Positions 1-64,000 of a stretch of 64,000 bases of DNA are shown piece by piece (positions within the stretch are counted from its first letter, which is position 1; each line of letters begins with the position of its first letter). The notes below the pieces were generated by a model, which saw nothing but the letters and a program-made list of their open reading frames with translations, was not told the DNA's origin and made no database searches. The DNA lies in assembly GCA_015067935.1 (NCBI GenBank), contig SVLL01000002.1, forward strand, positions 345 through 64,344, in the 5' to 3' direction. The stretch comes from Oscillospiraceae bacterium. GTDB taxonomy: Bacteria > Bacillota > Clostridia > Oscillospirales > Oscillospiraceae. Both the position numbers and the translations under genes were made by a program.

Positions 1-2317
1 TGTAGACCACCTGAATATTGTGATGCTGCAGCTTTTCACCCGGATTACCCTTGACCTTGTAGCCGTCAAAGACCACAACCACGCGCCATTTCCGGAAACC
101 GGCAAAGTCGCTGAGCCGGTCGCATAATTGCCGCCGGGCGTTTTCCAGATCTTCCTTGGCGACAGCTGCCAAATCCTCCCACGCGAAGATGATATTGTAG
201 CCGTCCACAATGAGATATTGCTGCTTCAGGGGCTTGATGCTCCGCTTGTCTCCGTCGTCGGTGCGGGGGCGGGGGCGGTACAGCGTAGTGGATACCTCGC
301 CGAATTCCCGGCGCATAATTTCCTCCAATTCCCGATCCTCAAGAGCAAGATTTCGTTGGATGACTTGGGGTTCCTTGGGCTGCTTCAGGCAGTTTTCAAG
401 GTGCATATAGTCCGCAATTTCATTCCATTTCACCGTAAAACCTGCACCGTGGGCGCAGAAAACAGAATCCGGAGTATTTTCCAGATCTGCCTCCGGGTCA
501 TAAGAAAGCGCGGCGATGACTGCCTCCGTATTGTGGCAGGGCTTGTAGCCGTCCAAGGTGATCTGCAGCCGTCCGGTGCCTTGGGTGTAGGCCGCCACCT
601 GCTCGGGATAATCCCCCAATTCCGATGCCGGCAGAATGCCCCGGAGAATGGACAGCTCTCCGCTGTTTTCCGGTGCGTCGAACTCGCCGCCCATAGCCCG
701 GATGTCCGTGATGGCTCTGCCGATTTGGGGCGTGGGGACGGTCAGCACGAAGCTGTACCACGGCTCAAGAAGCACCGATTTTGCCTGCATAAGACCTTGC
801 CGGATGGCTCGGTAAGTGGCCTGCCGGAAATCACCGCCCTCGGTGTGCTTTAAGTGGGCGCAACCGGCGGCAAGGGTGATTTTCATATCCGTGATGGGTG
901 CGCCGGTGAGGACACCCCGGTGGGTTTTCTCACTCAGATGCCCCATAATAAGGCGTTGATAGTTGATGTCCAGTAAGTCCGTGGAGCAAACGGTGTCGAA
1001 TACCAAGCCGGAGCCAAGGGGCAGAGGCTCCAGAATCAAATGCACCTCCGCATAGTGACGCAGAGGTTCAAAATGTCCCACGCCCTCCACAGTATTCGAA
1101 ATGGTTTCCTTGTAGAAAATCCGCCCGGTGTCCAGCGTTACATCCAGATGAAACCGTTCTTTCACAAGGCTGCGGAAGACCTCCAGCTGGACCTTGCCCA
1201 TGATTTGGATGAAAATACTGCCGTTTTCCCACACCAGCCGGAGCATAGGGTCTTCTTCCTCCAAAAGCCGCAGCTGGGGCATCACAAGGGCAGGATCGGT
1301 GCCGGACATCAGGTTCACCCGATAGGTCATCACCGGCTCCAAGGTGGGAACAGCGTCGCTCTCTTCTACGCCCAGACCTTGACCGGCATAGGTGGCGGTC
1401 AGACCGGTGACGGCGGCTAACTGTCCGGGCAAAAGCACATCGGCAGGAGTGAATTTATCACCGGAATAGAGCCGCAGCTGAATGACCTTTTCCTCTGCCT
1501 TCTCACCCTTTTGGTTTACATAACATACAGAAGACCGTACCGGCAATTTACCACCGGTGACCTTCAGCCAAGTGAGCCGATTGCCCTGCGCATCCCGGGA
1601 GATCTTGTACACCCGGGCACCGAATTCTGCGCCCCATTGGGGGCGGGGGAGATAGGTATCCAGTGTCACAAGCAGCTTGTCAATCTCCTGCAGGTGCAGT
1701 GCTGCCCCGAAAATACAGGGGAACAGCTTTCCCTGTCCGATTTGTACCCGGATATCTTCGGCAGTGATGCTGCCGGATTCCAAAAACTGCTCCAGAAGTT
1801 GTTCGTCGCACATAGCCGCGCCCTCATACAGCTTGTCCTGCTCGCCAAAATCCACGCAGCCGGGGCTCAGCTCCTTTTGCAGCTGGGCAAGAATTTTCTC
1901 CCGGTCCGTGCCGGGCAGGTCCATTTTGTTGATGAACAGCACGGTCGGAATCTGATACCGCCGCAGCAGCTGCCAAAGGGTCAGGGTATGGGCCTGCACG
2001 CCATCGGTGCCGCTGATGACCAGAATCGCGCTGTCCAGAATGGGCAGCGTCCGCTCTGCCTCCGCAGAAAAATCCACATGGCCGGGGGTGTCCACAAGGG
2101 TGATGTCCAAGCTTTCTGTACAGATGTGCGCCTGCTTGGAGAAAATGGTGATTCCCCGAGCCCGTTCAAGGGCGTGGGTGTCCAGATAGGCATCCCGATG
2201 GTCCACCCGCCCCAAGCTTCGCCGCGCACCGCTTTGATACAGCAATGCTTCCGAAAGCGTGGTCTTGCCTGCGTCCACATGTGCCAGCAGACCAAGACTG
2301 ATGTTCGGTCGTTCCGT
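1..2317 (-). CDS. EF-G/TetM-like translational GTPase fused to C-terminal NYN (YacP/Rae1-like) RNase domain; 3' end beyond window
   Basis: Manual translation (absent from the ORF track because no stop lies in the window): AHVDAGKTT, ERARGITI, DTPGH, NKMD; EGVGHFEPLRHYAEVHL and KHTEGGDFRQATYRA; in-frame YLIVDGYNIIFAW...VVVFDGYK near 60-220. Start ambiguous: ACG at 2317 after an SD-like G-run, or ATG at 2350. Confidence 0.9.
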
Positions 2318-2348
2318 AAAAATCCCCCCCTGTCGTGATGTTTTCCTC

Positions 2349-2379
2349 ATTATACCACGGCAAGGGGGGTTCGTCGATA
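2349..2379 (-). promoter_or_regulatory. sigma-A-like promoter of the GTPase-NYN gene (TCGACG-N17-TATAAT, extended -10 TG)
   Basis: Minus strand tatcgacgaaccccccttgccgtggtataat; 25/31 identical to 5152-5182. Confidence 0.6.
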
Positions 2380-2393
2380 TATTTTTCAAATTT

Positions 2394-3542
2394 TTAAACA
2401 CAGAGCCAGTTTGCTTCATGTGCTTCCTTGGCTTCCGGCGGGACCAGCTCGGCAAGCATCCGGCAGATGGCCCTTTCCGGTACGGCATCGGCTCTGCCGG
2501 CGTTGCGGCGCAGCTGCTCCGTCCATTCGGTTTCCAGATAGACGATCCGGGTGGCGGCACCGTATTGGGCGAAAAGATTCACCTGCTTGCTGCGCACCAT
2601 AGGGCTTAAATTGGTGGCGTTCCAGATGAACGGCTGCCTTGCCCGAAGAAATTCCTTTGCCTTCGCCCGGGCAAGCTCCACCACTTGGGTTTGCTTTTCT
2701 GTGGGAGAAATTCCGTATTCCTTTCGGATCTCATCCAGAGAAATCACCGGCAAATGGGGAACATTTTCCCGGATCCAAGTATCCTTGCCCGTGCCGGGCA
2801 GCCCGGAAAGGAGAATGATTTCCCCCCAACTGTCGTCATAGAGTTCCGCTTCCGGTGGGATTTCTCTGCCGGACAGATAGGCGTATCGGGTATACCGGGA
2901 AGGGAAGGGGAACGGACCTTCAAAGCAGCCGTTTTCCCTTGCAAATTCCCGGCAAAGCTGTACCTGCTCCGCCATTTGCAGCCGGCTTACGCCAATTCTG
3001 CCCAGCGCATCCGCCTCGCACAGAACGCAAAGTAGTTTCAAGGTGAACAGAGGGCAGTTTTCACCGTCCGCGGCAATGGAAAGAAGTCTGCGTTTGCCGT
3101 CGGGATGGTCAAGGGCGTGGGGCGGAAAGCTGTGATAGCGGATCAAATTGCACACAGTTTCCCGGAATTGCTGTTTTTCCGGTGTGCCGCAAAGCCCCAA
3201 TGTCTGCCACAGAAATTCCCGCGCCATTTTTGCGCCTGCCAGCGTGTGATTGGGTGAGGTCCACCGCCCATCCTCCCACCGGGTGGTGGGCACTTTGCCA
3301 ATGTCGTGGAGAAGGGCCCCAAGAAACACCGCCTGCTGTTCCTTTTCCAATAGATTTTGGAAGGCATCAAGGGTTATCAGGGTTTCACAGACCATTTTGG
3401 TATGGGTCCACACATCGCCTTCGGCGTGATAGATGGGGGCCTGCTCCGTCCGGGACATAGGGATCACGAAGGGTGACAGCACCGCTTCTATGCCGGGCCA
3501 ATCGATATCTCGTCGGATTGCCCGATTGATTAGCTGCTGCAA
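2394..3542 (-). CDS. HD-Pnk-type end-healing enzyme: N-terminal HD phosphoesterase + C-terminal P-loop polynucleotide kinase
   Basis: HAEGDVWTHT, LLHDIGK, RYH, EADALGR (HD domain); GLPGTGKDT P-loop, SLDEIR, WNATN; TTG start with SD inside the end of the ligase gene. Confidence 0.85.
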   Translation of the reverse strand: MQQLINRAIRRDIDWPGIEAVLSPFVIPMSRTEQAPIYHAEGDVWTHTKMVCETLITLDAFQNLLEKEQQAVFLGALLHDIGKVPTTRWEDGRWTSPNHTLAGAKMAREFLWQTLGLCGTPEKQQFRETVCNLIRYHSFPPHALDHPDGKRRLLSIAADGENCPLFTLKLLCVLCEADALGRIGVSRLQMAEQVQLCREFARENGCFEGPFPFPSRYTRYAYLSGREIPPEAELYDDSWGEIILLSGLPGTGKDTWIRENVPHLPVISLDEIRKEYGISPTEKQTQVVELARAKAKEFLRARQPFIWNATNLSPMVRSKQVNLFAQYGAATRIVYLETEWTEQLRRNAGRADAVPERAICRMLAELVPPEAKEAHEANWLCV

Positions 3543-3545
3543 GTC

Positions 3546-4364
3546 TTATCCCTCCTTACCGGGGAGCTTTGGCGCGTAGATTCCCTCCACCCCAATGGCC
3601 AAAGCGTTGGGCACGATGGGACGGTCCAGCCAATGGGTCTGGGAGCTGTCCACCGTTTGGGTAAAGGAGGCCCGAACATATTTCAGTCGGTCCACCACCT
3701 GACCGTTTTCCTCAATTTTGATATACAGCCCTTCCATTATGTCGGAAGGGTCGGTTTCCCGCACCTGCCGCGCGGCATCCAGCCCCAGCTGTTCGCTGGT
3801 TTTGCGCAGTGTGTCCGTCTTGTTTTCGCTGATGAACCGGGACTTGCCCAGCAGGGAAATCAGCGCGTCCTTGCTGTCGAACACGCCTTCCTTCAACACG
3901 GGAACAGACACTACAGGCAGATTCTTCAGCATTTCGTACCGACGGGCGGTGGAGAGAAAAATCTGCTCCTGCCGGTCGAAAATGTCAAACTCCAGAAAAT
4001 AGTGGGGAAGCTTGTCGTAGTACACCGTATGCTTGGCGTACATCCACTCGCCATACATAATGTAGCGAGTGCCCAGTACATCAAAAAAAGCATCCTGATG
4101 GATATTGGCCCATTGCTTCATCAGGTTATAATGCCGCTCCCGATAGCCTCCGGTGAGGTAATGCCCCCGGCTTTGCAGCAGGAGCGTGCCGTCCGAATCG
4201 AAGGAAATGGCGGTGTTGGCTCCGTCGATTTTTTCCTCTACCACCAAGTGCCTGCCCCTGATGGCAGAAAAGGGCACTTGGGACAGATCCTCATCCCCCG
4301 GCTGGAGCCGCGAGCCCTCCAGATGAGGGGTTCGGGGGTATTTCTTTAAAGTTACGGCTTCCAT
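3546..4364 (-). CDS. ATP-dependent RNA ligase (Rnl2-like adenylyltransferase family)
   Basis: KYPRTPHL; motif I EEKIDGAN; Ia LQSRG; III YGEW; IIIa FLEFDIFD; IV EGLYIK; V RLKYV; ATG 4364 with SD aaggagg. Confidence 0.9.
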   Translation of the reverse strand: MEAVTLKKYPRTPHLEGSRLQPGDEDLSQVPFSAIRGRHLVVEEKIDGANTAISFDSDGTLLLQSRGHYLTGGYRERHYNLMKQWANIHQDAFFDVLGTRYIMYGEWMYAKHTVYYDKLPHYFLEFDIFDRQEQIFLSTARRYEMLKNLPVVSVPVLKEGVFDSKDALISLLGKSRFISENKTDTLRKTSEQLGLDAARQVRETDPSDIMEGLYIKIEENGQVVDRLKYVRASFTQTVDSSQTHWLDRPIVPNALAIGVEGIYAPKLPGKEG

Positions 4365-4365
4365 T

Positions 4366-5076
4366 TTATCCCTCCTTGTGGATGGACGCAATCAAAATCA
4401 GGTGACCGTTTACACCGCTGAAATGCAGCTTTGTGCAACCGGCATCCCGGAAAAGCGCAGTTAAAATATCCTTGGTCAGCAGGTGAATGTGCTCCGGATT
4501 GTCGTCCTTTTGCGACGGCACGGACACCACCACATAATGCCTTGCCATCGTCACTGCGGCAGAAATGGCTTTGCCTACCTGGGGGATGTGCTCCAGCACC
4601 TCCAACAAGGTCACTACATCAAAGCTGTTTTCCGGAAAAGGCTGATCGCAGAGATTTGCCTGATGGGCGGTCAGCCGGCTGTAGCCCCCTGCGGAAAGCT
4701 CCCTGAGAAAAGTCACCCGTTTTTCCAGCAGGTCCAGCGAGGTGACCTGCACTTGGGGAAATTCCTCCATAAAGGGCAACAGAAACACGCCCCGTCCGCT
4801 GCCCACATCCAGCAGCGATTCAAATGCAATTGCGTGGAGAAAACCCAGCACCTGCCGCACCCGGGGCAGCTCGGTTTTGCCGGTCTTGAAGGGATAAAGC
4901 TTCTGCCCGGCGGCTTGCCCTAATGCAACGATGGCAGAAAGCTCCCCGTCGGTCAAAACCTCCAGAGGCATTTCCAGCAATTCCTGCGGTATTGCCGGCG
5001 TGCCGGTCTGCAGTGCGTGTCCCCGTAGCCAAGCGGCTGCAGGCTTTAAATCGTATCGGTCCGTCATTTCTGTCAC
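4366..5076 (-). CDS. class I SAM-dependent methyltransferase, Hen1-like motif set
   Basis: LLDVGSGRG SAM motif, FDVVTLLEVLEH, VVVSVP...NPEH; ends 1 nt before the ligase start. Confidence 0.8.
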   Translation of the reverse strand: MTEMTDRYDLKPAAAWLRGHALQTGTPAIPQELLEMPLEVLTDGELSAIVALGQAAGQKLYPFKTGKTELPRVRQVLGFLHAIAFESLLDVGSGRGVFLLPFMEEFPQVQVTSLDLLEKRVTFLRELSAGGYSRLTAHQANLCDQPFPENSFDVVTLLEVLEHIPQVGKAISAAVTMARHYVVVSVPSQKDDNPEHIHLLTKDILTALFRDAGCTKLHFSGVNGHLILIASIHKEG

Positions 5077-5129
5077 CGTCCTTTCCGTATTTTCCTATGT
5101 GAAACAGTTTTTCTGCTGCATTTTCGCAG

Positions 5130-5164
5130 AAAAAAGCCGTGGTATATAAGAATTATACCACGGC
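5130..5164 (-). terminator. intrinsic terminator after the 5185-5436 gene; overlaps the methyltransferase-operon promoter
   Basis: gccgtggtata/tataccacggc 11-bp stem followed by a T-run on the minus strand. Confidence 0.7.
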
Positions 5165-5182
5165 AAGAGAATTTTGGCGATA
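5152..5182 (-). promoter_or_regulatory. sigma-A-like promoter of the RNA-repair operon (TCGCCA-N17-TATAAT, extended -10)
   Basis: Minus strand tatcgccaaaattctcttgccgtggtataat. Confidence 0.6.
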
Positions 5183-5184
5183 GC

Positions 5185-5436
5185 TTATTTTCTTTTTTGC
5201 ACGATCACGATTACCACAACAGCAACCACCATCACACCGGCCAGCGCAATGCCGATGACAGAGCCGAGATTCTCGGGTATGCTGCTGTCGGCTTCCAGCT
5301 GATTGGCAGACATTGTGGGCATGGGCGGAGCGGTGAAAGAGGGGGTGGTGGGTGCATCGGTATCGGCGGCAAATGCAGGAATGGCAAGCATCGTCAGCAA
5401 AAGCACCAAAAGCAGAAGAACAGATACTCTTTTCAT
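5185..5436 (-). CDS. small exported protein with C-terminal membrane anchor
   Basis: Signal peptide ending AFA, P/T-rich linker, hydrophobic helix, QKRK tail; SD aaaggaaa. Confidence 0.7.
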   Translation of the reverse strand: MKRVSVLLLLVLLLTMLAIPAFAADTDAPTTPSFTAPPMPTMSANQLEADSSIPENLGSVIGIALAGVMVVAVVVIVIVQKRK

Positions 5437-5455
5437 AAGTCTTTTCCTTTCTGAG

Positions 5456-6346
5456 TTATGCGGCTTTGTCGTAGCCGTCTATTTCCATATCTGAGGTGGA
5501 GAGGAAGAAGGCGATGGTTTGACCGTCGGTGACCAGAATCACATCACCCATCAGGTCGGTGCGGTACAGCTCCACTTCCGCCTTTTTCAGCCGATTCATC
5601 GGAGCATCGTGGGGGTGACCGTATTCATTGTTCCGTCCGCAGGAAACCACACCGTAGTCCGGGTCTACCTTATCCAAAAAGCCTTGGCTGGTGGAGCTGT
5701 AGCTGCCGTGGTGTCCCACCTTCAGCACATCTGCCTTCAGGTCGGTGCCGGCTGCCAAAAGCTGATTCTCCGCGTATTTTTCCATATCTCCGGTGAAGAG
5801 GAACTTCTTCTCTCCAAACTGGACCATCAGCACCAAGGAGGTATCGTTCAGGTCGTTATATTGGTCCGCATCCTGCACGGGTCCCAGCACCTTGATAATC
5901 AGCCCGTCAGCGGCATAGACAGTGCCCGGCTCGGGATGCTGAATGGTCAACCCCTGCCTGTCCGCGGCCCGGACAAGATACTGAAAGGCCGCGCTTTCGT
6001 ATGTAGCGTGAGAGCACCAGACCTCCTTGGTGGGAAAGGCGTTCATCGCATCGGAGATGCCGCCCATATGGTCCAGATGGGGGTGGGTGGTCACCACCAG
6101 ATCCAGCTCCTCCACGCCGAACCGGCGCAGATATTTCACCACCTCGCCGGAGGTGCCCAGATTGCCGGCATCGATCAGCACCGTGGTTTCTCCGGCAATT
6201 AAAAGCATACCGTCCGCCTGATCCACATCCATGTAGTGGATAATCAGATGCTCCGCACCGAATTTCGGCGCAGCGTCCGTTTCCGGGGCAGCACAGCCGG
6301 AAAACAGCAGGGAAAGCAGCAGCAAGACCGCGAAAACACGCTTCAT
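5456..6346 (-). CDS. ComEC/Rec2-like metallo-beta-lactamase-fold lipoprotein
   Basis: Lipobox LFSGC; DVDQAD, THPHLDHMGG, LFTGD, KVGHHGS, YGHP, RTD. Confidence 0.85.
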   Translation of the reverse strand: MKRVFAVLLLLSLLFSGCAAPETDAAPKFGAEHLIIHYMDVDQADGMLLIAGETTVLIDAGNLGTSGEVVKYLRRFGVEELDLVVTTHPHLDHMGGISDAMNAFPTKEVWCSHATYESAAFQYLVRAADRQGLTIQHPEPGTVYAADGLIIKVLGPVQDADQYNDLNDTSLVLMVQFGEKKFLFTGDMEKYAENQLLAAGTDLKADVLKVGHHGSYSSTSQGFLDKVDPDYGVVSCGRNNEYGHPHDAPMNRLKKAEVELYRTDLMGDVILVTDGQTIAFFLSTSDMEIDGYDKAA

Positions 6347-7149
6347 TTCCTGCCCTCCACAGTGAGATTATCGTTGTTTTTCGCCTTTTTCTGCTGATTC
6401 AGCCAGGTGTTCATCACCATACCGTGAGGCAACAGCTTGACGAGCCGCACCTGCATCCGGGTGAAAAAGCCGGGAACGGCATAGTCCTTTTTGGATTTAT
6501 ACAGTGCCTTCAGACCGTAGGCAACGCAGAAATCCGCGTCATAAAGCCGGTCATAATACTGCACTTCGCCTTCGTTGGTCTGGCAGGCGTGATTGAAAAA
6601 CTCCGTTTTGACCCAGCCGGGATTCATTGCCATCATCCGGATGCCCTTGCTTTTCAGCTCCCGGTTCATTGCCCGACTGTAGCTGAGCACAAAGGCCTTG
6701 GTGGCACCGTAGGTGGTGATGTAGGGAACGGGCTGAAAGGCAGAAAGGCTGTCCAGCTGCAGAATGTGGCTGGAATCGGGCATATAGGGAATGCACAGAC
6801 GGGTCATCACCACAAGTGCCTTGCAGTTTAAATCCAGCATTTTGCAATCGTCTTCGATGCTGACTTTTTCAAAATAGCCGAATTTGCCAAAGCCTGCGGC
6901 ATTGACCAGCAGCCGGATTTCCGGCTTTTCGGTTTCCAGAAGCTTTTGAAAATCTTCAAAGCTGTTTTCGTCCAGCAAATCCAGAGAAATGGGGCGCACC
7001 GGCACCGCACATTCGCTTTTCAGGGATTCCAGAGCCGCCTGCCGACGGGCAATGGCCCATATTTCATCCACCTGCACATAGTTGGTCAGCTGCAGGACAA
7101 ATTCCCGTCCCATACCGGAGCTTGCGCCGGTGACGATTGCGATTTTCAT
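6343..7149 (-). CDS. short-chain dehydrogenase/reductase
   Basis: TGASSGMG, NAAGFG, YGATK, PGWVKT. Confidence 0.9.
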   Translation of the reverse strand: MKIAIVTGASSGMGREFVLQLTNYVQVDEIWAIARRQAALESLKSECAVPVRPISLDLLDENSFEDFQKLLETEKPEIRLLVNAAGFGKFGYFEKVSIEDDCKMLDLNCKALVVMTRLCIPYMPDSSHILQLDSLSAFQPVPYITTYGATKAFVLSYSRAMNRELKSKGIRMMAMNPGWVKTEFFNHACQTNEGEVQYYDRLYDADFCVAYGLKALYKSKKDYAVPGFFTRMQVRLVKLLPHGMVMNTWLNQQKKAKNNDNLTVEGRK

Positions 7150-8459
7150 AGCATATTCCTCCTGATTTCGGCAAGCAGTGCCGCTTTTTCGTTTTCTATT
7201 TCTTCGTCCAGCACCATGCTCAGCAAATGGTTCAGCATCTTGCCGATGTCCTTGCCGCAGATGCCCAGTGCCATCAAATCGTGTCCGTTTACTGCCAGCT
7301 CCCGGAGGGACAGACAGCTGTTTTCGGCAACCAGTTCATCCACAATGCGGTGCATTTCACCAAAGGCAAATTCCTCGTCTTGTACGCCCTTGCCGCCAAT
7401 GTCTGCCTCCTGCAGCTGCAGCAGCTTGCGCAGCCTTTCCTCGCCCCAACGGCTCAGATGCCGCCGCAGGAGCTTTTTGTCCGCATCCGGGCGGTTCATG
7501 TGCCGTGAAACAAGGAATATTACCTCTTCCCGAAGCGCAGTAGGGGCTTTCAGCCGGTGGAGAATTTCCTCCGCCATTTTCGCGCTGACCTCAGCGTGAC
7601 CGTAATAATGCCCCTGCCCGTCCTCACCGAAGGACAGTGTTTCGGGCTTGCCCAGATCGTGCAGCAGTGCCGCCCAGCGCAGGGAAAGCACCGGGGGAAC
7701 GCCGGCGACCACATGGCAAATGTGCGTATATACATCATAGATATGATGCTTGTTATGTTGGGCAAAGCCCACGGTGGGGCGAAGCTCCGGAATGACCTGG
7801 GTCAGAATCGGCGCAAACCGAAGCAGGTCCTCCACGGAAACAATGGGTAAAAGCTGGCATAATTCGTCGAAAATCCGCTCTTTTGCGATATTTTCCAAAA
7901 GGGGAGCCTTGTCATACATTGCCTGCAGGGTCTTTTCTTCTGTATGCAGACCAAAGCGCACGCCAAAACGGCATCCCCGGAGAATCCGCAGGGCATCCTC
8001 TGCAAAGCGGGCATCTGCATCCCCGACTGCGCGCAGAATCTTATTGTTCAGGTCCTGCTGACCGCCAAAGGGGTCTGCCAAGCCTCGGGTGGGGGACCAG
8101 GCCATGGCATTGACCGTAAAATCCCGACGGGACAGATCCGCCTCGATATTGGTTTCAAAATTCACCCAGCCCGGGTGGCGGTTGTCCGCGTAGTCACCCT
8201 CGGTGCGGAAAGTAGTGATCTCCACCACACCGTCTTCCGTTACCACGCCCACCGTGCCGTGCTTTTCTCCGGCCAGCACCAGTGTGCGGTCGGCAAAGAT
8301 TTCCTTGATCTGCCAGGGCAGAGCGTTGGTGCACAGGTCGTAATCGTGGGGAGTAAGTCCCAGCAGAGCATCCCGGACGCAGCCGCCGACGGCATAGCAG
8401 GCAAAGTTATTCAGTTCCAGTTTTTCAAGACATTGCCTGACGGTGTCCGGTAAATACAT
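7146..8459 (-). CDS. cca: CCA-adding tRNA nucleotidyltransferase with HD domain
   Basis: VGGCVRD, DYDLCT, EITTFR, RRDFTVNA, EDALRILR, LLHDLGK; ATG 8459 with SD aggag. Confidence 0.88.
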   Translation of the reverse strand: MYLPDTVRQCLEKLELNNFACYAVGGCVRDALLGLTPHDYDLCTNALPWQIKEIFADRTLVLAGEKHGTVGVVTEDGVVEITTFRTEGDYADNRHPGWVNFETNIEADLSRRDFTVNAMAWSPTRGLADPFGGQQDLNNKILRAVGDADARFAEDALRILRGCRFGVRFGLHTEEKTLQAMYDKAPLLENIAKERIFDELCQLLPIVSVEDLLRFAPILTQVIPELRPTVGFAQHNKHHIYDVYTHICHVVAGVPPVLSLRWAALLHDLGKPETLSFGEDGQGHYYGHAEVSAKMAEEILHRLKAPTALREEVIFLVSRHMNRPDADKKLLRRHLSRWGEERLRKLLQLQEADIGGKGVQDEEFAFGEMHRIVDELVAENSCLSLRELAVNGHDLMALGICGKDIGKMLNHLLSMVLDEEIENEKAALLAEIRRNML

Positions 8460-8496
8460 ATCTGTCTCTCCTAAAAAATGTTGCGGCAAAGCAGCT

Positions 8497-8619
8497 AAGG
8501 CTTCCCCTTGAGAGGAAGCCGGCATTTGTGAGGAACGGGCAAATGACTGATGAGGTGTAAAAACAAATCTAACACCTCATCCGCCCCTTTGGGGCACCTT
8601 CTTCTCAAGGAGATGGCTT
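8497..8619. repeat. multi-hairpin REP-like palindromic element
   Basis: Outer imperfect IR aaggcttccccttgagaggaag / cttcttctcaaggagatggctt enclosing gatgaggtgt/acacctcatc and gcccc-ttt-ggggc hairpins. Confidence 0.7.
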
Positions 8620-9437
8620 TATTCTGCGCTCTCTGCTTCCGTATTTTCTTCCTCTGCTTCCGTATTCTCTTCCTCCGCGACCTCATCCTCACCCGGCTCT
8701 AAGCTGCAGAGGGTGAAAAACATCCACACAGCGCAGCCGATAAAGAACACCGGATTGTCACAGCTGGGCAGAGTGGCAATGGAAAAGAACAAAGCGGAAA
8801 GGGAGAAAAAGGCATAGTCGCGGCGATTTCCAAGGTCTACATCAAAGGCGGCGCGCTGATAGCCGGCCAACATCGTAAACACAATGGCCAGCAGCTCAAA
8901 GGCATAGGTCTGCAGCTGGGGATAGGAGCTCCACAGCCGATAATGGGATACCAGATAGATCAGCAGAAATACGCATACGGCAGTATGCAGGAGCATATTG
9001 GGTTTCAAGCCGATATAGCGGCACCACGCAAGCACCAAGAGGGCCGCAACCGCCACAAAGCCCAACACGGCGGCAGTGGTCTGAATGATATCCGCAGGCT
9101 GTGCCAGCTCGGCAATGACGGCAATGCAAAAAGCGGCAGCGGCCAGCACCGTACCCAAGGCGGGGACAGTGGATGCAGGGAAATTTTCCTCATATTTTTT
9201 AAGGCCGCCCAGCTTCCGGGTGCCGATGAAAAGCAGCACCATCGCAATGGCAACATAGACCCAGCTCATACTGTCAAAGAGATGCCCGGCAGGATACAAT
9301 CCCCGATCATCCGTTCCCAGATTGAAGAAATACAGCCGGAATACGGCGGTGACAATTCCCAAAATCAAAACCGCAAAGGGTAAGAAGGCAGGCTTTTTCA
9401 ATTTTTCCAAATAGCCGGGTTTCCAAAAAGATTTCAT
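8619..9437 (-). CDS. multi-pass membrane protein, unknown function
   Basis: About 8 hydrophobic segments; acidic repeated tail (AEEENTE x2). Confidence 0.75.
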   Translation of the reverse strand: MKSFWKPGYLEKLKKPAFLPFAVLILGIVTAVFRLYFFNLGTDDRGLYPAGHLFDSMSWVYVAIAMVLLFIGTRKLGGLKKYEENFPASTVPALGTVLAAAAFCIAVIAELAQPADIIQTTAAVLGFVAVAALLVLAWCRYIGLKPNMLLHTAVCVFLLIYLVSHYRLWSSYPQLQTYAFELLAIVFTMLAGYQRAAFDVDLGNRRDYAFFSLSALFFSIATLPSCDNPVFFIGCAVWMFFTLCSLEPGEDEVAEEENTEAEEENTEAESAE

Positions 9438-9449
9438 AATTTGCCTCCG

Positions 9450-10175
9450 TTAAAACAAGGTGATGAGATAGAAAATGCCTGCCAGCAAAGGCTGATGGAG
9501 CAGGTAAACCCATAGAGAGTGCCGCCCGAAGAAGGAGAAAAAGCGCACGATGACATTCTCCTGCCGGACCATAGGAAGCAGAGACTCCTTTTTCTTGTAA
9601 AGGGTTTTGCCAATGGCACTGCCGATGAGGAAAAAGCCCAGATTGGGCAGCAGGGGGAAATAGTCAGAGGAGGCAAAGCCTTGCGGGGGCAGTCCCAGAG
9701 AAATCAACCACGGGCTGTCAATGACCAACTGCCGGCTGTGAAGCAGCCCGTCCAGATACAGACCCAGCACCACTAGAAATAGTCCGTGGAACAGCAGGCC
9801 CCACCAAGGGGTATTCTTATAGGTGGGCCACAGAAGCATACAAGTGCCGAGGCAATGGAGTACGCCGAAATAGATGATAATGATCTTGTCGGCAAAACCG
9901 AAATGATACATTCCATAAGTGACTGCGGAAATAATCAGTCCGCAGGCGAAAACCACAATACCTCTGCGGACGCTGTGGCTGCCCAAGGTCACGCAGATGC
10001 CGGAAAGGAGCAGAAACAGCACACCGCCCCACTGCTTGATGAAGGAAAAGAGCGGTGGGTATTCCCACTGCACCAATTGATAGAGCTGCACAAGGTCATA
10101 GATGAAATGCACCACCAGCACACCGAGAATACAGATTCCCCGGAGCACATCCAGTTCCCAAATTCGTTTTTTCAT
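9450..10175 (-). CDS. DUF1624 / heparan-alpha-glucosaminide N-acetyltransferase-like membrane protein
   Basis: RIWELDVLRG, FGVLH, SSDYFPLLP, GRHSLWVYLLHQP; ATG 10175 with SD ggagg. Confidence 0.85.
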   Translation of the reverse strand: MKKRIWELDVLRGICILGVLVVHFIYDLVQLYQLVQWEYPPLFSFIKQWGGVLFLLLSGICVTLGSHSVRRGIVVFACGLIISAVTYGMYHFGFADKIIIIYFGVLHCLGTCMLLWPTYKNTPWWGLLFHGLFLVVLGLYLDGLLHSRQLVIDSPWLISLGLPPQGFASSDYFPLLPNLGFFLIGSAIGKTLYKKKESLLPMVRQENVIVRFFSFFGRHSLWVYLLHQPLLAGIFYLITLF

Positions 10176-10204
10176 ATATGGTGACCTCCCGGCAGTGGTT
10201 TGAT

Positions 10205-10232
10205 GCAGGGTGGGGGCTTGCACCCACCCTAC
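10205..10232 (-). repeat. GTAG-type REP hairpin
   Basis: Minus strand GTAGggtgggtgcaagcccccaccctgc. Confidence 0.6.
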
Positions 10233-10357
10233 AGATAATCAATTGAATTATAACAGCTTTTCTCGGTAATTTCTACCCCTTAGGCGTGTATTTTACACTT
10301 GTTTCCCGGAAAGAAATGGAGTATAATAGTAGAAATTGCGATTTTGGAGGGATGAAA

Positions 10358-11200
10358 ATGCTGTTAACCGGATTAACGGTGCTTTCTCTGCTGTCGGCAT
10401 TGACCGCCTGCCTATTCAGCGGAATCGGTCTGCACTGGCTCTGGGTCTTGCCCGTAGGCTTTGTGGGAAGCTTTCTGGGATGGCTGATTCTGGCGGCACT
10501 GTTTTTGCTGATTGCCTGCCTTTGCATTGATCCTAATAAGCCCCAGCTGCACGACAGCCGTTTTTACCGGCTGCTGGTGAATTTATACGGTCCGATGGTG
10601 CTGACCATCGGCGGTGCGAGAATCCATACGAGGGGGCTGGAGCAAGCGCCCAAGGCCGGACGGTTTTTGTTGGTGTGCAATCACCTCCACGAAGCCGACC
10701 CGGTAGTTCTGATGAAATATTTCCCCAAAAGCCAGCTGGCCTTCATCGGCAAGCAGGAGACGAAGGATATGTTCCTCATCGGGCCGTGGATGCACAAGCT
10801 TATGTGCCAGCTGATCAACCGGGAAAATGACCGGGAGGCCCTGAAAACCATTTTGGAATGCATCCGGCTGATTAAAGAGGATGAGGTTTCCATCGGTGTG
10901 TTCCCCGAGGGCTACATCCGTCCCAACCGGAAGCTGCATCATTTCCGCAGCGGCGTGTTTAAAATCGCCACAAAGACCAATGTGCCCATTGTGGTGTGCA
11001 CTCTGACCAATACCAACCATATTATCAAAAATTTGCTGCACCTGAAGCCCACGCACATTGATCTGCATCTGCTGAAGGTCATCAAGCCGGAAGAATATGC
11101 AGGCAAAACCACCGTGGAAATAGCCGACGAGGTCTACCAAATGATGGCCGACGACTTGGGTCCGGAGCGGGTATCTACAGAAGAGGAAGAAATTTCTTGA
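10358..11200 (+). CDS. plsC: 1-acyl-sn-glycerol-3-phosphate acyltransferase family
   Basis: CNHLHEAD (NHxxxxD), FIGKQE, VFPEG; N-terminal TM helices. Confidence 0.85.
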   Translation: MLLTGLTVLSLLSALTACLFSGIGLHWLWVLPVGFVGSFLGWLILAALFLLIACLCIDPNKPQLHDSRFYRLLVNLYGPMVLTIGGARIHTRGLEQAPKAGRFLLVCNHLHEADPVVLMKYFPKSQLAFIGKQETKDMFLIGPWMHKLMCQLINRENDREALKTILECIRLIKEDEVSIGVFPEGYIRPNRKLHHFRSGVFKIATKTNVPIVVCTLTNTNHIIKNLLHLKPTHIDLHLLKVIKPEEYAGKTTVEIADEVYQMMADDLGPERVSTEEEEIS

Positions 11201-11269
11201 TTTCCTGCGCAAACCCTTGTATAATGAGTTGTCAACAAAAAATAATCCGAAAATTTGGAGGATATATCA

Positions 11270-12697
11270 ATGAAAAACAGCGAAAAGACTTTGGATATGA
11301 TCGTAAATCTGTGCAAGAACCGTGGCTTTGTGTATGCCGGTTCCGAGATTTACGGCGGTCTGGCCAACTCTTGGGACTACGGCCCCTTGGGCGTGGAGTT
11401 CAAGAATAATGTAAAGAAGGCATGGCTGAAGAAGTTTGTGCAGGAATCCCCCTACAATGTGGGCCTGGATGCCGCCATTCTGATGAACCCCACCACTTGG
11501 GTCACCACCGGCCATGTGGGTTCCTTCTCCGATCCTCTGGTGGACTGCAAGGGCTGCGGTGCCCGTCAGCGCGCCGATCAGCTGATCTCCGCATCCGAAT
11601 CCGGCAAGGATGTGAATGTGGATGCCATGAGTCAGGAAGAGATGGATGCGTATATTGCCTCCCACGAGGATGTGATCTGCCCCAGCTGCGGCAAGCATCA
11701 CTTCACCTCCATCCGCAAGTTTAACCTGATGTTCAAGACCCAGATGGGCGTTACCGAGGATTCCTCCTCCACCGTCTATATGCGTCCTGAGACTGCACAG
11801 GGTATCTTCGTGAACTTTGCCAATATTCAGCGTACCACCCGTAAGAAGCTGCCCTTCGGCGTGTGTCAGGTGGGTAAGGCCTTCCGTAATGAGATCACCC
11901 CCGGCAACTTCACCTTCCGTACCCGTGAGTTCGAGCAGATGGAATGTGAGTTCTTCTGCCAGCCCGGCACCGATCTGGAGTGGTTTGCCTACTGGAAGGA
12001 TTTCTGCAAGAATTGGCTGATCTCCCTGGGCATCAAGGAGGATTCCCTGCGCCTGCGTGACCACGATCCTGCAGAGCTGGCCTTCTACTCCCGTGCAACT
12101 ACCGACATTGAGTACCAGTTCCCCTTCGGCGGCGGCTGGGGCGAGCTGTGGGGCATTGCTGACCGTACCGATTACGATCTGGGCCGCCATCAGGAGGCTT
12201 CCGGCAAGAATCTGGAGTACTACGATCAGGAGCGCAACGAGCACTACATTCCCTATGTCATCGAACCTTCTCTGGGCTGTGACCGTGTGGCACTGGCCTT
12301 CCTGTGCGAGGCTTATGACGAGGAAGTTGTGGGTCAGGACAAGAATGGCAAGGACGATGTGCGTACTGTGCTGCGTCTGCATCCTGCACTGGCTCCCTTC
12401 AAGGCAGCCATCCTGCCCCTGAGCAAGAAGCTGTCCCCCAAGGCCGAGGAGATCTATGCCGAGCTGCGCAAGCACTTTATGGTGGACTTTGACGATGCCG
12501 GCTCCATCGGCAAGCGTTACCGCCGTGAGGACGAAATCGGCACTCCCCTGTGTATCACCGTGGACTTCCAGACTGTGGGCGACGAGAACACCCCTGCGGA
12601 TGACTGCGTCACTGTCCGCGACCGGGATACTATGGAGCAGGTTCGTGTACCCATCAAGGACCTGCAGGCATATATCGCCGAAAAGTGCTATTTCTGA
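11270..12697 (+). CDS. glyQS: glycine--tRNA ligase (homodimeric type)
   Basis: [60 protein letters not shown]. Confidence 0.97.
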
Positions 12698-12702
12698 GAA
12701 TA

Positions 12703-12734
12703 AAAAGAACAGACCCAAGCGGGTCTGTTCTTTT
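12703..12734. terminator. bidirectional intrinsic terminator
   Basis: aaaagaacagaccc-aagc-gggtctgttctttt between convergent genes. Confidence 0.85.
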
Positions 12735-12735
12735 G

Positions 12736-14016
12736 TTATACCGTTTTCGTTTCTTCCAGGGATAAAATGGCATCTCTGTCCTTATAGGCCGACCGGATCA
12801 CAAATTGGAAAGCGACGATCACGACGATCATAATGGAGCCGAAGATCCAGAAGCAGGGGCGGTAAGTGCCGGAAAGGTTGCGGATCCACTCACCCAAAGG
12901 AGAACCTAAGCAAAGCCCCAGAGAATTCATAGCCATAAAAATGCCCAAAACCTTGTTATAGGAGGCAGAACCGAACAGATCATTGGTCAGCAGGGGAATC
13001 ATAACGGTTTCCAAAGGCAGGGCTGTGCTGGATAAGATTGTGGCGGTCATAGCAAAGACCATCCCTATGGTGTTGGGACCGGTCAGAGAACCATTCAGGA
13101 TAAAGGTACTCAGTCCGGCAAACTGGCAAAGCAGCAGGGCGGCGCGCAGGCCCCATTTGTCATAGGTGGTGCCGGTGATCAATTTGGAGCAGGTGAGCAC
13201 CAAAGAGGATACGGTTGCGGTGGCAGCCAAAAAACCGGAGGAAAAGCCGAGATCAGAAAGATAAACAATGGTAATGCTGCCGATGCTTTGCAGGCTGATA
13301 CCGGTCAGGAAAACCAAAAAGGCAGCAAGGTAGAAGTAGGGTCTCTTCTTGACTGCGGTGTATTCCATACCCACCCATAAGGCGTTCTTCGGCTGCTTTT
13401 TCTGTTTGCCGGTGGCCATAGGGCCGTCGTTGGGATTATCCCGCAGGAAGAGGATGATAAACACACCGATGACCAGCGTGACGATGGCAGAAAGCAGAAA
13501 TGCTTTTCGAAAACCAAACGCACCGCTATCGATGAGCGGGGTGACGATCTGCGCAGCGGCGGCACCGCCGATGCCGTTGGCGGCCATTACGATGCCGGTA
13601 TATTTGCCGATGTCCTGCTTAAACCACCGACGCACGATGGTGCCGGCCATTGTGCCGCCTACGAATACGATACCTGCGCCGTGCAGCGCACCGGCGAGAT
13701 AAAAAGCCGCCAGCGTAGAACCGAATGCACGCAGCAAAGTGGCGCCGATCATTGCGGACAGACCGGCAAAGACCATCGTCCTGAAACCGAAACGGCTGAC
13801 CATCGTACCGAAGGACAATGCAACCAGCACCTGCGCGGCATAGCGGATGCTGGACCAGTAAGAGTAGGCCAGGCGGTCAATTCCCAGTGCGCTGGTGATG
13901 GGCTTGGTAAAAAGACCTTGGTTGCTGCTGCAGAACCCCAGGCACAAAAACTCCATTAAAAAGCAGATAACAAGGATGACCCATTTATAATTGGGATCGG
14001 TTTTTTTGAGTGCCAT
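12736..14016 (-). CDS. MFS transporter
   Basis: 12 TM pattern, RFGFR and DKWGLR loop motifs, RRWFK..G; alternative GTG start at 14028. Confidence 0.85.
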   Translation of the reverse strand: MALKKTDPNYKWVILVICFLMEFLCLGFCSSNQGLFTKPITSALGIDRLAYSYWSSIRYAAQVLVALSFGTMVSRFGFRTMVFAGLSAMIGATLLRAFGSTLAAFYLAGALHGAGIVFVGGTMAGTIVRRWFKQDIGKYTGIVMAANGIGGAAAAQIVTPLIDSGAFGFRKAFLLSAIVTLVIGVFIILFLRDNPNDGPMATGKQKKQPKNALWVGMEYTAVKKRPYFYLAAFLVFLTGISLQSIGSITIVYLSDLGFSSGFLAATATVSSLVLTCSKLITGTTYDKWGLRAALLLCQFAGLSTFILNGSLTGPNTIGMVFAMTATILSSTALPLETVMIPLLTNDLFGSASYNKVLGIFMAMNSLGLCLGSPLGEWIRNLSGTYRPCFWIFGSIMIVVIVAFQFVIRSAYKDRDAILSLEETKTV

Positions 14017-14191
14017 TTTAAAAACCACTTCTTTCTCCGGCAGATATACTACCGCGACACTGCTATTATCTTACTATAACTCGGTTTTTGGTGAAGCGCA
14101 AGCAAAAAGTTTGGCAAGGGCAACCCCGCATTCGGCTCTCTGCGCCGCGGACGATCTGTATGGAAACAGAGAAAAAAACTTTCTCTTTGCC

Positions 14192-14220
14192 TTGACAAAG
14201 CGGGAAAAAAGGTCTATAAC
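14192..14220 (+). promoter_or_regulatory. sigma-A promoter
   Basis: TTGACA-N17-TATAAC; short inverted repeats (caaga/tcttg, ttgcac/gtgcaa) downstream. Confidence 0.6.
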
Positions 14221-14299
14221 ATATTTGTGGCAGTATGCTACACAAGAATATGAAAATCTTGCACCTTTTTGTGCAAACTATGAAAGGATGTTTATCAAA

Positions 14300-15544
14300 A
14301 TGGAGAAATTGGCACTTCACGGCGGTACTCCTGCCAAGACCGTCCCCTACACCCGCGGCAAGCGTTTCGGCAAAGAAGAGCTGGCATATCTGGAAGAAGC
14401 TCTGAATCAGAACACCCTGTTTTACTGGTTCGGCAAGATGACAAAGCGGCTGTGCGCTAAGTTTGCGGATATGTATGGCGCAAAGTACTGCGTCGCTACC
14501 AGCTCCGGTACTTCTGCCATCCATGTGGCTCTGGGTGCGTGCGGCGTGGGCCCCGGCGATGAAGTTATCACTGCTCCCATCACCGATATGGGCAGCGTGA
14601 TCGGTATCCTGTTCCAGAATGCCATTCCCGTCTTTGCAGATGTGGACCCCAATTCTTATAATATGACCGCTGAGTCCATCGAAGCCAAGATCACCGACCG
14701 CACCAAGGCCATTCTGGTGGTCCACCTGGCCGGCAACCCTGCCGAAATGGACAAGATCATGGAAGTTGCCAACAAGCACGGCATCTATGTCATTGAGGAC
14801 TGCGCACAGGCTTACTGCTGCTCCTACAAGGGCAAGCTGGCCGGCACCTTCGGTCACATCGGCTGCTTCTCCCTGAACGATTTTAAGCACATTTCCGCAG
14901 GCGACGGCGGTATGATCATCATGAACGATGAGAAGCTGTACCACGATGCCCACATGTTTGCGGATAAGTGCTACGACCGCATCGGCTCCGATGTAAAGAA
15001 GAATGTTCCCTATCTGGCTCCCAACTATCGTATGAGTGAGCTGGTGGGCGCAGTGGGTCTGGCACAGGTGGAGAAGGTGGAGGACATCTGCGCAAAGCGT
15101 CATGTCTACGGCGATAAGCTGAACGCTGCTCTGCAGGATATCCCCGGCCTGATGCCCCATAAGGTGCTGGACGGTGCTTACTGCTCCTGGTGGTTCTATC
15201 TGATGCGCATCGACGAGGAAGTTATGGGCTGCACCAACAAGGAGTTCTTTGCCGCTCTGGAAGCCGAAGGTGTCGGCGGCCAGTGGGGCTACATCCCCTC
15301 CTGCGTGTACCAGTATGATCTGTTCAAGAACAGAAATGCATACCCCGGCACCCACTATCCCTTCGACGGTACCCACGGTAACCCCATCGAGTACCACGAT
15401 GGCGACTGCCCCAACGCTGAGGCGGTGCTGGCTTCCTGCATCAAGCTGGTGATCAACGAGTTCTACACCGAGCAGGACTGCGATGAGACCATCGCGGCAA
15501 TTCGCAAGGTTGCAAACTACTTCCTGAGCAAGAAGAACGGCTAA
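14300..15544 (+). CDS. DegT/DnrJ/EryC1/StrS PLP-dependent sugar aminotransferase
   Basis: KLALHGG, SSGTSA, IEDCAQA, FSLNDFKHISAGDGG, NYRMSE. Confidence 0.9.
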   Translation: MEKLALHGGTPAKTVPYTRGKRFGKEELAYLEEALNQNTLFYWFGKMTKRLCAKFADMYGAKYCVATSSGTSAIHVALGACGVGPGDEVITAPITDMGSVIGILFQNAIPVFADVDPNSYNMTAESIEAKITDRTKAILVVHLAGNPAEMDKIMEVANKHGIYVIEDCAQAYCCSYKGKLAGTFGHIGCFSLNDFKHISAGDGGMIIMNDEKLYHDAHMFADKCYDRIGSDVKKNVPYLAPNYRMSELVGAVGLAQVEKVEDICAKRHVYGDKLNAALQDIPGLMPHKVLDGAYCSWWFYLMRIDEEVMGCTNKEFFAALEAEGVGGQWGYIPSCVYQYDLFKNRNAYPGTHYPFDGTHGNPIEYHDGDCPNAEAVLASCIKLVINEFYTEQDCDETIAAIRKVANYFLSKKNG

Positions 15545-15556
15545 AATTACATAGGA

Positions 15557-15587
15557 AAAAGCGCAGTGGTTCGCCACTGCGCTTTTT
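15557..15587. terminator. terminator hairpin, copy 1 of a 31-bp direct repeat
   Basis: aaaagcgcagtgg-ttcg-ccactgcgcttttt. Confidence 0.85.
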
Positions 15588-15843
15588 AGAGTGCCAAAGA
15601 ACCCCCAAACCGTCAAAATGGAAATATGGCAGTTTTAGGACCGTACAATATGGAAACCGAATTTGAACACCGGGACAAACATATTGCCTGCAGGCGGAGA
15701 ATGCTTGCAGCACAAGACATTTTGACTTACTGCGTAAACTGCACGCTGCCGTACACCGGTACGCCGACGCGTGCAGTTTGCTTGTCTTTGGGGCTTCCTT
15801 GCCCTCTGGCAGTCCGTCAAAAAATGTATTTGTTGACGGACTG
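15588..15843. mobile_element. putative non-autonomous element (MITE-like) inserted into a terminator
   Basis: 256 bp between two identical 31-bp terminator copies; internal hairpins; terminal IR cagtccgtcaa/ttgacggactg at 15810-15843; no credible ORF. Confidence 0.6.
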
Positions 15844-15874
15844 AAAAGCGCAGTGGTTCGCCACTGCGCTTTTT
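15844..15874. repeat. copy 2 of the 31-bp terminator direct repeat
   Basis: Identical to 15557-15587. Confidence 0.9.
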
Positions 15875-16059
15875 CGCGCTTTGGCATAGGAAAAAATGGA
15901 AAAAATTGTAAAATTTTCGTAGGAAAATTATGGTTTTGCCCCCTTTTTCCTTGCAATTTGAGATGTGATGTAGTATACTGTATCGTGATATAATGCGTGG
16001 AAGTGTGCGCTTGTGAAATAACGATAAAATCTACAGCAATCCCTTTAAGGAGAATAGCT

Positions 16060-18147
16060 ATGAGCAAAGCGTTGAAAGAGAATAAAGATAATATGAGGCA
16101 GGCACATAAGAAGTCTGCAAACTGGGAGCATTGGCATATTGTGACCATCTTCCTGCTGGTCTTTGATGTGTTGGCCGCCGGCGGCTCCTACTTTTTGGCA
16201 CTGTGGTTTCGGTTTGACTGTCAGTTTTCCGAAATCGAGGCCAAATATCTGGAGGCTTGGCTGAAGTTTATGCCCATCTATGCTCTTATCAGTGTGGCGG
16301 TGTTCTGGGCACTGAAGCTGTACCAGAGCATTTGGCGGTTTGCCAGCTTTGTAGAGCTGGAGCGGCTTATCATCAGCGCAGGCATTTTGGGCGCGAGCCA
16401 TACGCTGCTGATCACCTTCCTCTTCCAGCGTATGCCGGTTACCTACTATGTGTTTGGCATCGCCATCCAATTCTTCCTGATGGTGTCCGTCCGTTTCGGT
16501 TATCGGTTTGTGCTGCTGGAGCGGAAAAAGAGGGATCGGGCTACTCAGCGGACGCTGGCACGCCGGGTTATGCTCATCGGTGCCGGCTCTGCCGGTCAGA
16601 TGATCCTGCGTGATCTGAATAATGCCAAGGAAATGAAGGATTGCGTGTGCTGTATCATTGACGACAACAGCAACAAATGGGGCCGGTTTATTGACAATGT
16701 TCCCATCGTAGGCGGCAGAGAAGACATTTTATTGAATGTGGAAAAATACAAGATCGAAAAGATCTTTTTGGCCATCCCCGGTGCCACCGCTGAGCAGCGG
16801 CGGGACATTCTGGACATCTGCAAGGAAACCGGCTGTGAGCTGAAAAATCTGCCCTCTGCCTATAGCTTCGTGGAGGAGGATGTTTCCGCAAAGCACATGA
16901 AGGATGTGGATGTGGAGGACCTGCTGGGCCGCGACCCGGTCAAGGTGGATATGGAGGAGATTTTCAACTTCATCACCGGCAAGGTCATTCTGGTCACCGG
17001 CGGTGGTGGCTCCATCGGCAGTGAGCTGTGCCGGCAGATCGCCCAGCATCACCCTAAGAAGCTGATTGTTTTCGATATTTACGAAAACAATGCCCACGCT
17101 ATCGGTCTGGAGCTGAAGGATAAGCATCCGCAATTGGATCTGGATGTGCTCATCGGCTCTGTCCGTGACAGCCGCCGGATCAATCAGGTGTTTGCCAAGT
17201 ACAAGCCGGATGTGGTCTACCACGCGGCAGCGCACAAGCATGTTCCCCTGATGGAGGACAGCCCCTGCGAGTCCATCAAGAATAATGCCATCGGCACCTA
17301 TAAGACCTGCTTCGCCGCAATGATGAACGGCTGCAAGCGATTTGTGCTGATTTCTACCGATAAGGCGGTGAACCCCACCAACATTATGGGCGCGTCCAAG
17401 CGTCTTTGCGAAATGATCGTTCAGTCCTTCGACCGGAAAATCCGGGAGGGTAAAGCGCATGAGCTGTTTATGATGCACATTCACCGCTCCGAGAGCAAGG
17501 ACAGTATGATGGATTCCATTCAGGTGATCGCCAAGCCGACCACGGATTTTGTGGCGGTGCGGTTCGGCAATGTGCTGGGCAGCAACGGCTCTGTGATTCC
17601 CCGCTTTAAGGAGCAGATCGCCCGTGGCGGTCCTGTGACGGTGACCCATCCTGATATTATCCGCTATTTTATGACCATCCCCGAGGCTGCCTCTCTGGTT
17701 CTGCAGGCGGGCACCTACGCTGAAGGCGGTGAGATTTTTGTGCTGGACATGGGTTCTCCCGTGAAGATTGACACGCTGGCCCGGAATCTGATCCGTCTGT
17801 CCGGTCTGACACCGGATGTGGACATTAAGATCTCCTATACCGGTCTGCGAGCCGGCGAGAAGCTGTACGAGGAAAAGCTGATGAGCGAGGAAGGCCTGAA
17901 GACCACACCCAACAAGCTGATCCACATCGGCTGCCCCATTCCCTTTGATGTGGATGAGTTCCTGAAGCAGCTGCAGGGCCTGATGGATGCGGCCTATGCC
18001 GGTGAGGAAAACAAGATCCGTGAACTGGTGGCGAAATCCGTAACCACCTATCATCCTGCCGGAGAACACGGCTCGGAGGATAAGGGTGCGGCCTACGAAC
18101 AGCAGATTTCCGAAACCGGCACGAAAGAGATCCCGGTGGGTGTATAA
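16060..18147 (+). CDS. CapD/PglF-type UDP-GlcNAc 4,6-dehydratase with N-terminal TM domain
   Basis: IGAGSAG, TGGGGSIGSEL, HAAAHKHVP, STDKAVNP, MGASKR, VRFGNVLGS, GEKLYEE. Confidence 0.93.
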   Translation: MSKALKENKDNMRQAHKKSANWEHWHIVTIFLLVFDVLAAGGSYFLALWFRFDCQFSEIEAKYLEAWLKFMPIYALISVAVFWALKLYQSIWRFASFVELERLIISAGILGASHTLLITFLFQRMPVTYYVFGIAIQFFLMVSVRFGYRFVLLERKKRDRATQRTLARRVMLIGAGSAGQMILRDLNNAKEMKDCVCCIIDDNSNKWGRFIDNVPIVGGREDILLNVEKYKIEKIFLAIPGATAEQRRDILDICKETGCELKNLPSAYSFVEEDVSAKHMKDVDVEDLLGRDPVKVDMEEIFNFITGKVILVTGGGGSIGSELCRQIAQHHPKKLIVFDIYENNAHAIGLELKDKHPQLDLDVLIGSVRDSRRINQVFAKYKPDVVYHAAAHKHVPLMEDSPCESIKNNAIGTYKTCFAAMMNGCKRFVLISTDKAVNPTNIMGASKRLCEMIVQSFDRKIREGKAHELFMMHIHRSESKDSMMDSIQVIAKPTTDFVAVRFGNVLGSNGSVIPRFKEQIARGGPVTVTHPDIIRYFMTIPEAASLVLQAGTYAEGGEIFVLDMGSPVKIDTLARNLIRLSGLTPDVDIKISYTGLRAGEKLYEEKLMSEEGLKTTPNKLIHIGCPIPFDVDEFLKQLQGLMDAAYAGEENKIRELVAKSVTTYHPAGEHGSEDKGAAYEQQISETGTKEIPVGV

Positions 18148-18174
18148 AAAAACAATGTAACCGAGGAATAAGCT

Positions 18175-19407
18175 ATGAAATACGAGGCATTTAAGAATAA
18201 AGTCTGGCTGGCGACCCCGACGATGCACGGGGAGGAAATGAAATATGTGCAGCAGGCCTATGACACCAACTGGATGAGCACCGTAGGTGAAAACATCAAC
18301 GAGGTGGAAAAGCAGATTTGCGGATTTGTGGGCTGCAAGTATGCGGTGGGGCTTTCCTGCGGCACTTCAGCACTGCATCTGGCAGTGAAGCTGGCAGGCG
18401 TTAAGCCCGGGGACAATGTGTTTTGCACGGATATGACCTTCAGCGCAACGGTCAATCCGGTGCTCTACGAAAAAGCCAATCCCATCTTTATCGACACAGA
18501 GTATGATACATGGAATATGGACCCGGCGGCATTGGAAAAGGCCTTTGAACTGTACCCGGACACCAGGGTGGTCATTGTAGCCAACTTGTACGGCACGCCC
18601 GCCAAAATGGAGGAGCTGTGTGCCATTGCCAGAAAGCACAATGCCATCCTGATCGAGGATGCGGCGGAGTCTCTCGGTGCCACCTACAAGGGCCGGCAGA
18701 CCGGCACTTTCGGCGATTACAATGCCATTTCCTTTAACGGCAACAAGATCATCACCGGTTCTTCCGGCGGTATGCTGCTGACGGATGATCTTGAGGCGGC
18801 AAACAAGGCCAGAAAATGGTCTACCCAGAGCCGGGAAAACGCCCCGTGGTATCAGCACGAGGAGGTTGGCTACAACTACCGTATGAGCAATGTGATCGCC
18901 GGCGTGATCCGGGGCCAGCTGCCGTACCTCGGCGACCATGTGGCAAGGAAAAAGGCCATTTATACGCGCTATAAGGAGGGCTTCAGAGATTTGCCGGTGA
19001 CGATGAATCCTTACGATCCGGAAACTATGGAGCCGAACTTCTGGCTGTCTTGTATGCTTATTGACCGGGACGCAATGTGCCCTCAGGTCAGAGATGATGC
19101 CCGGGGGCTTTATGTTTCCGAAAAGGGCAAGACCTGCCCCACGGAGATCCTCGAAACCCTTGCTGCCTATAATGCAGAGGGCAGACCCATCTGGAAACCT
19201 ATGCATATGCAGCCCATCTTCCGGATGCACCCCTTCATCACACGGGAGGGAAACGGCCGGGGCAGAACCAATGCCTATATTGCCGGCGAAGGTGCGGATG
19301 TGGGCGCGGATATTTTCGCAAGAGGCCTATGCCTGCCCAGTGACATTAAAATGACTGCCGAAGAGCAGGATAAGATCATTGAAATCATCAGAGCCTGCTT
19401 TGACTGA
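18175..19407 (+). CDS. PglE/EpsN-type nucleotide-sugar 4-aminotransferase
   Basis: DTNW, GTSALH, EDAAESLG, SFNGNKIIT, GYNYRMSN, RPIWKPMH, GLCLPS. Confidence 0.92.
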   Translation: MKYEAFKNKVWLATPTMHGEEMKYVQQAYDTNWMSTVGENINEVEKQICGFVGCKYAVGLSCGTSALHLAVKLAGVKPGDNVFCTDMTFSATVNPVLYEKANPIFIDTEYDTWNMDPAALEKAFELYPDTRVVIVANLYGTPAKMEELCAIARKHNAILIEDAAESLGATYKGRQTGTFGDYNAISFNGNKIITGSSGGMLLTDDLEAANKARKWSTQSRENAPWYQHEEVGYNYRMSNVIAGVIRGQLPYLGDHVARKKAIYTRYKEGFRDLPVTMNPYDPETMEPNFWLSCMLIDRDAMCPQVRDDARGLYVSEKGKTCPTEILETLAAYNAEGRPIWKPMHMQPIFRMHPFITREGNGRGRTNAYIAGEGADVGADIFARGLCLPSDIKMTAEEQDKIIEIIRACFD

Positions 19408-19427
19408 ACACAAACGAGGTTTACGAA

Positions 19428-20123
19428 ATGTACGCAAAATGCTTTAAAAGACTACTGGATTTTGTCCTGTCGGTAATAGCTTTGCTTGTGCTGTCCCCTG
19501 TGCTAATACTGTTGACATTGATCGGTGCCGTCGCAATGAAGGGCAATCCCTTTTTTACCCAGCCCAGACCGGGTCGGAAGGGGAGAGACGGCAAGGAGAA
19601 AATCTTCCGTCTTATCAAATTCCGCTCCATGAGCAACGCCCGGGATAAGGATGGCAATTTACTGCCGGACGAGCAGCGTCTGGGAAAATACGGTGCGCTC
19701 CTGCGCTCCACCTCTCTGGATGAGCTGCCTTCTCTGGTCAATATTGCTCTGGGACAGCTGTCCATCGTGGGGCCCCGCCCGCAGCTGGTGCGGGATATGA
19801 CCTTTATGACCGAGCAGCAGCGGCGGCGTCACGATGTGCGCCCCGGCCTGACCGGCCTGGCGCAGGTCAATGGCCGCAACAACATAACCTGGGAGCAGAA
19901 GCTGGAGTATGACCTGCAGTACATCGACAGCGGCATTACCCTTTGGGGAGATTTGAAAATCATCCTCAAGACGGTGGGGAAAGTGCTGAAAAGAAGCGAC
20001 ACCGTCCGGGAAGGCACTGTATCGGATATGGATTTCGGTGACTGGCTGATGCAGGAAGGAAAGATCGATCGGGAAACCTACGACGAAAAACAAGCGCAAG
20101 CCAAGCAGCTGCTGGGCGTGTAA
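19428..20123 (+). CDS. initiating polyprenyl-phosphate sugar phosphotransferase (PglC/EpsL-like)
   Basis: KRLLD, KFRSM, LRSTSLDELP, VGPRP, RPGLTGLAQVNGRN. Confidence 0.92.
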   Translation: MYAKCFKRLLDFVLSVIALLVLSPVLILLTLIGAVAMKGNPFFTQPRPGRKGRDGKEKIFRLIKFRSMSNARDKDGNLLPDEQRLGKYGALLRSTSLDELPSLVNIALGQLSIVGPRPQLVRDMTFMTEQQRRRHDVRPGLTGLAQVNGRNNITWEQKLEYDLQYIDSGITLWGDLKIILKTVGKVLKRSDTVREGTVSDMDFGDWLMQEGKIDRETYDEKQAQAKQLLGV

Positions 20124-20143
20124 GCCGCAGCTGCGAAGAGAGG

Positions 20144-20983
20144 ATGATTAAAGTGGAAAAGTACAGCGTGTTGCAGACGGTGTATAAAAGCGATGAGCCC
20201 GCTGCCTTCAAAACCAGTCTGGAGAGTATGCTGACGCAAACCGTTCAGCCGGCCGAGGTGGTTTTGGTCAAGGACGGTCCTGTGCCGGAGTCTTTGCAGA
20301 GCGTGATTGATGAACTGGATCAGGCATATCCCGGCATTATCGTGCAGGTGCAGCTGCAGACCAATGTGGGTCTGGGTTTGGCATTGAACGAGGGCCTGAA
20401 GTGTTGCCAATATGAGCTGATCGCCCGTATGGACTCCGACGATATTTCCCTGCCGACCAGGTGCGAAAAACAGCTGGAAATGTTCGCGGCTGATCCGGAG
20501 CTGGATATTGTGGGGTGCCCCGTCAAGGAATTCAAGGACGACCCTCAGCACATTGTGGGCGTGCGCTCCGTGCCCCTTGAAAATGATGCGATTCACCGCT
20601 ATGCAAGAAGACGGGATCCTTTTAATCACCCTACCGTAATGTACCGCAAGAGCAAGGTTATGAAATACGGTCCTTACGGCAATTTCCGCAAGAATCAGGA
20701 TTCCGCACTGTGGCTGGATATGCTCAGCAATGGCTGTAAGGCGGCAAATTGTCCGGAGCATCTGCTGCTGTTCCGCTTCGATGAGGGTACTTACAAAAAG
20801 CGCAAGGCGTGGATCAATACCAAATCCCTCATTCAGATCCGTTGGGATTCCTGCAGAAGAGGCTTCAGCTCCTTCTGGGATTTCCTGATCGTTGCGGTGG
20901 CACAAATGGGCATCTTTATTCTGCCCACCTTTGTGCAGAAGTTCGTTTACACGAAGATTCTGAGGAGAAGTTATGAGTCTTGA
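20144..20983 (+). CDS. GT2 glycosyltransferase (AmsE-like)
   Basis: VLVKDGP, NVGLGLALNEG, ARMDSDD, FNHPTVM. Confidence 0.9.
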   Translation: MIKVEKYSVLQTVYKSDEPAAFKTSLESMLTQTVQPAEVVLVKDGPVPESLQSVIDELDQAYPGIIVQVQLQTNVGLGLALNEGLKCCQYELIARMDSDDISLPTRCEKQLEMFAADPELDIVGCPVKEFKDDPQHIVGVRSVPLENDAIHRYARRRDPFNHPTVMYRKSKVMKYGPYGNFRKNQDSALWLDMLSNGCKAANCPEHLLLFRFDEGTYKKRKAWINTKSLIQIRWDSCRRGFSSFWDFLIVAVAQMGIFILPTFVQKFVYTKILRRSYES

Positions 20984-22232
20984 GCAAAAGGTTAATTATT
21001 TTCTGAACAAATTCCCCAGCATTAAGAAATACATCAAGCGTGCCTATCAGCTGGCGGCTTATACGGTTTCTCCCAAGATCAAATCCGAGGGAAATATCCT
21101 GCGGATCAGCCCGGATGACGGCAGGGAGTATTTCTTCGGCTACTACGACAAGTCTCCATGGGACGCTACGGGGCGTTATATGCTCTGTCTTCGGGCGGAG
21201 CAGACATGGAAGGATGTTTCTCCCAAACAGCCGGCAGATATTTTGCTCATCGACACGGAAAAAGATGAGAGCGATTCTGCTCGTATCCGTGTTTTGGGAC
21301 AGACCAGCGCGTGGAATGTACAGATGGGCTGTATGCTCCAATGGCTGGGTCCGGATCATCAGAGCAAGGTGCTTTACAATGATTTCCGGGATGGCGATTT
21401 CTGCGCCGTTATTCTGGATATTGTCACCGGACAGGAGAAGATCATCCCGCGTCCGGTTTACACCGTTTCGGAAGATGGCGGCTTTGCCCTGACACTGGAT
21501 TTTTCCCGGCTCTACAACCTGCGCCCCGGCTACGGCTACTACAATAAGCCGGAAGAAACCGCAGGTGTTCCGCTGCCTGATGCCCCCTGCATCTGGACGG
21601 TCGATCTGCAGACCGGTGAGAGCCAACCCCTGCTGAAATACACGGATTTTGCCGCCTTAAAGCCCCGAAAGGAAATGCTGGAGCCCGGCAGCGTCCACAA
21701 GGTCAATCACCTGATGCTTAGTCCAAACGGCAAGCGGTTTATGGTGCTGTACCGATGGTTTAACGGTCAGCGGAAATATACCCGGCTGATGACCTGCAAC
21801 ATCGACGGCAGTGAAATGTATGTGCTCAACGATGAGGATATGGTTTCTCATTGCTTCTGGAAAAATGATGAGGAAATCCTTGCGTTTGAGAATAAGCATT
21901 CCGGCGGTCCGGGCTACTATCTGATGAAGGACAAGACCGGGGAATATTCCCGTCTGTGGTCTCAATTCGACAATGACGGGCATCCCAGCTACAGCCCCGA
22001 CCGGGAGTATGTGGTAACGGATTCCTATCCCAACCGGGCACGGATTGCCGACATCAAAATTTTGCGCGATACGGAAGAAAACGGCCGGGTGATCGCCCGT
22101 GTCTTTGCTCCCTTCCGTTATGATAACGATACCCGTTGCGACCTGCATCCCCGTTGGAGCCGGGACGGCAGAAAAATCTGCTTTGACAGCGTCTTTGAAG
22201 GGCACCGGGGACTTTATGTGGTGGAGCTGTAA
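20973..22232 (+). CDS. TolB/oligogalacturonate-lyase-like beta-propeller protein
   Basis: FFGYYDKSPW, SPNGKRF, DGHPSYSPD, RCDLHPRWSRDG blade motifs; no signal peptide. Confidence 0.65.
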   Translation: MSLEQKVNYFLNKFPSIKKYIKRAYQLAAYTVSPKIKSEGNILRISPDDGREYFFGYYDKSPWDATGRYMLCLRAEQTWKDVSPKQPADILLIDTEKDESDSARIRVLGQTSAWNVQMGCMLQWLGPDHQSKVLYNDFRDGDFCAVILDIVTGQEKIIPRPVYTVSEDGGFALTLDFSRLYNLRPGYGYYNKPEETAGVPLPDAPCIWTVDLQTGESQPLLKYTDFAALKPRKEMLEPGSVHKVNHLMLSPNGKRFMVLYRWFNGQRKYTRLMTCNIDGSEMYVLNDEDMVSHCFWKNDEEILAFENKHSGGPGYYLMKDKTGEYSRLWSQFDNDGHPSYSPDREYVVTDSYPNRARIADIKILRDTEENGRVIARVFAPFRYDNDTRCDLHPRWSRDGRKICFDSVFEGHRGLYVVEL

Positions 22233-22260
22233 GCTCTGCCGATGAAAAGGAGAATGGAAA

Positions 22261-23163
22261 ATGGTCAGTGTAGTCATTCCCACCCATAACCGGGCAGATC
22301 TGTTGCCAAGAGCCATCGCCAGTGTGCAGGCACAGACCTATAAGGATTTTGAAATTGTGGTGGTTTCCGACGGTTCTACCGACAATACCGCAGAAGTGGT
22401 GGAGGCCATGATGGCATCCGACAGCCGCATTCGCTTTGTGGAGTATCACCCCGGCCGTGGCGGCAACATCGCCCGCAATACCGGCATTGAGGAAGCCAAG
22501 GGCGAATATGTGGCGTTTTTGGACGACGATGACGAGTTTTTGCCCACCAAGCTGGAAAAGCAGGTGGCGGTTATGGAATCCGATCCGGAGATCGGTCTGG
22601 TGTACACCGGCGTAAAGATTCTCTACATCAACGAAAAGGTGTCCTATGCCTCCAAAGCCCGCAACTGCGGTGACCTGAGCAGGGATATTTTGCTGGATAA
22701 CCACATCGGCACTACCTCTACGGTAATGCTGCGCAAGACGGTTATTGAGAAGTCCGGAATGTTCGATGTGGCGTTGAAGGCTTTGCAGGACTTTGACTTG
22801 TGGATCCGGGTCTGCCAGCATTGCAAGGTCGGCGTGGTGCCGGAGGAACTGATCAATTATTATAACTACACCAATTCCACGCAGGTGTCTGCGTCCACTC
22901 AGAAATACATTGATGCCTTTTCTTACATCAATGAAAAGTATGCTGCCTATTTTGCAGAGCTTTCCCCGGAAAGCAAAGCGGAAAAGAAACGCAACGAATA
23001 CAGTCTGCTGATCAACAAGGCCATGCGCAACGGAAATGGCAAGTTGGCGCGGCAATATGTGAAAGAATTGAAGAAAAACGGAGGCGGCAAGAAGGCTCTG
23101 GTCTTCTGGTGCTTGTCGTGGATGAAATACAAAACTGTACTGAAAATCAGAAGCCGGGTATAA
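22261..23163 (+). CDS. GT2 glycosyltransferase
   Basis: VSVVIPTHNR, DGSTD, ARNTG, AFLDDDD, QDFDLW. Confidence 0.92.
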   Translation: MVSVVIPTHNRADLLPRAIASVQAQTYKDFEIVVVSDGSTDNTAEVVEAMMASDSRIRFVEYHPGRGGNIARNTGIEEAKGEYVAFLDDDDEFLPTKLEKQVAVMESDPEIGLVYTGVKILYINEKVSYASKARNCGDLSRDILLDNHIGTTSTVMLRKTVIEKSGMFDVALKALQDFDLWIRVCQHCKVGVVPEELINYYNYTNSTQVSASTQKYIDAFSYINEKYAAYFAELSPESKAEKKRNEYSLLINKAMRNGNGKLARQYVKELKKNGGGKKALVFWCLSWMKYKTVLKIRSRV

Positions 23164-23186
23164 AAAACGGCGAACAAGGAGTAATT

Positions 23187-24296
23187 ATGGCAGAAAAGAT
23201 TCGAATTTTGCAGGTAACCGGTTCTTTGAGAATCGGTGGATTGGAAACGGTTGCCGTGAATCTTTATCGTTTTTGCGATAGAAGCAAATATGCCTTTGAC
23301 TATGTGGTCTATGGGGACGCTGTGGAGCCGATGGAGGCAACAGTGGAGGAACTGGGGGGCCGTGTGTTTCACATTCCCTATCCCCATAAGGGTGCGGGTG
23401 CGTACTTAAAGGCTCTGAAAAAGGTGATGGCAGATTACGGTCCATACGATGCGGTCCATTCTCACTCCCTGTTCAATTCCGGTCTGGTGATGCTTGCAGC
23501 CAAGCAGATGAAGATCCCGGTGCGGATATCTCACGGTCACTCCGACCGTCGGAATACGAAGGTGGCATTGCCCCGACGGCTGTATAATGGGTTGATGCGT
23601 ATGCTGATCAACCGCTACACCACCCAAAAGGTGGCCTGCTCCGAGGGTGCGGGAAAGTATCTGTTCGGCAAGAAATTTGACGAAAAGGTTTATATCATCC
23701 GCAACGGCGTCTGTGTGGACGATTTTCGCTACAGTCCCGAAAAGGCGGCAAAAATCAAGGCGGAATTCGGATGGGAAAATAACAAGATCGTGGGTCACAT
23801 CGGTCGGCTTGCCCCGGTTAAGAATCAAAAATGGATCCTGCGGGTATTTGCGCTTGCTTATCAAAAGGATCCTTCTTTGCGTCTGCTCATCGCCGGTGAC
23901 GGAGAGCTGAAAGAGCAGCTGCAGGAGCGAATCGACCGCATGGGCCTTTCGGAGGTTGCTGTTCTTGCGGGCACCAGAACAGATACTGCGGCTCTGCAAT
24001 CGGCCTTTGATGTATATATGATGGCGTCGCACTATGAAGGCGTCAGCATTTCCCTGATTGAGGCGCAGGCTTCGGGCGTAAACTGCCTGTCGTCCGATAC
24101 GGCGGCAACCCCTGCCACACGGATTTCCGAATGTCTGCATTTGCTGTCCCTTTCGGACTCTGCAGAGGCTTGGGCGGAAAAGCTGCTTGAACTGACAAAC
24201 AAACCTCGAAGTGCCGACTCTTGGGAAAAGGTTAAAGAAAGCGGCTACGATATTGTGCAAATCGTGCGCGAGGCTAGTCGGCTTTATGGAGGATGA
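23187..24296 (+). CDS. GT4 glycosyltransferase (EpsF-like)
   Basis: GGLET, HIGRLAPVKN, SHYEGVSISLIEAQASG. Confidence 0.9.
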   Translation: MAEKIRILQVTGSLRIGGLETVAVNLYRFCDRSKYAFDYVVYGDAVEPMEATVEELGGRVFHIPYPHKGAGAYLKALKKVMADYGPYDAVHSHSLFNSGLVMLAAKQMKIPVRISHGHSDRRNTKVALPRRLYNGLMRMLINRYTTQKVACSEGAGKYLFGKKFDEKVYIIRNGVCVDDFRYSPEKAAKIKAEFGWENNKIVGHIGRLAPVKNQKWILRVFALAYQKDPSLRLLIAGDGELKEQLQERIDRMGLSEVAVLAGTRTDTAALQSAFDVYMMASHYEGVSISLIEAQASGVNCLSSDTAATPATRISECLHLLSLSDSAEAWAEKLLELTNKPRSADSWEKVKESGYDIVQIVREASRLYGG

Positions 24297-25552
24297 ATAT
24301 GTACGAAGGAAAAGTTATAAGAATAAAGCTTCATGACATGCTGAGCTTTTTCGCGCTCTTTTTCGCCTTTGTCTGTGCAACCAATGGCGAATTGCGATAT
24401 ACGGAAAGCCAGTTTCTCTACTATCTGCCGTTTCTTTTTTGCCTTGCAGCATTGCTGATGGAGCTGCTGGTGCGGCGGATCGTGGTGTCCTCCTATCTGA
24501 TCTGGCGCATTGTGGTGATCATATTTCTGCTGGCAACATTGACCTATACGCTGGATTTTGAGGTTTCCTTTACAGGCATCAAGACCTATTTGCTCCAATC
24601 CGTTGTGGTGCTTCTGATTGCGGTCAAATGCTCCGATGATCCGGAAAATATCAAAAAAATAATGATCGTTGCAGTTTTGGCATGCCTTGTCACCACACTC
24701 TATATTCTCTCGTCAGTTGATTTAACGAATCTTGGCGGTGAACGGCTGGGCGTCAGCACCATTAACGATAAATGGAATGCCAACAACATTGGTCTGTTTT
24801 CCGCCTTCGGTATGCTGCTGATGTTCTGCGTGACCTTTGTGTTTGCCAAAAGAACCAAAAGATGGCAGGTCATCGCCTGCGTGGCATTGATCGCCCTGTT
24901 CGGCTACATTATGATCGTTTCCGGCTCCCGGAAGTCTACGCTGATTATCCTGATCACCATGCTGCTTTATCTGATGAGCTCCCAGAAATCCAAGCGGGTG
25001 CGGAATGTGCTTTTGGCGGTGATTCTGGCGTTGCTTGCTCTGTACGCAATTTACAATGTGCCTTTCCTGTACAGGCATCTGGGTGTGCGTTTTGAGAGTA
25101 TGGTGGAGGTAATGTTCGGTGGCCGGGGCGATAAGAGTGCTGCGCTGCGGCAGATTATGGTAGACCTGGGTATGGAAGCCTTCGAGGCAAAGCCCATTCT
25201 GGGCTACGGTGTCAACGCCTTCTCTGTTATGTACCGACAGAAGTACGGTGTTTTGGCCTATTCCCACAACAATTATGTGGAGCTGCTGGTTACCGGCGGC
25301 GTGATCGGTCTGGCGGTGTACTATTCCTACATCGGCAGAATGCTGCTGAAGAAGTGCATTGGCAACAAGCAGACCTCCTTTGTCAAGGCAATGATCGTGG
25401 CGATTCTGATCGCAGACATCGGTTGCGTCAGCTACTACGATCCGTTCATTCAGTATGTGCTGTGTCTACTGGTCTACGGTATTATCTATAATCCCACGGT
25501 AACCAGGCTTTATGCTGCCGAGACAACGCCCCTGACGGGAGGTCAGCAATGA
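24293..25552 (+). CDS. wzy: Wzy polymerase / O-antigen ligase family
   Basis: Multi-TM; SGSRK, PILGYG, YSHNNYVELL..GG. Confidence 0.8.
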   Translation: MNMYEGKVIRIKLHDMLSFFALFFAFVCATNGELRYTESQFLYYLPFLFCLAALLMELLVRRIVVSSYLIWRIVVIIFLLATLTYTLDFEVSFTGIKTYLLQSVVVLLIAVKCSDDPENIKKIMIVAVLACLVTTLYILSSVDLTNLGGERLGVSTINDKWNANNIGLFSAFGMLLMFCVTFVFAKRTKRWQVIACVALIALFGYIMIVSGSRKSTLIILITMLLYLMSSQKSKRVRNVLLAVILALLALYAIYNVPFLYRHLGVRFESMVEVMFGGRGDKSAALRQIMVDLGMEAFEAKPILGYGVNAFSVMYRQKYGVLAYSHNNYVELLVTGGVIGLAVYYSYIGRMLLKKCIGNKQTSFVKAMIVAILIADIGCVSYYDPFIQYVLCLLVYGIIYNPTVTRLYAAETTPLTGGQQ

Positions 25553-26199
25553 TTAAGAAACTGTTGCAGATCGCCATTTTTAAGTCCTTCTTTTTCAACC
25601 TGAAGCATTTCGGCCTGAAGGGCGCGAAAATGCCGGTGCTGTTTGCCAAGAAGTGTAAGGTGCAGGTCAAGGGCAAAATTGAACTGGAAAACTTTTCCGG
25701 TGGTGCAGTAAGAATTGGTTTCGGCGGCAGTGAGGGCGTGGTGGAAAACCGCTACAGCTACTTGTCCGTTGCGCCGGGGGCAAGGCTCGTTTTCAAAGGA
25801 AAAGCCGGCTTCAGCGCAGGCAATTCCGTTCGGGTGGATGCAGGGGTTCTGACAGTTGGCAACAACTTTTCTGCCAATAAAAACTGCTTTATTGCCTGTT
25901 CGGAGGGCGTGACCATCGGTGACGATGTGACCTTGGGCTGGGATGTGCACATTCGGGACAACGACGGCCACACCATTATTGACGGTGCAACCGGTGCGCG
26001 TTCCGAAAGTAGAAATGTAACCATCGGCAACCATGTGTGGCTGTGCGCCTACACGGATGTGTTGAAGGGAAGTGTAGTGCCGGATGAGAGCGTGGTGGCC
26101 TACCGCAGTTTGGTCACAAAGGCATTTGACAAGCCGCACAGCCTCATTGGCGGTGCCCCGGCAAAGCTGCTCAAAGAAAACATAAGGTGGGAATACTGA
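25549..26199 (+). CDS. hexapeptide-repeat acyltransferase
   Basis: VTIGDDV, DNDGH, IGNHVW, IGGAPAK. Confidence 0.85.
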   Translation: MIKKLLQIAIFKSFFFNLKHFGLKGAKMPVLFAKKCKVQVKGKIELENFSGGAVRIGFGGSEGVVENRYSYLSVAPGARLVFKGKAGFSAGNSVRVDAGVLTVGNNFSANKNCFIACSEGVTIGDDVTLGWDVHIRDNDGHTIIDGATGARSESRNVTIGNHVWLCAYTDVLKGSVVPDESVVAYRSLVTKAFDKPHSLIGGAPAKLLKENIRWEY

Positions 26200-27257
26200 T
26201 GAAAATCGTGTTTACAATGGCATATATGCAGGGCGGCGGCGCGGAGCGCGTGGTTTCCGAGCTGGCAAATTGCTTTGCCGGGCGTGGACACGAGGTTTCC
26301 ATCATTACCACAAGGGGCGGCAACTGCGTATATCCGCTGGATGAAAATGTGCAGTTGATCGATCTGTCCGGTCAGGATCGGGGTATTTTGTCCCGGGTCC
26401 GGGCTGTACGCAAATGCATCAAAGAAAACCGATTTGATGCAGTGATCTCCTTTCTCGTCAACACCAATATTGAAACAATTCTGTCAGGATTGTTTCTGAA
26501 AACGCCGGTGATTATCAGCGAGCGTAACAACCCCTATGTAGACCCTAAAAATAAGATTTTTCGCATTATGCGAAGCTTCACCTATCCTTTTGCCGATGGG
26601 TATGTATTCCAGACTCCCGATGCCCGGGAATTTTTCGGCAAGGGTATTCAAAAGCACAGCACGGTGATTATGAATCCCATCAATCCGGAGCTGCCGGAGC
26701 CTTTCCAGGGGCTGCGGGACAAGCGGATCGTGAATGTGGGTCGTCTGGTTCCCCAGAAGAATCAGAAAATGTTCATTGATGCCTTTGCGGAATTCTTCGA
26801 AGCATATCCGGATTATATCGCGGAGATTTACGGCGACGGTCCCATGGAGCAGGAGCTGGCTGCCTATATCCAAAGCAAACAGCTGGAGGAAAAGGTAATT
26901 TTGAAGGGGTTTTCCAAGAATGTGATCCCGGAAATAGCCAGTGCCGGCATTTTTGCTATGTCCTCGGATTATGAGGGGATGAGCAACGCTCTGATTGAGG
27001 CGGTGGGTATGGGTATCCCCTGCGTTTGCACTGACCATCCCATCGGCGGTGCCCGGATGACCATTGAAGAAGGCATCAGTGGCTTTTTGGTGCCGGTGGG
27101 CGACGCCCACGCAATGGCCGAGAAGATGAAGGCAATTGCCGCTGACCCTGCTATGGCGGAAAGCTTCTCCGGGAAGGGACTGCAGCTGCGCCAAACCTTG
27201 TCCATTGATGCCATTGCCGACCAATGGCTGGCGTATATGGGCAGTTTTACTCGTTAA
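26199..27257 (+). CDS. GT4 glycosyltransferase (PglJ/PglH-like)
   Basis: GGGAERV, ISERN, VGRLVPQKN, SDYEGMSNALIEA. Confidence 0.9.
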   Translation: MKIVFTMAYMQGGGAERVVSELANCFAGRGHEVSIITTRGGNCVYPLDENVQLIDLSGQDRGILSRVRAVRKCIKENRFDAVISFLVNTNIETILSGLFLKTPVIISERNNPYVDPKNKIFRIMRSFTYPFADGYVFQTPDAREFFGKGIQKHSTVIMNPINPELPEPFQGLRDKRIVNVGRLVPQKNQKMFIDAFAEFFEAYPDYIAEIYGDGPMEQELAAYIQSKQLEEKVILKGFSKNVIPEIASAGIFAMSSDYEGMSNALIEAVGMGIPCVCTDHPIGGARMTIEEGISGFLVPVGDAHAMAEKMKAIAADPAMAESFSGKGLQLRQTLSIDAIADQWLAYMGSFTR

Positions 27258-27278
27258 GAAAGCAAGGAGAGACAAGTT

Positions 27279-28211
27279 ATGTCCAAAATCAAAAAGGCAT
27301 GGGCTCTTTGGAAAAAAGATCCTTCTCAGTTCAAAATCCGTTTTCTGAGAAAACTTGCAAGTAAGAAAATGTCCCATTTGATTCCGGATAAGACATTTTT
27401 GCGGCTTTTGTACAGAGCAAATTACGGGAAAAAGCTGGACCTGAAAAATCCCCGGGGCTTTAACGAAAAGCTGCAGTGGCTGAAACTCTACGCCCGGGAT
27501 CCCGCCTACACCGAAATGGTGGATAAGTATGCCGTCAAGGAAATGATGAAGGAGCGGATGGGGCAGGAATATGTAATTCCCACATACGGCGTTTGGGAAC
27601 GATTTGAGGATATTGACTTTGACACTCTGCCCAATCAGTTTGTGCTGAAGTGTACCCACGATTCCGGCAGTGTAATTATCTGTCGGGATAAGGCAACCTT
27701 CGATAAGGAGACTGCCCGGGAAAAAATCCGGGCAAAAATGAAGAACCATATTTACTGGAATTATCGGGAGTGGCCCTACAAAAATGTTCGCCCCCGCATT
27801 TTAGCGGAGGCTTATATGGAGGATAAGGGCAGTGATGAGCTGATCGACTACAAGTTCTATTGCTTTGGCGGTGAACCCAAATTCCTCTATGTTTCTCAAG
27901 GTTTATCCAACAAGGAAACGGCAACCATCAGCTTTCTGACGATGGATTGGCAGTTTGCACCCTATGAGCGGTGCGACTATCCGCCTATGGCACAGCTTCC
28001 GGAGAAACCCCGGACCTTTGACAAAATGGTGGAGTTCGCAAAAAAGCTTTCCGCAGGAATCGACTTTTTGCGGGTTGATCTATATGAGATCAATGGGAAA
28101 CTCTACTTTTCCGAACTGACCTTCTCTCCCTGTGCCGGCTTTATGCCTTTTAAAAACCCGGAGCATGATCTGGAAGTTGGCAAAATGCTGATTCTGCCGG
28201 AGAAAAAGTAA
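27279..28211 (+). CDS. TupA-like ATP-grasp protein
   Basis: FNEKLQWLKL, VDKYAVK, LKCTHDSG, DYKFYCF, RVDLY, FSELTFSP. Confidence 0.9.
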   Translation: MSKIKKAWALWKKDPSQFKIRFLRKLASKKMSHLIPDKTFLRLLYRANYGKKLDLKNPRGFNEKLQWLKLYARDPAYTEMVDKYAVKEMMKERMGQEYVIPTYGVWERFEDIDFDTLPNQFVLKCTHDSGSVIICRDKATFDKETAREKIRAKMKNHIYWNYREWPYKNVRPRILAEAYMEDKGSDELIDYKFYCFGGEPKFLYVSQGLSNKETATISFLTMDWQFAPYERCDYPPMAQLPEKPRTFDKMVEFAKKLSAGIDFLRVDLYEINGKLYFSELTFSPCAGFMPFKNPEHDLEVGKMLILPEKK

Positions 28212-28244
28212 GATACTACCACAGCAAACGAGGTACAGAAAACC

Positions 28245-29747
28245 ATGCAACAAAATTTAAGCGGAAAAATCGGGCAGGCCACGAAGTGGTCCAGTATTGC
28301 GGAAATCTCCGCAAAACTGATTTCCCCTATCGTGAATATGGTGCTGGCCCGGTTGCTGACGCCGGAGGCCTTCGGCGTGATCGCAACGATCACAATGGTG
28401 ATTACCTTTGCGGAGGTTTTCACCGACGCTGGCTTCCAAAAGTACATCGTTCAGCACGAGTTTAAAGATGAGGATGAACTGAACAGAAGTACCAATGTGG
28501 CTTTTTGGACGAATTTTGTGTTTTCAGTGGCCATTTGCATCGGTATTTTCTTCTTCCGGGATCCCATTGCGAAACTGGTGGGGAGCCCCGGCTTGGGAGA
28601 TTCCATCAGCATTGCCTCTCTGTTGATTATCGTGGCGGCCTTTTCCAGTATCCAAATGGCCCGGTACAAGCGTGCCTTTGATTTTAAGACGCTGTTTTAT
28701 GCCCGGGTGGGTACGGCATTTATTCCCCTGCTGGTCACGGTGCCGCTGGCCTTTTTGATGAAGAATTACTGGGCTCTGCTCATCGGTAATTTCGCAAGTC
28801 AGGTATTCAATGCAGTGATCCTGACGGTGAAATCCAAGTGGAAGCCGCAGTTCTACTACAGCTTTAAACTGCTGAAGGAAATGTTTTCCTTCACTGCTTG
28901 GACGCTTCTGGAGAGCATTTCCATTTGGCTGACCAGCTATATCGGTGTGTTTATTGTGGGCAGCTATCTGGATGAATACTATCTGGGTCTTTACAAAACC
29001 TCTATGTCCACCATTACCGCCTATATGGGCATCGTTACCAGTGCCATCAATCCGGTGCTGTTTGCGGCACTGAGCCGGTATCAGAATGACGATAACGCTT
29101 TCCGCAAGACTTTTATGTCCTTCCAGCGCAATGCCTCTGTTTTGGTATTGCCTATGGGCGTGGGCATTTTCCTGTTCTCCGATCTGGTGACGGAGATTTT
29201 GCTGGGCAGCCAATGGATGGAAGCAAGTGGCTTTGTGGGCATCTGGGGCCTGACCGGTGCATTTACCATTATTTTTGCAAATCTGTCCAGTGAGGTGTTC
29301 CGCAGTAAGGGGCATCCCAAGCTGTCGCTGCTGCTGCAGGTGCTGCATTTGGCGTTTATCGTGCCGGTTTTGATGGTAGCGGTCCGCTACGATTTCCGCA
29401 CCCTTTATATGGCCCGCTCACTGGTGCGCATCCAGTTTGTGCTGACAGCTCTGGTGATTATGCGCGTGAAATACAAGTTTTCCATTTCGGAAACCCTGAA
29501 AAATGTCCTGCCTATGGTGATTTCCACTGTGGTGATGGGGGCCGTGGGCTTCTGCTTGGAGCTGATCAGCGATAATATCGTTTGGCAGCTGTGTGCGGTG
29601 CTGATTTGCATCGTGGTGTATTTCGCTGTACTGCTGGGTTGTTTCCCCAAGGTTCGCAAGGAGCTGATGGGCACAAGCTACGGTAAAAAAATAGCAAAAC
29701 TTTTGAAAAAACGGGGAGGAAACAGCAATGCTGACACCCAATGTTGA
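28245..29747 (+). CDS. wzx: Wzx flippase (WzxC-like)
   Basis: LARLLTPEAFG, DAGF, multi-TM. Confidence 0.88.
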   Translation: MQQNLSGKIGQATKWSSIAEISAKLISPIVNMVLARLLTPEAFGVIATITMVITFAEVFTDAGFQKYIVQHEFKDEDELNRSTNVAFWTNFVFSVAICIGIFFFRDPIAKLVGSPGLGDSISIASLLIIVAAFSSIQMARYKRAFDFKTLFYARVGTAFIPLLVTVPLAFLMKNYWALLIGNFASQVFNAVILTVKSKWKPQFYYSFKLLKEMFSFTAWTLLESISIWLTSYIGVFIVGSYLDEYYLGLYKTSMSTITAYMGIVTSAINPVLFAALSRYQNDDNAFRKTFMSFQRNASVLVLPMGVGIFLFSDLVTEILLGSQWMEASGFVGIWGLTGAFTIIFANLSSEVFRSKGHPKLSLLLQVLHLAFIVPVLMVAVRYDFRTLYMARSLVRIQFVLTALVIMRVKYKFSISETLKNVLPMVISTVVMGAVGFCLELISDNIVWQLCAVLICIVVYFAVLLGCFPKVRKELMGTSYGKKIAKLLKKRGGNSNADTQC

Positions 29748-30801
29748 ACTGAAAAATAAGACGATCCTTGTCACCGGCGCGGCCGGCTTCATCGGTGCCA
29801 ATCTGGTACTGGAGCTGCTGCGCAGCGAAAGCCCGGTGAAGGTGGTCGGTTTTGATAATGTAAATGACTACTACGATGTTTCCATCAAGGAATACCGGCT
29901 GGCGGAAATCGAAAAAGAAGCTGCTAAGCATCCGGAGTCCAGTTGGGTATTTGTCAAGGGAAATTTGGCGGATAAGGTATGCATCGAGGAGCTTTTCACC
30001 CAATATGGCTTTGATGTAGTGGTGAATCTGGCGGCGCAGGCCGGCGTGCGGTACTCCATCACCAACCCGGATGCCTACATCGAGAGCAACCTCATCGGCT
30101 TCTACAACATTTTGGAAGCCTGCCGGAACCATCCCGTGGCCCATTTGGTATACGCCTCCAGCTCCTCCGTCTACGGCAGCAATACGAAGATTCCCTATTC
30201 CACCGACGACAAGGTGGACAATCCGGTGAGTCTGTATGCCGCCACAAAAAAATCCAACGAGCTGTTGGCCCACGCCTATTCCAAACTCTACAATATCCCG
30301 TCTACGGGCCTGCGGTTTTTCACCGTCTACGGACCTGCCGGCCGTCCGGATATGGCCTATTTTGGCTTTACCAATAAGCTTTTGAAGGGACAGACCATTG
30401 AGATCTTCAATTACGGCAATTGCAAACGGGATTTCACATATGTGGATGACATTGTCGAGGGTGTGAAGCGTGTGATGCGCTGCGCACCGGAAAAGGTCAA
30501 CGGTGCAGACGGCCTGCCGCTGCCGCCATACCGGGTTTATAACATCGGCAACAGCAATCCGGAGAATCTGCTGGATTTCGTCAACATTTTGCAGGAAGAG
30601 CTGATTCGTGCGGAGGTTCTGCCGACAGATTATGATTTTGAAGCCCATAAGAAACTGGTGCCGATGCAGCCCGGCGATGTGCCGGTGACCTTTGCGGACA
30701 CCACTGCCCTGGAGCAGGATCTGGGCTTTAAGCCGTCTACCACACTTCGGGAAGGCCTGCGCCGGTTTGCCCGGTGGTACAAGGAATTTTATAAGGTATA
30801 A
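29728..30801 (+). CDS. NAD-dependent epimerase, UDP-glucuronate 4-epimerase-like
   Basis: TGAAGFIG, LAAQAGVRYS, YASSSSVYG, YAATKK, RFFTVYGP.GRPDMA, MQPGDV. Confidence 0.9.
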   Translation: MLTPNVELKNKTILVTGAAGFIGANLVLELLRSESPVKVVGFDNVNDYYDVSIKEYRLAEIEKEAAKHPESSWVFVKGNLADKVCIEELFTQYGFDVVVNLAAQAGVRYSITNPDAYIESNLIGFYNILEACRNHPVAHLVYASSSSVYGSNTKIPYSTDDKVDNPVSLYAATKKSNELLAHAYSKLYNIPSTGLRFFTVYGPAGRPDMAYFGFTNKLLKGQTIEIFNYGNCKRDFTYVDDIVEGVKRVMRCAPEKVNGADGLPLPPYRVYNIGNSNPENLLDFVNILQEELIRAEVLPTDYDFEAHKKLVPMQPGDVPVTFADTTALEQDLGFKPSTTLREGLRRFARWYKEFYKV

Positions 30802-30887
30802 AAGAGCGAGACCGTAATCAGTTGCCATGGAGAAGCACTCGTAGGGACTGCAGGAATGCTCATCATAAAAGAAAGTGAGTGAAGCAC

Positions 30888-32072
30888 ATGAAAATTGCAG
30901 TTGCAGGAACCGGCTATGTCGGTCTTTCTATGGCGGTGCTGCTTGCACAGCACAATCAGGTTACAGCGGTTGACATCATCCCCCAGAAGGTGGAGTTGAT
31001 CAACAATAAAAAGTCTCCCATCGCGGATAAGGAGATTCAGGAGTATCTGGCGGAAAAGGAATTGTCCCTGTATGCTACCACAGACGGAGACTCCGCATAC
31101 CGGGAGGCGGAGCTGGTAATCATTGCCACTCCCACCAATTACGATCCCAGCAAAAATTTTTTTGATACCTCCTCTGTGGAAGCGGTGATCGAGCAGGTGA
31201 TCCGGGCCAATCCCGATGCGGTGATGATTATTAAGTCCACCGTTCCCGTAGGCTTTACGGAAAAGGCAAGAGCAGAGTTTTGCTGTGATAACATTTTGTT
31301 CAGCCCGGAATTTTTGCGGGAGGGCAGGGCTTTGTATGACAATCTCTACCCCAGCCGGATCATTGTGGGTGTGCCTGTGCGAAATGCCAGACTTCACAAG
31401 GCAGCGGAGACCTTTGCCGCACTGCTCCGGCAGGGCGCAGTGAAGGAGGATATTGAGGTTCGCTATATGAACCCCACGGAGGCGGAGGCCGTCAAGCTGT
31501 TTGCCAATACCTATTTGGCTTTGCGTGTTTCCTTTTTTAACGAACTGGATACCTATGCGGCAGTGCGTGGGCTGGATACGAAATCTATCATTGAGGGTGT
31601 GGGGCTGGATCCCCGAATCGGAAGCCACTACAACAACCCCTCCTTCGGCTACGGCGGTTACTGCCTGCCTAAGGATACAAAGCAATTGCTGGCAAATTAT
31701 AATGATGTGCCCCAAAACATCATTTCTGCCATTGTATCTGCCAATACCACCCGTAAGGATTTTATCGCAGATCAAATTATTGCCAAGCAGCCTAAAACTG
31801 TGGGCGTGTATCGGCTGATTATGAAGGCGGGAAGCGATAACTTTCGCCAATCTGCCATTCAGGGCGTGATGAAGCGCATCAAGGCCAAGGGCATCGAGGT
31901 CGTTATCTATGAGCCGACAATGAAGGAAAACAGCTTCTTCAACAGCCGGGTGATCCGGGATCTGGAGGAATTTAAGCAAATGGCAGATGTGATCATTGCC
32001 AACCGCTTCCACGAGGATATTGCCGATGTGTTGGAAAAGGTTTATACAAGAGATCTGTATTTCCGGGATTGA
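30888..32072 (+). CDS. ugd: UDP-glucose 6-dehydrogenase
   Basis: [42 protein letters not shown]. Confidence 0.93.
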
Positions 32073-32086
32073 TGGAGGAAGAGAAA

Positions 32087-33262
32087 ATGATAGCAGCGGA
32101 AAAATTTCAGGAAGTTTATAAGAAAGAGCCGCCCTATACGGCCTTTACCCCTTACCGGGTGTGTCCCATCGGTGCCCATGTGGACCATCAGTTGGGTCCC
32201 GTTACCGGCTTCGCGCTGGATAAGGGCATCCATATTGCCTACGGCCCCAAGGAAAACGGTGTGGTGGAGATCCAATCCCTGCAGTTTGACAAGCGTGCCC
32301 AGTGGCATGTAGAGGCAACCCCCAAGACCAAGCAGGACGATTGGGCAGACCATCTGCGTGGTGCAACCATCGCACTGAATAAGCGTTATCCCCTCCGCCG
32401 TGGCCTGTGCGCTGTGATTGCGGGAGAACTGCCGATCGGTGGCCTTTCCTCCTCGGCGGCGGTGATCATCACCTATATTTCCGCCCTGTGCAAAATCAAC
32501 GGAATTTCTCTGACCCCTCAGGAGATGGTGGATATCTCTCAGGAGGCAGAGCTGAAATATGTTGGCGTGTCTGTGGGCAAGCTGGACCAGTCCTGCGAGG
32601 TGTACTGCCGCAAGGACCATCTGCTGTTTATGGACTTTTGGGATGACAGCTATGAGCTGATTCCCAATCACCCGGATATGAAGCCCTTTAAGTTTGCCAT
32701 TTTCTTCAGCGGTATGGAGCGCAGCCTGGCAGGCTCTGCTTATAATATGCGAGTGGACGAGGTCAAGAGTGCCGCCTATGCCCTCAAGGCCTTTGCAGGT
32801 ATGCCCTACGGCAAGTTCAACGAGACCGTTTTGGGCCATGTGCCCTATGAAACATTTCTGGAGCACAAGCACCGCCTGCCGGATAATTGGCGCAAGCGCG
32901 CGGAGCATTGGTACGGCGAAACCCAGCGGGCAAGATTGGGCGCAGAGGCTTGGCGCAAGGGCGATATTGAGGCGTACGGCAAGCTTTGCTTTGAAAGCGG
33001 CTGGTCCTCCATCCATAACTGGGAAACCGGATCTCCTGAGCTGATAAAGCTATACGAAATTATGACCCGGACACCCGGTATCTACGGTGGCCGTTTCTCC
33101 GGCGCAGGCTTCAAGGGCTGCTGTATGGCCCTCATTGACCCGGCTTATGAGGAATCCATCACCGAGCAGGTCACCCGGGAGTATCTGGCGGCCTTCCCCA
33201 ATATGGAGGGCAAATATTCCGTGCATATTTGTGAAAGTGCCGACGGCGTAAAGCTGGATTGA
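32087..33262 (+). CDS. GHMP sugar-1-kinase, galacturonokinase-like
   Basis: PYRVCPIGAHVDHQ, GGLSSSAA, GKLDQ, GGRFSGAGFKGCC. Confidence 0.85.
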   Translation: MIAAEKFQEVYKKEPPYTAFTPYRVCPIGAHVDHQLGPVTGFALDKGIHIAYGPKENGVVEIQSLQFDKRAQWHVEATPKTKQDDWADHLRGATIALNKRYPLRRGLCAVIAGELPIGGLSSSAAVIITYISALCKINGISLTPQEMVDISQEAELKYVGVSVGKLDQSCEVYCRKDHLLFMDFWDDSYELIPNHPDMKPFKFAIFFSGMERSLAGSAYNMRVDEVKSAAYALKAFAGMPYGKFNETVLGHVPYETFLEHKHRLPDNWRKRAEHWYGETQRARLGAEAWRKGDIEAYGKLCFESGWSSIHNWETGSPELIKLYEIMTRTPGIYGGRFSGAGFKGCCMALIDPAYEESITEQVTREYLAAFPNMEGKYSVHICESADGVKLD

Positions 33263-33274
33263 GGAGGAAAACAA

Positions 33275-34012
33275 ATGAAATGTCTGATTCTGGCGGCAGG
33301 CTATGCCACCCGTCTGTATCCGCTGACCGAGAATTTTCCCAAGCCGCTGCTGAAGGTGGGAGAAAAGACCATTCTGGACTGGCTGGTGGATGATATCCAC
33401 ACCTGCGGCGTAGTGGACGAGTATGTGGTGATCTCCAACCACAAGTTTGCCCATCATTTTGAAGAATGGGCCAAGACAAAGGCACAGAAAATCACCGTAG
33501 TGGATGACGGTACAGATTCCAACGAGACCCGTTTGGGCGCGGTGAAGGACATTCAGTTTGCCATTGACAAGCTGGCACTGGATGATGATATGCTGGTAAT
33601 TGCCGGTGACAATGTGCTGGATTTCAGCTTGTGCAAATTCATCGCCTATGCCCGGGAGAAGGGCACTTCCTGCGTGATGCGCTATTATGAAGCCAGCGAA
33701 GCCAAGCTGCGCAAGTCCGGTGTGATTTCTCCCGATGAAAACGGCAAGATCCTCTTTATGGAGGAAAAGCCGGCTGAGCCTAAGGCCAACTGGTGCTGTC
33801 CGCCCTTTTATTATTACACGAAGCAGGATGCCCGCCTGGTGCAAAAGGGGATCGACAGCGGCTGCGGTACTGATGCCCCCGGCAGCTATATTGCATGGTT
33901 GTGCGGTCAGACTACCGTCCACGCCATGGAAATGCCCGGGTCTCGGTACGATATCGGCAATCTGGAAAGCTATGAAACCGTCAAAGCTACCTATAAGGGT
34001 ATTACAAAATAA
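33275..34012 (+). CDS. sugar-1-phosphate nucleotidyltransferase
   Basis: ILAAGYATRLYPLT..PKPLL, RLGAV.D, AGDN, EEKP, YDIG. Confidence 0.9.
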   Translation: MKCLILAAGYATRLYPLTENFPKPLLKVGEKTILDWLVDDIHTCGVVDEYVVISNHKFAHHFEEWAKTKAQKITVVDDGTDSNETRLGAVKDIQFAIDKLALDDDMLVIAGDNVLDFSLCKFIAYAREKGTSCVMRYYEASEAKLRKSGVISPDENGKILFMEEKPAEPKANWCCPPFYYYTKQDARLVQKGIDSGCGTDAPGSYIAWLCGQTTVHAMEMPGSRYDIGNLESYETVKATYKGITK

Positions 34013-34013
34013 G

Positions 34014-34045
34014 AAAAAATGAGGTGAGCGATCACCTCATTTTTT
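34014..34045 (+). terminator. intrinsic terminator ending the polysaccharide locus
   Basis: aaaaaatgaggtga-gcga-tcacctcatttttt. Confidence 0.85.
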
Positions 34046-34061
34046 GTTGGGAAATGTCGGT

Positions 34062-34090
34062 TTGACAACGGTCCACCGGTGTGGTAAAGT
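34062..34090 (+). promoter_or_regulatory. sigma-A promoter of the TIR-LRR operon
   Basis: TTGACA-N17-TAAAGT with extended TG. Confidence 0.6.
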
Positions 34091-34121
34091 ATAGCTAAAG
34101 ATATACCAGGGAGGCGGTAAT

Positions 34122-34622
34122 ATGTACGATTGGAGCGGATGTCCCGCTGGATTTTTCGATTTGTATATGGAAACGGGCCAGGTGAAAAAAGTCCCCACGG
34201 CATCGGAGCCGGTGCTGGTGGAGGTCTGGGTGGCATCCACCTTTGCCGCTTCTGCGGTGCAGGAGGAATGCAAGGAGGCATCCCGCAGACCCATTTATGA
34301 TGTGCTGAAACAGATTCGGGGACTGTGCGGAGATCAGCCTGCCTGCGTGATCTTCCTGAGTGACGACGGCCGCAACGATGCGGTGGCCTGGTCGGCAGCG
34401 GTCACATTGCTGATCAAGCAGCTGAAAAAGGAAAAGCTTTTGGCCTGCTCCGTGCTTTATGCCGCAACTGGGGATGAAATTACCCGGGAGCTGAAGGATT
34501 TGTCGGATGTTTTAGTTTGCGGACAGTCCAATCCCCGGCAGGACAAGGCAGATGTCCAAATCCGGAGCAAAATATCCCAGCTGCCCTCTGCTTTGATCCG
34601 GTACATCGGTAGTGCTGAGTAA
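34122..34622 (+). CDS. hypothetical alpha/beta protein (possible degenerate FtsZ/tubulin-like fold)
   Basis: SD ggagg, promoter upstream, 31 nt before the TIR-LRR start; fold guessed by eye only. Confidence 0.6.
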   Translation: MYDWSGCPAGFFDLYMETGQVKKVPTASEPVLVEVWVASTFAASAVQEECKEASRRPIYDVLKQIRGLCGDQPACVIFLSDDGRNDAVAWSAAVTLLIKQLKKEKLLACSVLYAATGDEITRELKDLSDVLVCGQSNPRQDKADVQIRSKISQLPSALIRYIGSAE

Positions 34623-34653
34623 GTCTGCAACACAATGATCGGAGGTTATGCCA

Positions 34654-36552
34654 ATGAGCTGTGTATTTATCAGCTATAGCACAGAAAATCAGGACTGTGC
34701 GGATTTGATCCGACATTTTTTGAATAAGAATGGGATCAGCACCTGGATGGCTCCTTACGATATCCCCGTAGGCAGCAAGTATGCGGAGATCATCAACCGT
34801 GCCATTAGAAATTGTGCTTGTTTTCTTTTGTTACTGACCGATGCTTCTCAAAATTCCACCTGGGTGGCAAAAGAGTTGGAGCGGGCCATCCATTACCAAA
34901 AGACCGTCATCCCCCTGCAGCTGGAGAATGTGGTTTTGAATGACGAGTTTGAATTTTATATCAGCTCGTCTCAGATCATGAAGATGCACAGACTCCGGGA
35001 GGATGCGGAGGAGATCAAGCGTCTGCTGCCCGTACTCAGTGTGTATGCAGAGGGAAGCGTCCCATCTGCGGAGCCGGTCAAGGAATTTGAGATCTCCGGA
35101 ACCAAGCTGGTGAAATATTTGGGCAGCGGTGGGGATGTGGTCATCCCGGAGGGGATCACCTGCATTGCCAATGGTGCGTTTGCCAATCAGTCTCAGCTGC
35201 AATCCGTAACGATGCCGGATAAGGTAGAGTTTGTGGAGGAAAATGCGTTTTATGACTGCGGTGGCTTGATAACGGTTAAGCTTTCTCCCAATATCCGGAT
35301 GATTGACCGCAATGCGTTTTATAAATGCACCAGCCTGGTACAAATTGAACTGCCTGCTGCTGCCCATACCGTTAAGGGTTTGGCATTTCACCGCTGTGAG
35401 TCTCTGAAAAGTATTTTTATCCCGGCCAATGTATCCACATTTGCTTCGAATGCAATGCTGCATTGCTCTGGCCTGAAGGAAATCCAGGTGGATGAAAACA
35501 ACGGTCATTATAGCAGCAAGGATGGCATTTTGTACAATAAAGAAGGCACGAAGGTCATCTGCTGCCCGGAAGGATATTCCGGCAGAGTGGTCATTCCGGA
35601 AGGGGTCACTTCCATCTCCCGGTTTGCCTTTGCCCACTGCCAGCAGATTACCGAGATCATTTTCCCCACATCCCTGAAGACCATCGAAGAAAGTGCCTTT
35701 TGGCAGTGCAGCGGGATCACCCAGGTGCAGATCCCCGGCAGTGTGGGAGAATTGGGCTCCAGTGCCTTTGCTGAATGCACAAAATTGGAGCAGGTGAGTA
35801 TGGGGGAAGGAATGGTGGTCCTGCGGAAGAATGCCTTCCGAAAGTGTACCGCATTAAAATCGGTGGAACTGCCCCAGTCCCTGCGGACCATTGGCGGTAA
35901 TGCTTTTGAAGAATGTGCCTTGATACAAATCGCACTCCCGGAGCAGCTTGTTGCCCTGGAGGAGTATGCTTTCTTTAAGTGCAAGCAGCTGACCTCTGTC
36001 ACCCTGCCTACCCGTATGCCGGTTTTGAGTAAGGGCGTTTTTGCCTGGTGTCAGAAATTGGAGACGGTGGAAAATCTGGAGAATGTGCTGAAATTGGGCA
36101 ACTCTGCCTTCTTTGAATGCAACCTTCTGGATGTACCGGCACTGAATGAGAATCTGCTGTGTGTTGGTGAGGAGACCTTTTTCGGTTGCGAGAGGCTCAC
36201 CTCTGTGCATATCCCCGACACGGTGCAGACAATTGGCAAAAATGCCTTTGGGCGTTGTCGCGGACTTTCTAAAGTGACCATTGATGACGGTGTGAAGGAA
36301 ATCGGTGACTGGGCATTTGAAAGATGCGCTCGTCTGAGCGAGCTTATTTTGCCGGAATCCCTGGAGAAACTGGGCAAGCGGGTGTTTATGGATTGCTATA
36401 GCCTGGTGAATATTTACTTCCCCGGAGGGATCAAAGAGATCGGAGAGGATATTTTGGAAGGTGCCTCCGGTGCCATCGCCTATACGACGGCAGGTTCCTT
36501 TGCGGAGAAATATATGCGGGAGCATAATTTGATTTATGTTACGGTGCAATGA
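34654..36552 (+). CDS. TIR domain + BspA/TpLRR-type leucine-rich repeat protein
   Basis: VFISYS, W.APYDIP.G, S..STWVAKELERA (catalytic-type Glu); then many 23-aa repeats IPxxVxxIGxxAFxxCxxL; no signal peptide or TM. Confidence 0.9.
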   Translation: MSCVFISYSTENQDCADLIRHFLNKNGISTWMAPYDIPVGSKYAEIINRAIRNCACFLLLLTDASQNSTWVAKELERAIHYQKTVIPLQLENVVLNDEFEFYISSSQIMKMHRLREDAEEIKRLLPVLSVYAEGSVPSAEPVKEFEISGTKLVKYLGSGGDVVIPEGITCIANGAFANQSQLQSVTMPDKVEFVEENAFYDCGGLITVKLSPNIRMIDRNAFYKCTSLVQIELPAAAHTVKGLAFHRCESLKSIFIPANVSTFASNAMLHCSGLKEIQVDENNGHYSSKDGILYNKEGTKVICCPEGYSGRVVIPEGVTSISRFAFAHCQQITEIIFPTSLKTIEESAFWQCSGITQVQIPGSVGELGSSAFAECTKLEQVSMGEGMVVLRKNAFRKCTALKSVELPQSLRTIGGNAFEECALIQIALPEQLVALEEYAFFKCKQLTSVTLPTRMPVLSKGVFAWCQKLETVENLENVLKLGNSAFFECNLLDVPALNENLLCVGEETFFGCERLTSVHIPDTVQTIGKNAFGRCRGLSKVTIDDGVKEIGDWAFERCARLSELILPESLEKLGKRVFMDCYSLVNIYFPGGIKEIGEDILEGASGAIAYTTAGSFAEKYMREHNLIYVTVQ

Positions 36553-36638
36553 TCGGCAAAGCAGCAGATGCTTGATATCATAAAGTAAAAAGAATGGGAA
36601 GAATAATTTAACGCATATTTTTGCGATGTGACTGTTTG

Positions 36639-36681
36639 GAAGAACTCCTCTGCTCTATGGATGCAGAGGAGTTCTTCTTTT
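36639..36681 (+). terminator. intrinsic terminator after TIR-LRR
   Basis: gaagaactcctctgc / gcagaggagttcttc + tttt. Confidence 0.8.
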
Positions 36682-36748
36682 GGGCGGTATGATCTCCTTG
36701 TTTTACAGATACTAACAGCGTAATTTGCAAAAATATTGTAGGTACCAA

Positions 36749-36870
36749 AGCCTCCCTCTGATGAGGGAGGCGTCACGAAGTGACGGAGGGATTGTAAAGT
36801 ATCGACACAGAACGATCCCCCAGTCAGAAATCAAAGATTTCTGCCAGCCCCCTTTACACAAGGGGGCCTT
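36749..36870 (+). repeat. multi-hairpin REP-like element (same family as 57367-57480)
   Basis: gcctccctctgatgagggagg...cggaggga...tcccccagtcag...ctgccagccccct...agggggcc. Confidence 0.75.
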
Positions 36871-36999
36871 AGTTCGCACCTAACCGCATCTGCGGTGGTG
36901 GGGCACCACACGCAAGCGAAAGAAAATTCGATGAGCCTATAGGCTCGGCTGGTAAAAGGCCCTAAGGGGGCCTGTGCATACCTTTGGCACGGCCGGTGG

Positions 37000-37707
37000 T
37001 TATGATTGCATCAAGTAGCGGATGCCCACCAAAATCAAAATGTGCAGGGGATAGAAGGCATAAAACAGAAATTTCAGCACAGGACCTTTAATGAAGCCCC
37101 GCTGCCCGTTGTACATATTGATGGGAATAAAGGCTGCTTCCGCGGCCAGACCGCCGGAGAGCAGGGGATAGCAAATCAAAGCTTGCGCGGCCGGATGATG
37201 GCGTAAAATGTAGATTGCAAGGACCAGTAATGCCCCGGGCATACCGTAATCCGTTGCCAAATAATGGGTAAGAAAGCAAACACCGCCCATCATCACAAAT
37301 TTTAGCAGCTGCTTCTCCTTGCTCTCGAAGAGGCAAATCAGCATCAGCCCGGAAAACAGAGTAAAGAAGACATTTTGCGCATTGAGATCAAAACGGGTAA
37401 AAAACATCAGATCAAAAGGAATTTCGGAGATCAGGGCAAAAAGCAACAGCCGCAGGGCATATTTTGCCTTGTTTTTGGTATGGCAGTAGCCTTCCGCAAT
37501 CAAAAAGCAGAAGATGGGAAACGCCATCCGTCCGATTTTGCGCATGATCCAGTAGATAGTCAGTTCCTTGCCGAGAACGGTGAAGGGGGTAGCAAGGACG
37601 GGAAGCACATAAACCATAGTGCTTGCAAAATGGTCGATGAACATAAGGATCACCGCCAAAAGCTTCAGCATACTGCCGCTCAAAATCTTAATATTCCTTT
37701 GACCCAT
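37000..37707 (-). CDS. TraX family membrane protein
   Basis: LKLLAVILMFIDH, GRMAFPIF, EG, ISEIPFD, QNVFFTL, DYG, YNGQRG, FYAFYPLH. Confidence 0.9.
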   Translation of the reverse strand: MGQRNIKILSGSMLKLLAVILMFIDHFASTMVYVLPVLATPFTVLGKELTIYWIMRKIGRMAFPIFCFLIAEGYCHTKNKAKYALRLLLFALISEIPFDLMFFTRFDLNAQNVFFTLFSGLMLICLFESKEKQLLKFVMMGGVCFLTHYLATDYGMPGALLVLAIYILRHHPAAQALICYPLLSGGLAAEAAFIPINMYNGQRGFIKGPVLKFLFYAFYPLHILILVGIRYLMQS

Positions 37708-38726
37708 TAGGTTTCCCCCTTTGCCGGTGCGCCTTTCTCCCACAAGCGGCTGCACAGCATTGCACAGCGACGCAGGAGAAAGCACCCCAGTCCAATGGGC
37801 AAAAGGCTGCCGATCCAAAGCCAGGTGCGGATGCCGCCCAAATCAAATTTGTAGATCACAGCCGGGAGAAAAAAGACGAAAAATACATGCACAAGATACA
37901 GTTCAAAGGAGTAGTTGCCGCACAGGGAAAGGAAGGAGATCACGGGCTTGGTGTATTTTGTTTTTTCCAGCAGGCCGGACAGATAGGAGACGGCTACACA
38001 CACTGGTGGTGTGATCAGCAGGAAGGGATACCAATAAAGACCGTAATTCCACAAAAGCTCTGCACTCAGCCAATGCTGTGCAGCTGCCAAAAGCCCGGCA
38101 CCCAGCACAAAGGCGACGGTCAGACCGGCAATATGCCCGGCTGTGATCGCGGCGTCCTTTTGGCACGCTTTGGCAAAGAGCATACCAACATAGAAGAGGG
38201 GCAGACGGCTGACTGCGATGATGAGTGTGGGCGTGTTCCAAAAAGGAACGGTGCCCACGAGCAACAGTCCCACAAAAGCCAACTTGCCCAGGGGCGAGGA
38301 ACGCTCGGCCACGGATTTGAAGTAGGGAGCAAGAGCATAGAAAAGGAAAATAGCACCAATGTACCAATTGAAATCCTGCCCAAGCCCTGTAAAAAACTGG
38401 ATGCCCAGCAGATTGCCAATGGCCATCTGATACCCAAAAGCACCGATCACATATTGGTAGACCAGCCAGATCACTATAAAAAGCAGATAGGTGGGGCCAA
38501 GTCGTTTTAATCGGCGTTTCATAAACATTCCCACATCCGGATTGGCAGTCAGAGAATAAAAACAACCGATACCGGAGGCGAAAATACAGATATCCACACC
38601 ACCGTACCCCAAGTCAATGAAAAACTGCAGAGGTCCGAAATTCAGGGGACAATGATACAGCATAATCCAAACTGTTGCCAGGCCCATCCATACGGACCGG
38701 TGACGGAGCAAGTCCTTTCGGCACAT
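37707..38726 (-). CDS. acyltransferase-3 family membrane protein
   Basis: MG.A.VWIMLYH, GYGGVDI...SG.G, RRLKRL, WYI, G.YSFELYLVH. Confidence 0.88.
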   Translation of the reverse strand: MCRKDLLRHRSVWMGLATVWIMLYHCPLNFGPLQFFIDLGYGGVDICIFASGIGCFYSLTANPDVGMFMKRRLKRLGPTYLLFIVIWLVYQYVIGAFGYQMAIGNLLGIQFFTGLGQDFNWYIGAIFLFYALAPYFKSVAERSSPLGKLAFVGLLLVGTVPFWNTPTLIIAVSRLPLFYVGMLFAKACQKDAAITAGHIAGLTVAFVLGAGLLAAAQHWLSAELLWNYGLYWYPFLLITPPVCVAVSYLSGLLEKTKYTKPVISFLSLCGNYSFELYLVHVFFVFFLPAVIYKFDLGGIRTWLWIGSLLPIGLGCFLLRRCAMLCSRLWEKGAPAKGET

Positions 38727-38885
38727 AGGCTCACCTCCAAAAGAGTTATTTTATGTGGCTATGATACCACACGACGGTAAAAAAGTAAAGATGCACAACA
38801 AAAGGCCGGTCGGAGGCTTTTTCGATTTAGGCAGTATAAATCTTCCCCTTTTACAAATAATAGCATCGTAATTTGTAAAATTATT

Positions 38886-38955
38886 GTAGGGCGGGGCCTT
38901 GGTCCCGCCGCATACAAAAACGCACCGAACGGCGGGAGCAAGAAATCCGCCCAAC
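38886..38955. repeat. inverted GTAG-type REP doublet (REPIN-like)
   Basis: gtagggcggggccttggtcccgccg (38886-38910) and inverted degenerate copy (38930-38955). Confidence 0.7.
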
Positions 38956-38985
38956 GATGTATTTGTAAAAAGGAGAAAGATATAT

Positions 38986-39528
38986 ATGAAAGCGACAGGT
39001 ATCGTAAGACGCGTTGACGATTTGGGGAGAATTGTTATTCCAAAAGAAATCAGAAGAACCCTCCGCATCCGTGAGGGCGACCCTCTTGAAATTTACACCG
39101 AGAAGGATGGGGGCGTGATTTTCCGCAAATATTCCCCTATGGGCGACCTGCAGGAATTTGCTGCCCAGATGTGCGAGGCCATCGGCTCCGGCTCCGGTCA
39201 CATGGCGGCCGTGGCGGATCGGGATGCCATTATCGCGCTGTCCGGTGTGCCCAAGCGTGAGCTGATGGACAAGCCCAATTCCGAGGCTCTGGAAAAGCTG
39301 ATGGAGCAGCGGCAGCATTACCGCTTTGCTACCGGGGATACCCCGGTTCGGGTATCCGACGGGGTAGAGAAGTACCACCTTGGTGTGGCATCGCCTATTT
39401 TGTGTCAGGGCGACCTGATGGGCTGCGTGATGCTGCTTTTGGGGGAACACGACGCGCCTCTGGCAGAATCCGATCAGAAGCTGGCACAGATTGCCGCCAA
39501 TTTCCTGGGCAGCCAGATGGAAAACTAA
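38986..39528 (+). CDS. spoVT: stage V sporulation protein T
   Basis: MKATGIVRRVDDLGRIVIPKEIRRTLRIREGDPLEI + GAF-like C-terminus (A.FLG.QME). Confidence 0.95.
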   Translation: MKATGIVRRVDDLGRIVIPKEIRRTLRIREGDPLEIYTEKDGGVIFRKYSPMGDLQEFAAQMCEAIGSGSGHMAAVADRDAIIALSGVPKRELMDKPNSEALEKLMEQRQHYRFATGDTPVRVSDGVEKYHLGVASPILCQGDLMGCVMLLLGEHDAPLAESDQKLAQIAANFLGSQMEN

Positions 39529-39533
39529 AAAGG

Positions 39534-39564
39534 ACCCTCGCATCCGGCAGGATGCGAGGGTTTT
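39534..39564. terminator. bidirectional terminator
   Basis: accctcgcatcc-ggca-ggatgcgagggt. Confidence 0.8.
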
Positions 39565-39567
39565 GCA

Positions 39568-40845
39568 TTATATGGAAGCTTCGTATTGCGCGATATTGAC
39601 CACCCGGTTTTCCAGCCGGGCCGCCTCAGCGGCAAAGCCGGTGATGTGGTTTTCGTAAGAGGTTCGGACCTCACAGATGGATTTGCTGGGCTTATCGCCT
39701 CTCAGCAGGCTCAGGGTGTCAACCATAATGCCGGTATCACCGCCGCCGTGACCGGAGGAAATGTCGTTGCCATATTCGGAAATTTCGATGGTTTCCCATT
39801 GCTGTGTGGCAAAGGAGTACAGCCGCAGCTTGCTTTGATCCAGATCGCTGATCAGCTCACCTTCCGTGCCGAAAATGCGGATGAACCGACCACCCTGATT
39901 GAATGCAGACATAGTAAACGATACGGTGCAGCCGTTTTCGTATTCCAGATTGACTACCTGATGATCCACCACATCGTTGTCGCAAGCATACACGCACCGG
40001 CCGTAAGGACCGGTTTTCAGAGCCTCCCAAACCTGCTCGGGTGTAGGCACATCCACTGTGCCGGCAACGGCTTTGCGCCCCCAGCCCCAAAGCTCACTAT
40101 TTTCGTCCATATACAGCTTTTGAGCATTGTAATGGCAGTTTTCTGCATGGGGGCAGCCATCTGTGCAGCGGTCCGGCGCACCGGCAGGCTGATTCTCCCG
40201 GCGGAAATACTTCAAGCTGCCAAAGGACTGAACGGATACGCATTTTTCCCCGATGACCCACTGCAAAATATCCATATCGTGGCAGCATTTTGCCATAATC
40301 ATACAGCTGCTTTCGGCGGTGTTGCGCCACGCGCCTCGCACATAGCTGTGGCTTTGGTGGATATGTCCCACATTTTCAGTGGCCATAATGGACATAATTT
40401 TGCCCAGACGGCCCTTGTCCACCAGATCCTTGATGGTACACCAGAAGGGAGTAAAGCGCAGTACATGGCAGACGACCACCTTTACGCCCTTTTCTTCGGC
40501 GGCCTCTGTGATGGCCCTGCACTCCTGCGGCGTGGGAGCCATAGGCTTTTCCAGCAGAAGATGATAGCCCTTGTCAATTAGGGCCAGAGCGGGTTCGTAG
40601 TGCATATTATCCTGCGTTGCCAAAATGGCAAAATCTGCCAACTTTGGCTGGGCGGTCAAATCCTGCCATGTGGCATATTGCTGCTGCCGGGGGATATTAT
40701 GCCACTGGGCGGCAGAGGCCCGTCGGGCAGCGTTTGGATCGGCAACTGCCACAATTTCCAGTTCTTCGGGATGCTGACGGGAATATGCGGCATAGGCAGC
40801 ACCCCGGCCACCGTAACCGACCACAACGGCAGTGAGCTTTTTCAT
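39568..40845 (-). CDS. Gfo/Idh/MocA oxidoreductase
   Basis: VGYGGRG, LLEKPM, CHVLR, HSYVRG.WR, AKCCHD.D, GHGGGD. Confidence 0.9.
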   Translation of the reverse strand: MKKLTAVVVGYGGRGAAYAAYSRQHPEELEIVAVADPNAARRASAAQWHNIPRQQQYATWQDLTAQPKLADFAILATQDNMHYEPALALIDKGYHLLLEKPMAPTPQECRAITEAAEEKGVKVVVCHVLRFTPFWCTIKDLVDKGRLGKIMSIMATENVGHIHQSHSYVRGAWRNTAESSCMIMAKCCHDMDILQWVIGEKCVSVQSFGSLKYFRRENQPAGAPDRCTDGCPHAENCHYNAQKLYMDENSELWGWGRKAVAGTVDVPTPEQVWEALKTGPYGRCVYACDNDVVDHQVVNLEYENGCTVSFTMSAFNQGGRFIRIFGTEGELISDLDQSKLRLYSFATQQWETIEISEYGNDISSGHGGGDTGIMVDTLSLLRGDKPSKSICEVRTSYENHITGFAAEAARLENRVVNIAQYEASI

Positions 40846-40969
40846 AGAAAGACCTCCTGTGTCATTGACAAAATTCGTCCTTGCAGGTATTATTATGGTA
40901 TAGTTGAAAACAAAAGTGAATACATAAAAGTATGAAAAATCTATGATTTTGTATGGGTGGGATGTAATC

Positions 40970-41776
40970 TTGTTTGAATATGCGGATGTGAGCAGTGTTT
41001 TTCGCATCAAGTCCTTAAACACAGCCTTCACCACCCAAATTGGGGAACGGTATCACTTTGTGGGCGAGCGGCACGATTTTTGGGAACTGGTAATCGTTAT
41101 CGATGGAGAAGTGGGTGTGACTGCAGGAGAAAAAACCAGCGTGTTCCAGAAAGGTGATGCAATTTTACATTATCCTATGGAATTTCATCGGGTATGGTAT
41201 GCGGAGAATGTTCCGGCAGAAATTTTGATTTTCAGCTTTTCTGCGGAAAATGTACCGGAGGTGAAAAACAGGCAATTCGTTGTGCCGGATTTGCGTGTTC
41301 CCATCAACCTGCTTCATAAAATCCAAAGCGTATTTACAATGGATGAGGGAAATGTACACGCTATGTGCCGGGAGGAGTTGAACTGCCATATTGTGCTAAA
41401 GGAACTGGAAATCTTTTTGCTGGAACTGCTCCGTGGCAGAGGCTTGGCGTTTGCCGGCACAAATTCCAAAAGCGCAGAAAATTATACCCGGTTGGTGCGC
41501 TGCCTGACAGACCAGTTGGGGAAGGATCCTTCCGTGGAAGAAATTGCAAGACTGTGTAATATGAGTGCGGTAAATGCCAAGCAAACCTTTGCACGATATG
41601 CCGGAATGGGAATTCGGGATTATTTCAACCGCCTGCGGGTTGAAAGGGCTATTACAATGCTGCGTGATGGCTGCTCTGTACAGGAAACGGCTGCTGCATT
41701 GGCCTTTTCCAGTCCCAATTATTTCTGCACAGCTTTCAAGCGCATTACAGGGCGAGCGCCGACGGCGTATAAGTAA
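40970..41776 (+). CDS. AraC family regulator
   Basis: Cupin GERHDFWE, PMEFH; C-terminal HTH FSSPNYF..AFK..G..P; TTG start assumed (ORF opens at 40943). Confidence 0.88.
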   Translation: MFEYADVSSVFRIKSLNTAFTTQIGERYHFVGERHDFWELVIVIDGEVGVTAGEKTSVFQKGDAILHYPMEFHRVWYAENVPAEILIFSFSAENVPEVKNRQFVVPDLRVPINLLHKIQSVFTMDEGNVHAMCREELNCHIVLKELEIFLLELLRGRGLAFAGTNSKSAENYTRLVRCLTDQLGKDPSVEEIARLCNMSAVNAKQTFARYAGMGIRDYFNRLRVERAITMLRDGCSVQETAAALAFSSPNYFCTAFKRITGRAPTAYK

Positions 41777-41789
41777 AAGGAGGGTATAT

Positions 41790-42293
41790 ATGAGATCTTG
41801 GATACAAAAGCACAGCATTTTGCTTTCGTTTCTGCTGGTACTGGCAGTAATGGTGATGATTTATTGCTTCTCCGCCCAGACCGGCGAGGAATCCGGCGCA
41901 ATGAGCGGAGAGATCACCCGATGGCTGCTGAGCATTTTTGTGCCGGATTTTGACGCTTGGGCGTCGCAGGAGCAGGAGAGCTTGCTGTATGCGGTGGGCC
42001 TTATTATTCGCAAGCTGGCACATTTTTCGGAATACGCGCTGCTGGGTTTTGCGCTGTTGCTGCATATTTCTCAGGTGCAAAAGAAAATCTCGGTGCGTTT
42101 GCCGGCTTTATGGGCTTGGGGAATCGGCACACTTTATGCCGCCTCCGATGAATTCCACCAAAGCTTTGTGGGTGGTCGCGGGCCGGCGGTGACGGATGTG
42201 ATGATCGACAGTGCCGGTGTGATCGCCGGTGTGCTGATTATGGCGTGGCTCCTGCACAGAAAAAACCGGAACAGACAGTTTTTGAAAGGATGA
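41790..42293 (+). CDS. VanZ family membrane protein
   Basis: IYCFSAQ, RKLAHFSEY..LG, YAASDEFHQSFV.GR, DV.ID. Confidence 0.9.
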   Translation: MRSWIQKHSILLSFLLVLAVMVMIYCFSAQTGEESGAMSGEITRWLLSIFVPDFDAWASQEQESLLYAVGLIIRKLAHFSEYALLGFALLLHISQVQKKISVRLPALWAWGIGTLYAASDEFHQSFVGGRGPAVTDVMIDSAGVIAGVLIMAWLLHRKNRNRQFLKG

Positions 42294-42298
42294 AAAGG

Positions 42299-43099
42299 AT
42301 GAAAAAAGCCATTTTGTGTATCCTTGCGCTGATGCTCTTGCTTGCCGGATGTGCTCCGGCAGAGCCGTCACAGCCAAATGAGGAAATCAAACCGGATGTC
42401 CAGCTAATGGAAAAATATCCGGAGTATTTTGGCTTGGACACCTCCGAAGGGCTGGATGTTTATGTGTGGCAGATGGCAAAAAACAGCTATTCCTTCGGCT
42501 TGCTGTCCCATCAGGAGACCCCCAGAGATGTGTTGGATCCCGCACTGTGGGAGATGAAGAGCACGACACCTGCAGAAATGCGCCAGATTTTGGCCACCTA
42601 TGACATAAACCAAAGCTGGATTCACATTATCCCGTGGCAGAATCCCTTGTCCGGTTATTGGATGGAGTACTGGGTCGTCCGTGAGGGAGAAGATCTCGCG
42701 GCCAAGCAGAAGGCCTATGTGAAATTCGTGGAAATGATGCTGTTTATGCCGTCGGAATATACCCCTGTTTTGGCAGATATGGTGTTTGATGCGGACGGTG
42801 ACGGCAGCCCGGATTACTGCACCTTAAGTGTCGGTCCTACTTCCGGAGCATTTTCCTTTACCTTCCGGGTGTTCGATCCCCAATTGGAAACACCCAAATA
42901 TGAACAGACTTTCCAAATGGAGCATTGTCAGCTGTCCTTTCGGTATGATTTCATAAACGACGCTAACTACATCAAGACGGTCACCCTGACGGATGATCCC
43001 CAGACCTCTTACTACCGTCCCGTTATTGAAAACGGGCAGGTGACGCTGGAAAAGGTGGATTATACCCCGCCGGATATTACGGTGTACCCGGATAATTGA
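42299..43099 (+). CDS. lipoprotein of unknown function
   Basis: Lipobox LLAGC; DADGDGSPD Ca-binding-like loop. Confidence 0.75.
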   Translation: MKKAILCILALMLLLAGCAPAEPSQPNEEIKPDVQLMEKYPEYFGLDTSEGLDVYVWQMAKNSYSFGLLSHQETPRDVLDPALWEMKSTTPAEMRQILATYDINQSWIHIIPWQNPLSGYWMEYWVVREGEDLAAKQKAYVKFVEMMLFMPSEYTPVLADMVFDADGDGSPDYCTLSVGPTSGAFSFTFRVFDPQLETPKYEQTFQMEHCQLSFRYDFINDANYIKTVTLTDDPQTSYYRPVIENGQVTLEKVDYTPPDITVYPDN

Positions 43100-43188
43100 A
43101 AAAGTAGCCGCTCTCCGACCGGAGAGCGGTTGCATATTACCCCGAAAACTGCTATAATAAAGAAAAAACCCACAAAAGGACGAAAAAT

Positions 43189-44379
43189 ATGAGCGAAAAC
43201 ATTACATTTGCCGATCTCGGCCTTTCCGAGCCGATGCTGAAGGCATTGGAAAAGAAAGGTTACGGCTATCCCACTACCATTCAGGCGGAGGCCATTCCCC
43301 ACTTTATGCAGTGGCGGGATGTAATCGCCAAGGCCCCTACCGGCACCGGCAAGACCTTTGCCTTTGGTATTCCTATGATCGAGCATATCGATGCCGCCTG
43401 CGAGGATGTGCAGGGGCTGATCCTTGCCCCTACCCGGGAGCTGGCCATCCAGATCGGTGACGAGCTGCGAGGGCTGCTGACCCACTATCAGGGCATCCGG
43501 GTGGCGGTGCTCTATGGCGGTGCCGGCATTGGCGGTCAAATTCAGCAGCTGCAGAAGAAACCTCAAATTGTTGTTGCGACCCCCGGCCGGCTGATGGACC
43601 ACTATAACCGCAAAACCATCCGTCTGGACAAAATCCAGACCGTTGTGCTGGACGAGGCGGACCGGATGTTGGATATGGGCTTCTTCAAGGATGTGACCCG
43701 AATCATCGAGAAGGTGAAAAATCGCAAGAATCTGGGCCTGTTTTCCGCAACCATTTCCCAAGAGGTGATGACGGTGTCTTGGATGTACCAGCGGGACGAG
43801 GTGGAGATCACCGTCGAGCCCAAGCAGCAGGACCGCCCGGACATTGACCAGTACAGCCTGACTATGTCCCCGCTGGAAAAGGCGGCGACTACCCTGCGGC
43901 TGATCCGCAGCCAGGGCTTTGAGCGGGGCATCATCTTCTGCAACACCAAGCACATGTGCCAGCGGCTTTGCGATGAATTTCAGCGTGCCGGCTTGGATTG
44001 TGAGTGCATCCACGGCGATATTAAACAGAGCCTGCGGGAGAAGACCATGCAGAAATACCGCACCGGTAAGCTGGCGGTGCTGATTGCCACGGATGTGGCA
44101 TCCCGGGGTATTGATGTGGATGATGTGGAATGTGTCATCAATTATGATGTGCCGGAGGAAAATGAATACTATGTCCACCGCATCGGCCGTACCGGACGGG
44201 CAAGACGGAAGGGAAGTGCCTTTTCTATGATCGGCAATTTCCCTGAAAAGGCCAAGCTGGACGAAATCGCAAAATTCTCCGGCTATACCATTAAGCCGAT
44301 GGTCCTGCAGGAGGACGGTGCGCTGGTGGAGGAAGCACCTGCTCCCGTACCCCCCAAGCCTCGGAGGAAGTTTAAATGA
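43189..44379 (+). CDS. DEAD-box RNA helicase
   Basis: APTGTGKT, PTRELA, TPGRL, DEAD, SAT, RGID, HRIGRTGR. Confidence 0.95.
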   Translation: MSENITFADLGLSEPMLKALEKKGYGYPTTIQAEAIPHFMQWRDVIAKAPTGTGKTFAFGIPMIEHIDAACEDVQGLILAPTRELAIQIGDELRGLLTHYQGIRVAVLYGGAGIGGQIQQLQKKPQIVVATPGRLMDHYNRKTIRLDKIQTVVLDEADRMLDMGFFKDVTRIIEKVKNRKNLGLFSATISQEVMTVSWMYQRDEVEITVEPKQQDRPDIDQYSLTMSPLEKAATTLRLIRSQGFERGIIFCNTKHMCQRLCDEFQRAGLDCECIHGDIKQSLREKTMQKYRTGKLAVLIATDVASRGIDVDDVECVINYDVPEENEYYVHRIGRTGRARRKGSAFSMIGNFPEKAKLDEIAKFSGYTIKPMVLQEDGALVEEAPAPVPPKPRRKFK

Positions 44380-45263
44380 CCGATCGGGAATGTGGCTTTT
44401 TGCTGCTGGGAAGCCAATTGGGTGACCCGGACCGTCATCCGCTGACCACTGCGCAGCTTCGGGATCTGGCAAACCGTGTAGCGTCTGCGGATAAGCCGAC
44501 GGAGGATCGGGAGCTGCTCCCGGCAGATTTGCGCAGCTTGGGCTATGGGCAGGAAATGGCGGAGCGTATCGTGCACCTTCTGGGAGAAACAGAGCGGCTG
44601 CATTGGTACTTAAATCGGGGAAAACGGGAGGGCTGTGTGCCCCTGACCCGGTTAAGCGAGGGCTATCCGCTTGCTATGCGCAAGCGATTAGGCTTGGACA
44701 GCCCCGGCGTTTTGTGGGCAATGGGAGATCTGTCCATTTTGGAAAAACCCCGGATCGCCTTGGTGGGAAGTCGGGAGATCCGGGAGGAAAATGCCGCCTT
44801 TGCCGCCAGAGTGGGTGCGGAGGCCGCCTTGCAGGGCTATGTGCTGGTTTCCGGCAATGCCCGGGGAGCGGACCGCATTGCGCAGACCGCTTGCCTGAAT
44901 GCAGGTGGGCAGGTGATATGTGTACTGGCGGATGAATTACAAAAGCAGGAAATTACGGAAAATGTGCTGTATCTCAGCGAGGACAGCTTTGATTTACCCT
45001 TTTCTGCCCAGCGGGCCCACAGCCGCAACCGGGTGATTCACGCACTGGGGGAAAAGACCTTTGTGGCGCAATGTGCATCGGGCACGGGTGGAAGTTGGAG
45101 CGGCACTGTGCGAAATATCAAGGAAAATTGGAGTCCGGTGTTTTGTTTCCGGGATGGAAGCGAAGCAATGTATCAACTGGAACAACTGGGGGCGGTTTTG
45201 CTTGACAACGAGGATTTGTCGAAACTCTCCGCACTGCAAAGCCAACCATCCGGGTTCTTTTAA
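44376..45263 (+). CDS. DprA/Smf family protein (divergent subtype)
   Basis: YP..M, ALVGSR, VSGNARGAD, RNRVIHALG, GGSWSG. Confidence 0.85.
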   Translation: MTDRECGFLLLGSQLGDPDRHPLTTAQLRDLANRVASADKPTEDRELLPADLRSLGYGQEMAERIVHLLGETERLHWYLNRGKREGCVPLTRLSEGYPLAMRKRLGLDSPGVLWAMGDLSILEKPRIALVGSREIREENAAFAARVGAEAALQGYVLVSGNARGADRIAQTACLNAGGQVICVLADELQKQEITENVLYLSEDSFDLPFSAQRAHSRNRVIHALGEKTFVAQCASGTGGSWSGTVRNIKENWSPVFCFRDGSEAMYQLEQLGAVLLDNEDLSKLSALQSQPSGFF

Positions 45264-45279
45264 AAAAGGAGAAAAAACT

Positions 45280-45492
45280 ATGGCGCAAGAATATCCCTGC
45301 AATTGGAAAAACTGTGCAACCTGCGCATTTTGGATCGCAAACAGAGATTGTGACCATTTCGGTCAGAGAGCCATCGTGCCCAGCTCTTCGGAAAGAGGCA
45401 GATGTGCCATCCCCTCCGGCGGCTGGCGCGGCTCACAGCGGCAGGCAAATAACACCTGCAGCTCGTGGCAGAAATGGCCGGTGCTGAGATAA
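45280..45492 (+). CDS. 70-aa Cys-rich miniprotein
   Basis: SD aaggag, terminator downstream; CATCAFW...GRC...CSSW. Confidence 0.7.
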   Translation: MAQEYPCNWKNCATCAFWIANRDCDHFGQRAIVPSSSERGRCAIPSGGWRGSQRQANNTCSSWQKWPVLR

Positions 45493-45496
45493 ATAG

Positions 45497-45528
45497 CAAA
45501 AAACAGCGGAGTTTTCCGCTGCTTTTTG
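45497..45528 (+). terminator. intrinsic terminator
   Basis: cagcgga-gttt-tccgctg + cttttt. Confidence 0.7.
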
Positions 45529-45530
45529 CT

Positions 45531-45554
45531 TACCCACTGATGCATCAGTGGGTA
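45531..45554. repeat. perfect 24-bp palindrome upstream of glmS
   Basis: tacccactgatg|catcagtgggta. Confidence 0.85.
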
Positions 45555-45683
45555 TAATTTTTGCAGAAAATTCTGGAAATAATCAAAAATTATAAAATTA
45601 TAGTTGAAAAATGCACATAAAGCGTGTACAATAGGGGAGGTTGATGCGATCCGGCGGATCGCAATATTTCAGGAGGTTATGTT

Positions 45684-47525
45684 ATGTGTGGAATTGTCGG
45701 GTATGCAGGCGGGCAGCAAGCTGCCCCTATCTTGTTGGAGGGGCTGGCGAAGCTGGAGTACCGGGGCTATGACTCTGCCGGTATTTGCGTTCACGGTGCA
45801 AAAGAGATGCAGGTGGTCAAGGCAAAGGGACGGCTGAAGGTCCTTTGTGAAAAAACGCAGGACGGTGCTTCGGTACCGGGAACAGTGGGAATCGGGCATA
45901 CCCGATGGGCCACCCATGGTGCGCCGTCGGATGCTAACAGTCATCCCCATTTGTCGGACAGCGGCAGTGTTGCTGTGGTGCATAACGGCATTATTGAAAA
46001 TGAGGCCAAGCTGCGCAGTTGGCTGATGGAGCGGGGCGTCCGTTTCCATTCGGAAACAGATACGGAGGTGGTCGCCAATCTGGTAGGCTACTATTATGAC
46101 AAGGACGGCAATTTTATTGCCGCGGTGCGTCGTGCCTTGCGGCAGCTGGAGGGCAGTTATGCACTGGGCTTCCTCTGCGCGGATTTACCCAATTTGATCG
46201 TTGCGGCAAAAAAGGATTCTCCGCTGATTTTTGGCTACGGGGACGGAGAAAATTTTGTTGCATCGGATGTTCCTGCCATTTTGAAGCATACCCAGACCGT
46301 TTCCTATATGGAAGACGGGGAAATGGTGGTTTTCGACGGTCACAATGTGCGTTTCTTCGACGGAATGGGCGATCCGGTGGAAAAGCAACGGGAAACCGTT
46401 ACTTGGGAGCTGTCCGCTGCGGAGCGGGGTGGCTTTGACCACTTTATGCTAAAAGAGATTTTTGAGCAGCCTAAGGCGTTGAAGGATACGATCAGTCCCC
46501 GGCTGAAAAACGGTCAGGTGGTATTTGAGGGCATCGATCTGTCCGCCGCATATCTCAAGGATGTGCGGAAGATCCATCTTGTGGCCTGCGGCTCGGCTTA
46601 CTATGTTTCTGTTCTGGCCAAGTATATCATCGAAAAGGCCTGCCACATTCCCACAGAAGCGGCGATGGCATCGGAATTCCGCTATGCCGAGCCCGTGGTG
46701 GACGAACACGATCTGGTAATTATCATCAGTCAATCCGGCGAGACCGCAGATACGCTGGCGGCCCTGCGTGAGGCCAAGCGGCTGGGGGCAAAAACTTTGG
46801 CCATTGTCAATGTGGTGGGCTCGGCCATTGCCAAAACAGCTGACCAGACGATTTATACTTGGGCAGGCCCGGAAATCGCGGTGGCAACCACAAAGGCATA
46901 CTCCACCCAGCTGGCGGTGGTGTATCTGCTGACGGCATATATGGCGCGGCAGCTGGGCACGATGGATGAGGAAACCTATCACGCTTGGGTGCAGGCGTTG
47001 GAGAATCTGCCGGCAGCTGCGGAAAGGGTTCTCTGCCCGGAAAATGTGGAGACAGTACAGTTTTTGGCCAGCCGCTACTACGGGCATCACGATGCCTTTT
47101 ACATCGGCCGGAATGTGGACAGTGCCATTTGTCTGGAGGGCAGCCTGAAGCTGAAGGAGGTTGCCTATCTCCACAGCGAGGCCTATCCTGCAGGAGAGCT
47201 GAAGCACGGACCGATCTCATTGATCGAAAACGGGACCTTGGTGGTGGCTATGGCAACGGTTGCGCCTTTGTTTGACAAGATGATGGCCAACATCCGGGAA
47301 GTTAAGGCCAGGGGTGCGGATGTATTGTGTGTCACGCTGGAGGAATCGGCAGAGGAAGCCGCCAAGCAGACGGACAATATTTTGACGATTCCGAAGGTAC
47401 TGCCGGTGTTTCAGCCCAGCCTTTCCATCATCCCCTTGCAGCTGTTTGCCTATTATGTTGCGTTGAATCGGGGATGCGATGTAGATAAGCCCAGAAATCT
47501 GGCAAAATCAGTGACAGTGGAATAA
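45684..47525 (+). CDS. glmS: glutamine--fructose-6-phosphate aminotransferase
   Basis: MCGIVG, LEYRGYDSAG, GHTRWATHG, SQSGETADT, KPRNLAKSVTVE. Confidence 0.98.
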   Translation: MCGIVGYAGGQQAAPILLEGLAKLEYRGYDSAGICVHGAKEMQVVKAKGRLKVLCEKTQDGASVPGTVGIGHTRWATHGAPSDANSHPHLSDSGSVAVVHNGIIENEAKLRSWLMERGVRFHSETDTEVVANLVGYYYDKDGNFIAAVRRALRQLEGSYALGFLCADLPNLIVAAKKDSPLIFGYGDGENFVASDVPAILKHTQTVSYMEDGEMVVFDGHNVRFFDGMGDPVEKQRETVTWELSAAERGGFDHFMLKEIFEQPKALKDTISPRLKNGQVVFEGIDLSAAYLKDVRKIHLVACGSAYYVSVLAKYIIEKACHIPTEAAMASEFRYAEPVVDEHDLVIIISQSGETADTLAALREAKRLGAKTLAIVNVVGSAIAKTADQTIYTWAGPEIAVATTKAYSTQLAVVYLLTAYMARQLGTMDEETYHAWVQALENLPAAAERVLCPENVETVQFLASRYYGHHDAFYIGRNVDSAICLEGSLKLKEVAYLHSEAYPAGELKHGPISLIENGTLVVAMATVAPLFDKMMANIREVKARGADVLCVTLEESAEEAAKQTDNILTIPKVLPVFQPSLSIIPLQLFAYYVALNRGCDVDKPRNLAKSVTVE

Positions 47526-47528
47526 TGC

Positions 47529-47554
47529 AAAAGCGAGGATTTATCCTCGCTTTT
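47529..47554 (+). terminator. intrinsic terminator
   Basis: aaaagcgaggat-tt-atcctcgctttt. Confidence 0.8.
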
Positions 47555-47612
47555 GTAGTAACAATCCCTCTTTTTGCATACACTAAGGGAGTGAAAGGGA
47601 AGGAGGGTGTCT

Positions 47613-48434
47613 ATGGAAATACCGAAGGGTGGCTTGATCGGGAGATTTTGGGGATACTGGGAGCAAATTCGCCCGATGCGTATCGGTCATCACGCTGCTC
47701 ACGCCGGATATTTTATCGTGCTTTCCGTATTTCCTACGCTGGTACTGCTGCTGGGTTTGCTGCGGTATACGAATCTGGATGCCGGGGATTTGCTTTCCCT
47801 TCTTTCCGGCTTTTTGCCGGAGGTGCTGCTGCCGGCAACGGAAAAACTGCTGATTTCCACCTATGCCTACACCTCCACCGCAGTGGTGTCCATTTCTGCC
47901 ATCGGCGTGCTGTGGTCTGCCAGCCGGGGTGTTTACGCACTGCTCACGGGTCTGAACGCCATCTACGGTGTTCGGGAAAACCGAGGGTATTTTTACACCC
48001 GGGGAATCAGTGTGTTTTATACCTTCCTGTTTCTCGTGGTGTTGGTGCTGACGCTGGTACTCAATGTGTTCGGCGTGGCCATTGTGGAGCGTCTGCCGGC
48101 CGCAGGAGGGGTATTTTGGGAGTTTCTGGACTCGGTGGTGGATCTGCGTTTTCTACTGCTGATGCTTCTGCAAACAGGCTTATTTACGGCGATGTTTATG
48201 GCCCTTCCGAACCGGAAGAACAGATTTGCCGACAGCTTTCCCGGTGCAGTGCTGGCCTCTTTGGGATGGCTGTTATTTTCCAACCTGTTTTCCTATTATG
48301 TGGAATACTTTTCCGACTATGCAAGCATTTACGGCTCGGTTTATACGGTGGCTTTGGGGATGCTGTGGTTGTATTTTTGCCTTTGTTTGCTGTTTTGCGG
48401 CGGCGCGCTGAATAAAATTTTGATGAAAGAATAA
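47613..48434 (+). CDS. YihY/BrkB family membrane protein
   Basis: LSVFP, WSASRG, LN.IY, PGA, IYGS, LWLY. Confidence 0.88.
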   Translation: MEIPKGGLIGRFWGYWEQIRPMRIGHHAAHAGYFIVLSVFPTLVLLLGLLRYTNLDAGDLLSLLSGFLPEVLLPATEKLLISTYAYTSTAVVSISAIGVLWSASRGVYALLTGLNAIYGVRENRGYFYTRGISVFYTFLFLVVLVLTLVLNVFGVAIVERLPAAGGVFWEFLDSVVDLRFLLLMLLQTGLFTAMFMALPNRKNRFADSFPGAVLASLGWLLFSNLFSYYVEYFSDYASIYGSVYTVALGMLWLYFCLCLLFCGGALNKILMKE

Positions 48435-48499
48435 TTTTTTTGTTTATCCTCTGTTCATATCTGTTTTTTATGATAGAATAAAGACAAGGAGAGATAGAA

Positions 48500-49333
48500 A
48501 TGTTTGGATTTGTCACCGCAAACTGGAAAGAACTGAATAAAGAGCAGACCGCCCGGTACGGAGCGGTCTACTGCGGCATTTGCCGTCAGATCCGAAAGCG
48601 TTCCTCTCAAGGTGCCCGGTTGGGGCTGAGCTATGATATGGCCTTTCTGGCTCTGCTGCTGATGAGCCTTTACGAGCCGGAGGAAACATCCGGCACCCGG
48701 TCCTGCGCGCTGCATCCCATCCGTCCCCGGGGGTGGGTGGATAGTCCCTTCATCCGCTATGCGGCGGATATGAATGTGGCACTGGCGTATTTCAAGGCAG
48801 CGGATGATTGGCAGGACGACAAGGCCGTCTCGGCCAAGCTCAGAATGAAGATCTTCGGCAGAAATTATGAGGCTCTGGAGGACCGCTATCCCCGGCAATG
48901 CGAGGCCATTGTGGACTGCATTACGGAAATTAACCGTCTGGAAAAGGAAAACTGCGCCAATCCCGATTTGCCTGCCAGTGCCTTCGGAAAGCTGATGGGG
49001 GAATTGCTGGTGTTTCAGGAGGATATGTGGGCACCCACGCTCCGTGAGATGGGTATGGCCTTGGGCCGCTTTATCTATTTGGCGGATGCCATGGCGGACT
49101 ACCGCCGGGACAAGCGGAAGAAAAAGTACAATCCCTATATCGCTATGGGCATCGGGGAAAATTACGGGCATTGGGATGAGCATCTGGTTCTGGCAATGGG
49201 CCGCTGCACCCACGAATTTGAAAAATTGCCTCTGGTGCAGGACAAGCCGCTGCTGGATAACATTCTCTACAGCGGCGTTTGGATGAATCTGCGGAGAAAG
49301 AAACAGGAAGGGAGGGATGGTATTGATCAGTGA
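48500..49333 (+). CDS. DUF5685 family protein
   Basis: [39 protein letters not shown]. Confidence 0.8.
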
Positions 49334-49949
49334 TCCCTATAAGGTTCTGGGTGTCAGTCCGGACGCAAGTGACGAAGAGATCAAAAAAGCCTATCGCCGT
49401 TTGGCGAAGAAGTACCATCCCGACCTGAATCCGGGGGACAAGGCAGCCGCCCAAAAGATGCAGGAGATCAACGCGGCCTACGAGCAGATCAAAAATCCCG
49501 AGAAGGCACAGCAAAATCCGGGCTATGGCGGCTATGATCCCTTCGGTGGCTACTACGGCGGTCAGCGTACTTATGCTGAGCAGGATACGGGCGACCAGTA
49601 TCAGACGGCAGCCTTCCGCTATGTACGCACCGGACGGTACCAGGAGGCACTGAATGCTCTGAATAATTCCACCAACCGGGATGGGCGTTGGTATTACATC
49701 AGTGCCCTTGCCAACAACGGCTTGGGCAATCAGGTGACGGCACTGGAGCATATCCGCAAGGCGGTTTCTATGGAGCCGGACAATTACGAATACCTGCAGG
49801 CACTGAAGTATATCCAAAACGGCGGTCAGGAGTACCGTCGGCAGGCAAATACCTATGGCGGCTATGCGATGCGGGGAAGCCCCTGCCTGAGCCTGCTGCT
49901 GTGCTGTCTGTGCAGATGGTTCGGCTGCCCGGTGTGGTGTTGGTGTTGA
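49317..49949 (+). CDS. J-domain protein with TPR-like region and Cys-rich tail
   Basis: [21 protein letters not shown]; tail [21 protein letters not shown]. Confidence 0.88.
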
Positions 49950-49974
49950 CAAACAGCATCTGCGGTGCTATAAT
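49946..49974 (+). promoter_or_regulatory. consensus sigma-A promoter driving the riboswitch leader
   Basis: TTGACA-N17-TATAAT with extended TG; -35 overlaps the upstream stop codon. Confidence 0.85.
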
Positions 49975-49994
49975 TAACTGGACAATTTGATAGA

Positions 49995-50190
49995 AGTTCC
50001 GTGGCGGTCAGGGCGAAGAACCTTGGCTGCTGAACAAGATAATCGGGTGCAAACCCCGAACGGTACCGCCGCTGTATGTGGTAGGATGCTCTCTTTTGGC
50101 GAAAGCCAGTCACTGGATGTTTCCGGGAAGGCAGAGGGCATTGCGGATGTTCCCAGCGTCCAAAAGCCACGAGTCAGAAGACCTACGGAA
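49995..50190 (+). ncRNA. cobalamin riboswitch
   Basis: aatcgggtgcaaaccccgaacggtaccgccgctgta, cactgg...gggaagg, gagtcagaagacct (B12 box); P1 ttccgtgg/ctacggaa; downstream hairpin 50246-50273. Confidence 0.9.
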
Positions 50191-50300
50191 TGGATCTCCC
50201 CTTTTCCGCGCGATTACGGAAAAGTGCGTTTGTTGCAGAAAAACGGCTGCGGCACCGAAACCGGTGCCGCAGCCTTATCATTTTTCAGGAGGAAAAATTT

Positions 50301-50744
50301 ATGAAAAACCAAATGCAAAAAATCTTGTCCCTGATGCTGGTGCTGGCGATTCTGTCCTGCACACTGATGCTGTCCGGTTGCCAAAAGGCAGAACCCTTGG
50401 TCATCAAAGATTCGGATACCTACATCGTGATCAAAACCACCGCAGAGGCGATGGACGGTGCAACCGATATGCTTCTTGTGGAGTATATGGAAAAGCTGAA
50501 GGAAAAGGGCGAGCTGGAATTTTCTGTCAGCAACGGTATGATCACCTCCATCAACGGCATTGACAATCCTGCAGACTACAGCAGTTGCTGGATGCTGTAT
50601 ACCAGCGATGGGGACAATGCCAATGCCTCTTGGGGCACTGTGGAATATGAGGGCAAGGAATACGGCTCTGCCATTTCCGGCGCGGAAACCCTGAAAATCA
50701 AGGCGGACTGCCTGTATATTTGGGTTTTTAAGTCTTTTAGCTGA
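50301..50744 (+). CDS. lipoprotein, DUF4430/transcobalamin beta-domain-like (putative corrinoid binding)
   Basis: Lipobox LSGC; GMITSINGI, WMLY, G; downstream of the B12 riboswitch. Confidence 0.7.
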   Translation: MKNQMQKILSLMLVLAILSCTLMLSGCQKAEPLVIKDSDTYIVIKTTAEAMDGATDMLLVEYMEKLKEKGELEFSVSNGMITSINGIDNPADYSSCWMLYTSDGDNANASWGTVEYEGKEYGSAISGAETLKIKADCLYIWVFKSFS

Positions 50745-51262
50745 TGAATGAGACGAAATTTGTTGTCCGTGTGGCGATGTGTGTGGCATTGCTGATTGCC
50801 GGACAAGTGGCACTGAGCAGCGTGGCGGGCATTGAAATCGTTACAGTGATGCTGTTGTGCTTTTGCTGGTGCTATGGTGTGCGCCACGGCCTTGCCATCG
50901 CAACCACCTTCTCACTGCTGCGGTGCTTTGTGTTCGGCTTTCAGGTCAATGTGATCGTGCTGTATCTGGTCTACTACAATCTGTTTGCCCTCTTTTTTGG
51001 ATGGCTGGGTGCGCGTTTAACTGGGAAAAATGCGTTGATGAAAACGGTTATTGCAGTGGCGTCTGCGGTTATTTTTACGGTGATGTTTACGCTTTTGGAT
51101 GATGTGATCACGCCGCTCATATCCGGCTTTACCGCAAATGCCGCCAAGGTCTATTTTTATCAGTCGCTGGCAGCGGTGATTCCCCAAACCATTTGCGCGG
51201 CGGTAACGGTGTCGCTTCTCTTCCATCCGCTGACAAAGGTGATTCAAAAGGTTAATTTCTAA
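50744..51262 (+). CDS. ECF-type S component, putative cobalamin transporter
   Basis: About 6 TM, 172 aa, GIEIVT motif resembling CbrT-type PNxxxVT; riboswitch context. Confidence 0.7.
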   Translation: MNETKFVVRVAMCVALLIAGQVALSSVAGIEIVTVMLLCFCWCYGVRHGLAIATTFSLLRCFVFGFQVNVIVLYLVYYNLFALFFGWLGARLTGKNALMKTVIAVASAVIFTVMFTLLDDVITPLISGFTANAAKVYFYQSLAAVIPQTICAAVTVSLLFHPLTKVIQKVNF

Positions 51263-51264
51263 AC

Positions 51265-51297
51265 AAAAATCCCACTGCGTGAGCAGTGGGATTTTTT
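51265..51297. terminator. bidirectional terminator
   Basis: aaaaatcccactgc-gtga-gcagtgggattttt. Confidence 0.85.
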
Positions 51298-51536
51298 CAG
51301 ACCTCTTTGTACATTGCGCTGGCATCGTCCTTGCGGACGGTTTCGGCAACCTGCAGGACTTCCACGGCCACCGTGCGGGTGCCCATAGTGATCTCAATTT
51401 TGTCGCCGATCTTTACCTCGTAACTGGCCTTAACCACGCGGCCGTTGACGCTGATGCGTCCATTGTCGCAGGCTTCGTTGGCAACGGTTCGCCGTTTGAT
51501 CAAACGGGAAACCTTCAGATACTTATCAAGGCGCAT
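51297..51536 (-). CDS. rqcP: S4-domain ribosome quality-control factor (YabO/RqcP)
   Basis: MRLDKYLKVSRLIKRRTVANEAC..GR. Confidence 0.9.
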   Translation of the reverse strand: MRLDKYLKVSRLIKRRTVANEACDNGRISVNGRVVKASYEVKIGDKIEITMGTRTVAVEVLQVAETVRKDDASAMYKEV

Positions 51537-51537
51537 C

Positions 51538-51816
51538 TTACTTCTTGGCGACAGCGTCCTTCAGGGTCTTGCTGGCCTTGAAAGCGGGAACGGTGGAAGC
51601 AGCAATCTGGATGGTCTCCTTGGTCAGGGGGTTGCGGCCGGTGCGGGCAGCGCGAGCCTTTGCTTCGAAGATACCCAGGCCGGACAGCTGAACCTTGTCA
51701 CCTGCTGCCAGAGCGGCAGTGATGGTGTCAACGGTAGCGTTCAGAGCCTTCTCGGCGTCCTTCTTGCTGAGGCCAGCCTTCTCGGCGATGGCGGCGATGA
51801 GTTCGGTCTTATTCAT
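51538..51816 (-). CDS. hup: DNA-binding protein HU
   Basis: [20 protein letters not shown]. Confidence 0.96.
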
Positions 51817-51894
51817 AAATGGTAACCTCTTTTCTTTTATTTTGAAAGCACTATTAAAATATCACAATTTCTTGCGAAATGCAAGTGCTTTTTT

Positions 51895-53493
51895 TCACAA
51901 ATGCAACAAATTCGCAATTTTTTCGCCTTTTGGCAGCAGCAGACAATCGGAGCGGGTAATGGCCCGGAATTTTACCGCAGCGACCACATACACAACCACG
52001 CCAACCATCACGGGAATAACGCAGCTGAGGAGCCGGCTGAAATCGTCACCGAAGGCCAATTGCAAGCCCTTCCATGTGCCGAATGCAAAGGCACCCATCA
52101 ATGCGGAGGCGAGGAAAGCGCGGAGCATATTCTTTACGATGGCGGGGGGCTCTTTCAGCACCTTGCGCATAGTAAACAGATTCAGCACCGTAATGCACAG
52201 ATAGCACAGCAGGCTGCCGATGGGTGTACCCACAATGCCGATATGGGGGTTTCCGGTGAGCAGGAATACCGCACCCAGCTTCACAAAGCCACCGATGAAC
52301 ATATTCACCACTGGGAGCTTCTCGTGGCCGTGGGCCTGCATTATGGCATTGGTCAGCAGCACTGTGGAATTGAAGATGATGCAAATGCCCAGCACAGACA
52401 TCAGCTGTGTGGCAAGCTCCAGCTTTTCTCCGCTGTAGCCGCCAAGCAGCCGGGTTACGGGTTGTGCCAGCAGAGCCAGACCAAAGGCACAGGGCATAGA
52501 AATCAGCGCGCTGATCCGGGCAGACGATTCCTCCGTCCGCTTGGCACCGGTGGTGTCTCCCAAAGTCAGTTGGGAGGTAATCGCCGGGATGATGGAAATG
52601 GTGATGGGCGTAATAAAGGCGCAGGGCATATTGAAAATGGTCAGAGCCATACTGTAGATGCCCTTGTGGGTATCCGCAACCTCTTGGGTCAGGGTCTGCA
52701 GCAGCTGGGACATATAGATCTTGGTTTCCAGTACCGTCAGCAGCTGCAAACCGGCAGAACCTATGGTAATAGGCACGGCAATGGAAAGCAGACCCTTGGC
52801 GATTTCCTTGCCGGAGCTAACCTGCTCGCTGGACTGGGGCATCTGCTTGTAGGCTTTGCGGAAAACGGCGTTCAGATACAGAGAGGATACCAGACAGCTC
52901 ACCGTCACGCCCATAATGGCAGCACCGGCAGCCAGCGGTACACTCTTTACATAAAACACCACCAGCAGCGCACCGGCAATTCCCACCACCAGCTTGGTGA
53001 TGGCCTCCAGCACCTGCGATACCGAGGTGGGGATCATATTTCCTTGTCCTTGGAAGAAGCCACGGTAGGTACTCATCAGGCACACAAGGAAACAGCAGGG
53101 ACCCAGGGCACCGATAGCAGCCCAAGCATCCGGCTGTTCCTGGAAATCAGCCAGCTGCCGGCAAAACAGGGTCATCAGCAGCGCACCGATCAAGCCTAAG
53201 GTCAAGAAGATCGTCCGGGCGACGGTGTAGATTTTCCGCACCTGTCGATAATGCTCCAGAGAACTGGCTTGGGCGATCATCCGGCTCATAGCCACCGGAA
53301 GACCGGCAGTGGAGATCATCAGCAGTAATGTGTAAATTTCATAGGCGGTGCTGTAGTAGCCAAAGCCCTGCTCGCCGATGATGGCGTTCAGCGGAATCTT
53401 ATACAGCGCACCTATGACCTTGACAATGGCGGTTGCCAGTGCCAAGAGGGCAGTTCCGTGGAGGAAGGATTGTTTTTTGGGAGTTTCAGACAT
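51895..53493 (-). CDS. SpoVB/YabM (MurJ-like MOP) flippase
   Basis: KVIGALYKIPL, STAGLPVAMS, RGFFQG, SQVLE. Confidence 0.88.
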   Translation of the reverse strand: MSETPKKQSFLHGTALLALATAIVKVIGALYKIPLNAIIGEQGFGYYSTAYEIYTLLLMISTAGLPVAMSRMIAQASSLEHYRQVRKIYTVARTIFLTLGLIGALLMTLFCRQLADFQEQPDAWAAIGALGPCCFLVCLMSTYRGFFQGQGNMIPTSVSQVLEAITKLVVGIAGALLVVFYVKSVPLAAGAAIMGVTVSCLVSSLYLNAVFRKAYKQMPQSSEQVSSGKEIAKGLLSIAVPITIGSAGLQLLTVLETKIYMSQLLQTLTQEVADTHKGIYSMALTIFNMPCAFITPITISIIPAITSQLTLGDTTGAKRTEESSARISALISMPCAFGLALLAQPVTRLLGGYSGEKLELATQLMSVLGICIIFNSTVLLTNAIMQAHGHEKLPVVNMFIGGFVKLGAVFLLTGNPHIGIVGTPIGSLLCYLCITVLNLFTMRKVLKEPPAIVKNMLRAFLASALMGAFAFGTWKGLQLAFGDDFSRLLSCVIPVMVGVVVYVVAAVKFRAITRSDCLLLPKGEKIANLLHL

Positions 53494-53502
53494 GGCTTTT
53501 CC

Positions 53503-54825
53503 TCAGCTTTCTGCCTCGCCTGCAAACAGACGGGGAATGGCGTAGCCGGTCAGCTCTTCCACCACGGCCTTCAGGTCGATGGTGGGGAATTGGCCGTTCT
53601 GATACAGAATTCTGCCCCGGACCATAGTCATGGCCACATCGCCGCCCTTGGCACTGAACACCAGCGCATTGGGCACATTGTGGCAGGGCATCAAATGGGG
53701 AGCGGAGAAGTCCACAAGGCACAGATCCGCATCAAAGCCCACTTTGATCATACCGCATTCTGCTTCCCGTCCCTGAGCACGGGCACCGCAGGAGGTTGCC
53801 ATCATCAATGCGGCAGAGGCAGGCAGCGCGGCAGCATTTTCGTTGGCAGCGCGGACGGACATAGACAGACCGCGCATCACTTCGAACATATCCAGATTGC
53901 CGGCTTCTAAGGCACCGCCGGTGCCCAGTGCCACATTCATCCCGGAGCGGACGCCGGAAAGCACCGGGGTCTGGGGCTGACCCTTTTTGGCGGCGGTCAG
54001 GGGACAGGCCACAGCGGTGGCTTTCCTTTTGCCTAAGAGAGCCTGCTCACTTTCGGAAAGACAGGCGCAGCCTGCCGCGGTTACCGGCAAATTGAAAACG
54101 CCGTGGCAGCCCAGCAGCTCTGCAGGCCCCAGACCGGTGCGGTCAAGGCAGGATTCGGTTTCGCCCTTGGTCTCCGCCAAATGGAGCTGGAAGCCCAGTT
54201 TTTTCTCAACGGCAAAGCCCACAAGGCCCTCCCAAAGCTTGTAATTGCTGGTGTATTCAGCGTGGATGCCCGCGTCGATTTTGATCCGGCCGTTGTCGTG
54301 ATTGTGCCATTTTTCGGTGACGCGCACCAGCTCCTGACATTGCTCATCGGTGTCGAAATCAAAATCCTCGTTCTGATCGATGAATCGGTAGGCAGACAGT
54401 GCAACATTACCCTTGATGCCACTTTCGCTGATCGCTTCAGCGGTGGCGTTGGGGTAGTAGTACAGATCGGAAACGGAGGTCACGCCAAAGCGCAGGCATT
54501 CGGCAATGCCCATTAACGCTGCTGCCTTGGCACCGCGCTTATCCATCTTTGCCTCTTTTTTGAGCTGCTCCTGCAACGCCTCGGTGCTGCTCAGATCGTC
54601 CAGATAGCTACGCAGAGCCGTCGTTGCCAGCTGGGTGTGGCAGTTGATAAGACCCGGCATCAGCACCATACCGGTGCCGTCAATAATGGTTTTGGGCTGG
54701 TCGGAGGGGGCGGTTTTTTCTAAGTAGGATATCTTTCCGTCTTCCACACCCACATAGGCTCCGAAAAGGATATCCATTTTTTCGTTCATTGTGACAACGG
54801 TCACATTGGAAATCAAAGTATCCAA
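53503..54825 (-). CDS. MtaD-like amidohydrolase with degenerate metal ligands
   Basis: MPGLINCHTQ, GVT...D.Y, HAEYT, LHLAET, LGTGG, G..ADL. Confidence 0.8.
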   Translation of the reverse strand: MDTLISNVTVVTMNEKMDILFGAYVGVEDGKISYLEKTAPSDQPKTIIDGTGMVLMPGLINCHTQLATTALRSYLDDLSSTEALQEQLKKEAKMDKRGAKAAALMGIAECLRFGVTSVSDLYYYPNATAEAISESGIKGNVALSAYRFIDQNEDFDFDTDEQCQELVRVTEKWHNHDNGRIKIDAGIHAEYTSNYKLWEGLVGFAVEKKLGFQLHLAETKGETESCLDRTGLGPAELLGCHGVFNLPVTAAGCACLSESEQALLGKRKATAVACPLTAAKKGQPQTPVLSGVRSGMNVALGTGGALEAGNLDMFEVMRGLSMSVRAANENAAALPASAALMMATSCGARAQGREAECGMIKVGFDADLCLVDFSAPHLMPCHNVPNALVFSAKGGDVAMTMVRGRILYQNGQFPTIDLKAVVEELTGYAIPRLFAGEAES

Positions 54826-54826
54826 A

Positions 54827-56257
54827 TCAAATGCATCCTTTCATCAGTTCAAAAAGCTGCTTTTTATCCTCCAAAACCTGAGACAGCAGTTGGATATACT
54901 GCTCCGGGAATTTGGGGTTATGGAACCGCTGCAGGGTTCCGTCCGGCAGGTTAACTTTATTCATACCACCGCCACCCAAAGAGAGGATGGTGTGGATTTC
55001 TTCCATCATATAAATATTGTACAGACAGTCCAGTTTATCCCGTGCCCAGCCCACATTTTCAAAGGAACCGGACATATATTTCTGCCGGTACAGATAGTAG
55101 GGCTTGTAGCCGAGCGCGCGCAGAGTGCGGTTGGCATAGTCCACCATTCGGGCGACCTGATCCGCGTGGGAGAGGTTTTCCCGGTTGTCGAAAAGGTCTG
55201 CACCCTTTTTCAGCGCAAGGGTGTGGACGGTGATGTTGGCAGGCTTCATGGCGGCTACGGTGTCCAAAGAGTGGCGGAAACCGTCAAAATCATCTGTGGG
55301 CAGACCTGCGATCAGGTCCATATTGATGGCTTCAAAGCCGGCATTTTCCGCCCAGCGGTAGGCATTCAGCACATCTTGGGCGGTGTGGGGACGCTTGCAG
55401 GCGGTTAACACGCTGTCCACCATCGTTTGCGGGTTGATGCTCATCCGGTCTGCGCCGTGGGCGCGGATGGCGGCAAGCTTTTCCGCATCCAGCGTGTCAG
55501 GACGACCGCCTTCCACAGTAAACTCAATGCACCGGGAAAGGTCGAAAGAAGCCTGAATGGCATCCAGCAGGCGAATCAGCTGGGGCGTGGTCAGGGTGGT
55601 GGGGGTGCCGCCGCCTATGTAAACCGTGCGCACCTTGCGTCCGGATTCTTCCAAAAGTCGCCCGGTGACGGCAATTTCCTCCAGAAGTGCCGCCAGATAC
55701 GGCTCCATCAGGTCGGTCTGCTTGCCGATGGTGCGGCTGACAAAGCTGCAATAGCTGCAGCGGGTGGGGCAAAAGGGAATGCCCACATAGAGGGAGATGT
55801 CCGTTTCCTCCAATTTGCCGATAGCGTCTACGGTGGAAACAGAGCAATCCACGGCCAATTTCCTTCGCTCCGGTGTTACATAATACACATCCCGAAGGAG
55901 ATTTTCTGCCGATTTTGGGCTGCCGCCCTCCAAAATGTGCTTTGTGGAGATTTTTGTGGGGCGAACACCTGCCAAAGCACCCCATGCGCTGGGTTGTCCC
56001 AACAGCTCGGTGGCGGCCAGATAATAGCTCTGCTGCAGAATCCGACGGCGCAGCCGCACCGATTCGGCATCGGCTTTCAGCCGCTTGGCAGCAGTGGCGG
56101 TTTTGCCGTTCAAAGTGATTTTTGCGGTGGCGGTGAGCCAAGTTCTGCCCCGGTGGAGGGAAGAAACCGCTTCGCCATCACTTTCGGTGCTGAACAGTGC
56201 CATTTGCAGTTGTTCTACCGCATATCGGTCCTCGTGACCGATGAGTGTCAGTTTCAT
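54827..56257 (-). CDS. hemZ: HemZ-type radical SAM protein
   Basis: WG.LAGVRP.K, GIPFCPTRCSYCSF, GGGTPT, GRPD, PYYLYRQK. Confidence 0.92.
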   Translation of the reverse strand: MKLTLIGHEDRYAVEQLQMALFSTESDGEAVSSLHRGRTWLTATAKITLNGKTATAAKRLKADAESVRLRRRILQQSYYLAATELLGQPSAWGALAGVRPTKISTKHILEGGSPKSAENLLRDVYYVTPERRKLAVDCSVSTVDAIGKLEETDISLYVGIPFCPTRCSYCSFVSRTIGKQTDLMEPYLAALLEEIAVTGRLLEESGRKVRTVYIGGGTPTTLTTPQLIRLLDAIQASFDLSRCIEFTVEGGRPDTLDAEKLAAIRAHGADRMSINPQTMVDSVLTACKRPHTAQDVLNAYRWAENAGFEAINMDLIAGLPTDDFDGFRHSLDTVAAMKPANITVHTLALKKGADLFDNRENLSHADQVARMVDYANRTLRALGYKPYYLYRQKYMSGSFENVGWARDKLDCLYNIYMMEEIHTILSLGGGGMNKVNLPDGTLQRFHNPKFPEQYIQLLSQVLEDKKQLFELMKGCI

Positions 56258-56260
56258 AGT

Positions 56261-56845
56261 TTACCTCAAATAGGGATTGGTTTGTCTTTCGCAAGAGAGG
56301 GTGGTTTCTTCCCCGTGACCGGGGAACACCCGGTAATCACCGGGCAGGTTTTTTAGATAATTCAGCGAGTTCTGAATGGTATCCCAATTGCCTCCGGGCA
56401 GGTCGGTCCGACCGCAGGAGCCGGCAAAAAGGGTGTCACCGCTGAACATCACATCTTCTATGCACAGGCACACCGAGCCGGGGGTGTGACCGGGGGTGTG
56501 GTGAACGGAAATGTCCATTCCCGCAAGGGACAAACTATCGGGATAGGAAACCGTTTCGCCCAAAGGACCTGCCGTCAGGGCAGTGGGCATCGTATGTTCC
56601 TCGTCGCGGATATATACGGGGCAATCCAGCTCCATTGCCAAGGCACGCATAGCACCCACATGGTCAAAATGCCCGTGGGTCAGCAAAACAGCCTCAGCTT
56701 CCAGTCCCGTTTCCTGCAAAAAAGCCAGAATCTTTTTGGGTGCGTCACCCGGGTCAATGACAAGGCACTTCCGGGAATCCTGCTTGTGAACGATGTAGCA
56801 ATTAACTTGGAACAAGCCCAAAACCAAAGTGTGAATCTGCAGCAT
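56261..56845 (-). CDS. MBL-fold metallohydrolase (glyoxalase II-like)
   Basis: THGHFDH, TPGHTPGS, SGDTLF, GRTD, PGHG. Confidence 0.92.
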   Translation of the reverse strand: MLQIHTLVLGLFQVNCYIVHKQDSRKCLVIDPGDAPKKILAFLQETGLEAEAVLLTHGHFDHVGAMRALAMELDCPVYIRDEEHTMPTALTAGPLGETVSYPDSLSLAGMDISVHHTPGHTPGSVCLCIEDVMFSGDTLFAGSCGRTDLPGGNWDTIQNSLNYLKNLPGDYRVFPGHGEETTLSCERQTNPYLR

Positions 56846-56848
56846 ATT

Positions 56849-57316
56849 TTAACCTCTTCGGGGTGTGTCCATCAGCTCTTTTGTGTCCAGAATCAGGGTC
56901 ACCGGGCCATCGTTGACAGACTCTACCTGCATATCGGCACCGAAGCGGCCATGCTGGGGCGGATAACCCAGCTCCTCGCAGACAGAGAGAAATTTTTCAT
57001 ACAGTTCGTTGCCCAATTCCGGACCTGCCGCGTCGGCAAAGCTTGGGCGTCTGCCCTTGCGGCAAGACCCGTAGAGGGTGAACTGGCTGACTACCAGCAC
57101 CTGCCCGTTTACCGCCTCCAAGCCAAGATTCATTTTGCAGTTTTCGTCCTCGAAAATCCGCAGACCAAGGGCTTTTTCGGCAAGATACCGACATTCTTTT
57201 TCCGTATCGTCGGGACCCACACCCAAAAGGATGAGAAAGCCCTTTCCGATTTTACCGACCACCTCGCCGTCAATGGTGACGGAGGCGGAGTTGACTCTTG
57301 TTAATACAGCGCGCAT
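56849..57316 (-). CDS. dtd: D-aminoacyl-tRNA deacylase
   Basis: MRAVL.RV, LRIF.D, SQFTL, GRRPSF, NDGPVT. Confidence 0.95.
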   Translation of the reverse strand: MRAVLTRVNSASVTIDGEVVGKIGKGFLILLGVGPDDTEKECRYLAEKALGLRIFEDENCKMNLGLEAVNGQVLVVSQFTLYGSCRKGRRPSFADAAGPELGNELYEKFLSVCEELGYPPQHGRFGADMQVESVNDGPVTLILDTKELMDTPRRG

Positions 57317-57366
57317 AGGAAACCTCCTGAAATATACTGTAATTGTAAGGAAATGCAGATTTGCCA

Positions 57367-57480
57367 CTTGGCCCCCTCTGAGGAGGGGCTGTCAGCCGAG
57401 CGGGCTGACTGGGGGAGAGATTCTCTCCCTCCGACAAAAATCGAAGATTTTTGCCACCTCCCTCCTCAGAGGGAGGCAAG
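57367..57480 (-). repeat. multi-hairpin REP-like element between rel and dtd
   Basis: Outer IR cttggccccctctgaggagggg / ccctcctcagagggaggcaag; reverse complement aligns with 36749-36870. Confidence 0.8.
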
Positions 57481-57509
57481 GCGGCTGCGCCGCTATTATC
57501 ATACAAGGA

Positions 57510-59696
57510 TCAGTTCTGTCCTCTTCGGGAACTGAGCACATCGGGAATCGCCATCAGCTTATTCCGGATGGATTCCAGCTCAGCCACATCCTTGACCTCA
57601 AATCGGACAGTAAACACGCTCTTGCCGCCGGGCAGATCCTTGCCGTTGAGCTCCTTGGTGCGGATGCGGTTGGTGGTCATCGTGGTCGCCACATCCAACA
57701 GCAGACCGTCACGGGTGCGGCATTCCAGCTCCAGAGTGGTGTCGAAGGGCTGGGATTCCTGATTGTCCCAGCGGACCCGCACCCAACGGGCGGCCTGAAT
57801 GGGTTCGTTGCGGTTGAAGGTATTGGGGCAGTCGTCCCGGTGGATGGATACGCCAAAGCCTTTGGTAATAAAGCCGATGATATCATCACCGGGTACCGGT
57901 GTACAGCACTTGGCGAACTTGATCATACAAGATTCGATATCCTCAACGATAATGCCGTTGACTGCATGGCGGTTGGGCTTGCCCGGGGTGTCGGAAATGT
58001 TTCGCAGGGGGGCAGGCTGTTTGTCGTTTTGGAGGTTCTTGACGGCCCGGTTGATATCGTCCCGGATGCGTCCTACCGCCTTGACAGCGGTCAGACCGCC
58101 GTAGCCGATGGCGGCATACATATCCTCCCAGTTGTCAAAGGCCAGCTTTTTCAGCAGCTGGGGACCCAGCTCCGGGTCGATGGTCAGGCTGAGCGGCAGA
58201 CCGATGCGGCGCATTTCCGCTTCAAAGGAGGCACGGCCGTGGGCCACATTTTCCTCCCGTTTTTCCTTTTTGAACCACTGTTTGATCTTGGTGCGGGCCT
58301 GATTGCTCTTACAGATGGTCAGCCAGTCCCGGCTGGGACCTTTGGCGTTCTTGGAGGTAAGCACCTCCACCACATCGCCGTTTTTCAGCGGGGCGTCAAT
58401 GGTGGTGATCCGGTTGTTGACCTTGGCACCGATCATAGCATTGCCAACGCCGGAGTGAATGGCATAGGCAAAGTCAATGGGCGTAGAGCCGGCAGGAAGC
58501 GACACGATCCGACCCTTGGGAGTAAAGACGAATACTTCGTCGTCGAACATATCGATCTTCAGGGACTGAACATAATCCTCAGCGTCCGTATCCTGCTGGC
58601 TTTCCAGAAGCCGGCGTACCCACTCGAAGTCCTTTTCGTTGCCGTTGCCCACGCCTTGTTTGTATTTCCAGTGGGCGGCAACACCGTATTCTGCGATTTC
58701 GTGCATTTCCCAAGTGCGGATCTGCACCTCAAAGGGGATACCCTGCTTGCCGATAACGGTGGTGTGCAGACTCTGGTACATATTAGGCTTGGGGGTGGAG
58801 ATGTAGTCCTTGAACCGACCCGGCACCAGATTGAAAAGGTCGTGAATATGACCCAAGACATTGTAGCAATCGGGGATGGTGTCCACAATGACCCGGAAGG
58901 CGTACACATCGTACAGCTCATCCAGAGTCTTGCCCTGCAGCTGCATCTTCCGGTGGATGGAATACACATGCTTGATGCGGCCATAGGCAGTGTGGTGGAT
59001 ATTTACAGAGTCCAGCCGCTGGGTGATGGCATCCTGAATGGTGTGCATAAAGGCCTCGCCCTGTGCCTTGTGAGAGCTCAGAAAGGCCATAATGCCGTTA
59101 TACTGCTCCGGTTCCAGATACCGCAAGGCAATATCCTCCAGCTCCCACTTGATCTTTTGCATACCAAGACGGTGGGCAAGGGGGGCGTAGATATCCATGG
59201 TTTCCCGGCATTTGGAAATCTGCTTGGCAGGGGTTTGGTACTGCATAGTACGCATATTGTGCAGACGGTCGGCAATCTTGATCAGCACCACCCGGATGTC
59301 CTTCGACATCGCCATAAACATCTTGCGCAGATTCTCCATCTGCGCCTGCTCAGTGCTGGAAAAATTGGCACGGGTCAGCTTGGTGACGCCCTCCACCAGC
59401 TCGGCGACGGTCTGACCGAAAATCCTCTCGATCTCCTCGTGGGAGGCGTCGGTGTCTTCGATGCAATCGTGAAGCAGCGCGCCCAGAATGGCATCCATAT
59501 CCAGACCCATTTCCGCAACGATCTTGGCCACAGCAAGGGGATGGATAATGTAAGGGGAGCCGTCCTTACGCTTTTGCTCTTTATGTTTGTTTCGGGCGTA
59601 ATCCACAGCCCGGTCAATGGTGGGCATTTCGGTTGCAGGCAAACACTTTGTCAGTGTTTCAAACAGTTGCCCGTAATGAAATTCAAAGGTCTCCAA
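57510..59696 (-). CDS. relA: bifunctional (p)ppGpp synthetase/hydrolase Rel
   Basis: RKDG.PYIIHP, LLHD, KIADRLHNMRT, RFKDY, YQSLHT, EVQIRT, TGS and ACT domains. Confidence 0.96.
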   Translation of the reverse strand: METFEFHYGQLFETLTKCLPATEMPTIDRAVDYARNKHKEQKRKDGSPYIIHPLAVAKIVAEMGLDMDAILGALLHDCIEDTDASHEEIERIFGQTVAELVEGVTKLTRANFSSTEQAQMENLRKMFMAMSKDIRVVLIKIADRLHNMRTMQYQTPAKQISKCRETMDIYAPLAHRLGMQKIKWELEDIALRYLEPEQYNGIMAFLSSHKAQGEAFMHTIQDAITQRLDSVNIHHTAYGRIKHVYSIHRKMQLQGKTLDELYDVYAFRVIVDTIPDCYNVLGHIHDLFNLVPGRFKDYISTPKPNMYQSLHTTVIGKQGIPFEVQIRTWEMHEIAEYGVAAHWKYKQGVGNGNEKDFEWVRRLLESQQDTDAEDYVQSLKIDMFDDEVFVFTPKGRIVSLPAGSTPIDFAYAIHSGVGNAMIGAKVNNRITTIDAPLKNGDVVEVLTSKNAKGPSRDWLTICKSNQARTKIKQWFKKEKREENVAHGRASFEAEMRRIGLPLSLTIDPELGPQLLKKLAFDNWEDMYAAIGYGGLTAVKAVGRIRDDINRAVKNLQNDKQPAPLRNISDTPGKPNRHAVNGIIVEDIESCMIKFAKCCTPVPGDDIIGFITKGFGVSIHRDDCPNTFNRNEPIQAARWVRVRWDNQESQPFDTTLELECRTRDGLLLDVATTMTTNRIRTKELNGKDLPGGKSVFTVRFEVKDVAELESIRNKLMAIPDVLSSRRGQN

Positions 59697-59701
59697 AAAA
59701 A

Positions 59702-61759
59702 TCAGCTCTCTTTCGCTTGGAGAAGGGTTTGCATAGTTTGACTTAAATTCAGATCGGCTTTGGAAGCATCTGTGTTCAGCTCAATGTGCAGATGCTTCTG
59801 CTGACGGTAGTAGCGCAGAAGTCCCACATCCCGGAAAATGTCCAGACATGTAAGCATCTGTCCCAAACTCAGGGGACGGTTTGCCCAACGGACAATTTTC
59901 CGGCACAGGCACAGCGGATCCTCCCTGATGGCGCGCTCTGCGCTGGCCAGATACCGCCAAATGGCTCCCAGTGTTGCCCGGTCGGGCAGCAGATGAGCGG
60001 CTTGTTCAGATGTAAGGGTGCCGTCGGCAATGCGGCGATAGCCGCCCAGCTCCGGGGAACATTCAAAGCCGCAGCTGGGACGAATGTCCAGAATGTGCAG
60101 CTGTACGGAGCGGTCGCCCCGGAATTCGTTGATTTGGGGCTGGAAGGCCACATCCACCAGATCCCCGGGTTCAATGGAGGCACTTTCCGGATTAGAGGAG
60201 AAGAAAATACCGTTTACGATATGATTCCGATCCTTGAACCGCAGGCGCATATGCCGGCCGCTGGCCACCATACTGATCCGGTCAATGAGCAGATTGCGCA
60301 TCATCAGCACCGGCTTGGGACAACCGTTGCCGCAGGGCTCCAAGGCGTTCAGGGCATCGATGCCTCGCAGGGTCAACAGCTCGGGCGTGACGGTGCAATC
60401 CACATCAAGCACCGTTCTGGGGCCTTCGTCGGTATAAAACGCAGCGGCCATACGGCAGATCTCCTGCCGGAAAGCACCGATGTTTTGCCGGTTGATGGTA
60501 AAGCCGGCGGCAAGTTCGTGACCGCCATAGCTTTCCAGCAGATGGGAAAGGGAGTTCAGAGAGGAGAACAGATTGAAGCCGCCAAAGCTCCGGGAGCTGG
60601 CCTTGCCGTGCTCTCCGTCCAGACAGATCAGAAAGGTGGGGCAGCAGTATTCCTCGGCCATGCGGCTGGCCACAATACCCACAACACCCTGATGCCAGCC
60701 TTCGTCTGCCAGCACAATGGCCTCCGGGGGCTGACCGCCGGGGAGCATTGCCACTGCCTCCTCGTAGATTTGGGACTCTACCTGCTGACGCTGGCGATTC
60801 AGATCGCAAAGGGCGCGGGCGAGGAAGACCGCCCGGCTTGTATCCTCGGTCAAAAACAGCTCGATTGCCAGATCGATTTGCTCCATCCGTCCGGCGGCGT
60901 TGATTCGGGGAGCAAGCATATAACCGATGGAAGTGGCATTGACATTTTCAGGAGTGCAGCCGCATTCCTTCATCAAAGCGGCAAGACCGGGACGGCGGGT
61001 GTGTCGAAGGGACTCCAAACCGCGGGCGACGATCACCCGGTTTTCACCGATCAGGGGCATCACATCTGCCACAGTGCCCAGACAGACCATATCTGCATAA
61101 TCCTGCAGAACGGCCTCCTGATCTCCTGCCAACGCGGAGGCCAGCTTGAAGGCCACACCCACGCCGGACAGATTCTTGTGGGGATAGCCACCGTCAATGC
61201 GATGCGGATCTACTACCGCAATGGCATTGGGCAGCTGTTCTTTACATTCGTGATGGTCGGTGATGACCAGATCAATACCCAACTCCCGACAAAGTGTGGC
61301 TTCCTCTATGGCGGTAATGCCGCAGTCCACGGTGACAATCAGCTTTACCCCTTGAGAGTGCAGCTGCCGGATGGCGAGGGGATTCAAACCGTAGCCCTCT
61401 TCGATCCGTCCGGGGATATAACTAACACAGTCTGCGCCCAGCCGACGGAGAAAATCTGTCAGCAGGCAGGTGGCGGTAATGCCGTCCACATCATAGTCGC
61501 CGAAAACGGCAATTTTTTCGCCCCGGGTCATAGCAAGTCCAACACGCCCGGCAGCACGATCCATATCCGTCATCAGATAGGGGTCGGGCAGGGGAATGTC
61601 GCAGGACAGATGCTTGCGCACTGCTGCGGCATCATTCATTCCCCGGGCAGAGAGGATCATCGCGGTCAATGGGGAAAATCCGCTCTTGGTCAGCCCGTTG
61701 ACCGCTGTTACATCCGGGCTGGACACATTCCATACTCCATACTTCAAAGCCAATACCAT
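59702..61759 (-). CDS. recJ: ssDNA exonuclease RecJ
   Basis: GDYDVDG, TVDCG, TDHH, GTVAD, PRINAAGR, GGHELAAG. Confidence 0.95.
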   Translation of the reverse strand: MVLALKYGVWNVSSPDVTAVNGLTKSGFSPLTAMILSARGMNDAAAVRKHLSCDIPLPDPYLMTDMDRAAGRVGLAMTRGEKIAVFGDYDVDGITATCLLTDFLRRLGADCVSYIPGRIEEGYGLNPLAIRQLHSQGVKLIVTVDCGITAIEEATLCRELGIDLVITDHHECKEQLPNAIAVVDPHRIDGGYPHKNLSGVGVAFKLASALAGDQEAVLQDYADMVCLGTVADVMPLIGENRVIVARGLESLRHTRRPGLAALMKECGCTPENVNATSIGYMLAPRINAAGRMEQIDLAIELFLTEDTSRAVFLARALCDLNRQRQQVESQIYEEAVAMLPGGQPPEAIVLADEGWHQGVVGIVASRMAEEYCCPTFLICLDGEHGKASSRSFGGFNLFSSLNSLSHLLESYGGHELAAGFTINRQNIGAFRQEICRMAAAFYTDEGPRTVLDVDCTVTPELLTLRGIDALNALEPCGNGCPKPVLMMRNLLIDRISMVASGRHMRLRFKDRNHIVNGIFFSSNPESASIEPGDLVDVAFQPQINEFRGDRSVQLHILDIRPSCGFECSPELGGYRRIADGTLTSEQAAHLLPDRATLGAIWRYLASAERAIREDPLCLCRKIVRWANRPLSLGQMLTCLDIFRDVGLLRYYRQQKHLHIELNTDASKADLNLSQTMQTLLQAKES

Positions 61760-61846
61760 CCATTATACTTTTTTCTTGATATTATACCAAAAGTACGGCG
61801 TTTGCACAATAGGAAAGTTGCTTTTTTGTGGCAAATGTTTGCGGAA

Positions 61847-62899
61847 TCAAGGGGATTTTTTAGCCTGCAGAGCGAACTGCACGACAATTACCGCCAAAAT
61901 GGGCATCAGGAGCATACCCCCAAGCCCCCAAAGCCGATAGCCGGCATAGATGGCAAGGAGCGTGATCAGCGGATCCAAGCCCAGCTGCTTGCCCACAAAC
62001 CGGGGCTCCAGCACACTCCGCAGCAGGCTGATGACGGCATAAATGGCCAGCAATCCGATGGCACGGACACTTTCTCCCTGCAGAAAACAGACGATGCTCC
62101 ACGGAATCAGCACGGTACCCGTTCCCAAAACCGGAAGAATGTCCACAAGGCAGGTAAGTCCTGCCCACAAAATGGGATGGGTGATCCGCAAAATAAGAAA
62201 ACCTGCACAGAGAATGACAAAGGTAATGCCCACCAGCTTTGCCTGTGCCAGCACCCAGCCCCATACGGTCTTTTTCAGAGTGCGAAGATGGGGCGCGTAT
62301 TTTTCCTTCCACACCGGCGGTAGGTGCGACTGAAGCCAAGTGCGAAGCTTGGGCAGACGGGCGGAGAGCATAAAGGTCGCCAATACCCAAGTGCCCAGAC
62401 CGAGGGCACTGTCCGGCAGAGCCTTCAAAAGGGAGGTGGCGAGGTTTAACAGGCGGCTCGTGATGCCGTCCAGCAGAGCACTGCTGTCGGAAAAGATTCC
62501 CTCCACTCCGTGGGTCAAAATGGGGCGGATGCCCTTCGGTGCCTTTTCCGCCAGCCCCAAAAGCCATAACTCCAAAGAATCCAGACCGGACAGCGTGGCA
62601 CTCTCCAGATCCGGCAGAACACCGGACAGCGTTCCCAATTGGCGGATCAGCAGGGCGGAAAGTGCCAGCAGTATCAGCACCGTCAGTACCAGAACGACAC
62701 TCACTCCGATGCCTGCGGAAAGCCCCCGGGGGAGGCGAAAATGTTTCTGCAGACTGCCTACCAGCGGCTCTGCCGCCAGAGCCAGCAGCAGTGCGAAGAG
62801 AAAGGGCATGGCAATGGGCAGCAAATACCGGGCACTCAGCCAAATGCCCAAGAGCATCAGCAGAAAAACGGGTACGCGACGAAAAGCGAAAATCGGCAT
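61847..62899 (-). CDS. ytvI: YtvI / AI-2E family membrane protein
   Basis: PF...LA...EP, VD.LPVLGTG..LIPW, LEPR.VG..LGL.PL. Confidence 0.85.
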   Translation of the reverse strand: MPIFAFRRVPVFLLMLLGIWLSARYLLPIAMPFLFALLLALAAEPLVGSLQKHFRLPRGLSAGIGVSVVLVLTVLILLALSALLIRQLGTLSGVLPDLESATLSGLDSLELWLLGLAEKAPKGIRPILTHGVEGIFSDSSALLDGITSRLLNLATSLLKALPDSALGLGTWVLATFMLSARLPKLRTWLQSHLPPVWKEKYAPHLRTLKKTVWGWVLAQAKLVGITFVILCAGFLILRITHPILWAGLTCLVDILPVLGTGTVLIPWSIVCFLQGESVRAIGLLAIYAVISLLRSVLEPRFVGKQLGLDPLITLLAIYAGYRLWGLGGMLLMPILAVIVVQFALQAKKSP

Positions 62900-63005
62900 G
62901 TGTATTCCTTTCTGGGACAAAAGTCCGCAATAGGGGTTGAAATTTTGGAAATGTGTGCTACAATAGTGTTGTTCAACAAAAAACAAACACCAAGGAGGCT
63001 GTATT

Positions 63006-63446
63006 ATGGGCAAACAACCCAAGTATTACATCATTGAGGCATCTGCGCTGCCGGATATTTTTCTGAAGGTAGCCGAGGTCAAGAGAATGCTCTCTACCGG
63101 TGAAGCAACCACCGTCAACGGTGCTACCAAGCGTCTGGGCATCAGCCGCAGCGCGTTTTACAAATATCGGGATGCTATTTTGCCCTTCCAGGATATGCTG
63201 AAGGGTCGGATCGTTACCTTCCAGATGATGCTGCATGATGAGCCCGGTGTGCTGTCTGCACTTTTGATGACCCTTGCAAACCGCAAGGCCAATGTGCTGA
63301 CGATCAACTCCATTGTTCCCACCAACGGCCATGCACTGGTCACCATTTCCGCCCAGCTGACGGATGTGGATGTTACCTTGGAAGAGCTGATGGACGAGCT
63401 GTCTGCCGTGTTCGGCGTCATCAAGGTGGATGTTATCGCCGGCTGA
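63006..63446 (+). CDS. ACT-domain protein (PheB/ThrR-like)
   Basis: LP..F.KV..VK, GISRSAFYKYRD, D.PGVLS, NVLTIN. Confidence 0.88.
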   Translation: MGKQPKYYIIEASALPDIFLKVAEVKRMLSTGEATTVNGATKRLGISRSAFYKYRDAILPFQDMLKGRIVTFQMMLHDEPGVLSALLMTLANRKANVLTINSIVPTNGHALVTISAQLTDVDVTLEELMDELSAVFGVIKVDVIAG

Positions 63447-63542
63447 TTTATGAAAATAAGCAGGCTCCCTGCCTTCGGGGGCCTGCTATAAATTTATCCG
63501 CTTTTTGCCGGTATAAAACAGAAAAATTTCAATAAAATGCCC

Positions 63543-63571
63543 TTGACAAAGGGAAAAAACTGTGCTAGAAT
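63543..63571 (+). promoter_or_regulatory. sigma-A promoter of infC
   Basis: TTGACA-N17-TAGAAT. Confidence 0.8.
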
Positions 63572-63579
63572 GCTCAGGT

Positions 63580-63695
63580 AATGAAGAAGGCTGAACATCC
63601 GCCTCACCGCCAGCAATCGCAAAGCGGTTAATATTCCACTTTTCCCATAGGGGGATTCTGTGTGAGTATGCGGATGCTTTGGCATCCGCTTTTTT
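63580..63695 (+). ncRNA. putative L20 leader (infC-rpmI-rplT attenuator)
   Basis: gaagaag...catccgcctcacc...gtgagtatgcggatg pairing and terminator gcggatgc-tttg-gcatccgc-T6 upstream of infC. Confidence 0.7.
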
Positions 63696-63717
63696 GCGCA
63701 TAATGGAGGTGCTTACC

Positions 63718-64000
63718 ATCGCAAAGTTAGATCATCAGCTCAATGAGGAAATCCGGGACAAAGAACTTCGTGTCATCGGTGAGGACGGTGCCCAGCTGGG
63801 TATTATGTCCGCCGAGCAGGCCAATGCCATTGCCGACGAGCAGGGCTTGGATCTGGTGAAGATTTCTCCCAATGCCGTTCCTCCGGTCTGCAAGATTATG
63901 GACTATTCCAAGTTCTGCTTCGACCAGAAGAAACGGGAAAAGGAAGCAAAGAAGAACCAGAAGGTCGTGGAGATCAAGGAAATCCGTATGAGCCCCAGCA
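63718..64000 (+). CDS. infC: translation initiation factor IF-3 (partial), non-canonical ATC start
   Basis: SD ggaggt + 7 nt + ATC; [36 protein letters not shown]. Confidence 0.95.

What the first reader, a model, noticed from the sequence alone, without database searches (positions are those of the whole stretch)
2394..5076. Three-gene 'heal-seal-methylate' RNA repair cassette: Hen1-like MTase + Rnl2-type ligase + HD-Pnk
Seen: three co-oriented genes 1 and 3 nt apart. The first two both end in aaggagggataa, which supplies the next gene's SD. The ligase has all nucleotidyltransferase motifs, and the third protein is an HD domain plus a P-loop kinase. Known: HD-Pnk enzymes heal 2',3'/5'-OH ends and often sit beside RNA ligases. 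In the Pnkp-Hen1 and Pnkp1-Rnl-Hen1 systems, Hen1 2'-O-methylates the repair junction so ribotoxins cannot re-cut. Inference: this MTase has an Arg before the SAM motif, ExxEH and a later His (LPR...DVGSGRG...EVLEH...NPEH), recalling Hen1's metal ligands. That suggests a repair-and-immunise system using an HD phosphoesterase, a combination I do not recognise as characterised. Caveat: ExxEH and P..H also occur in generic class I MTases.
Basis: partly seen in the sequence, partly recalled or inferred. Interest (0 to 1): 0.85.

Follow-up and report, generated by a model that had tools for sequence, protein, structure and literature searches.

The report
Methyltransferase-ligase-HD-Pnk RNA repair operon
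Three tightly packed genes (a small SAM methyltransferase, a minimal RNA ligase and the end-healing enzyme HD-Pnk) form an operon that recurs almost unchanged in hundreds of gut bacteria. It most likely mends broken RNA and marks it, as a differently built counterpart of the known Pnkp/Hen1 system, but none of its proteins has been tested at the bench.

Summary
Three co-oriented minus-strand genes lie 1 and 3 nt apart, and both junctions carry the same 12-nt AAGGAGGGATAA.

The genes encode:
- a class I SAM methyltransferase (MTase);
- a minimal RNA-ligase-fold nucleotidyltransferase (PF09414) with all motifs and no accessory domain;
- an HD-Pnk with intact HD and kinase residues.

The MTase belongs to its own family and is an integral part of the system. 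In 70 of 71 species-level loci picked by MTase similarity alone, ligase and HD-Pnk follow it on the same strand. Natural MTase-ligase fusions exist in both orders and with two different ligase types.

The MTase is not a Hen1 orthologue. It scores 22 bits against a cut-off of 340, has no Hen1 N-terminal domain, and sugar O-methyltransferases score higher. It does keep an aligned Arg, the SAM motif and the ExxEH triad, plus a later His that the Hen1 alignment does not reach, in 67 of 73 family representatives.

2'-O-methylation of the repair junction is therefore plausible but inferred.

The ligase/HD-Pnk pair is already known from Runella and Deinococcus, and the Runella cluster carries an MTase-HIT gene. 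This scan has found the same three-gene operon before in at least five other genomes.

Verdict: a new, uncharacterised variant of a known kind of system.

The parts
5152..5180 (-). Promoter-like site of the cassette (TCGCCA, 17 nt, TATAAT, with TG before the -10)
   Evidence: 10 of 12 matches. It lies in the upstream copy of the 47-nt repeat (D1).
5136..5164 (-). Terminator-like hairpin (11-bp stem plus T run) that overlaps the -10. It probably ends transcription of the upstream 83-aa gene.
4366..5076 (-). Class I SAM methyltransferase of a dedicated family. It is 236 aa from the GTG, and the likelier start is the ATG at 5067 (233 aa). It has a 68-aa N-terminal helical module followed by a Rossmann MTase fold.
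4366..4377 (-). AAGGAGGGATAA: the MTase stop codon plus the Shine-Dalgarno site for the ligase
   Evidence: D20.
3546..4364 (-). Minimal ATP-dependent RNA-ligase-fold nucleotidyltransferase (272 aa). It has motif I at K45 and motifs III, IIIa, IV and V, and no accessory domain.
3546..3557 (-). AAGGAGGGATAA: the ligase stop codon plus the Shine-Dalgarno site for HD-Pnk
   Evidence: D20.
2394..3542 (-). HD-Pnk (382 aa): an N-terminal HD phosphoesterase and a C-terminal P-loop polynucleotide-kinase-like domain
2349..2395 (-). Downstream copy of the 47-nt repeat. It is the native promoter region of the next gene (GTPase-NYN) and marks the 3' edge of the inserted cassette.
   Evidence: (D1).

Best explanation
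This is an accessory, horizontally spread three-gene operon that repairs broken RNA ends and couples the repair to a methylation.

Proposed mechanism:
1. HD-Pnk heals both ends. Its HD domain removes 2',3'-cyclic, 3'- or 2'-phosphates. Its P-loop domain phosphorylates the 5'-OH. These activities were shown for the Runella homologue and are inferred here from intact catalytic residues.
2. The minimal ligase is adenylylated on K45 and seals 3'-OH/5'-PO4 ends. This is inferred. The Runella counterpart self-adenylylates but did not seal when tested alone.
3. The MTase works with the ligase. Most probably it uses a metal bound by E159/E162/H163/H196 to methylate the 2'-OH of the 3'-terminal ribose before sealing. 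The mended junction would then resist re-cutting by transesterifying ribonucleases.

On this reading the operon is a functional analogue of Hen1 in the Pnkp/Hen1 and Pnkp1-Rnl-Hen1 systems, built from non-orthologous parts.

How sure each layer is:
- That this is a repair operon with the MTase as an integral part: about 0.8.
- That the substrate is RNA rather than DNA: about 0.75.
- That the chemistry is 3'-terminal 2'-O-methylation: about 0.45.
For: Operon anatomy:
- The genes are 1 and 3 nt apart with shared SD/stop junctions. There is one promoter-like site upstream and no terminator-like site between the three genes on their strand.

Synteny:
- In 80 species-level loci chosen only by MTase similarity (49-78% identity), 70 of the 71 with at least 2.3 kb of 3' room carry ligase plus HD-Pnk on the same strand. 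In 62 of them they follow directly.
- Distant family members at 47, 42 and 38% identity show the same order.
- The loci come from Oscillospiraceae, Lachnospiraceae and other Clostridia, and from Planctomycetota (Thermoguttaceae and Planctomycetaceae MAGs).

Fusions:
- MTase fused to the minimal ligase: P0274, P0275 and P0276. P0276 is followed by HD-Pnk.
- A true Rnl2-type ligase (three of the four with a match to the Rnl2 C-terminal domain) fused to the MTase: P0173, P0204, P0278 and P0279. P0278 is followed directly by HD-Pnk. P0279 is followed by the minimal ligase and HD-Pnk.

Catalytic residues:
- HD residues H39, H47, H79-D80, H99, H137 and D178 are at least 93% conserved across 80 homologues and present here. 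So are the kinase residues G247-K253, D270, R273, R346 and R350.
- The ligase motifs lie in invariant columns.
- The ligase model has pLDDT 91. It matches RNA ligases (NgrRnl, Pab1020-type, T4 Rnl2, REL1, Trl1) ahead of DNA ligases.

MTase features:
- hhalign against a bona fide Hen1 C-terminal domain gives probability 97.8% and E 1.2e-12. It aligns LPR with QQRL, the SAM motif, LEVLEH with IEVIEH, and SVPSK with STPNK.
- E159/E162/H163/H196 are kept in 67 of 73 family representatives at 29-75% identity.

Neighbours in related loci are other RNA-end and ADP-ribose enzymes:
- calcineurin-like phosphoesterase, 15 loci;
- NADAR-Macro, 8;
- ADP-ribosylglycohydrolase, 7;
- NMNAT-like-NADAR, 7;
- 2H phosphoesterase, 6;
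- RtcB, 5.

Literature:
- The ligase plus HD-Pnk pair with a nearby MTase-HIT and Tpt1 in Runella (PMC6097658).
- Three-protein heal-seal-methylate logic in Pnkp1-Rnl-Hen1 (PMC4411300).
Against: - No protein of this MTase family or of this ligase subfamily has been assayed.
- The MTase is not a Hen1 member. It scores 22.4 bits against a 340-bit cut-off, and it lacks the Hen1 N-terminal domain that activates the ligase.
- Its best named relatives by score are small-molecule sugar O-methyltransferases: MftM at 63.7 bits, RebM at 54 and AtmM at 46.5. Hen1 scores 42.
- Fold searches give only generic class I MTases.
- The alignment to Hen1 stops before the fourth metal ligand.
- ExxEH also occurs in UbiG-type enzymes (my own knowledge).
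- Six of 73 family members have lost the E/E/H/H set. One of them, P0164, still sits in an intact operon. That hints at a role other than, or beyond, catalysis.
- The Runella ligase did not seal standard substrates (PMC6097658).
- HD-Pnk heals DNA ends too, and it aids DNA-damage survival in Deinococcus (my own knowledge of Munir & Shuman 2017 and Schmier & Shuman 2018, which I could not read here).
- Most ligase/HD-Pnk pairs outside this clade have no MTase.
Confidence: 0.6

Rival explanations
1. The MTase is an integral part of the repair machine, but its role is not 3'-terminal 2'-O-methylation. It could be a structural activator of a ligase that cannot seal on its own, which is the role of Hen1's N-terminal domain. 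It could instead methylate something else: a base near the break, a terminal phosphate, or one of the partner proteins.
For: - The Runella ligase adenylylates itself but does not seal when alone (PMC6097658).
- Hen1 activates the Pnkp and Rnl ligases through a protein contact (PMC4411300).
- Family members that have lost the E/E/H/H residues remain in intact operons.
- The family has its own conserved 68-aa N-terminal helical module.
- The ligase is the most conserved of the three proteins. Median identity is 65%, against 57% for the MTase and 49% for HD-Pnk. That fits many contact constraints.
- Sequence and fold do not single out Hen1.
Against: - The SAM motif and the E/E/H/H set are kept in 67 of 73 representatives. 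This argues for a working, probably metal-dependent, methyltransferase in most lineages.
- The nearest named relatives methylate sugar hydroxyls.
Confidence: 0.25
2. The cassette repairs DNA strand breaks with 3'-phosphate and 5'-OH ends, as proposed for the Deinococcus ligase/HD-Pnk operon. The MTase would then act on DNA or on a cofactor.
For: - HD-Pnk homologues lie beside a ligase-family gene on Deinococcus plasmids.
- Runella HD-Pnk heals DNA as well as RNA ends, and the Deinococcus enzyme aids survival of radiation and mitomycin C (my own knowledge; those papers are not held here).
Against: - The ligase fold matches RNA ligases before DNA ligases.
- The same MTase family is fused to Rnl2-type ligases, three of the four with a match to the Rnl2 C-terminal domain.
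- Recurrent neighbours are RNA-end enzymes: RtcB, 2H phosphoesterase, Macro and NADAR.
- A 2'-OH or ribose-directed MTase has no obvious target on DNA.
Confidence: 0.1
3. The MTase is an unrelated small-molecule methyltransferase that merely lies next to a ligase/HD-Pnk pair.
For: The best-scoring named families are small-molecule O-methyltransferases. Public annotation is only 'class I SAM-dependent methyltransferase'.
Against: - 70 of 71 loci keep the triad across families and two phyla.
- The genes are translationally coupled here.
- Independent fusions to two ligase types exist.
Confidence: 0.03

Closest known systems
[quoted passage not shown]
   Same: - The same four activities are spread over co-encoded proteins: 5' kinase, 2',3' phosphatase, ATP-dependent ligase and SAM methyltransferase.
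- In Pnkp1-Rnl-Hen1 the ligase is also a separate protein.
- The MTase core aligns with the Hen1 C-terminal domain over the Arg, the SAM motif, ExxEH and the S-x-P-x-K strand.
   Different: - None of the parts is orthologous.
- The phosphatase is an HD domain. The known systems use a calcineurin-type domain (Pnkp) or a T4-Pnkp-type domain (Pnkp1).
- The ligase is a 272-aa bare nucleotidyltransferase domain.
- The MTase is 233-236 aa and lacks the roughly 250-aa Hen1 N-terminal domain that activates the ligase. It scores far below the Hen1 family cut-off.
- No biochemistry exists.
Runella slithyformis repair cluster: Tpt1, MTase-HIT, ligase, HD-Pnk (Munir & Shuman 2017; Munir et al. 2018, PMC6097658); Deinococcus ligase/HD-Pnk operon
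   Same: - The same core is present: a ligase-like gene immediately upstream of, and coupled to, HD-Pnk.
- An AdoMet methyltransferase gene lies in the same cluster.
- HD-Pnk here is 35-41% identical to HD-Pnk genes in ligase/HD-Pnk pairs of Cytophagales, Cyanobacteria and Proteobacteria. It is about 30% identical to a Deinococcus plasmid copy.
   Different: - Here the MTase is a stand-alone protein directly coupled to the ligase, with no HIT domain and no Tpt1 nearby.
- The ligase is only about 23% identical to a Cytophagales two-gene-cassette ligase.
T4 Rnl2, Naegleria/Deinococcus Rnl5 and archaeal Rnl3 RNA ligases
   Same: It has the PF09414 nucleotidyltransferase fold with all ligase motifs. 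These ligases are the best structural matches.
   Different: - It has no C-terminal (Rnl2), N-terminal OB (Rnl5) or dimerisation (Rnl3) domain.
- No solved structure matches by sequence below E 0.02.
- It carries a family-specific N-terminal KYPRTPHLEGSRLQPGDEDL segment.

Membership tests
Bacterial Hen1 (NCBIfam TIGR04074) | Scores above the curated family cut-off (340 bits) | tested here: not met
   22.4 bits, E 3.8e-5, covering only the SAM-binding core (profile positions 268-396 of 462). A true Hen1 from genome G658 scores 740 bits.
Bacterial Hen1 (NCBIfam TIGR04074) | N-terminal domain of about 250 aa that binds and activates the partner ligase | tested here: not met
   The protein has 233-236 aa. 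Only a 68-aa helical N-terminal module precedes the MTase fold.
Bacterial Hen1 (NCBIfam TIGR04074) | Class I MTase core with the Arg before motif I, the SAM motif and the ExxEH metal ligands | tested here: met
   (hhalign probability 97.8%). R72, D90-G96 and E159/E162/H163 align with the Hen1 counterparts. They are conserved in at least 69 of 73 family members.
Bacterial Hen1 (NCBIfam TIGR04074) | Fourth metal ligand: a His after strand 5 | tested here: inconclusive
   H196 (in NPEH) is kept in 68 of 73 members and sits after the S-V-P-S strand. The hhalign alignment ends before this point.
Bacterial Hen1 (NCBIfam TIGR04074) | Closest structural relatives are Hen1 MTase domains | tested here: inconclusive
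   Foldseek and VIA-align list only generic class I MTases at Z 19-22. By profile score Hen1 ranks 8th to 15th, behind RebM, AtmM and others.
Bacterial Hen1 (NCBIfam TIGR04074) | Mn2+-dependent 2'-O-methylation of the 3'-terminal ribose of RNA | not testable with these tools
   Needs an enzyme assay.
HD-Pnk (Runella / Deinococcus type) | N-terminal HD phosphoesterase domain with the H...HD...H...H...D set | tested here: met
   Pfam HD and NCBIfam HDIG. H39, H47, H79-D80, H99, H137 and D178 are present and conserved in 79-80 of 80 homologues.
HD-Pnk (Runella / Deinococcus type) | C-terminal P-loop 5'-OH polynucleotide kinase domain | tested here: met
   - AAA_33, 80.6 bits.
- Matches to T4 Pnk structures and the Pnkp kinase.
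- G247-x-P-G-x-G-K253, D270..R273 and R346/R350 are conserved.
HD-Pnk (Runella / Deinococcus type) | Encoded directly downstream of a ligase-like gene | tested here: met
   There is a 3-nt gap here. The same pairing is seen in 70 of 71 related loci and on plasmids of four phyla.
HD-Pnk (Runella / Deinococcus type) | Direct homology to the biochemically characterised Runella protein | not tested
   The Runella sequence and paper (PMC5237116) were not available. Homology was shown only to annotated relatives in ligase/HD-Pnk pairs.
Rnl2-type RNA ligase (T4 Rnl2) | Nucleotidyltransferase motifs I, III, IIIa, IV and V | tested here: met
   PF09414, 121 bits. K45, E106, F123/F126/D127, E211-K216 and K228 lie in invariant columns.
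Rnl2-type RNA ligase (T4 Rnl2) | Rnl2 C-terminal domain (PF18043), needed for nick sealing | tested here: not met
   There is no PF18043 match, and only about 40 residues follow motif V. The domain is present in three of the four Rnl2-MTase fusions (P0173, P0204, P0278).

The most novel reading that the evidence does not exclude
The small MTase is the missing partner of the HD-Pnk-associated ligases. Alone these enzymes adenylylate themselves but do not seal. On this reading the MTase both switches the ligase on and installs a protective methyl mark. The operon would then be a third, independently assembled 'heal, seal and immunise' RNA repair machine, built from an HD phosphatase, a bare ligase domain and a mini-MTase. 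It would also give the unsolved ligase/HD-Pnk family a testable substrate and mechanism.
Probability: 0.3. Interest if true: 0.7.

Novelty: new variant of a known kind. Interest (0 to 1): 0.55.

Why it matters
RNA repair coupled to 2'-O-methylation is known from only two bacterial architectures, both built around Hen1. If confirmed, this operon would show that the same logic was assembled a third time from unrelated parts. It is common in animal-gut Clostridia.

It also bears on an open question. The ligase next to HD-Pnk in Runella and Deinococcus has no known substrate and does not seal alone. A version with a dedicated, sometimes fused, methyltransferase gives a concrete hypothesis and a simple three-protein system to reconstitute.

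The neighbouring RtcB, Macro, NADAR, 2H and ADP-ribosylglycohydrolase genes in related genomes point to wider RNA-damage response islands.

Tried and rejected
- Complex prediction for ligase plus MTase gave no verdict (score 0.00). It is not evidence either way.
- The look-up of sequencing runs listed no RNA holder, only gut and faeces DNA runs. No statement on expression can be made, and read laying was not used.
- Foldseek and VIA-align of the MTase model returned only generic class I MTases. They do not separate Hen1-like from small-molecule enzymes.
- The search for related loci with the 73-sequence alignment failed for lack of a conserved stretch. The 15-sequence alignment worked.
- Papers not held:
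  - PMC5237116, the Runella HD-Pnk paper;
  - PMC5062991, Burroughs & Aravind 2016 on RNA repair systems, which may already list this gene combination;
  - PMC3039143, Hen1 active-site mapping.
- No MTase-HIT fusion appeared among the longer homologues or the 150 representatives. The link to the Runella MTase-HIT stays untested.
- PADLOC gave only weak generic matches, so this is not a listed defence system.
- A functional link to the downstream GTPase-NYN gene is rejected. That gene is a core gene of the genus (27 of 41 genomes) and is unlinked to the cassette in G013.
- L032 is the one locus with room but no ligase or HD-Pnk. There the MTase follows a SWIM-finger protein, which was uninformative.
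Full report
**1. What is in the sequence**

Three ORFs lie head to tail on the minus strand of the window.
- A 236-aa methyltransferase occupies 4366-5076. The public database holds the 233-aa form that starts at the ATG at 5067.
- A 272-aa ligase occupies 3546-4364.
- A 382-aa HD-plus-kinase protein occupies 2394-3542 and starts with TTG.

The gaps between them are 1 nt and 3 nt. The 12-mer AAGGAGGGATAA occurs exactly at both junctions (D20). Each copy supplies a stop codon and a GGAGG 6-8 nt before the next start.

A promoter-like site with an extended -10 lies upstream at 5180-5152. It overlaps a terminator-like hairpin that would end the upstream gene. There is no terminator-like site on the minus strand between the three genes.

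**2. The three proteins**

Pfam gives generic class I MTase families for the first protein, PF09414 RNA_ligase (121 bits) for the second, and HD plus AAA_33 for the third.

In an 80-sequence alignment of HD-Pnk homologues, both catalytic sets are at least 93% conserved and present here.
- HD residues: H39, H47, H79-D80, H99, H137, D178.
- Kinase residues: G247-x-P-G-x-G-K253, D270..R273, R346/R350.

The kinase part also matches T4 polynucleotide kinase structures and the Pnkp kinase.

The ligase has motif I (K45 in KIDGAN) and motifs III, IIIa, IV and V in invariant columns. No solved structure is close by sequence. Its AlphaFold model has pLDDT 91. The model matches RNA ligases first and DNA ligases only further down. 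The matched RNA ligases are Naegleria Rnl5, archaeal Rnl3, T4 Rnl2, REL1, Trl1 and T4 Rnl1.

The ligase is a bare nucleotidyltransferase domain with no Rnl2 C-terminal domain. 'Rnl2-type' is therefore right only in the broad sense.

**3. Is the methyltransferase part of the system?**

Yes. An exhaustive profile-free search found a distinct family: 87 clusters at E below 1e-30.

The family keeps these conserved positions:
- F63-K64
- R72, within LPR
- D90-x-G-S-G-R-G96
- L-E159-V-L-E162-H163
- S-V-P187-S
- D191-D-N-P-E-H196
- H225

I fetched the 80 best species-level loci using MTase similarity alone. Then I looked for the other two genes.
- Of the 71 loci with at least 2.3 kb downstream, 70 carry ligase and HD-Pnk on the same strand.
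- In 62 they follow directly. In 8 they follow after one to three inserted genes.
- One locus has the order MTase, HD-Pnk, ligase.
- One locus (L032) lacks both genes.

Family members at 47, 42 and 38% identity show the same triad. The loci come from Oscillospiraceae, Lachnospiraceae, other gut and rumen Clostridia, and rumen Planctomycetota.

Gene fusions give independent support.
- Three proteins fuse this MTase to the minimal ligase. One of them is followed by HD-Pnk.
- Four proteins fuse a true Rnl2-type ligase to this MTase; three of them also match the Rnl2 C-terminal domain.
- One of those four (P0278) is followed directly by HD-Pnk. Another (P0279) is followed by the minimal ligase and HD-Pnk.

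**4. Is it Hen1-like?**

Only at the level of motifs.
- It scores 22 bits on the Hen1 family model, whose cut-off is 340. The mycofactocin sugar O-methyltransferase MftM scores 64 bits.
- With the family profile, RebM, AtmM and other small-molecule enzymes rank above the Hen1 MTase-domain structures. Hen1 scores 42 bits at E 5e-10, although it gives the longest aligned span.
- The MTase model is excellent (pLDDT 95.6). Foldseek and VIA-align still return only generic class I MTases.
- The protein has no counterpart of Hen1's roughly 250-aa N-terminal domain. It has a family-specific 68-aa helical module instead.

I also ran a profile comparison against a bona fide Hen1 taken from a Clostridia genome, which scores 740 bits on the family model.
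- Probability was 97.8%.
- It aligns R72 with the Hen1 Arg, the SAM motif, E159/E162/H163 with the Hen1 ExxEH, and S-V-P-S-K with S-T-P-N-K.
- The alignment ends before the fourth metal ligand.

E159/E162/H163/H196 are kept together in 67 of 73 family representatives. That argues for a functional, probably metal-binding, site in the loops after strands 4 and 5, which line the substrate pocket in this fold (inference from the fold). ExxEH is also found in UbiG-type O-methyltransferases (my own knowledge), so it is not diagnostic.

Metal-dependent O-methylation of a diol, such as a terminal ribose, is thus a reasonable but unproven reading. Six family members have lost these residues, and one of them still sits in an intact operon. 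This leaves room for a structural role.

**5. Context**

The cassette is accessory.
- A true HD-Pnk was found in only 2 of 25 genomes of the genus.
- None was found in the other 400 sampled genomes of the phylum.
- The second carrier in the genus, G013, has the cassette at another locus. There an extra 201-aa gene lies between the MTase and the ligase. An HD_4 hydrolase, a NADAR protein and a gene with a faint WCX match lie downstream.

Here the cassette lies between two copies of a 47-nt repeat.
- The downstream copy is the native promoter region of the next gene, as relatives show.
- That gene is an EF-G/TetM-like GTPase fused to a YacP-type NYN domain. It is a core gene of the genus (27 of 41 genomes) and is unlinked to the cassette in G013.
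- The adjacency is therefore incidental.

In related loci the recurrent co-oriented neighbours are other RNA-end and ADP-ribose enzymes:
- calcineurin-like phosphoesterase, 15 loci
- NADAR-Macro, 8
- ADP-ribosylglycohydrolase, 7
- NMNAT-like-NADAR, 7
- a 2H phosphoesterase with two HxTx motifs, 6
- RtcB, 5

In this 79%-complete genome no RtcB was found, and the cassette ligase is the only PF09414 ligase.

**6. Comparison with what is known**

The two-gene core, a ligase-like gene followed by HD-Pnk, is published for Runella and Deinococcus. I saw it without an MTase on plasmids of Cytophagales, Pseudomonas and Deinococcus.

Munir et al. 2018 (PMC6097658) describe the Runella cluster as Tpt1, MTase-HIT, ligase and HD-Pnk. 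They report that the ligase adenylylates itself but seals none of the substrates tested.

The functional template is Pnkp/Hen1 and especially the three-protein Pnkp1-Rnl-Hen1 complex (PMC4411300). In that complex Hen1 both activates the ligase and methylates the 3' end before sealing. The two known systems already use phosphatases of different superfamilies, and an HD phosphatase would be a third.

Every part of the operon here is non-orthologous to those systems. It differs from the Runella cluster in having a stand-alone MTase that is directly coupled to the ligase and sometimes fused to it.

**7. Earlier notes of this scan**

The same three-gene operon was reported and followed up in at least five other genomes (e1-2836199, e1-5072682, e1-2188585, e1-4387209, e1-2303696). 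Those conclusions match mine, which I reached independently before reading them.

**8. Verdict**

This is a real, conserved, uncharacterised variant of a known kind of system. The repair role and the MTase's membership of the machine are well supported. The 'immunising' 2'-O-methylation is a good hypothesis that needs an enzyme assay.

Noticed in passing
window 1-2350 (minus strand; full gene at L011:151-2694): An 848-aa EF-G/TetM-like GTPase is fused at its C-terminus to a YacP/Rae1-type NYN domain. It is full length in 27 of 41 genomes of the genus, so it is a core gene. It is unlinked to the repair cassette in G013. Its annotated ATG overlaps the -10 box of its own promoter-like site, so the true start codon is unclear.
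   Followed up: partly
window 2349-2395 and 5152-5198: A 47-nt direct repeat (72% identical, with 16 nt exact) brackets the cassette. Both copies are extended -10 promoter-like sites. The downstream copy matches the native promoter region of the GTPase gene in relatives that lack the cassette. This suggests insertion with promoter duplication.
   Followed up: partly
L106:6001-8887, L108:6001-9565, L105:5001-7672: Operon variants:
- an Rnl2-type ligase fused to the MTase and followed directly by HD-Pnk;
- the same fusion followed by the minimal ligase and HD-Pnk, giving two ligases in one operon;
- an MTase-minimal ligase fusion followed by HD-Pnk.
   Followed up: partly
L050:2202-10734 and similar (L061, L034, L063, L070, L080, L092, L094): These are extended co-oriented islands around the triad. 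They hold a calcineurin-like phosphoesterase, a NADAR-Macro fusion, RtcB, an NMNAT-like-NADAR fusion, an ADP-ribosylglycohydrolase, and a Pfam-less 240-300-aa (one 405-aa) protein with two HxTx motifs (2H phosphoesterase-like).
   Followed up: partly
L002:8228-8833 (G013) and L004:8770-9375: A 201-aa protein with no Pfam match is inserted between the MTase and the ligase in the second carrier species of the genus. In some metagenomic copies a deletion shortens it and the ligase (171 and 239 aa). An HD_4 small hydrolase, a NADAR protein and a gene with a faint WCX match lie downstream.
   Followed up: no
P0164 (L015:5001-5696), P0147, P0135, P0181, P0205: These MTase family members keep the SAM motif but have lost the E/E/H/H residues. 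P0164 still lies in an intact MTase-ligase-HD-Pnk operon.
   Followed up: partly
window 7146-8525 (minus strand): A CCA-adding enzyme / tRNA nucleotidyltransferase with an HD domain lies four genes upstream of the cassette. An SDR, an MBL-fold hydrolase and an 83-aa protein lie in between. None of these four was found within the roughly 1.4-3.6 kb fetched upstream of the GTPase gene in three relatives, so the neighbourhood is probably coincidental.
   Followed up: partly
L013:582-1397: A Y_phosphatase3 (Cys-phosphatase) gene lies directly upstream of a 47%-identical MTase-ligase pair. This matches an earlier scan note of a four-gene version.
   Followed up: no

Follow-up and report, generated by a model that had tools for sequence, protein, structure and literature searches.

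Organisation of the locus

The window analysed here is a stretch of 64,000 nucleotides from the genome of an Oscillospiraceae bacterium, an uncultured organism that lives in animal guts. Positions 34062–36688 form a self-contained unit which comprises a promoter, a small open reading frame coding for 166 amino acids (ORF A), a gene coding for a 632-residue protein with TIR_2 and LRR_5 domains, and a strong terminator (Table 1). Both genes share one promoter and are separated by a gap of 31 nt. The hairpin in front of the promoter constitutes the left border of the cassette and closes an upstream polysaccharide/sugar-nucleotide operon. The elements listed by an earlier sequence-only reading of this DNA (promoter, 166-aa ORF, TIR-LRR protein of about 630 aa and terminator) were thus all recovered at their positions, and the suggestion that they sit at the edge of a capsule locus agrees with the location of the cassette at the 3' end of a polysaccharide locus.

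Table 1 Features of the cassette, in window coordinates. W70 and E74 are numbered according to the 632-aa protein.
Feature	Position	Strand	Evidence and details
Bidirectional terminator hairpin	34014..34045	.	14-bp stem, T runs on either side
Promoter-like site	34062..34090	+	-35 TTGACA, 17-nt spacer, extended -10 TGTGGTAAAGT; TTGACA-17-TAAAGT; 10/12 matches, TG present
ORF A, coding for a small, acidic and cytoplasmic protein of 166 aa; family unnamed	34122..34622	+	ORF; GGAGG 7 nt upstream
TIR-LRR gene; translation from the second ATG gives 632 aa	34654..36552	+	ORF, Pfam, public gene calls, comparison with L034
TIR domain, aa 1-133, from the extreme N-terminus	34654..35052	+	Pfam TIR_2 E 1.3e-21 (aa 6-127); AF2; subfamily profile
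Codon of E74, predicted catalytic Glu of W70-x-x-x-E74	34873..34875	+	Invariant in 105/105; aligns with the Cat1 Glu
BspA-type LRR solenoid, aa 143-632	35080..36549	+	Pfam LRR_5 E 7e-102; repeat parsing; AF2
Intrinsic terminator hairpin followed by UUUU; right cassette border	36631..36688	+	dG -34.6 kcal/mol, z -7.6, 0/200 shuffles as stable

Two diverged homologous contigs, L034 and L035, also carry the cassette. An equivalent hairpin is found upstream of it in L035, where the -35 and extended -10 elements are both kept, while the -10 element is kept in the truncated L034. The terminator, the promoter, ORF A and the start of the TIR gene are all retained in L035 behind a different upstream gene, which supports the proposal of the sequence-only reading that the unit is a stand-alone operon. 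The open reading frame of the TIR-LRR gene spans positions 34648–36552, with TIR_2 and LRR_5 on one polypeptide according to Pfam. Its first ATG is not kept in L034 and the public gene calls give a protein of 632 aa, and the second ATG was therefore taken as the true start.

The nearest neighbouring genes code for polysaccharide functions, TraX, an acyltransferase (Acyl_transf_3), an NTP_transferase and SpoVT, none of which is defence-related, and interspersed repeats flank the cassette. No Rfam family was found in a scan of positions 33900–39100. Metatranscriptome support consists of a single 301-nt contig from one run (positions 35066–35365), which is too little to claim transcription.

Architecture and location of the TIR-LRR protein

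The TIR domain scores above the curated Pfam thresholds for both TIR_2 (77.7 bits, cut-off 28) and TIR (25.6 bits, cut-off 21.3), and its AF2 model shows alternating strands and helices with a pLDDT of about 71–91 per 10-residue block. It is joined to the LRR region by a linker of approximately 10 residues that is disordered in the model. The LRR_5 matches (336.7 bits) cover four stretches, and parsing of the repeats gave about 20 units of 23 aa arranged in two blocks, the LRR_5 cap motif G-x-L-x-x-Y...V-x-I-P-E-G-V heading each. This region is modelled as a regular ladder of beta-strands, with pLDDT above 90 for residues 370–630 and low values for residues 265–352. The exact 632-aa sequence was absent from the protein collection searched, and a full-length search gave no close full-length relative among the best 120 matches; the evolution of the LRR can therefore be traced only through low-depth contigs.

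No STAND or P-loop NTPase was detected in the protein by Pfam, NCBIfam and PADLOC scans. The protein has no signal peptide, transmembrane segment, anchor or dockerin, and no secretion system lies nearby. There is no hydrophobic segment (averaged over 19 residues, Kyte-Doolittle hydropathy peaks at 1.15), and the N-terminus is occupied by strand beta-A of the TIR domain, which begins at residue 4. The direct junction of a TIR domain with a BspA-type LRR, with neither signal peptide, membrane span nor NTPase, and the cytoplasmic location deduced from it in the sequence-only reading, are hence both upheld by the domain searches and by hydropathy. BspA-type LRR_5 proteins are usually surface proteins, and at least eight other LRR_5 proteins of the same genome do carry clear signal peptides. 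Six LRR_5 proteins of the genome are leaderless and occur in contexts of intracellular type; those other than the window gene are located in a TIR island with an ADP-ribosylglycohydrolase and in a MoxR-AAA/VWA-like cluster.

Catalytic signature and family of the TIR domain

The W-x-x-x-E motif noted in the sequence-only reading is retained, and its glutamate is invariant in all of the related TIR domains compared (Table 1). This residue is aligned with the glutamate of the Cat1 motif WCWDELEQA and, together with 18 further positions, is strictly conserved in an alignment of 26 sequences of the subfamily. The subfamily profile matches Cat1, SARM1/TIR-1, AbTIR, TIR-STING and the TIR-APAZ protein of SPARTA. 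The closest relatives with a solved structure (Cat1, SARM1/TIR-1, AbTIR and SPARTA) all cleave NAD+ and function in assembled form. The domain is accordingly assigned, from its sequence, to the NAD+-cleaving type, and NADase activity is predicted.

The TIR head belongs to a Clostridia subfamily in which heads carried by different tails share 45–63% identity. Kinase (21), FtsK (13) and LRR_5 (11) tails are accompanied by PF19789, MORN, RCC1, AAA, Sel1, TPR, tubulin-like and other tails, and kinase-FHA, DnaA-like and PRPP-synthetase tails also occur in the family. The LRR_5 fusions are scattered over the TIR tree: the 12 fusions require 12 changes, and the starred branches force at least three origins. 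Congeners carry the head on LRR_4 or Sel1 tails. Relatives are found in arrays of TIR-X genes, one of which includes a DUF4062-STAND NTPase, and one relative lies between era and recO. A genome of the same genus (G009) has a TIR-LRR gene directly 3' of a Polysacc_synt_2 gene on the same strand, as is the case in the window. The window protein thus belongs to a large family of TIR-X proteins whose tails have been exchanged.

The sequence-only reading had associated the protein with known anti-phage systems. PADLOC returned matches to the TIR domain itself and no full system, the neighbours being the genes listed above. Models of ThsB type match the TIR weakly (1.6e-4 for Pfam ThsB_TIR and 5.5e-6 for PADLOC ThsB). 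No effector of ThsA type (SIR2-SLOG or Macro-TM) is present beside the cassette, and no ThsA-like SIR2 or SIR2_2 was found in the assembly, which is 79% complete.

ORF A and its pairing with the LRR module

ORF A is a real gene under purifying selection, with dN/dS values of 0.22–0.36 against two homologues. Its family comprises 29 cluster representatives among 1.84 billion proteins and corresponds to no Pfam family. The AF2 model is of high quality (pLDDT 93.6, pTM 0.90), and its best fold matches in VIA-align are the radical-SAM activases PFL-AE (3c8f, Z 8.0) and QueE (Z 7.6, 7.5 and 6.2), with 115–120 residues aligned in the three best and identities of 10–14%; since a Z of about 8 can be reached between unrelated alpha/beta folds, these matches do not establish homology. 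Matches to Fer4_12/NrdG-like clusters of the atlas (TM 0.69 and 0.59) point in the same direction, and ORF A is close in size to the NrdG-like cluster of 157 aa. The model therefore suggests an alpha/beta fold resembling that of the radical-SAM activases PFL-AE, QueE and NrdG. These are the top structural matches of the model, but the CxxxCxxC [4Fe-4S] motif is absent from ORF A and from the alignment of 27 family members, none of which (0/27) matches the Radical_SAM or Fer4_12 HMMs. Searching the ORF A profile against PDB sequences gave matches at chance level only, and no match was found in PHROGs and phage genomes. Pattern scans of genome_contigs and metagenome_contigs yielded no confirmed relative of ORF A.

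Two other candidate assignments were set aside. Protein-language-model look-alikes (score 0.88–0.93, with few shared features) indicated a small VWA-like protein, which was dropped for want of support from the fold searches. An FtsZ-like identity found no support, given the absence of the tubulin loop GGGTG(S/T)G from ORF A and its relatives and of FtsZ from the fold matches; FtsZ and tubulin chains occur neither in the best 50 rows of either PDB fold search nor in the atlas rows, an absence which cannot in itself exclude the fold.

The pairing of ORF A with the TIR gene is kept in L034 and L035 and, in all, in three lineages. A homologue with 50% identity lies upstream of an LRR_5 gene that has no TIR, which indicates that ORF A goes with the LRR module rather than with the TIR domain. 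ORF A is thus a conserved partner of this module. More distant members of its family adjoin a transposase, GNAT or DUF4298 gene, and most TIR-LRR_5 relatives are without ORF A. A 168-aa ORF upstream of a TIR-Sel1 gene in another genome (G056) is unrelated to it. Complex prediction for ORF A with the full TIR-LRR protein gave a score of 0.00, which is neutral on binding. What is new in the present analysis is ORF A as a real gene, its predicted fold and its pairing with the LRR module.

Distribution and strain variation

No DNA match to the cassette was found in 60 congeners, and a survey of 250 other genomes of the order detected the TIR subfamily in 8, which represent six families. A search of 40 relatives gave no ORF A, and the ORF A profile matched only its own genome when 400 genomes each from the order and from the class were examined. 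It is therefore nearly unique to this species, and the expectation that the locus is accessory rather than core holds. The flanks are not syntenic in the congeners, so no empty insertion site can be defined. LRR variability between strains had been named as a check in the sequence-only reading. No hypervariability was seen: two other gut metagenomes (low-depth contigs) carry the gene, including its LRR, at about 99% identity, though 10 of the 13 differences in the LRR are non-synonymous.

A candidate sensor-effector and its alternatives

We consider a putative conflict (anti-phage) sensor-effector to be the best reading of the cassette, and hold it at about even probability. The locus would be a rare, horizontally mobile two-gene cassette, in which the LRR solenoid serves as the binding or sensor part and the TIR as an NAD+-cleaving effector, with no NTPase in between. 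The LRR would bind a foreign or altered self protein, probably a multimeric one, and binding of this ligand would gather the TIR domains. Known TIR NADases need TIR assembly for activity. Once assembled, the TIRs may cleave NAD+, leading either to its depletion (abortive infection) or to a signal derived from ADP-ribose. ORF A could be an alpha/beta protein resembling a dead enzyme, which would assist the LRR module in the role of a co-sensor, a bait or a regulator, possibly through physical contact with the LRR. Phages or mobile elements are the presumed opponents. In favour of this reading are the leaderless TIR-LRR_5 architecture, the invariant E74, the exchange of tails in the TIR family, the patchy distribution, the conservation of the cassette as a unit, the TIR-X arrays of relatives and the contexts of the other leaderless LRR_5 genes. 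Counting against it are the lack of an NTPase or other obvious assembly device, PADLOC matches limited to the TIR domain, neighbours without a link to defence, the absence of a ThsA-like SIR2 from the 79%-complete assembly, the identity of about 99% in two other gut metagenomes and the presence in the family of tails that are not classical sensors.

Precedents exist. SpbK is a TIR NADase that is turned on once its non-TIR domain binds the phage portal (PMC11984713), and in E. coli several TIR systems, among them a single-protein TIR+TPR system, give protection from phages, whose structural proteins set them off (PMC11350192). A phage tail tube protein activates DSR2, a SIR2 NADase (PMC11290490). 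The triggers of SpbK and TIR-III came to light in screens of phage genes for toxicity in cells that carry the system. As a point against the reading, TIRs of gut bacteria also make NAD-derived metabolites, with no immune role shown for them (PMC9092222).

It is rather unlikely, though the most probable of the alternatives, that the cassette is a non-immune signalling or regulatory module, in which the TIR head produces an NAD-derived molecule or responds to one, or else simply mediates assembly, in normal physiology (control of envelope or polysaccharide, cell division, sporulation), with the LRR and ORF A providing protein docking. The FtsK, kinase-FHA, DnaA and PRPP synthetase tails are not classical sensors, so the TIR family may serve another purpose, and the occurrence of the same head on FtsK/SpoIIIE, Ser/Thr kinase-FHA, DnaA-like, tubulin-like and PRPP-synthetase domains fits such a role, as do the relative between era and recO, the conservation of about 99% between strains and the position of two TIR-LRR genes of the genus (window and G009) directly 3' of polysaccharide genes. 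However, the patchy distribution given above (8/250 genomes of the order, 0/60 congeners) would be odd for a physiological regulator, and the free swapping of LRR_5 tails, the multi-paralogue arrays of the relatives and the near confinement of ORF A to this species also speak against it. Should the role nevertheless not be immune, the occurrence of a highly conserved catalytic TIR head on proteins of FtsK, kinase and tubulin-like type would suggest that these anaerobes regulate core processes in an NAD-linked manner.

Immunity proteins act as inhibitors of other NADase toxins, and the layout, in which one promoter serves a small first gene and, after a short gap, the gene of a larger enzyme, would also suit an addiction pair of the toxin-antitoxin kind. 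The TIR-LRR protein would then be a latent NADase toxin and ORF A its antidote or inhibitor, the pair stabilising its DNA segment with or without a role in defence. The retention of the pairing in three lineages, the different contexts of the cassette and the repeats on its flanks are compatible with this, but the presence of ORF A is not tied to the putative toxin domain, as its 50%-identical homologue precedes an LRR_5 gene without TIR; its remoter relatives lie beside transposase, GNAT or DUF4298 genes, and it is missing from most TIR-LRR_5 relatives. We regard this reading as improbable. Very unlikely indeed is a host-directed or surface factor, that is, a mimic like the Tcp proteins (the TIR mimics of pathogens) combined with a BspA-type adhesin repeat, which would leave the cell and target the animal host or other microbes. 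The gut habitat, the usual surface location of BspA-type LRR_5 and the signal peptides of at least eight such proteins of the genome would agree with it, but the window protein lacks every export or anchoring feature sought, its first strand starts at residue 4, and the six leaderless LRR_5 proteins of the genome have intracellular-type contexts.

The sensor-effector reading can be extended into a broader scheme, which we judge to have only a small chance of being correct. Leaderless BspA-type LRRs would form a general class of intracellular sensors in gut Clostridia, and ORF A and LRR_5 a guard-and-bait pair, in which the LRR holds a catalytically dead PFL-AE/QueE/NrdG-like protein that a phage factor disturbs. 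This pair would here have captured a TIR head, giving an NTPase-free receptor-effector with independently assembled TNL/TLR-like logic, and the TIR-X family, with its kinase, FtsK, tubulin-like and DnaA-like tails, would be a large uncharted immune repertoire with integrated decoy-like domains.

If the protein is a ligand-switched NADase, it would offer a small soluble model of how LRR binding leads to TIR assembly, and would open up the large TIR-X family of gut Clostridia. The pairing of ORF A with LRR_5 provides a concrete putative two-protein interaction to examine.

Comparison with known systems

Our literature search gave no paper that describes or tests a direct bacterial TIR-LRR fusion without NTPase. 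Among the closest known systems is SpbK, a single-protein abortive-infection system from the ICEBs1 element of Bacillus subtilis, which is likewise a single Firmicute polypeptide with a TIR NADase domain, a separate binding domain, a conserved catalytic Glu and no NTPase, and in which a multimeric phage protein, once bound, probably gathers the TIRs and brings about NAD+ depletion (PMC11984713). SpbK is however a protein of 267 aa with a small N-terminal binder and a C-terminal TIR, whereas the window protein has an N-terminal TIR, a BspA-type LRR of about 490 aa and a predicted co-transcribed partner gene. TIR systems I–IX of E. coli, including TIR-II (PMC11350192), and BcTir/Tpr of Bacillus cereus (bioRxiv 10.1101/2023.05.26.542521) similarly combine a TIR with a solenoid repeat (TPR), in one protein or two genes. 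Several of these consist of two genes, both of which are required, and their triggers are phage structural or DNA-binding proteins (PMC11350192; bioRxiv 10.1101/2023.05.26.542521). Sequence likeness to the window protein is confined to the TIR fold; the repeat in these systems is TPR instead of LRR_5, about 30% of the TIR-II systems also have an ATPase, and none of the systems has a partner like ORF A. DSR2 likewise destroys NAD+ with an N-terminal enzyme and is regulated by phage proteins by way of a large C-terminal region, activation by the tail tube protein and inhibition by DSAD1 being reported; it is a single gene and has no NTPase (PMC11290490, PMC10973363). It differs in having SIR2 in place of TIR, another sensor fold and no partner gene.

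Thoeris shares with the cassette a two-gene layout that includes a TIR, in line with the weak ThsB-type matches, but the cassette has no adjacent ThsA-like SIR2/SLOG or Macro-TM gene, ORF A has no known signal-binding domain, and the TIR carries its own large LRR. The combination of TIR with sensor repeats is central to innate immunity in plants and animals, and the TIR systems of bacteria are today regarded as its relatives. Plant TNLs, animal TLRs and the bacterial Avs/NLR-like STAND proteins all couple a TIR to an LRR or another repeat as sensor. Assembly is driven by a central STAND NTPase in TNLs and Avs, while TLRs are membrane proteins with classical extracellular LRRs; the window protein, in contrast, has neither NTPase nor membrane span, and its LRR is of the BspA (LRR_5) type. 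A direct TIR-LRR fusion of this kind would be the simplest conceivable form of such a receptor.

Organization of the locus

The source assembly is a metagenome-assembled genome (1.78 Mb, 79% complete), in which the window corresponds to contig C62. The cassette is a compact unit bordered on one side by the final gene of a polysaccharide/sugar-nucleotide cluster (in order, epimerase, UDP-glucose dehydrogenase, GHMP kinase and nucleotidyltransferase) and on the other by a convergent TraX/acyltransferase pair. The operon contains neither a permease gene nor a second TIR. The second of two ATG codons is used here as the start of the TIR-LRR gene: the first is replaced in L034, a short contig with a homologous locus, where the second is conserved, and public gene calls agree with the resulting 632 aa, in whose numbering residue positions are given.

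Features of the cassette and of its borders (window positions)
Feature	Position	Remarks
Bidirectional terminator	34014-34045	left border, 5' of the cassette promoter
Promoter-like site	34062-34090	TTGACA / TG-extended TAAAGT
ORF A (166 aa)	34122-34622	GGAGG 7 nt upstream
TIR-LRR gene	start used 34654	GGAGG 8 nt upstream; longest ORF opens at first ATG, 34648
Hairpin terminator, then UUUU	within 36631-36688	dG -34.6 kcal/mol, z -7.6
Two interspersed non-coding repeats	36781-37008	directly 3' of the cassette terminator
55-90-nt element	36781-36871	
167-nt repeat	36842-37008	
60-nt upstream stretch	38830-38891	
SpoVT/AbrB-type gene start	38961-39083	

The two repeats matched no family in an Rfam search, and in gut metagenomes they reach depths in the thousands. 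The 167-nt repeat has 5 further copies in the genome (3 full-length and 2 partial, 96-98% identity), with a copy at the end of contig C12, and is found in congeners at 85-93% identity, while the shorter element has about 20 copies, some in inverted pairs. The SpoVT/AbrB-type gene start and its 60-nt upstream stretch each have several matches in congeners (75-100% identity), namely paralogous AbrB-type N-termini and a conserved leader.

The TIR-LRR protein and its TIR subfamily

As claimed in the sequence-only reading, the protein opens with a TIR domain (TIR_2 at the extreme N-terminus, Pfam E 1.3e-21) which keeps the WxxxE motif (W70..E74, the latter being the predicted catalytic residue), and BspA-type LRR_5 repeats cover the remainder (Pfam E 7e-102). 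The claimed absence of transmembrane and NTPase domains also held, since no hydrophobic segment was found, nor any NTPase in Pfam, NCBIfam or PADLOC, the last two of which added no further domain. In the AlphaFold2 model (pLDDT 79), the TIR domain spans residues 1-133 and is followed by a 9-residue low-confidence linker; according to the model and repeat parsing, the solenoid is a regular beta-ladder made up of two blocks, with the usual LRR_5 cap motif at the head of each.

The TIR belongs to a distinct and strongly conserved subfamily. With the TIR alone as query and subjects limited to 348-1110 aa, 104 proteins were retrieved at 34-63% identity, almost all of them at 44-63%; most come from Clostridia MAGs, with names including Ruminococcaceae, Lachnospiraceae and Hominenteromicrobium. 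E74 is invariant in all 105 subfamily TIRs and is one of the 19 invariant positions in a 26-sequence alignment. The only solved structures matched by the subfamily profile are NAD+-cleaving TIRs with the catalytic Glu aligned, the matches being Cat1 (E 5e-7), ThsB-like TIRs, SARM1/TIR-1, AbTIR, TIR-STING and SPARTA TIR-APAZ.

The TIR is N-terminal in 101 of the 105 proteins, whereas what it is joined to varies. By the Pfam accessions in the search results, to which family names were assigned, the tails are protein kinase (21 proteins, some with FHA), FtsK/SpoIIIE (13), LRR_5 (11), PF19789 (7), MORN (6), RCC1-like and AAA (3 each), Sel1 and TPR (2 each), with single cases of classical LRR, tubulin-like, PRPP-synthetase and HD. 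The tubulin-like case, P0150, was checked and is a Tubulin_2 protein with the TIR at its C-terminus; VWA (1 protein) and DnaA-like (2 proteins) domains co-occur with LRR_5. No description of this gut-Clostridia TIR-X family (P0126-P0227) was found. On a quick, weakly resolved maximum-likelihood tree of the TIR domains, the 12 LRR_5 fusions require 12 label changes, the same as shuffled labels, and at least 3 origins follow from the well-supported branches; fusions to FtsK, PF19789, RCC1 and TPR, unlike these, cluster. The three nearest TIRs within the genus (45-47% identity) carry LRR_4, Sel1 and unassigned tails. From this scatter and the differing tails of the nearest TIRs, it follows that recombination between the TIR head and LRR_5 tails is free.

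One congener, G009, encodes a 629-aa TIR-LRR_4 protein (L015, C122:3165-6560) with a classical LRR and a TIR 47% identical to that of the cassette. Its gene is directly downstream of a Polysacc_synt_2 gene on the same strand, and is a second TIR-LRR of the genus at the end of a polysaccharide locus.

ORF A

No Pfam, NCBIfam, PADLOC or PHROG family was matched by ORF A, for which an exhaustive search found 29 clusters among 1.84 billion representatives. Two homologues (72% and 67% identity) lie on the short contigs L034 and L035, where a TIR gene starts 18-31 nt after ORF A and nearly matches that of the cassette over its first 26 codons in L034 and about 15 in L035; in L035 the promoter and upstream hairpin are conserved despite a differing upstream gene. 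With a dN/dS of 0.22-0.36, ORF A is a real gene. A homologue of 50% identity, P0231, found on two contigs, is followed after 85 nt by a gene that has no TIR and encodes an LRR_5 cap and repeat from its very start (Pfam LRR_5, 32 bits). On this evidence the closest relatives of ORF A track LRR_5 rather than TIR, and ORF A is a partner of the LRR module. More distant family members adjoin an IS transposase, DUF4298, GNAT or an unknown 789-aa protein; DUF4298 is fused in P0253 and is encoded just upstream in L038 (2-169).

The AlphaFold2 model of ORF A (pLDDT 93.6, pTM 0.90, from a 27-sequence alignment) matches PFL-activating enzyme (Z 8.0 over 120 residues, rmsd 3.1) and three structures of QueE (Z 7.6, 7.5 and 6.2), followed by unrelated entries (Z of at most 5.7), as well as Fer4_12/NrdG-like ESM-Atlas clusters (TM 0.69 and 0.59). 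While the modelled fold is similar to that of these radical-SAM activases (PFL-AE, QueE, NrdG), the CxxxCxxC motif is absent from ORF A; the residues conserved in its family are Y15, E17, E34, W36, E49, R55, D129 and N137. We take ORF A to be a protein without the cluster that is similar to a radical-SAM activase, homology being unproven at these scores; its role is probably in binding or regulation and not that of a radical enzyme. An FtsZ-like identity found no support, as the signature loop is missing and FtsZ is not among the fold matches listed.

Other TIR and leaderless LRR_5 genes in the genome

The assembly has eight TIR_2 matches in seven genes. Contig C17 (~9300-23800; L009 3324-17772) carries a TIR island that runs from an ADP-ribosylglycohydrolase through a pair of paralogous X-TIR-TPR proteins (896 and 844 aa) and then two leaderless LRR_5 proteins (300 and about 630 aa) to a protein of 1738 aa, in which the TIR is N-terminal and is accompanied by SecA-like DEAD/P-loop domains. 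Out of 14 LRR_5 open frames checked, at least 8 have clear signal peptides and 6 are leaderless. Of these 6, one is the TIR-LRR protein, two lie on C17 and three on C12. Those on C12 belong to a cluster (37900-46140; L053 3918-12141) ordered as DUF2201 (VWA-like and metallopeptidase), two leaderless LRR_5, DUF4760, a MoxR-like AAA ATPase, DUF4132 and the third leaderless LRR_5. In gene content the cluster is similar to the MoxR-vWA conflict systems of Kaur et al. (PMC7159879), although it uses BspA-type LRRs. Judging from the contents of C17 and C12, leaderless LRR_5 proteins recur beside conflict-type enzymes in this organism; PADLOC matched no system among these proteins beyond the TIR domain.

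Distribution and strain variation

A search of 60 other species of the genus gave no DNA resembling 34062-36550 but did recover the flanking genes; synteny of the flanks is lacking in congeners, which leaves no empty site to define. Neither 40 relatives nor 400 genomes of the order and 400 of the class yielded ORF A. Of 250 other genomes in the order, 8, from 6 families, carry the TIR subfamily (E <= 1e-20), with 1-3 copies each. Relatives of the TIR-LRR_5 protein were found in arrays and alone. Metagenomic contigs L039 (SRR4254081, 1-12008) and L041 (ERR12816216, 1-8148) carry tandem TIR-X arrays, five or six genes long, each with a small DUF1292 gene near its start: six in L039 (kinase, plain TIR, TPR/Sel1, LRR_5, kinase, TPR), and in L041 an array in which two TIR-LRR_5 genes accompany a DUF4062-STAND NTPase. 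In L042 (GCA_052838365.1, JAZMTD010000036.1, 6001-8361), a 786-aa TIR-LRR_5 gene stands alone between era and recO, in a phoH-ybeY-dgkA-era / recO housekeeping row.

Contigs near-identical to the cassette stretch are present in animal gut and faeces metagenomes. Those of two other studies cover most of it at ~99% identity, one run being identical, and no hypervariable LRR was found among the strain contigs compared. In contigs of depth 3-5, the differences listed are non-synonymous in 13 of 17 cases for TIR-LRR (10 of 13 in the LRR part) and in 2 of 5 for ORF A. The share in TIR-LRR is close to that of unselected change and hints, weakly, at relaxed or diversifying selection on the LRR.

Functional interpretation

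The best-supported reading, to which we give about an even chance, is that the cassette encodes a sensor-effector that acts inside the cell in biological conflict. A protein would be recognised by the LRR and ORF A jointly, recognition would bring TIR domains together, and the assembled TIRs would cleave NAD+. This reading draws on the invariant active site, on solved relatives that are NADases only, on tail swapping, on the patchy distribution and portability of the cassette, and on the company such genes keep. Against it stand the non-defence neighbours, the near-identity between the strains compared, the lack of an assembly device and the lack of a match to any known system, the PADLOC check of the suggested defence identity having given none beyond the TIR domain. 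The housekeeping-like tails within the TIR family also speak against it. Among the rival readings, a non-immune, NAD-linked regulatory role is unlikely. That the two genes form a toxin-antidote pair is rather improbable, and a host-directed factor is very improbable.

Experimental precedents for a conflict sensor-effector come from SpbK (PMC11984713), from the TIR systems of E. coli, among them TIR-II, in which one protein carries TIR+TPR (PMC11350192), and from DSR2 (PMC11290490, PMC10973363). A literature search found no paper on any bacterial TIR-LRR_5 protein, and surveys on bacterial TIRs note only diverse architectures (PMC7075850, PMC9092222). A TIR effector with a repeat sensor is of a kind already known, and the locus is not a new category; what sets it apart is ORF A as the partner, with a predicted activase-like fold and a link to LRR_5 genes that lack a TIR.
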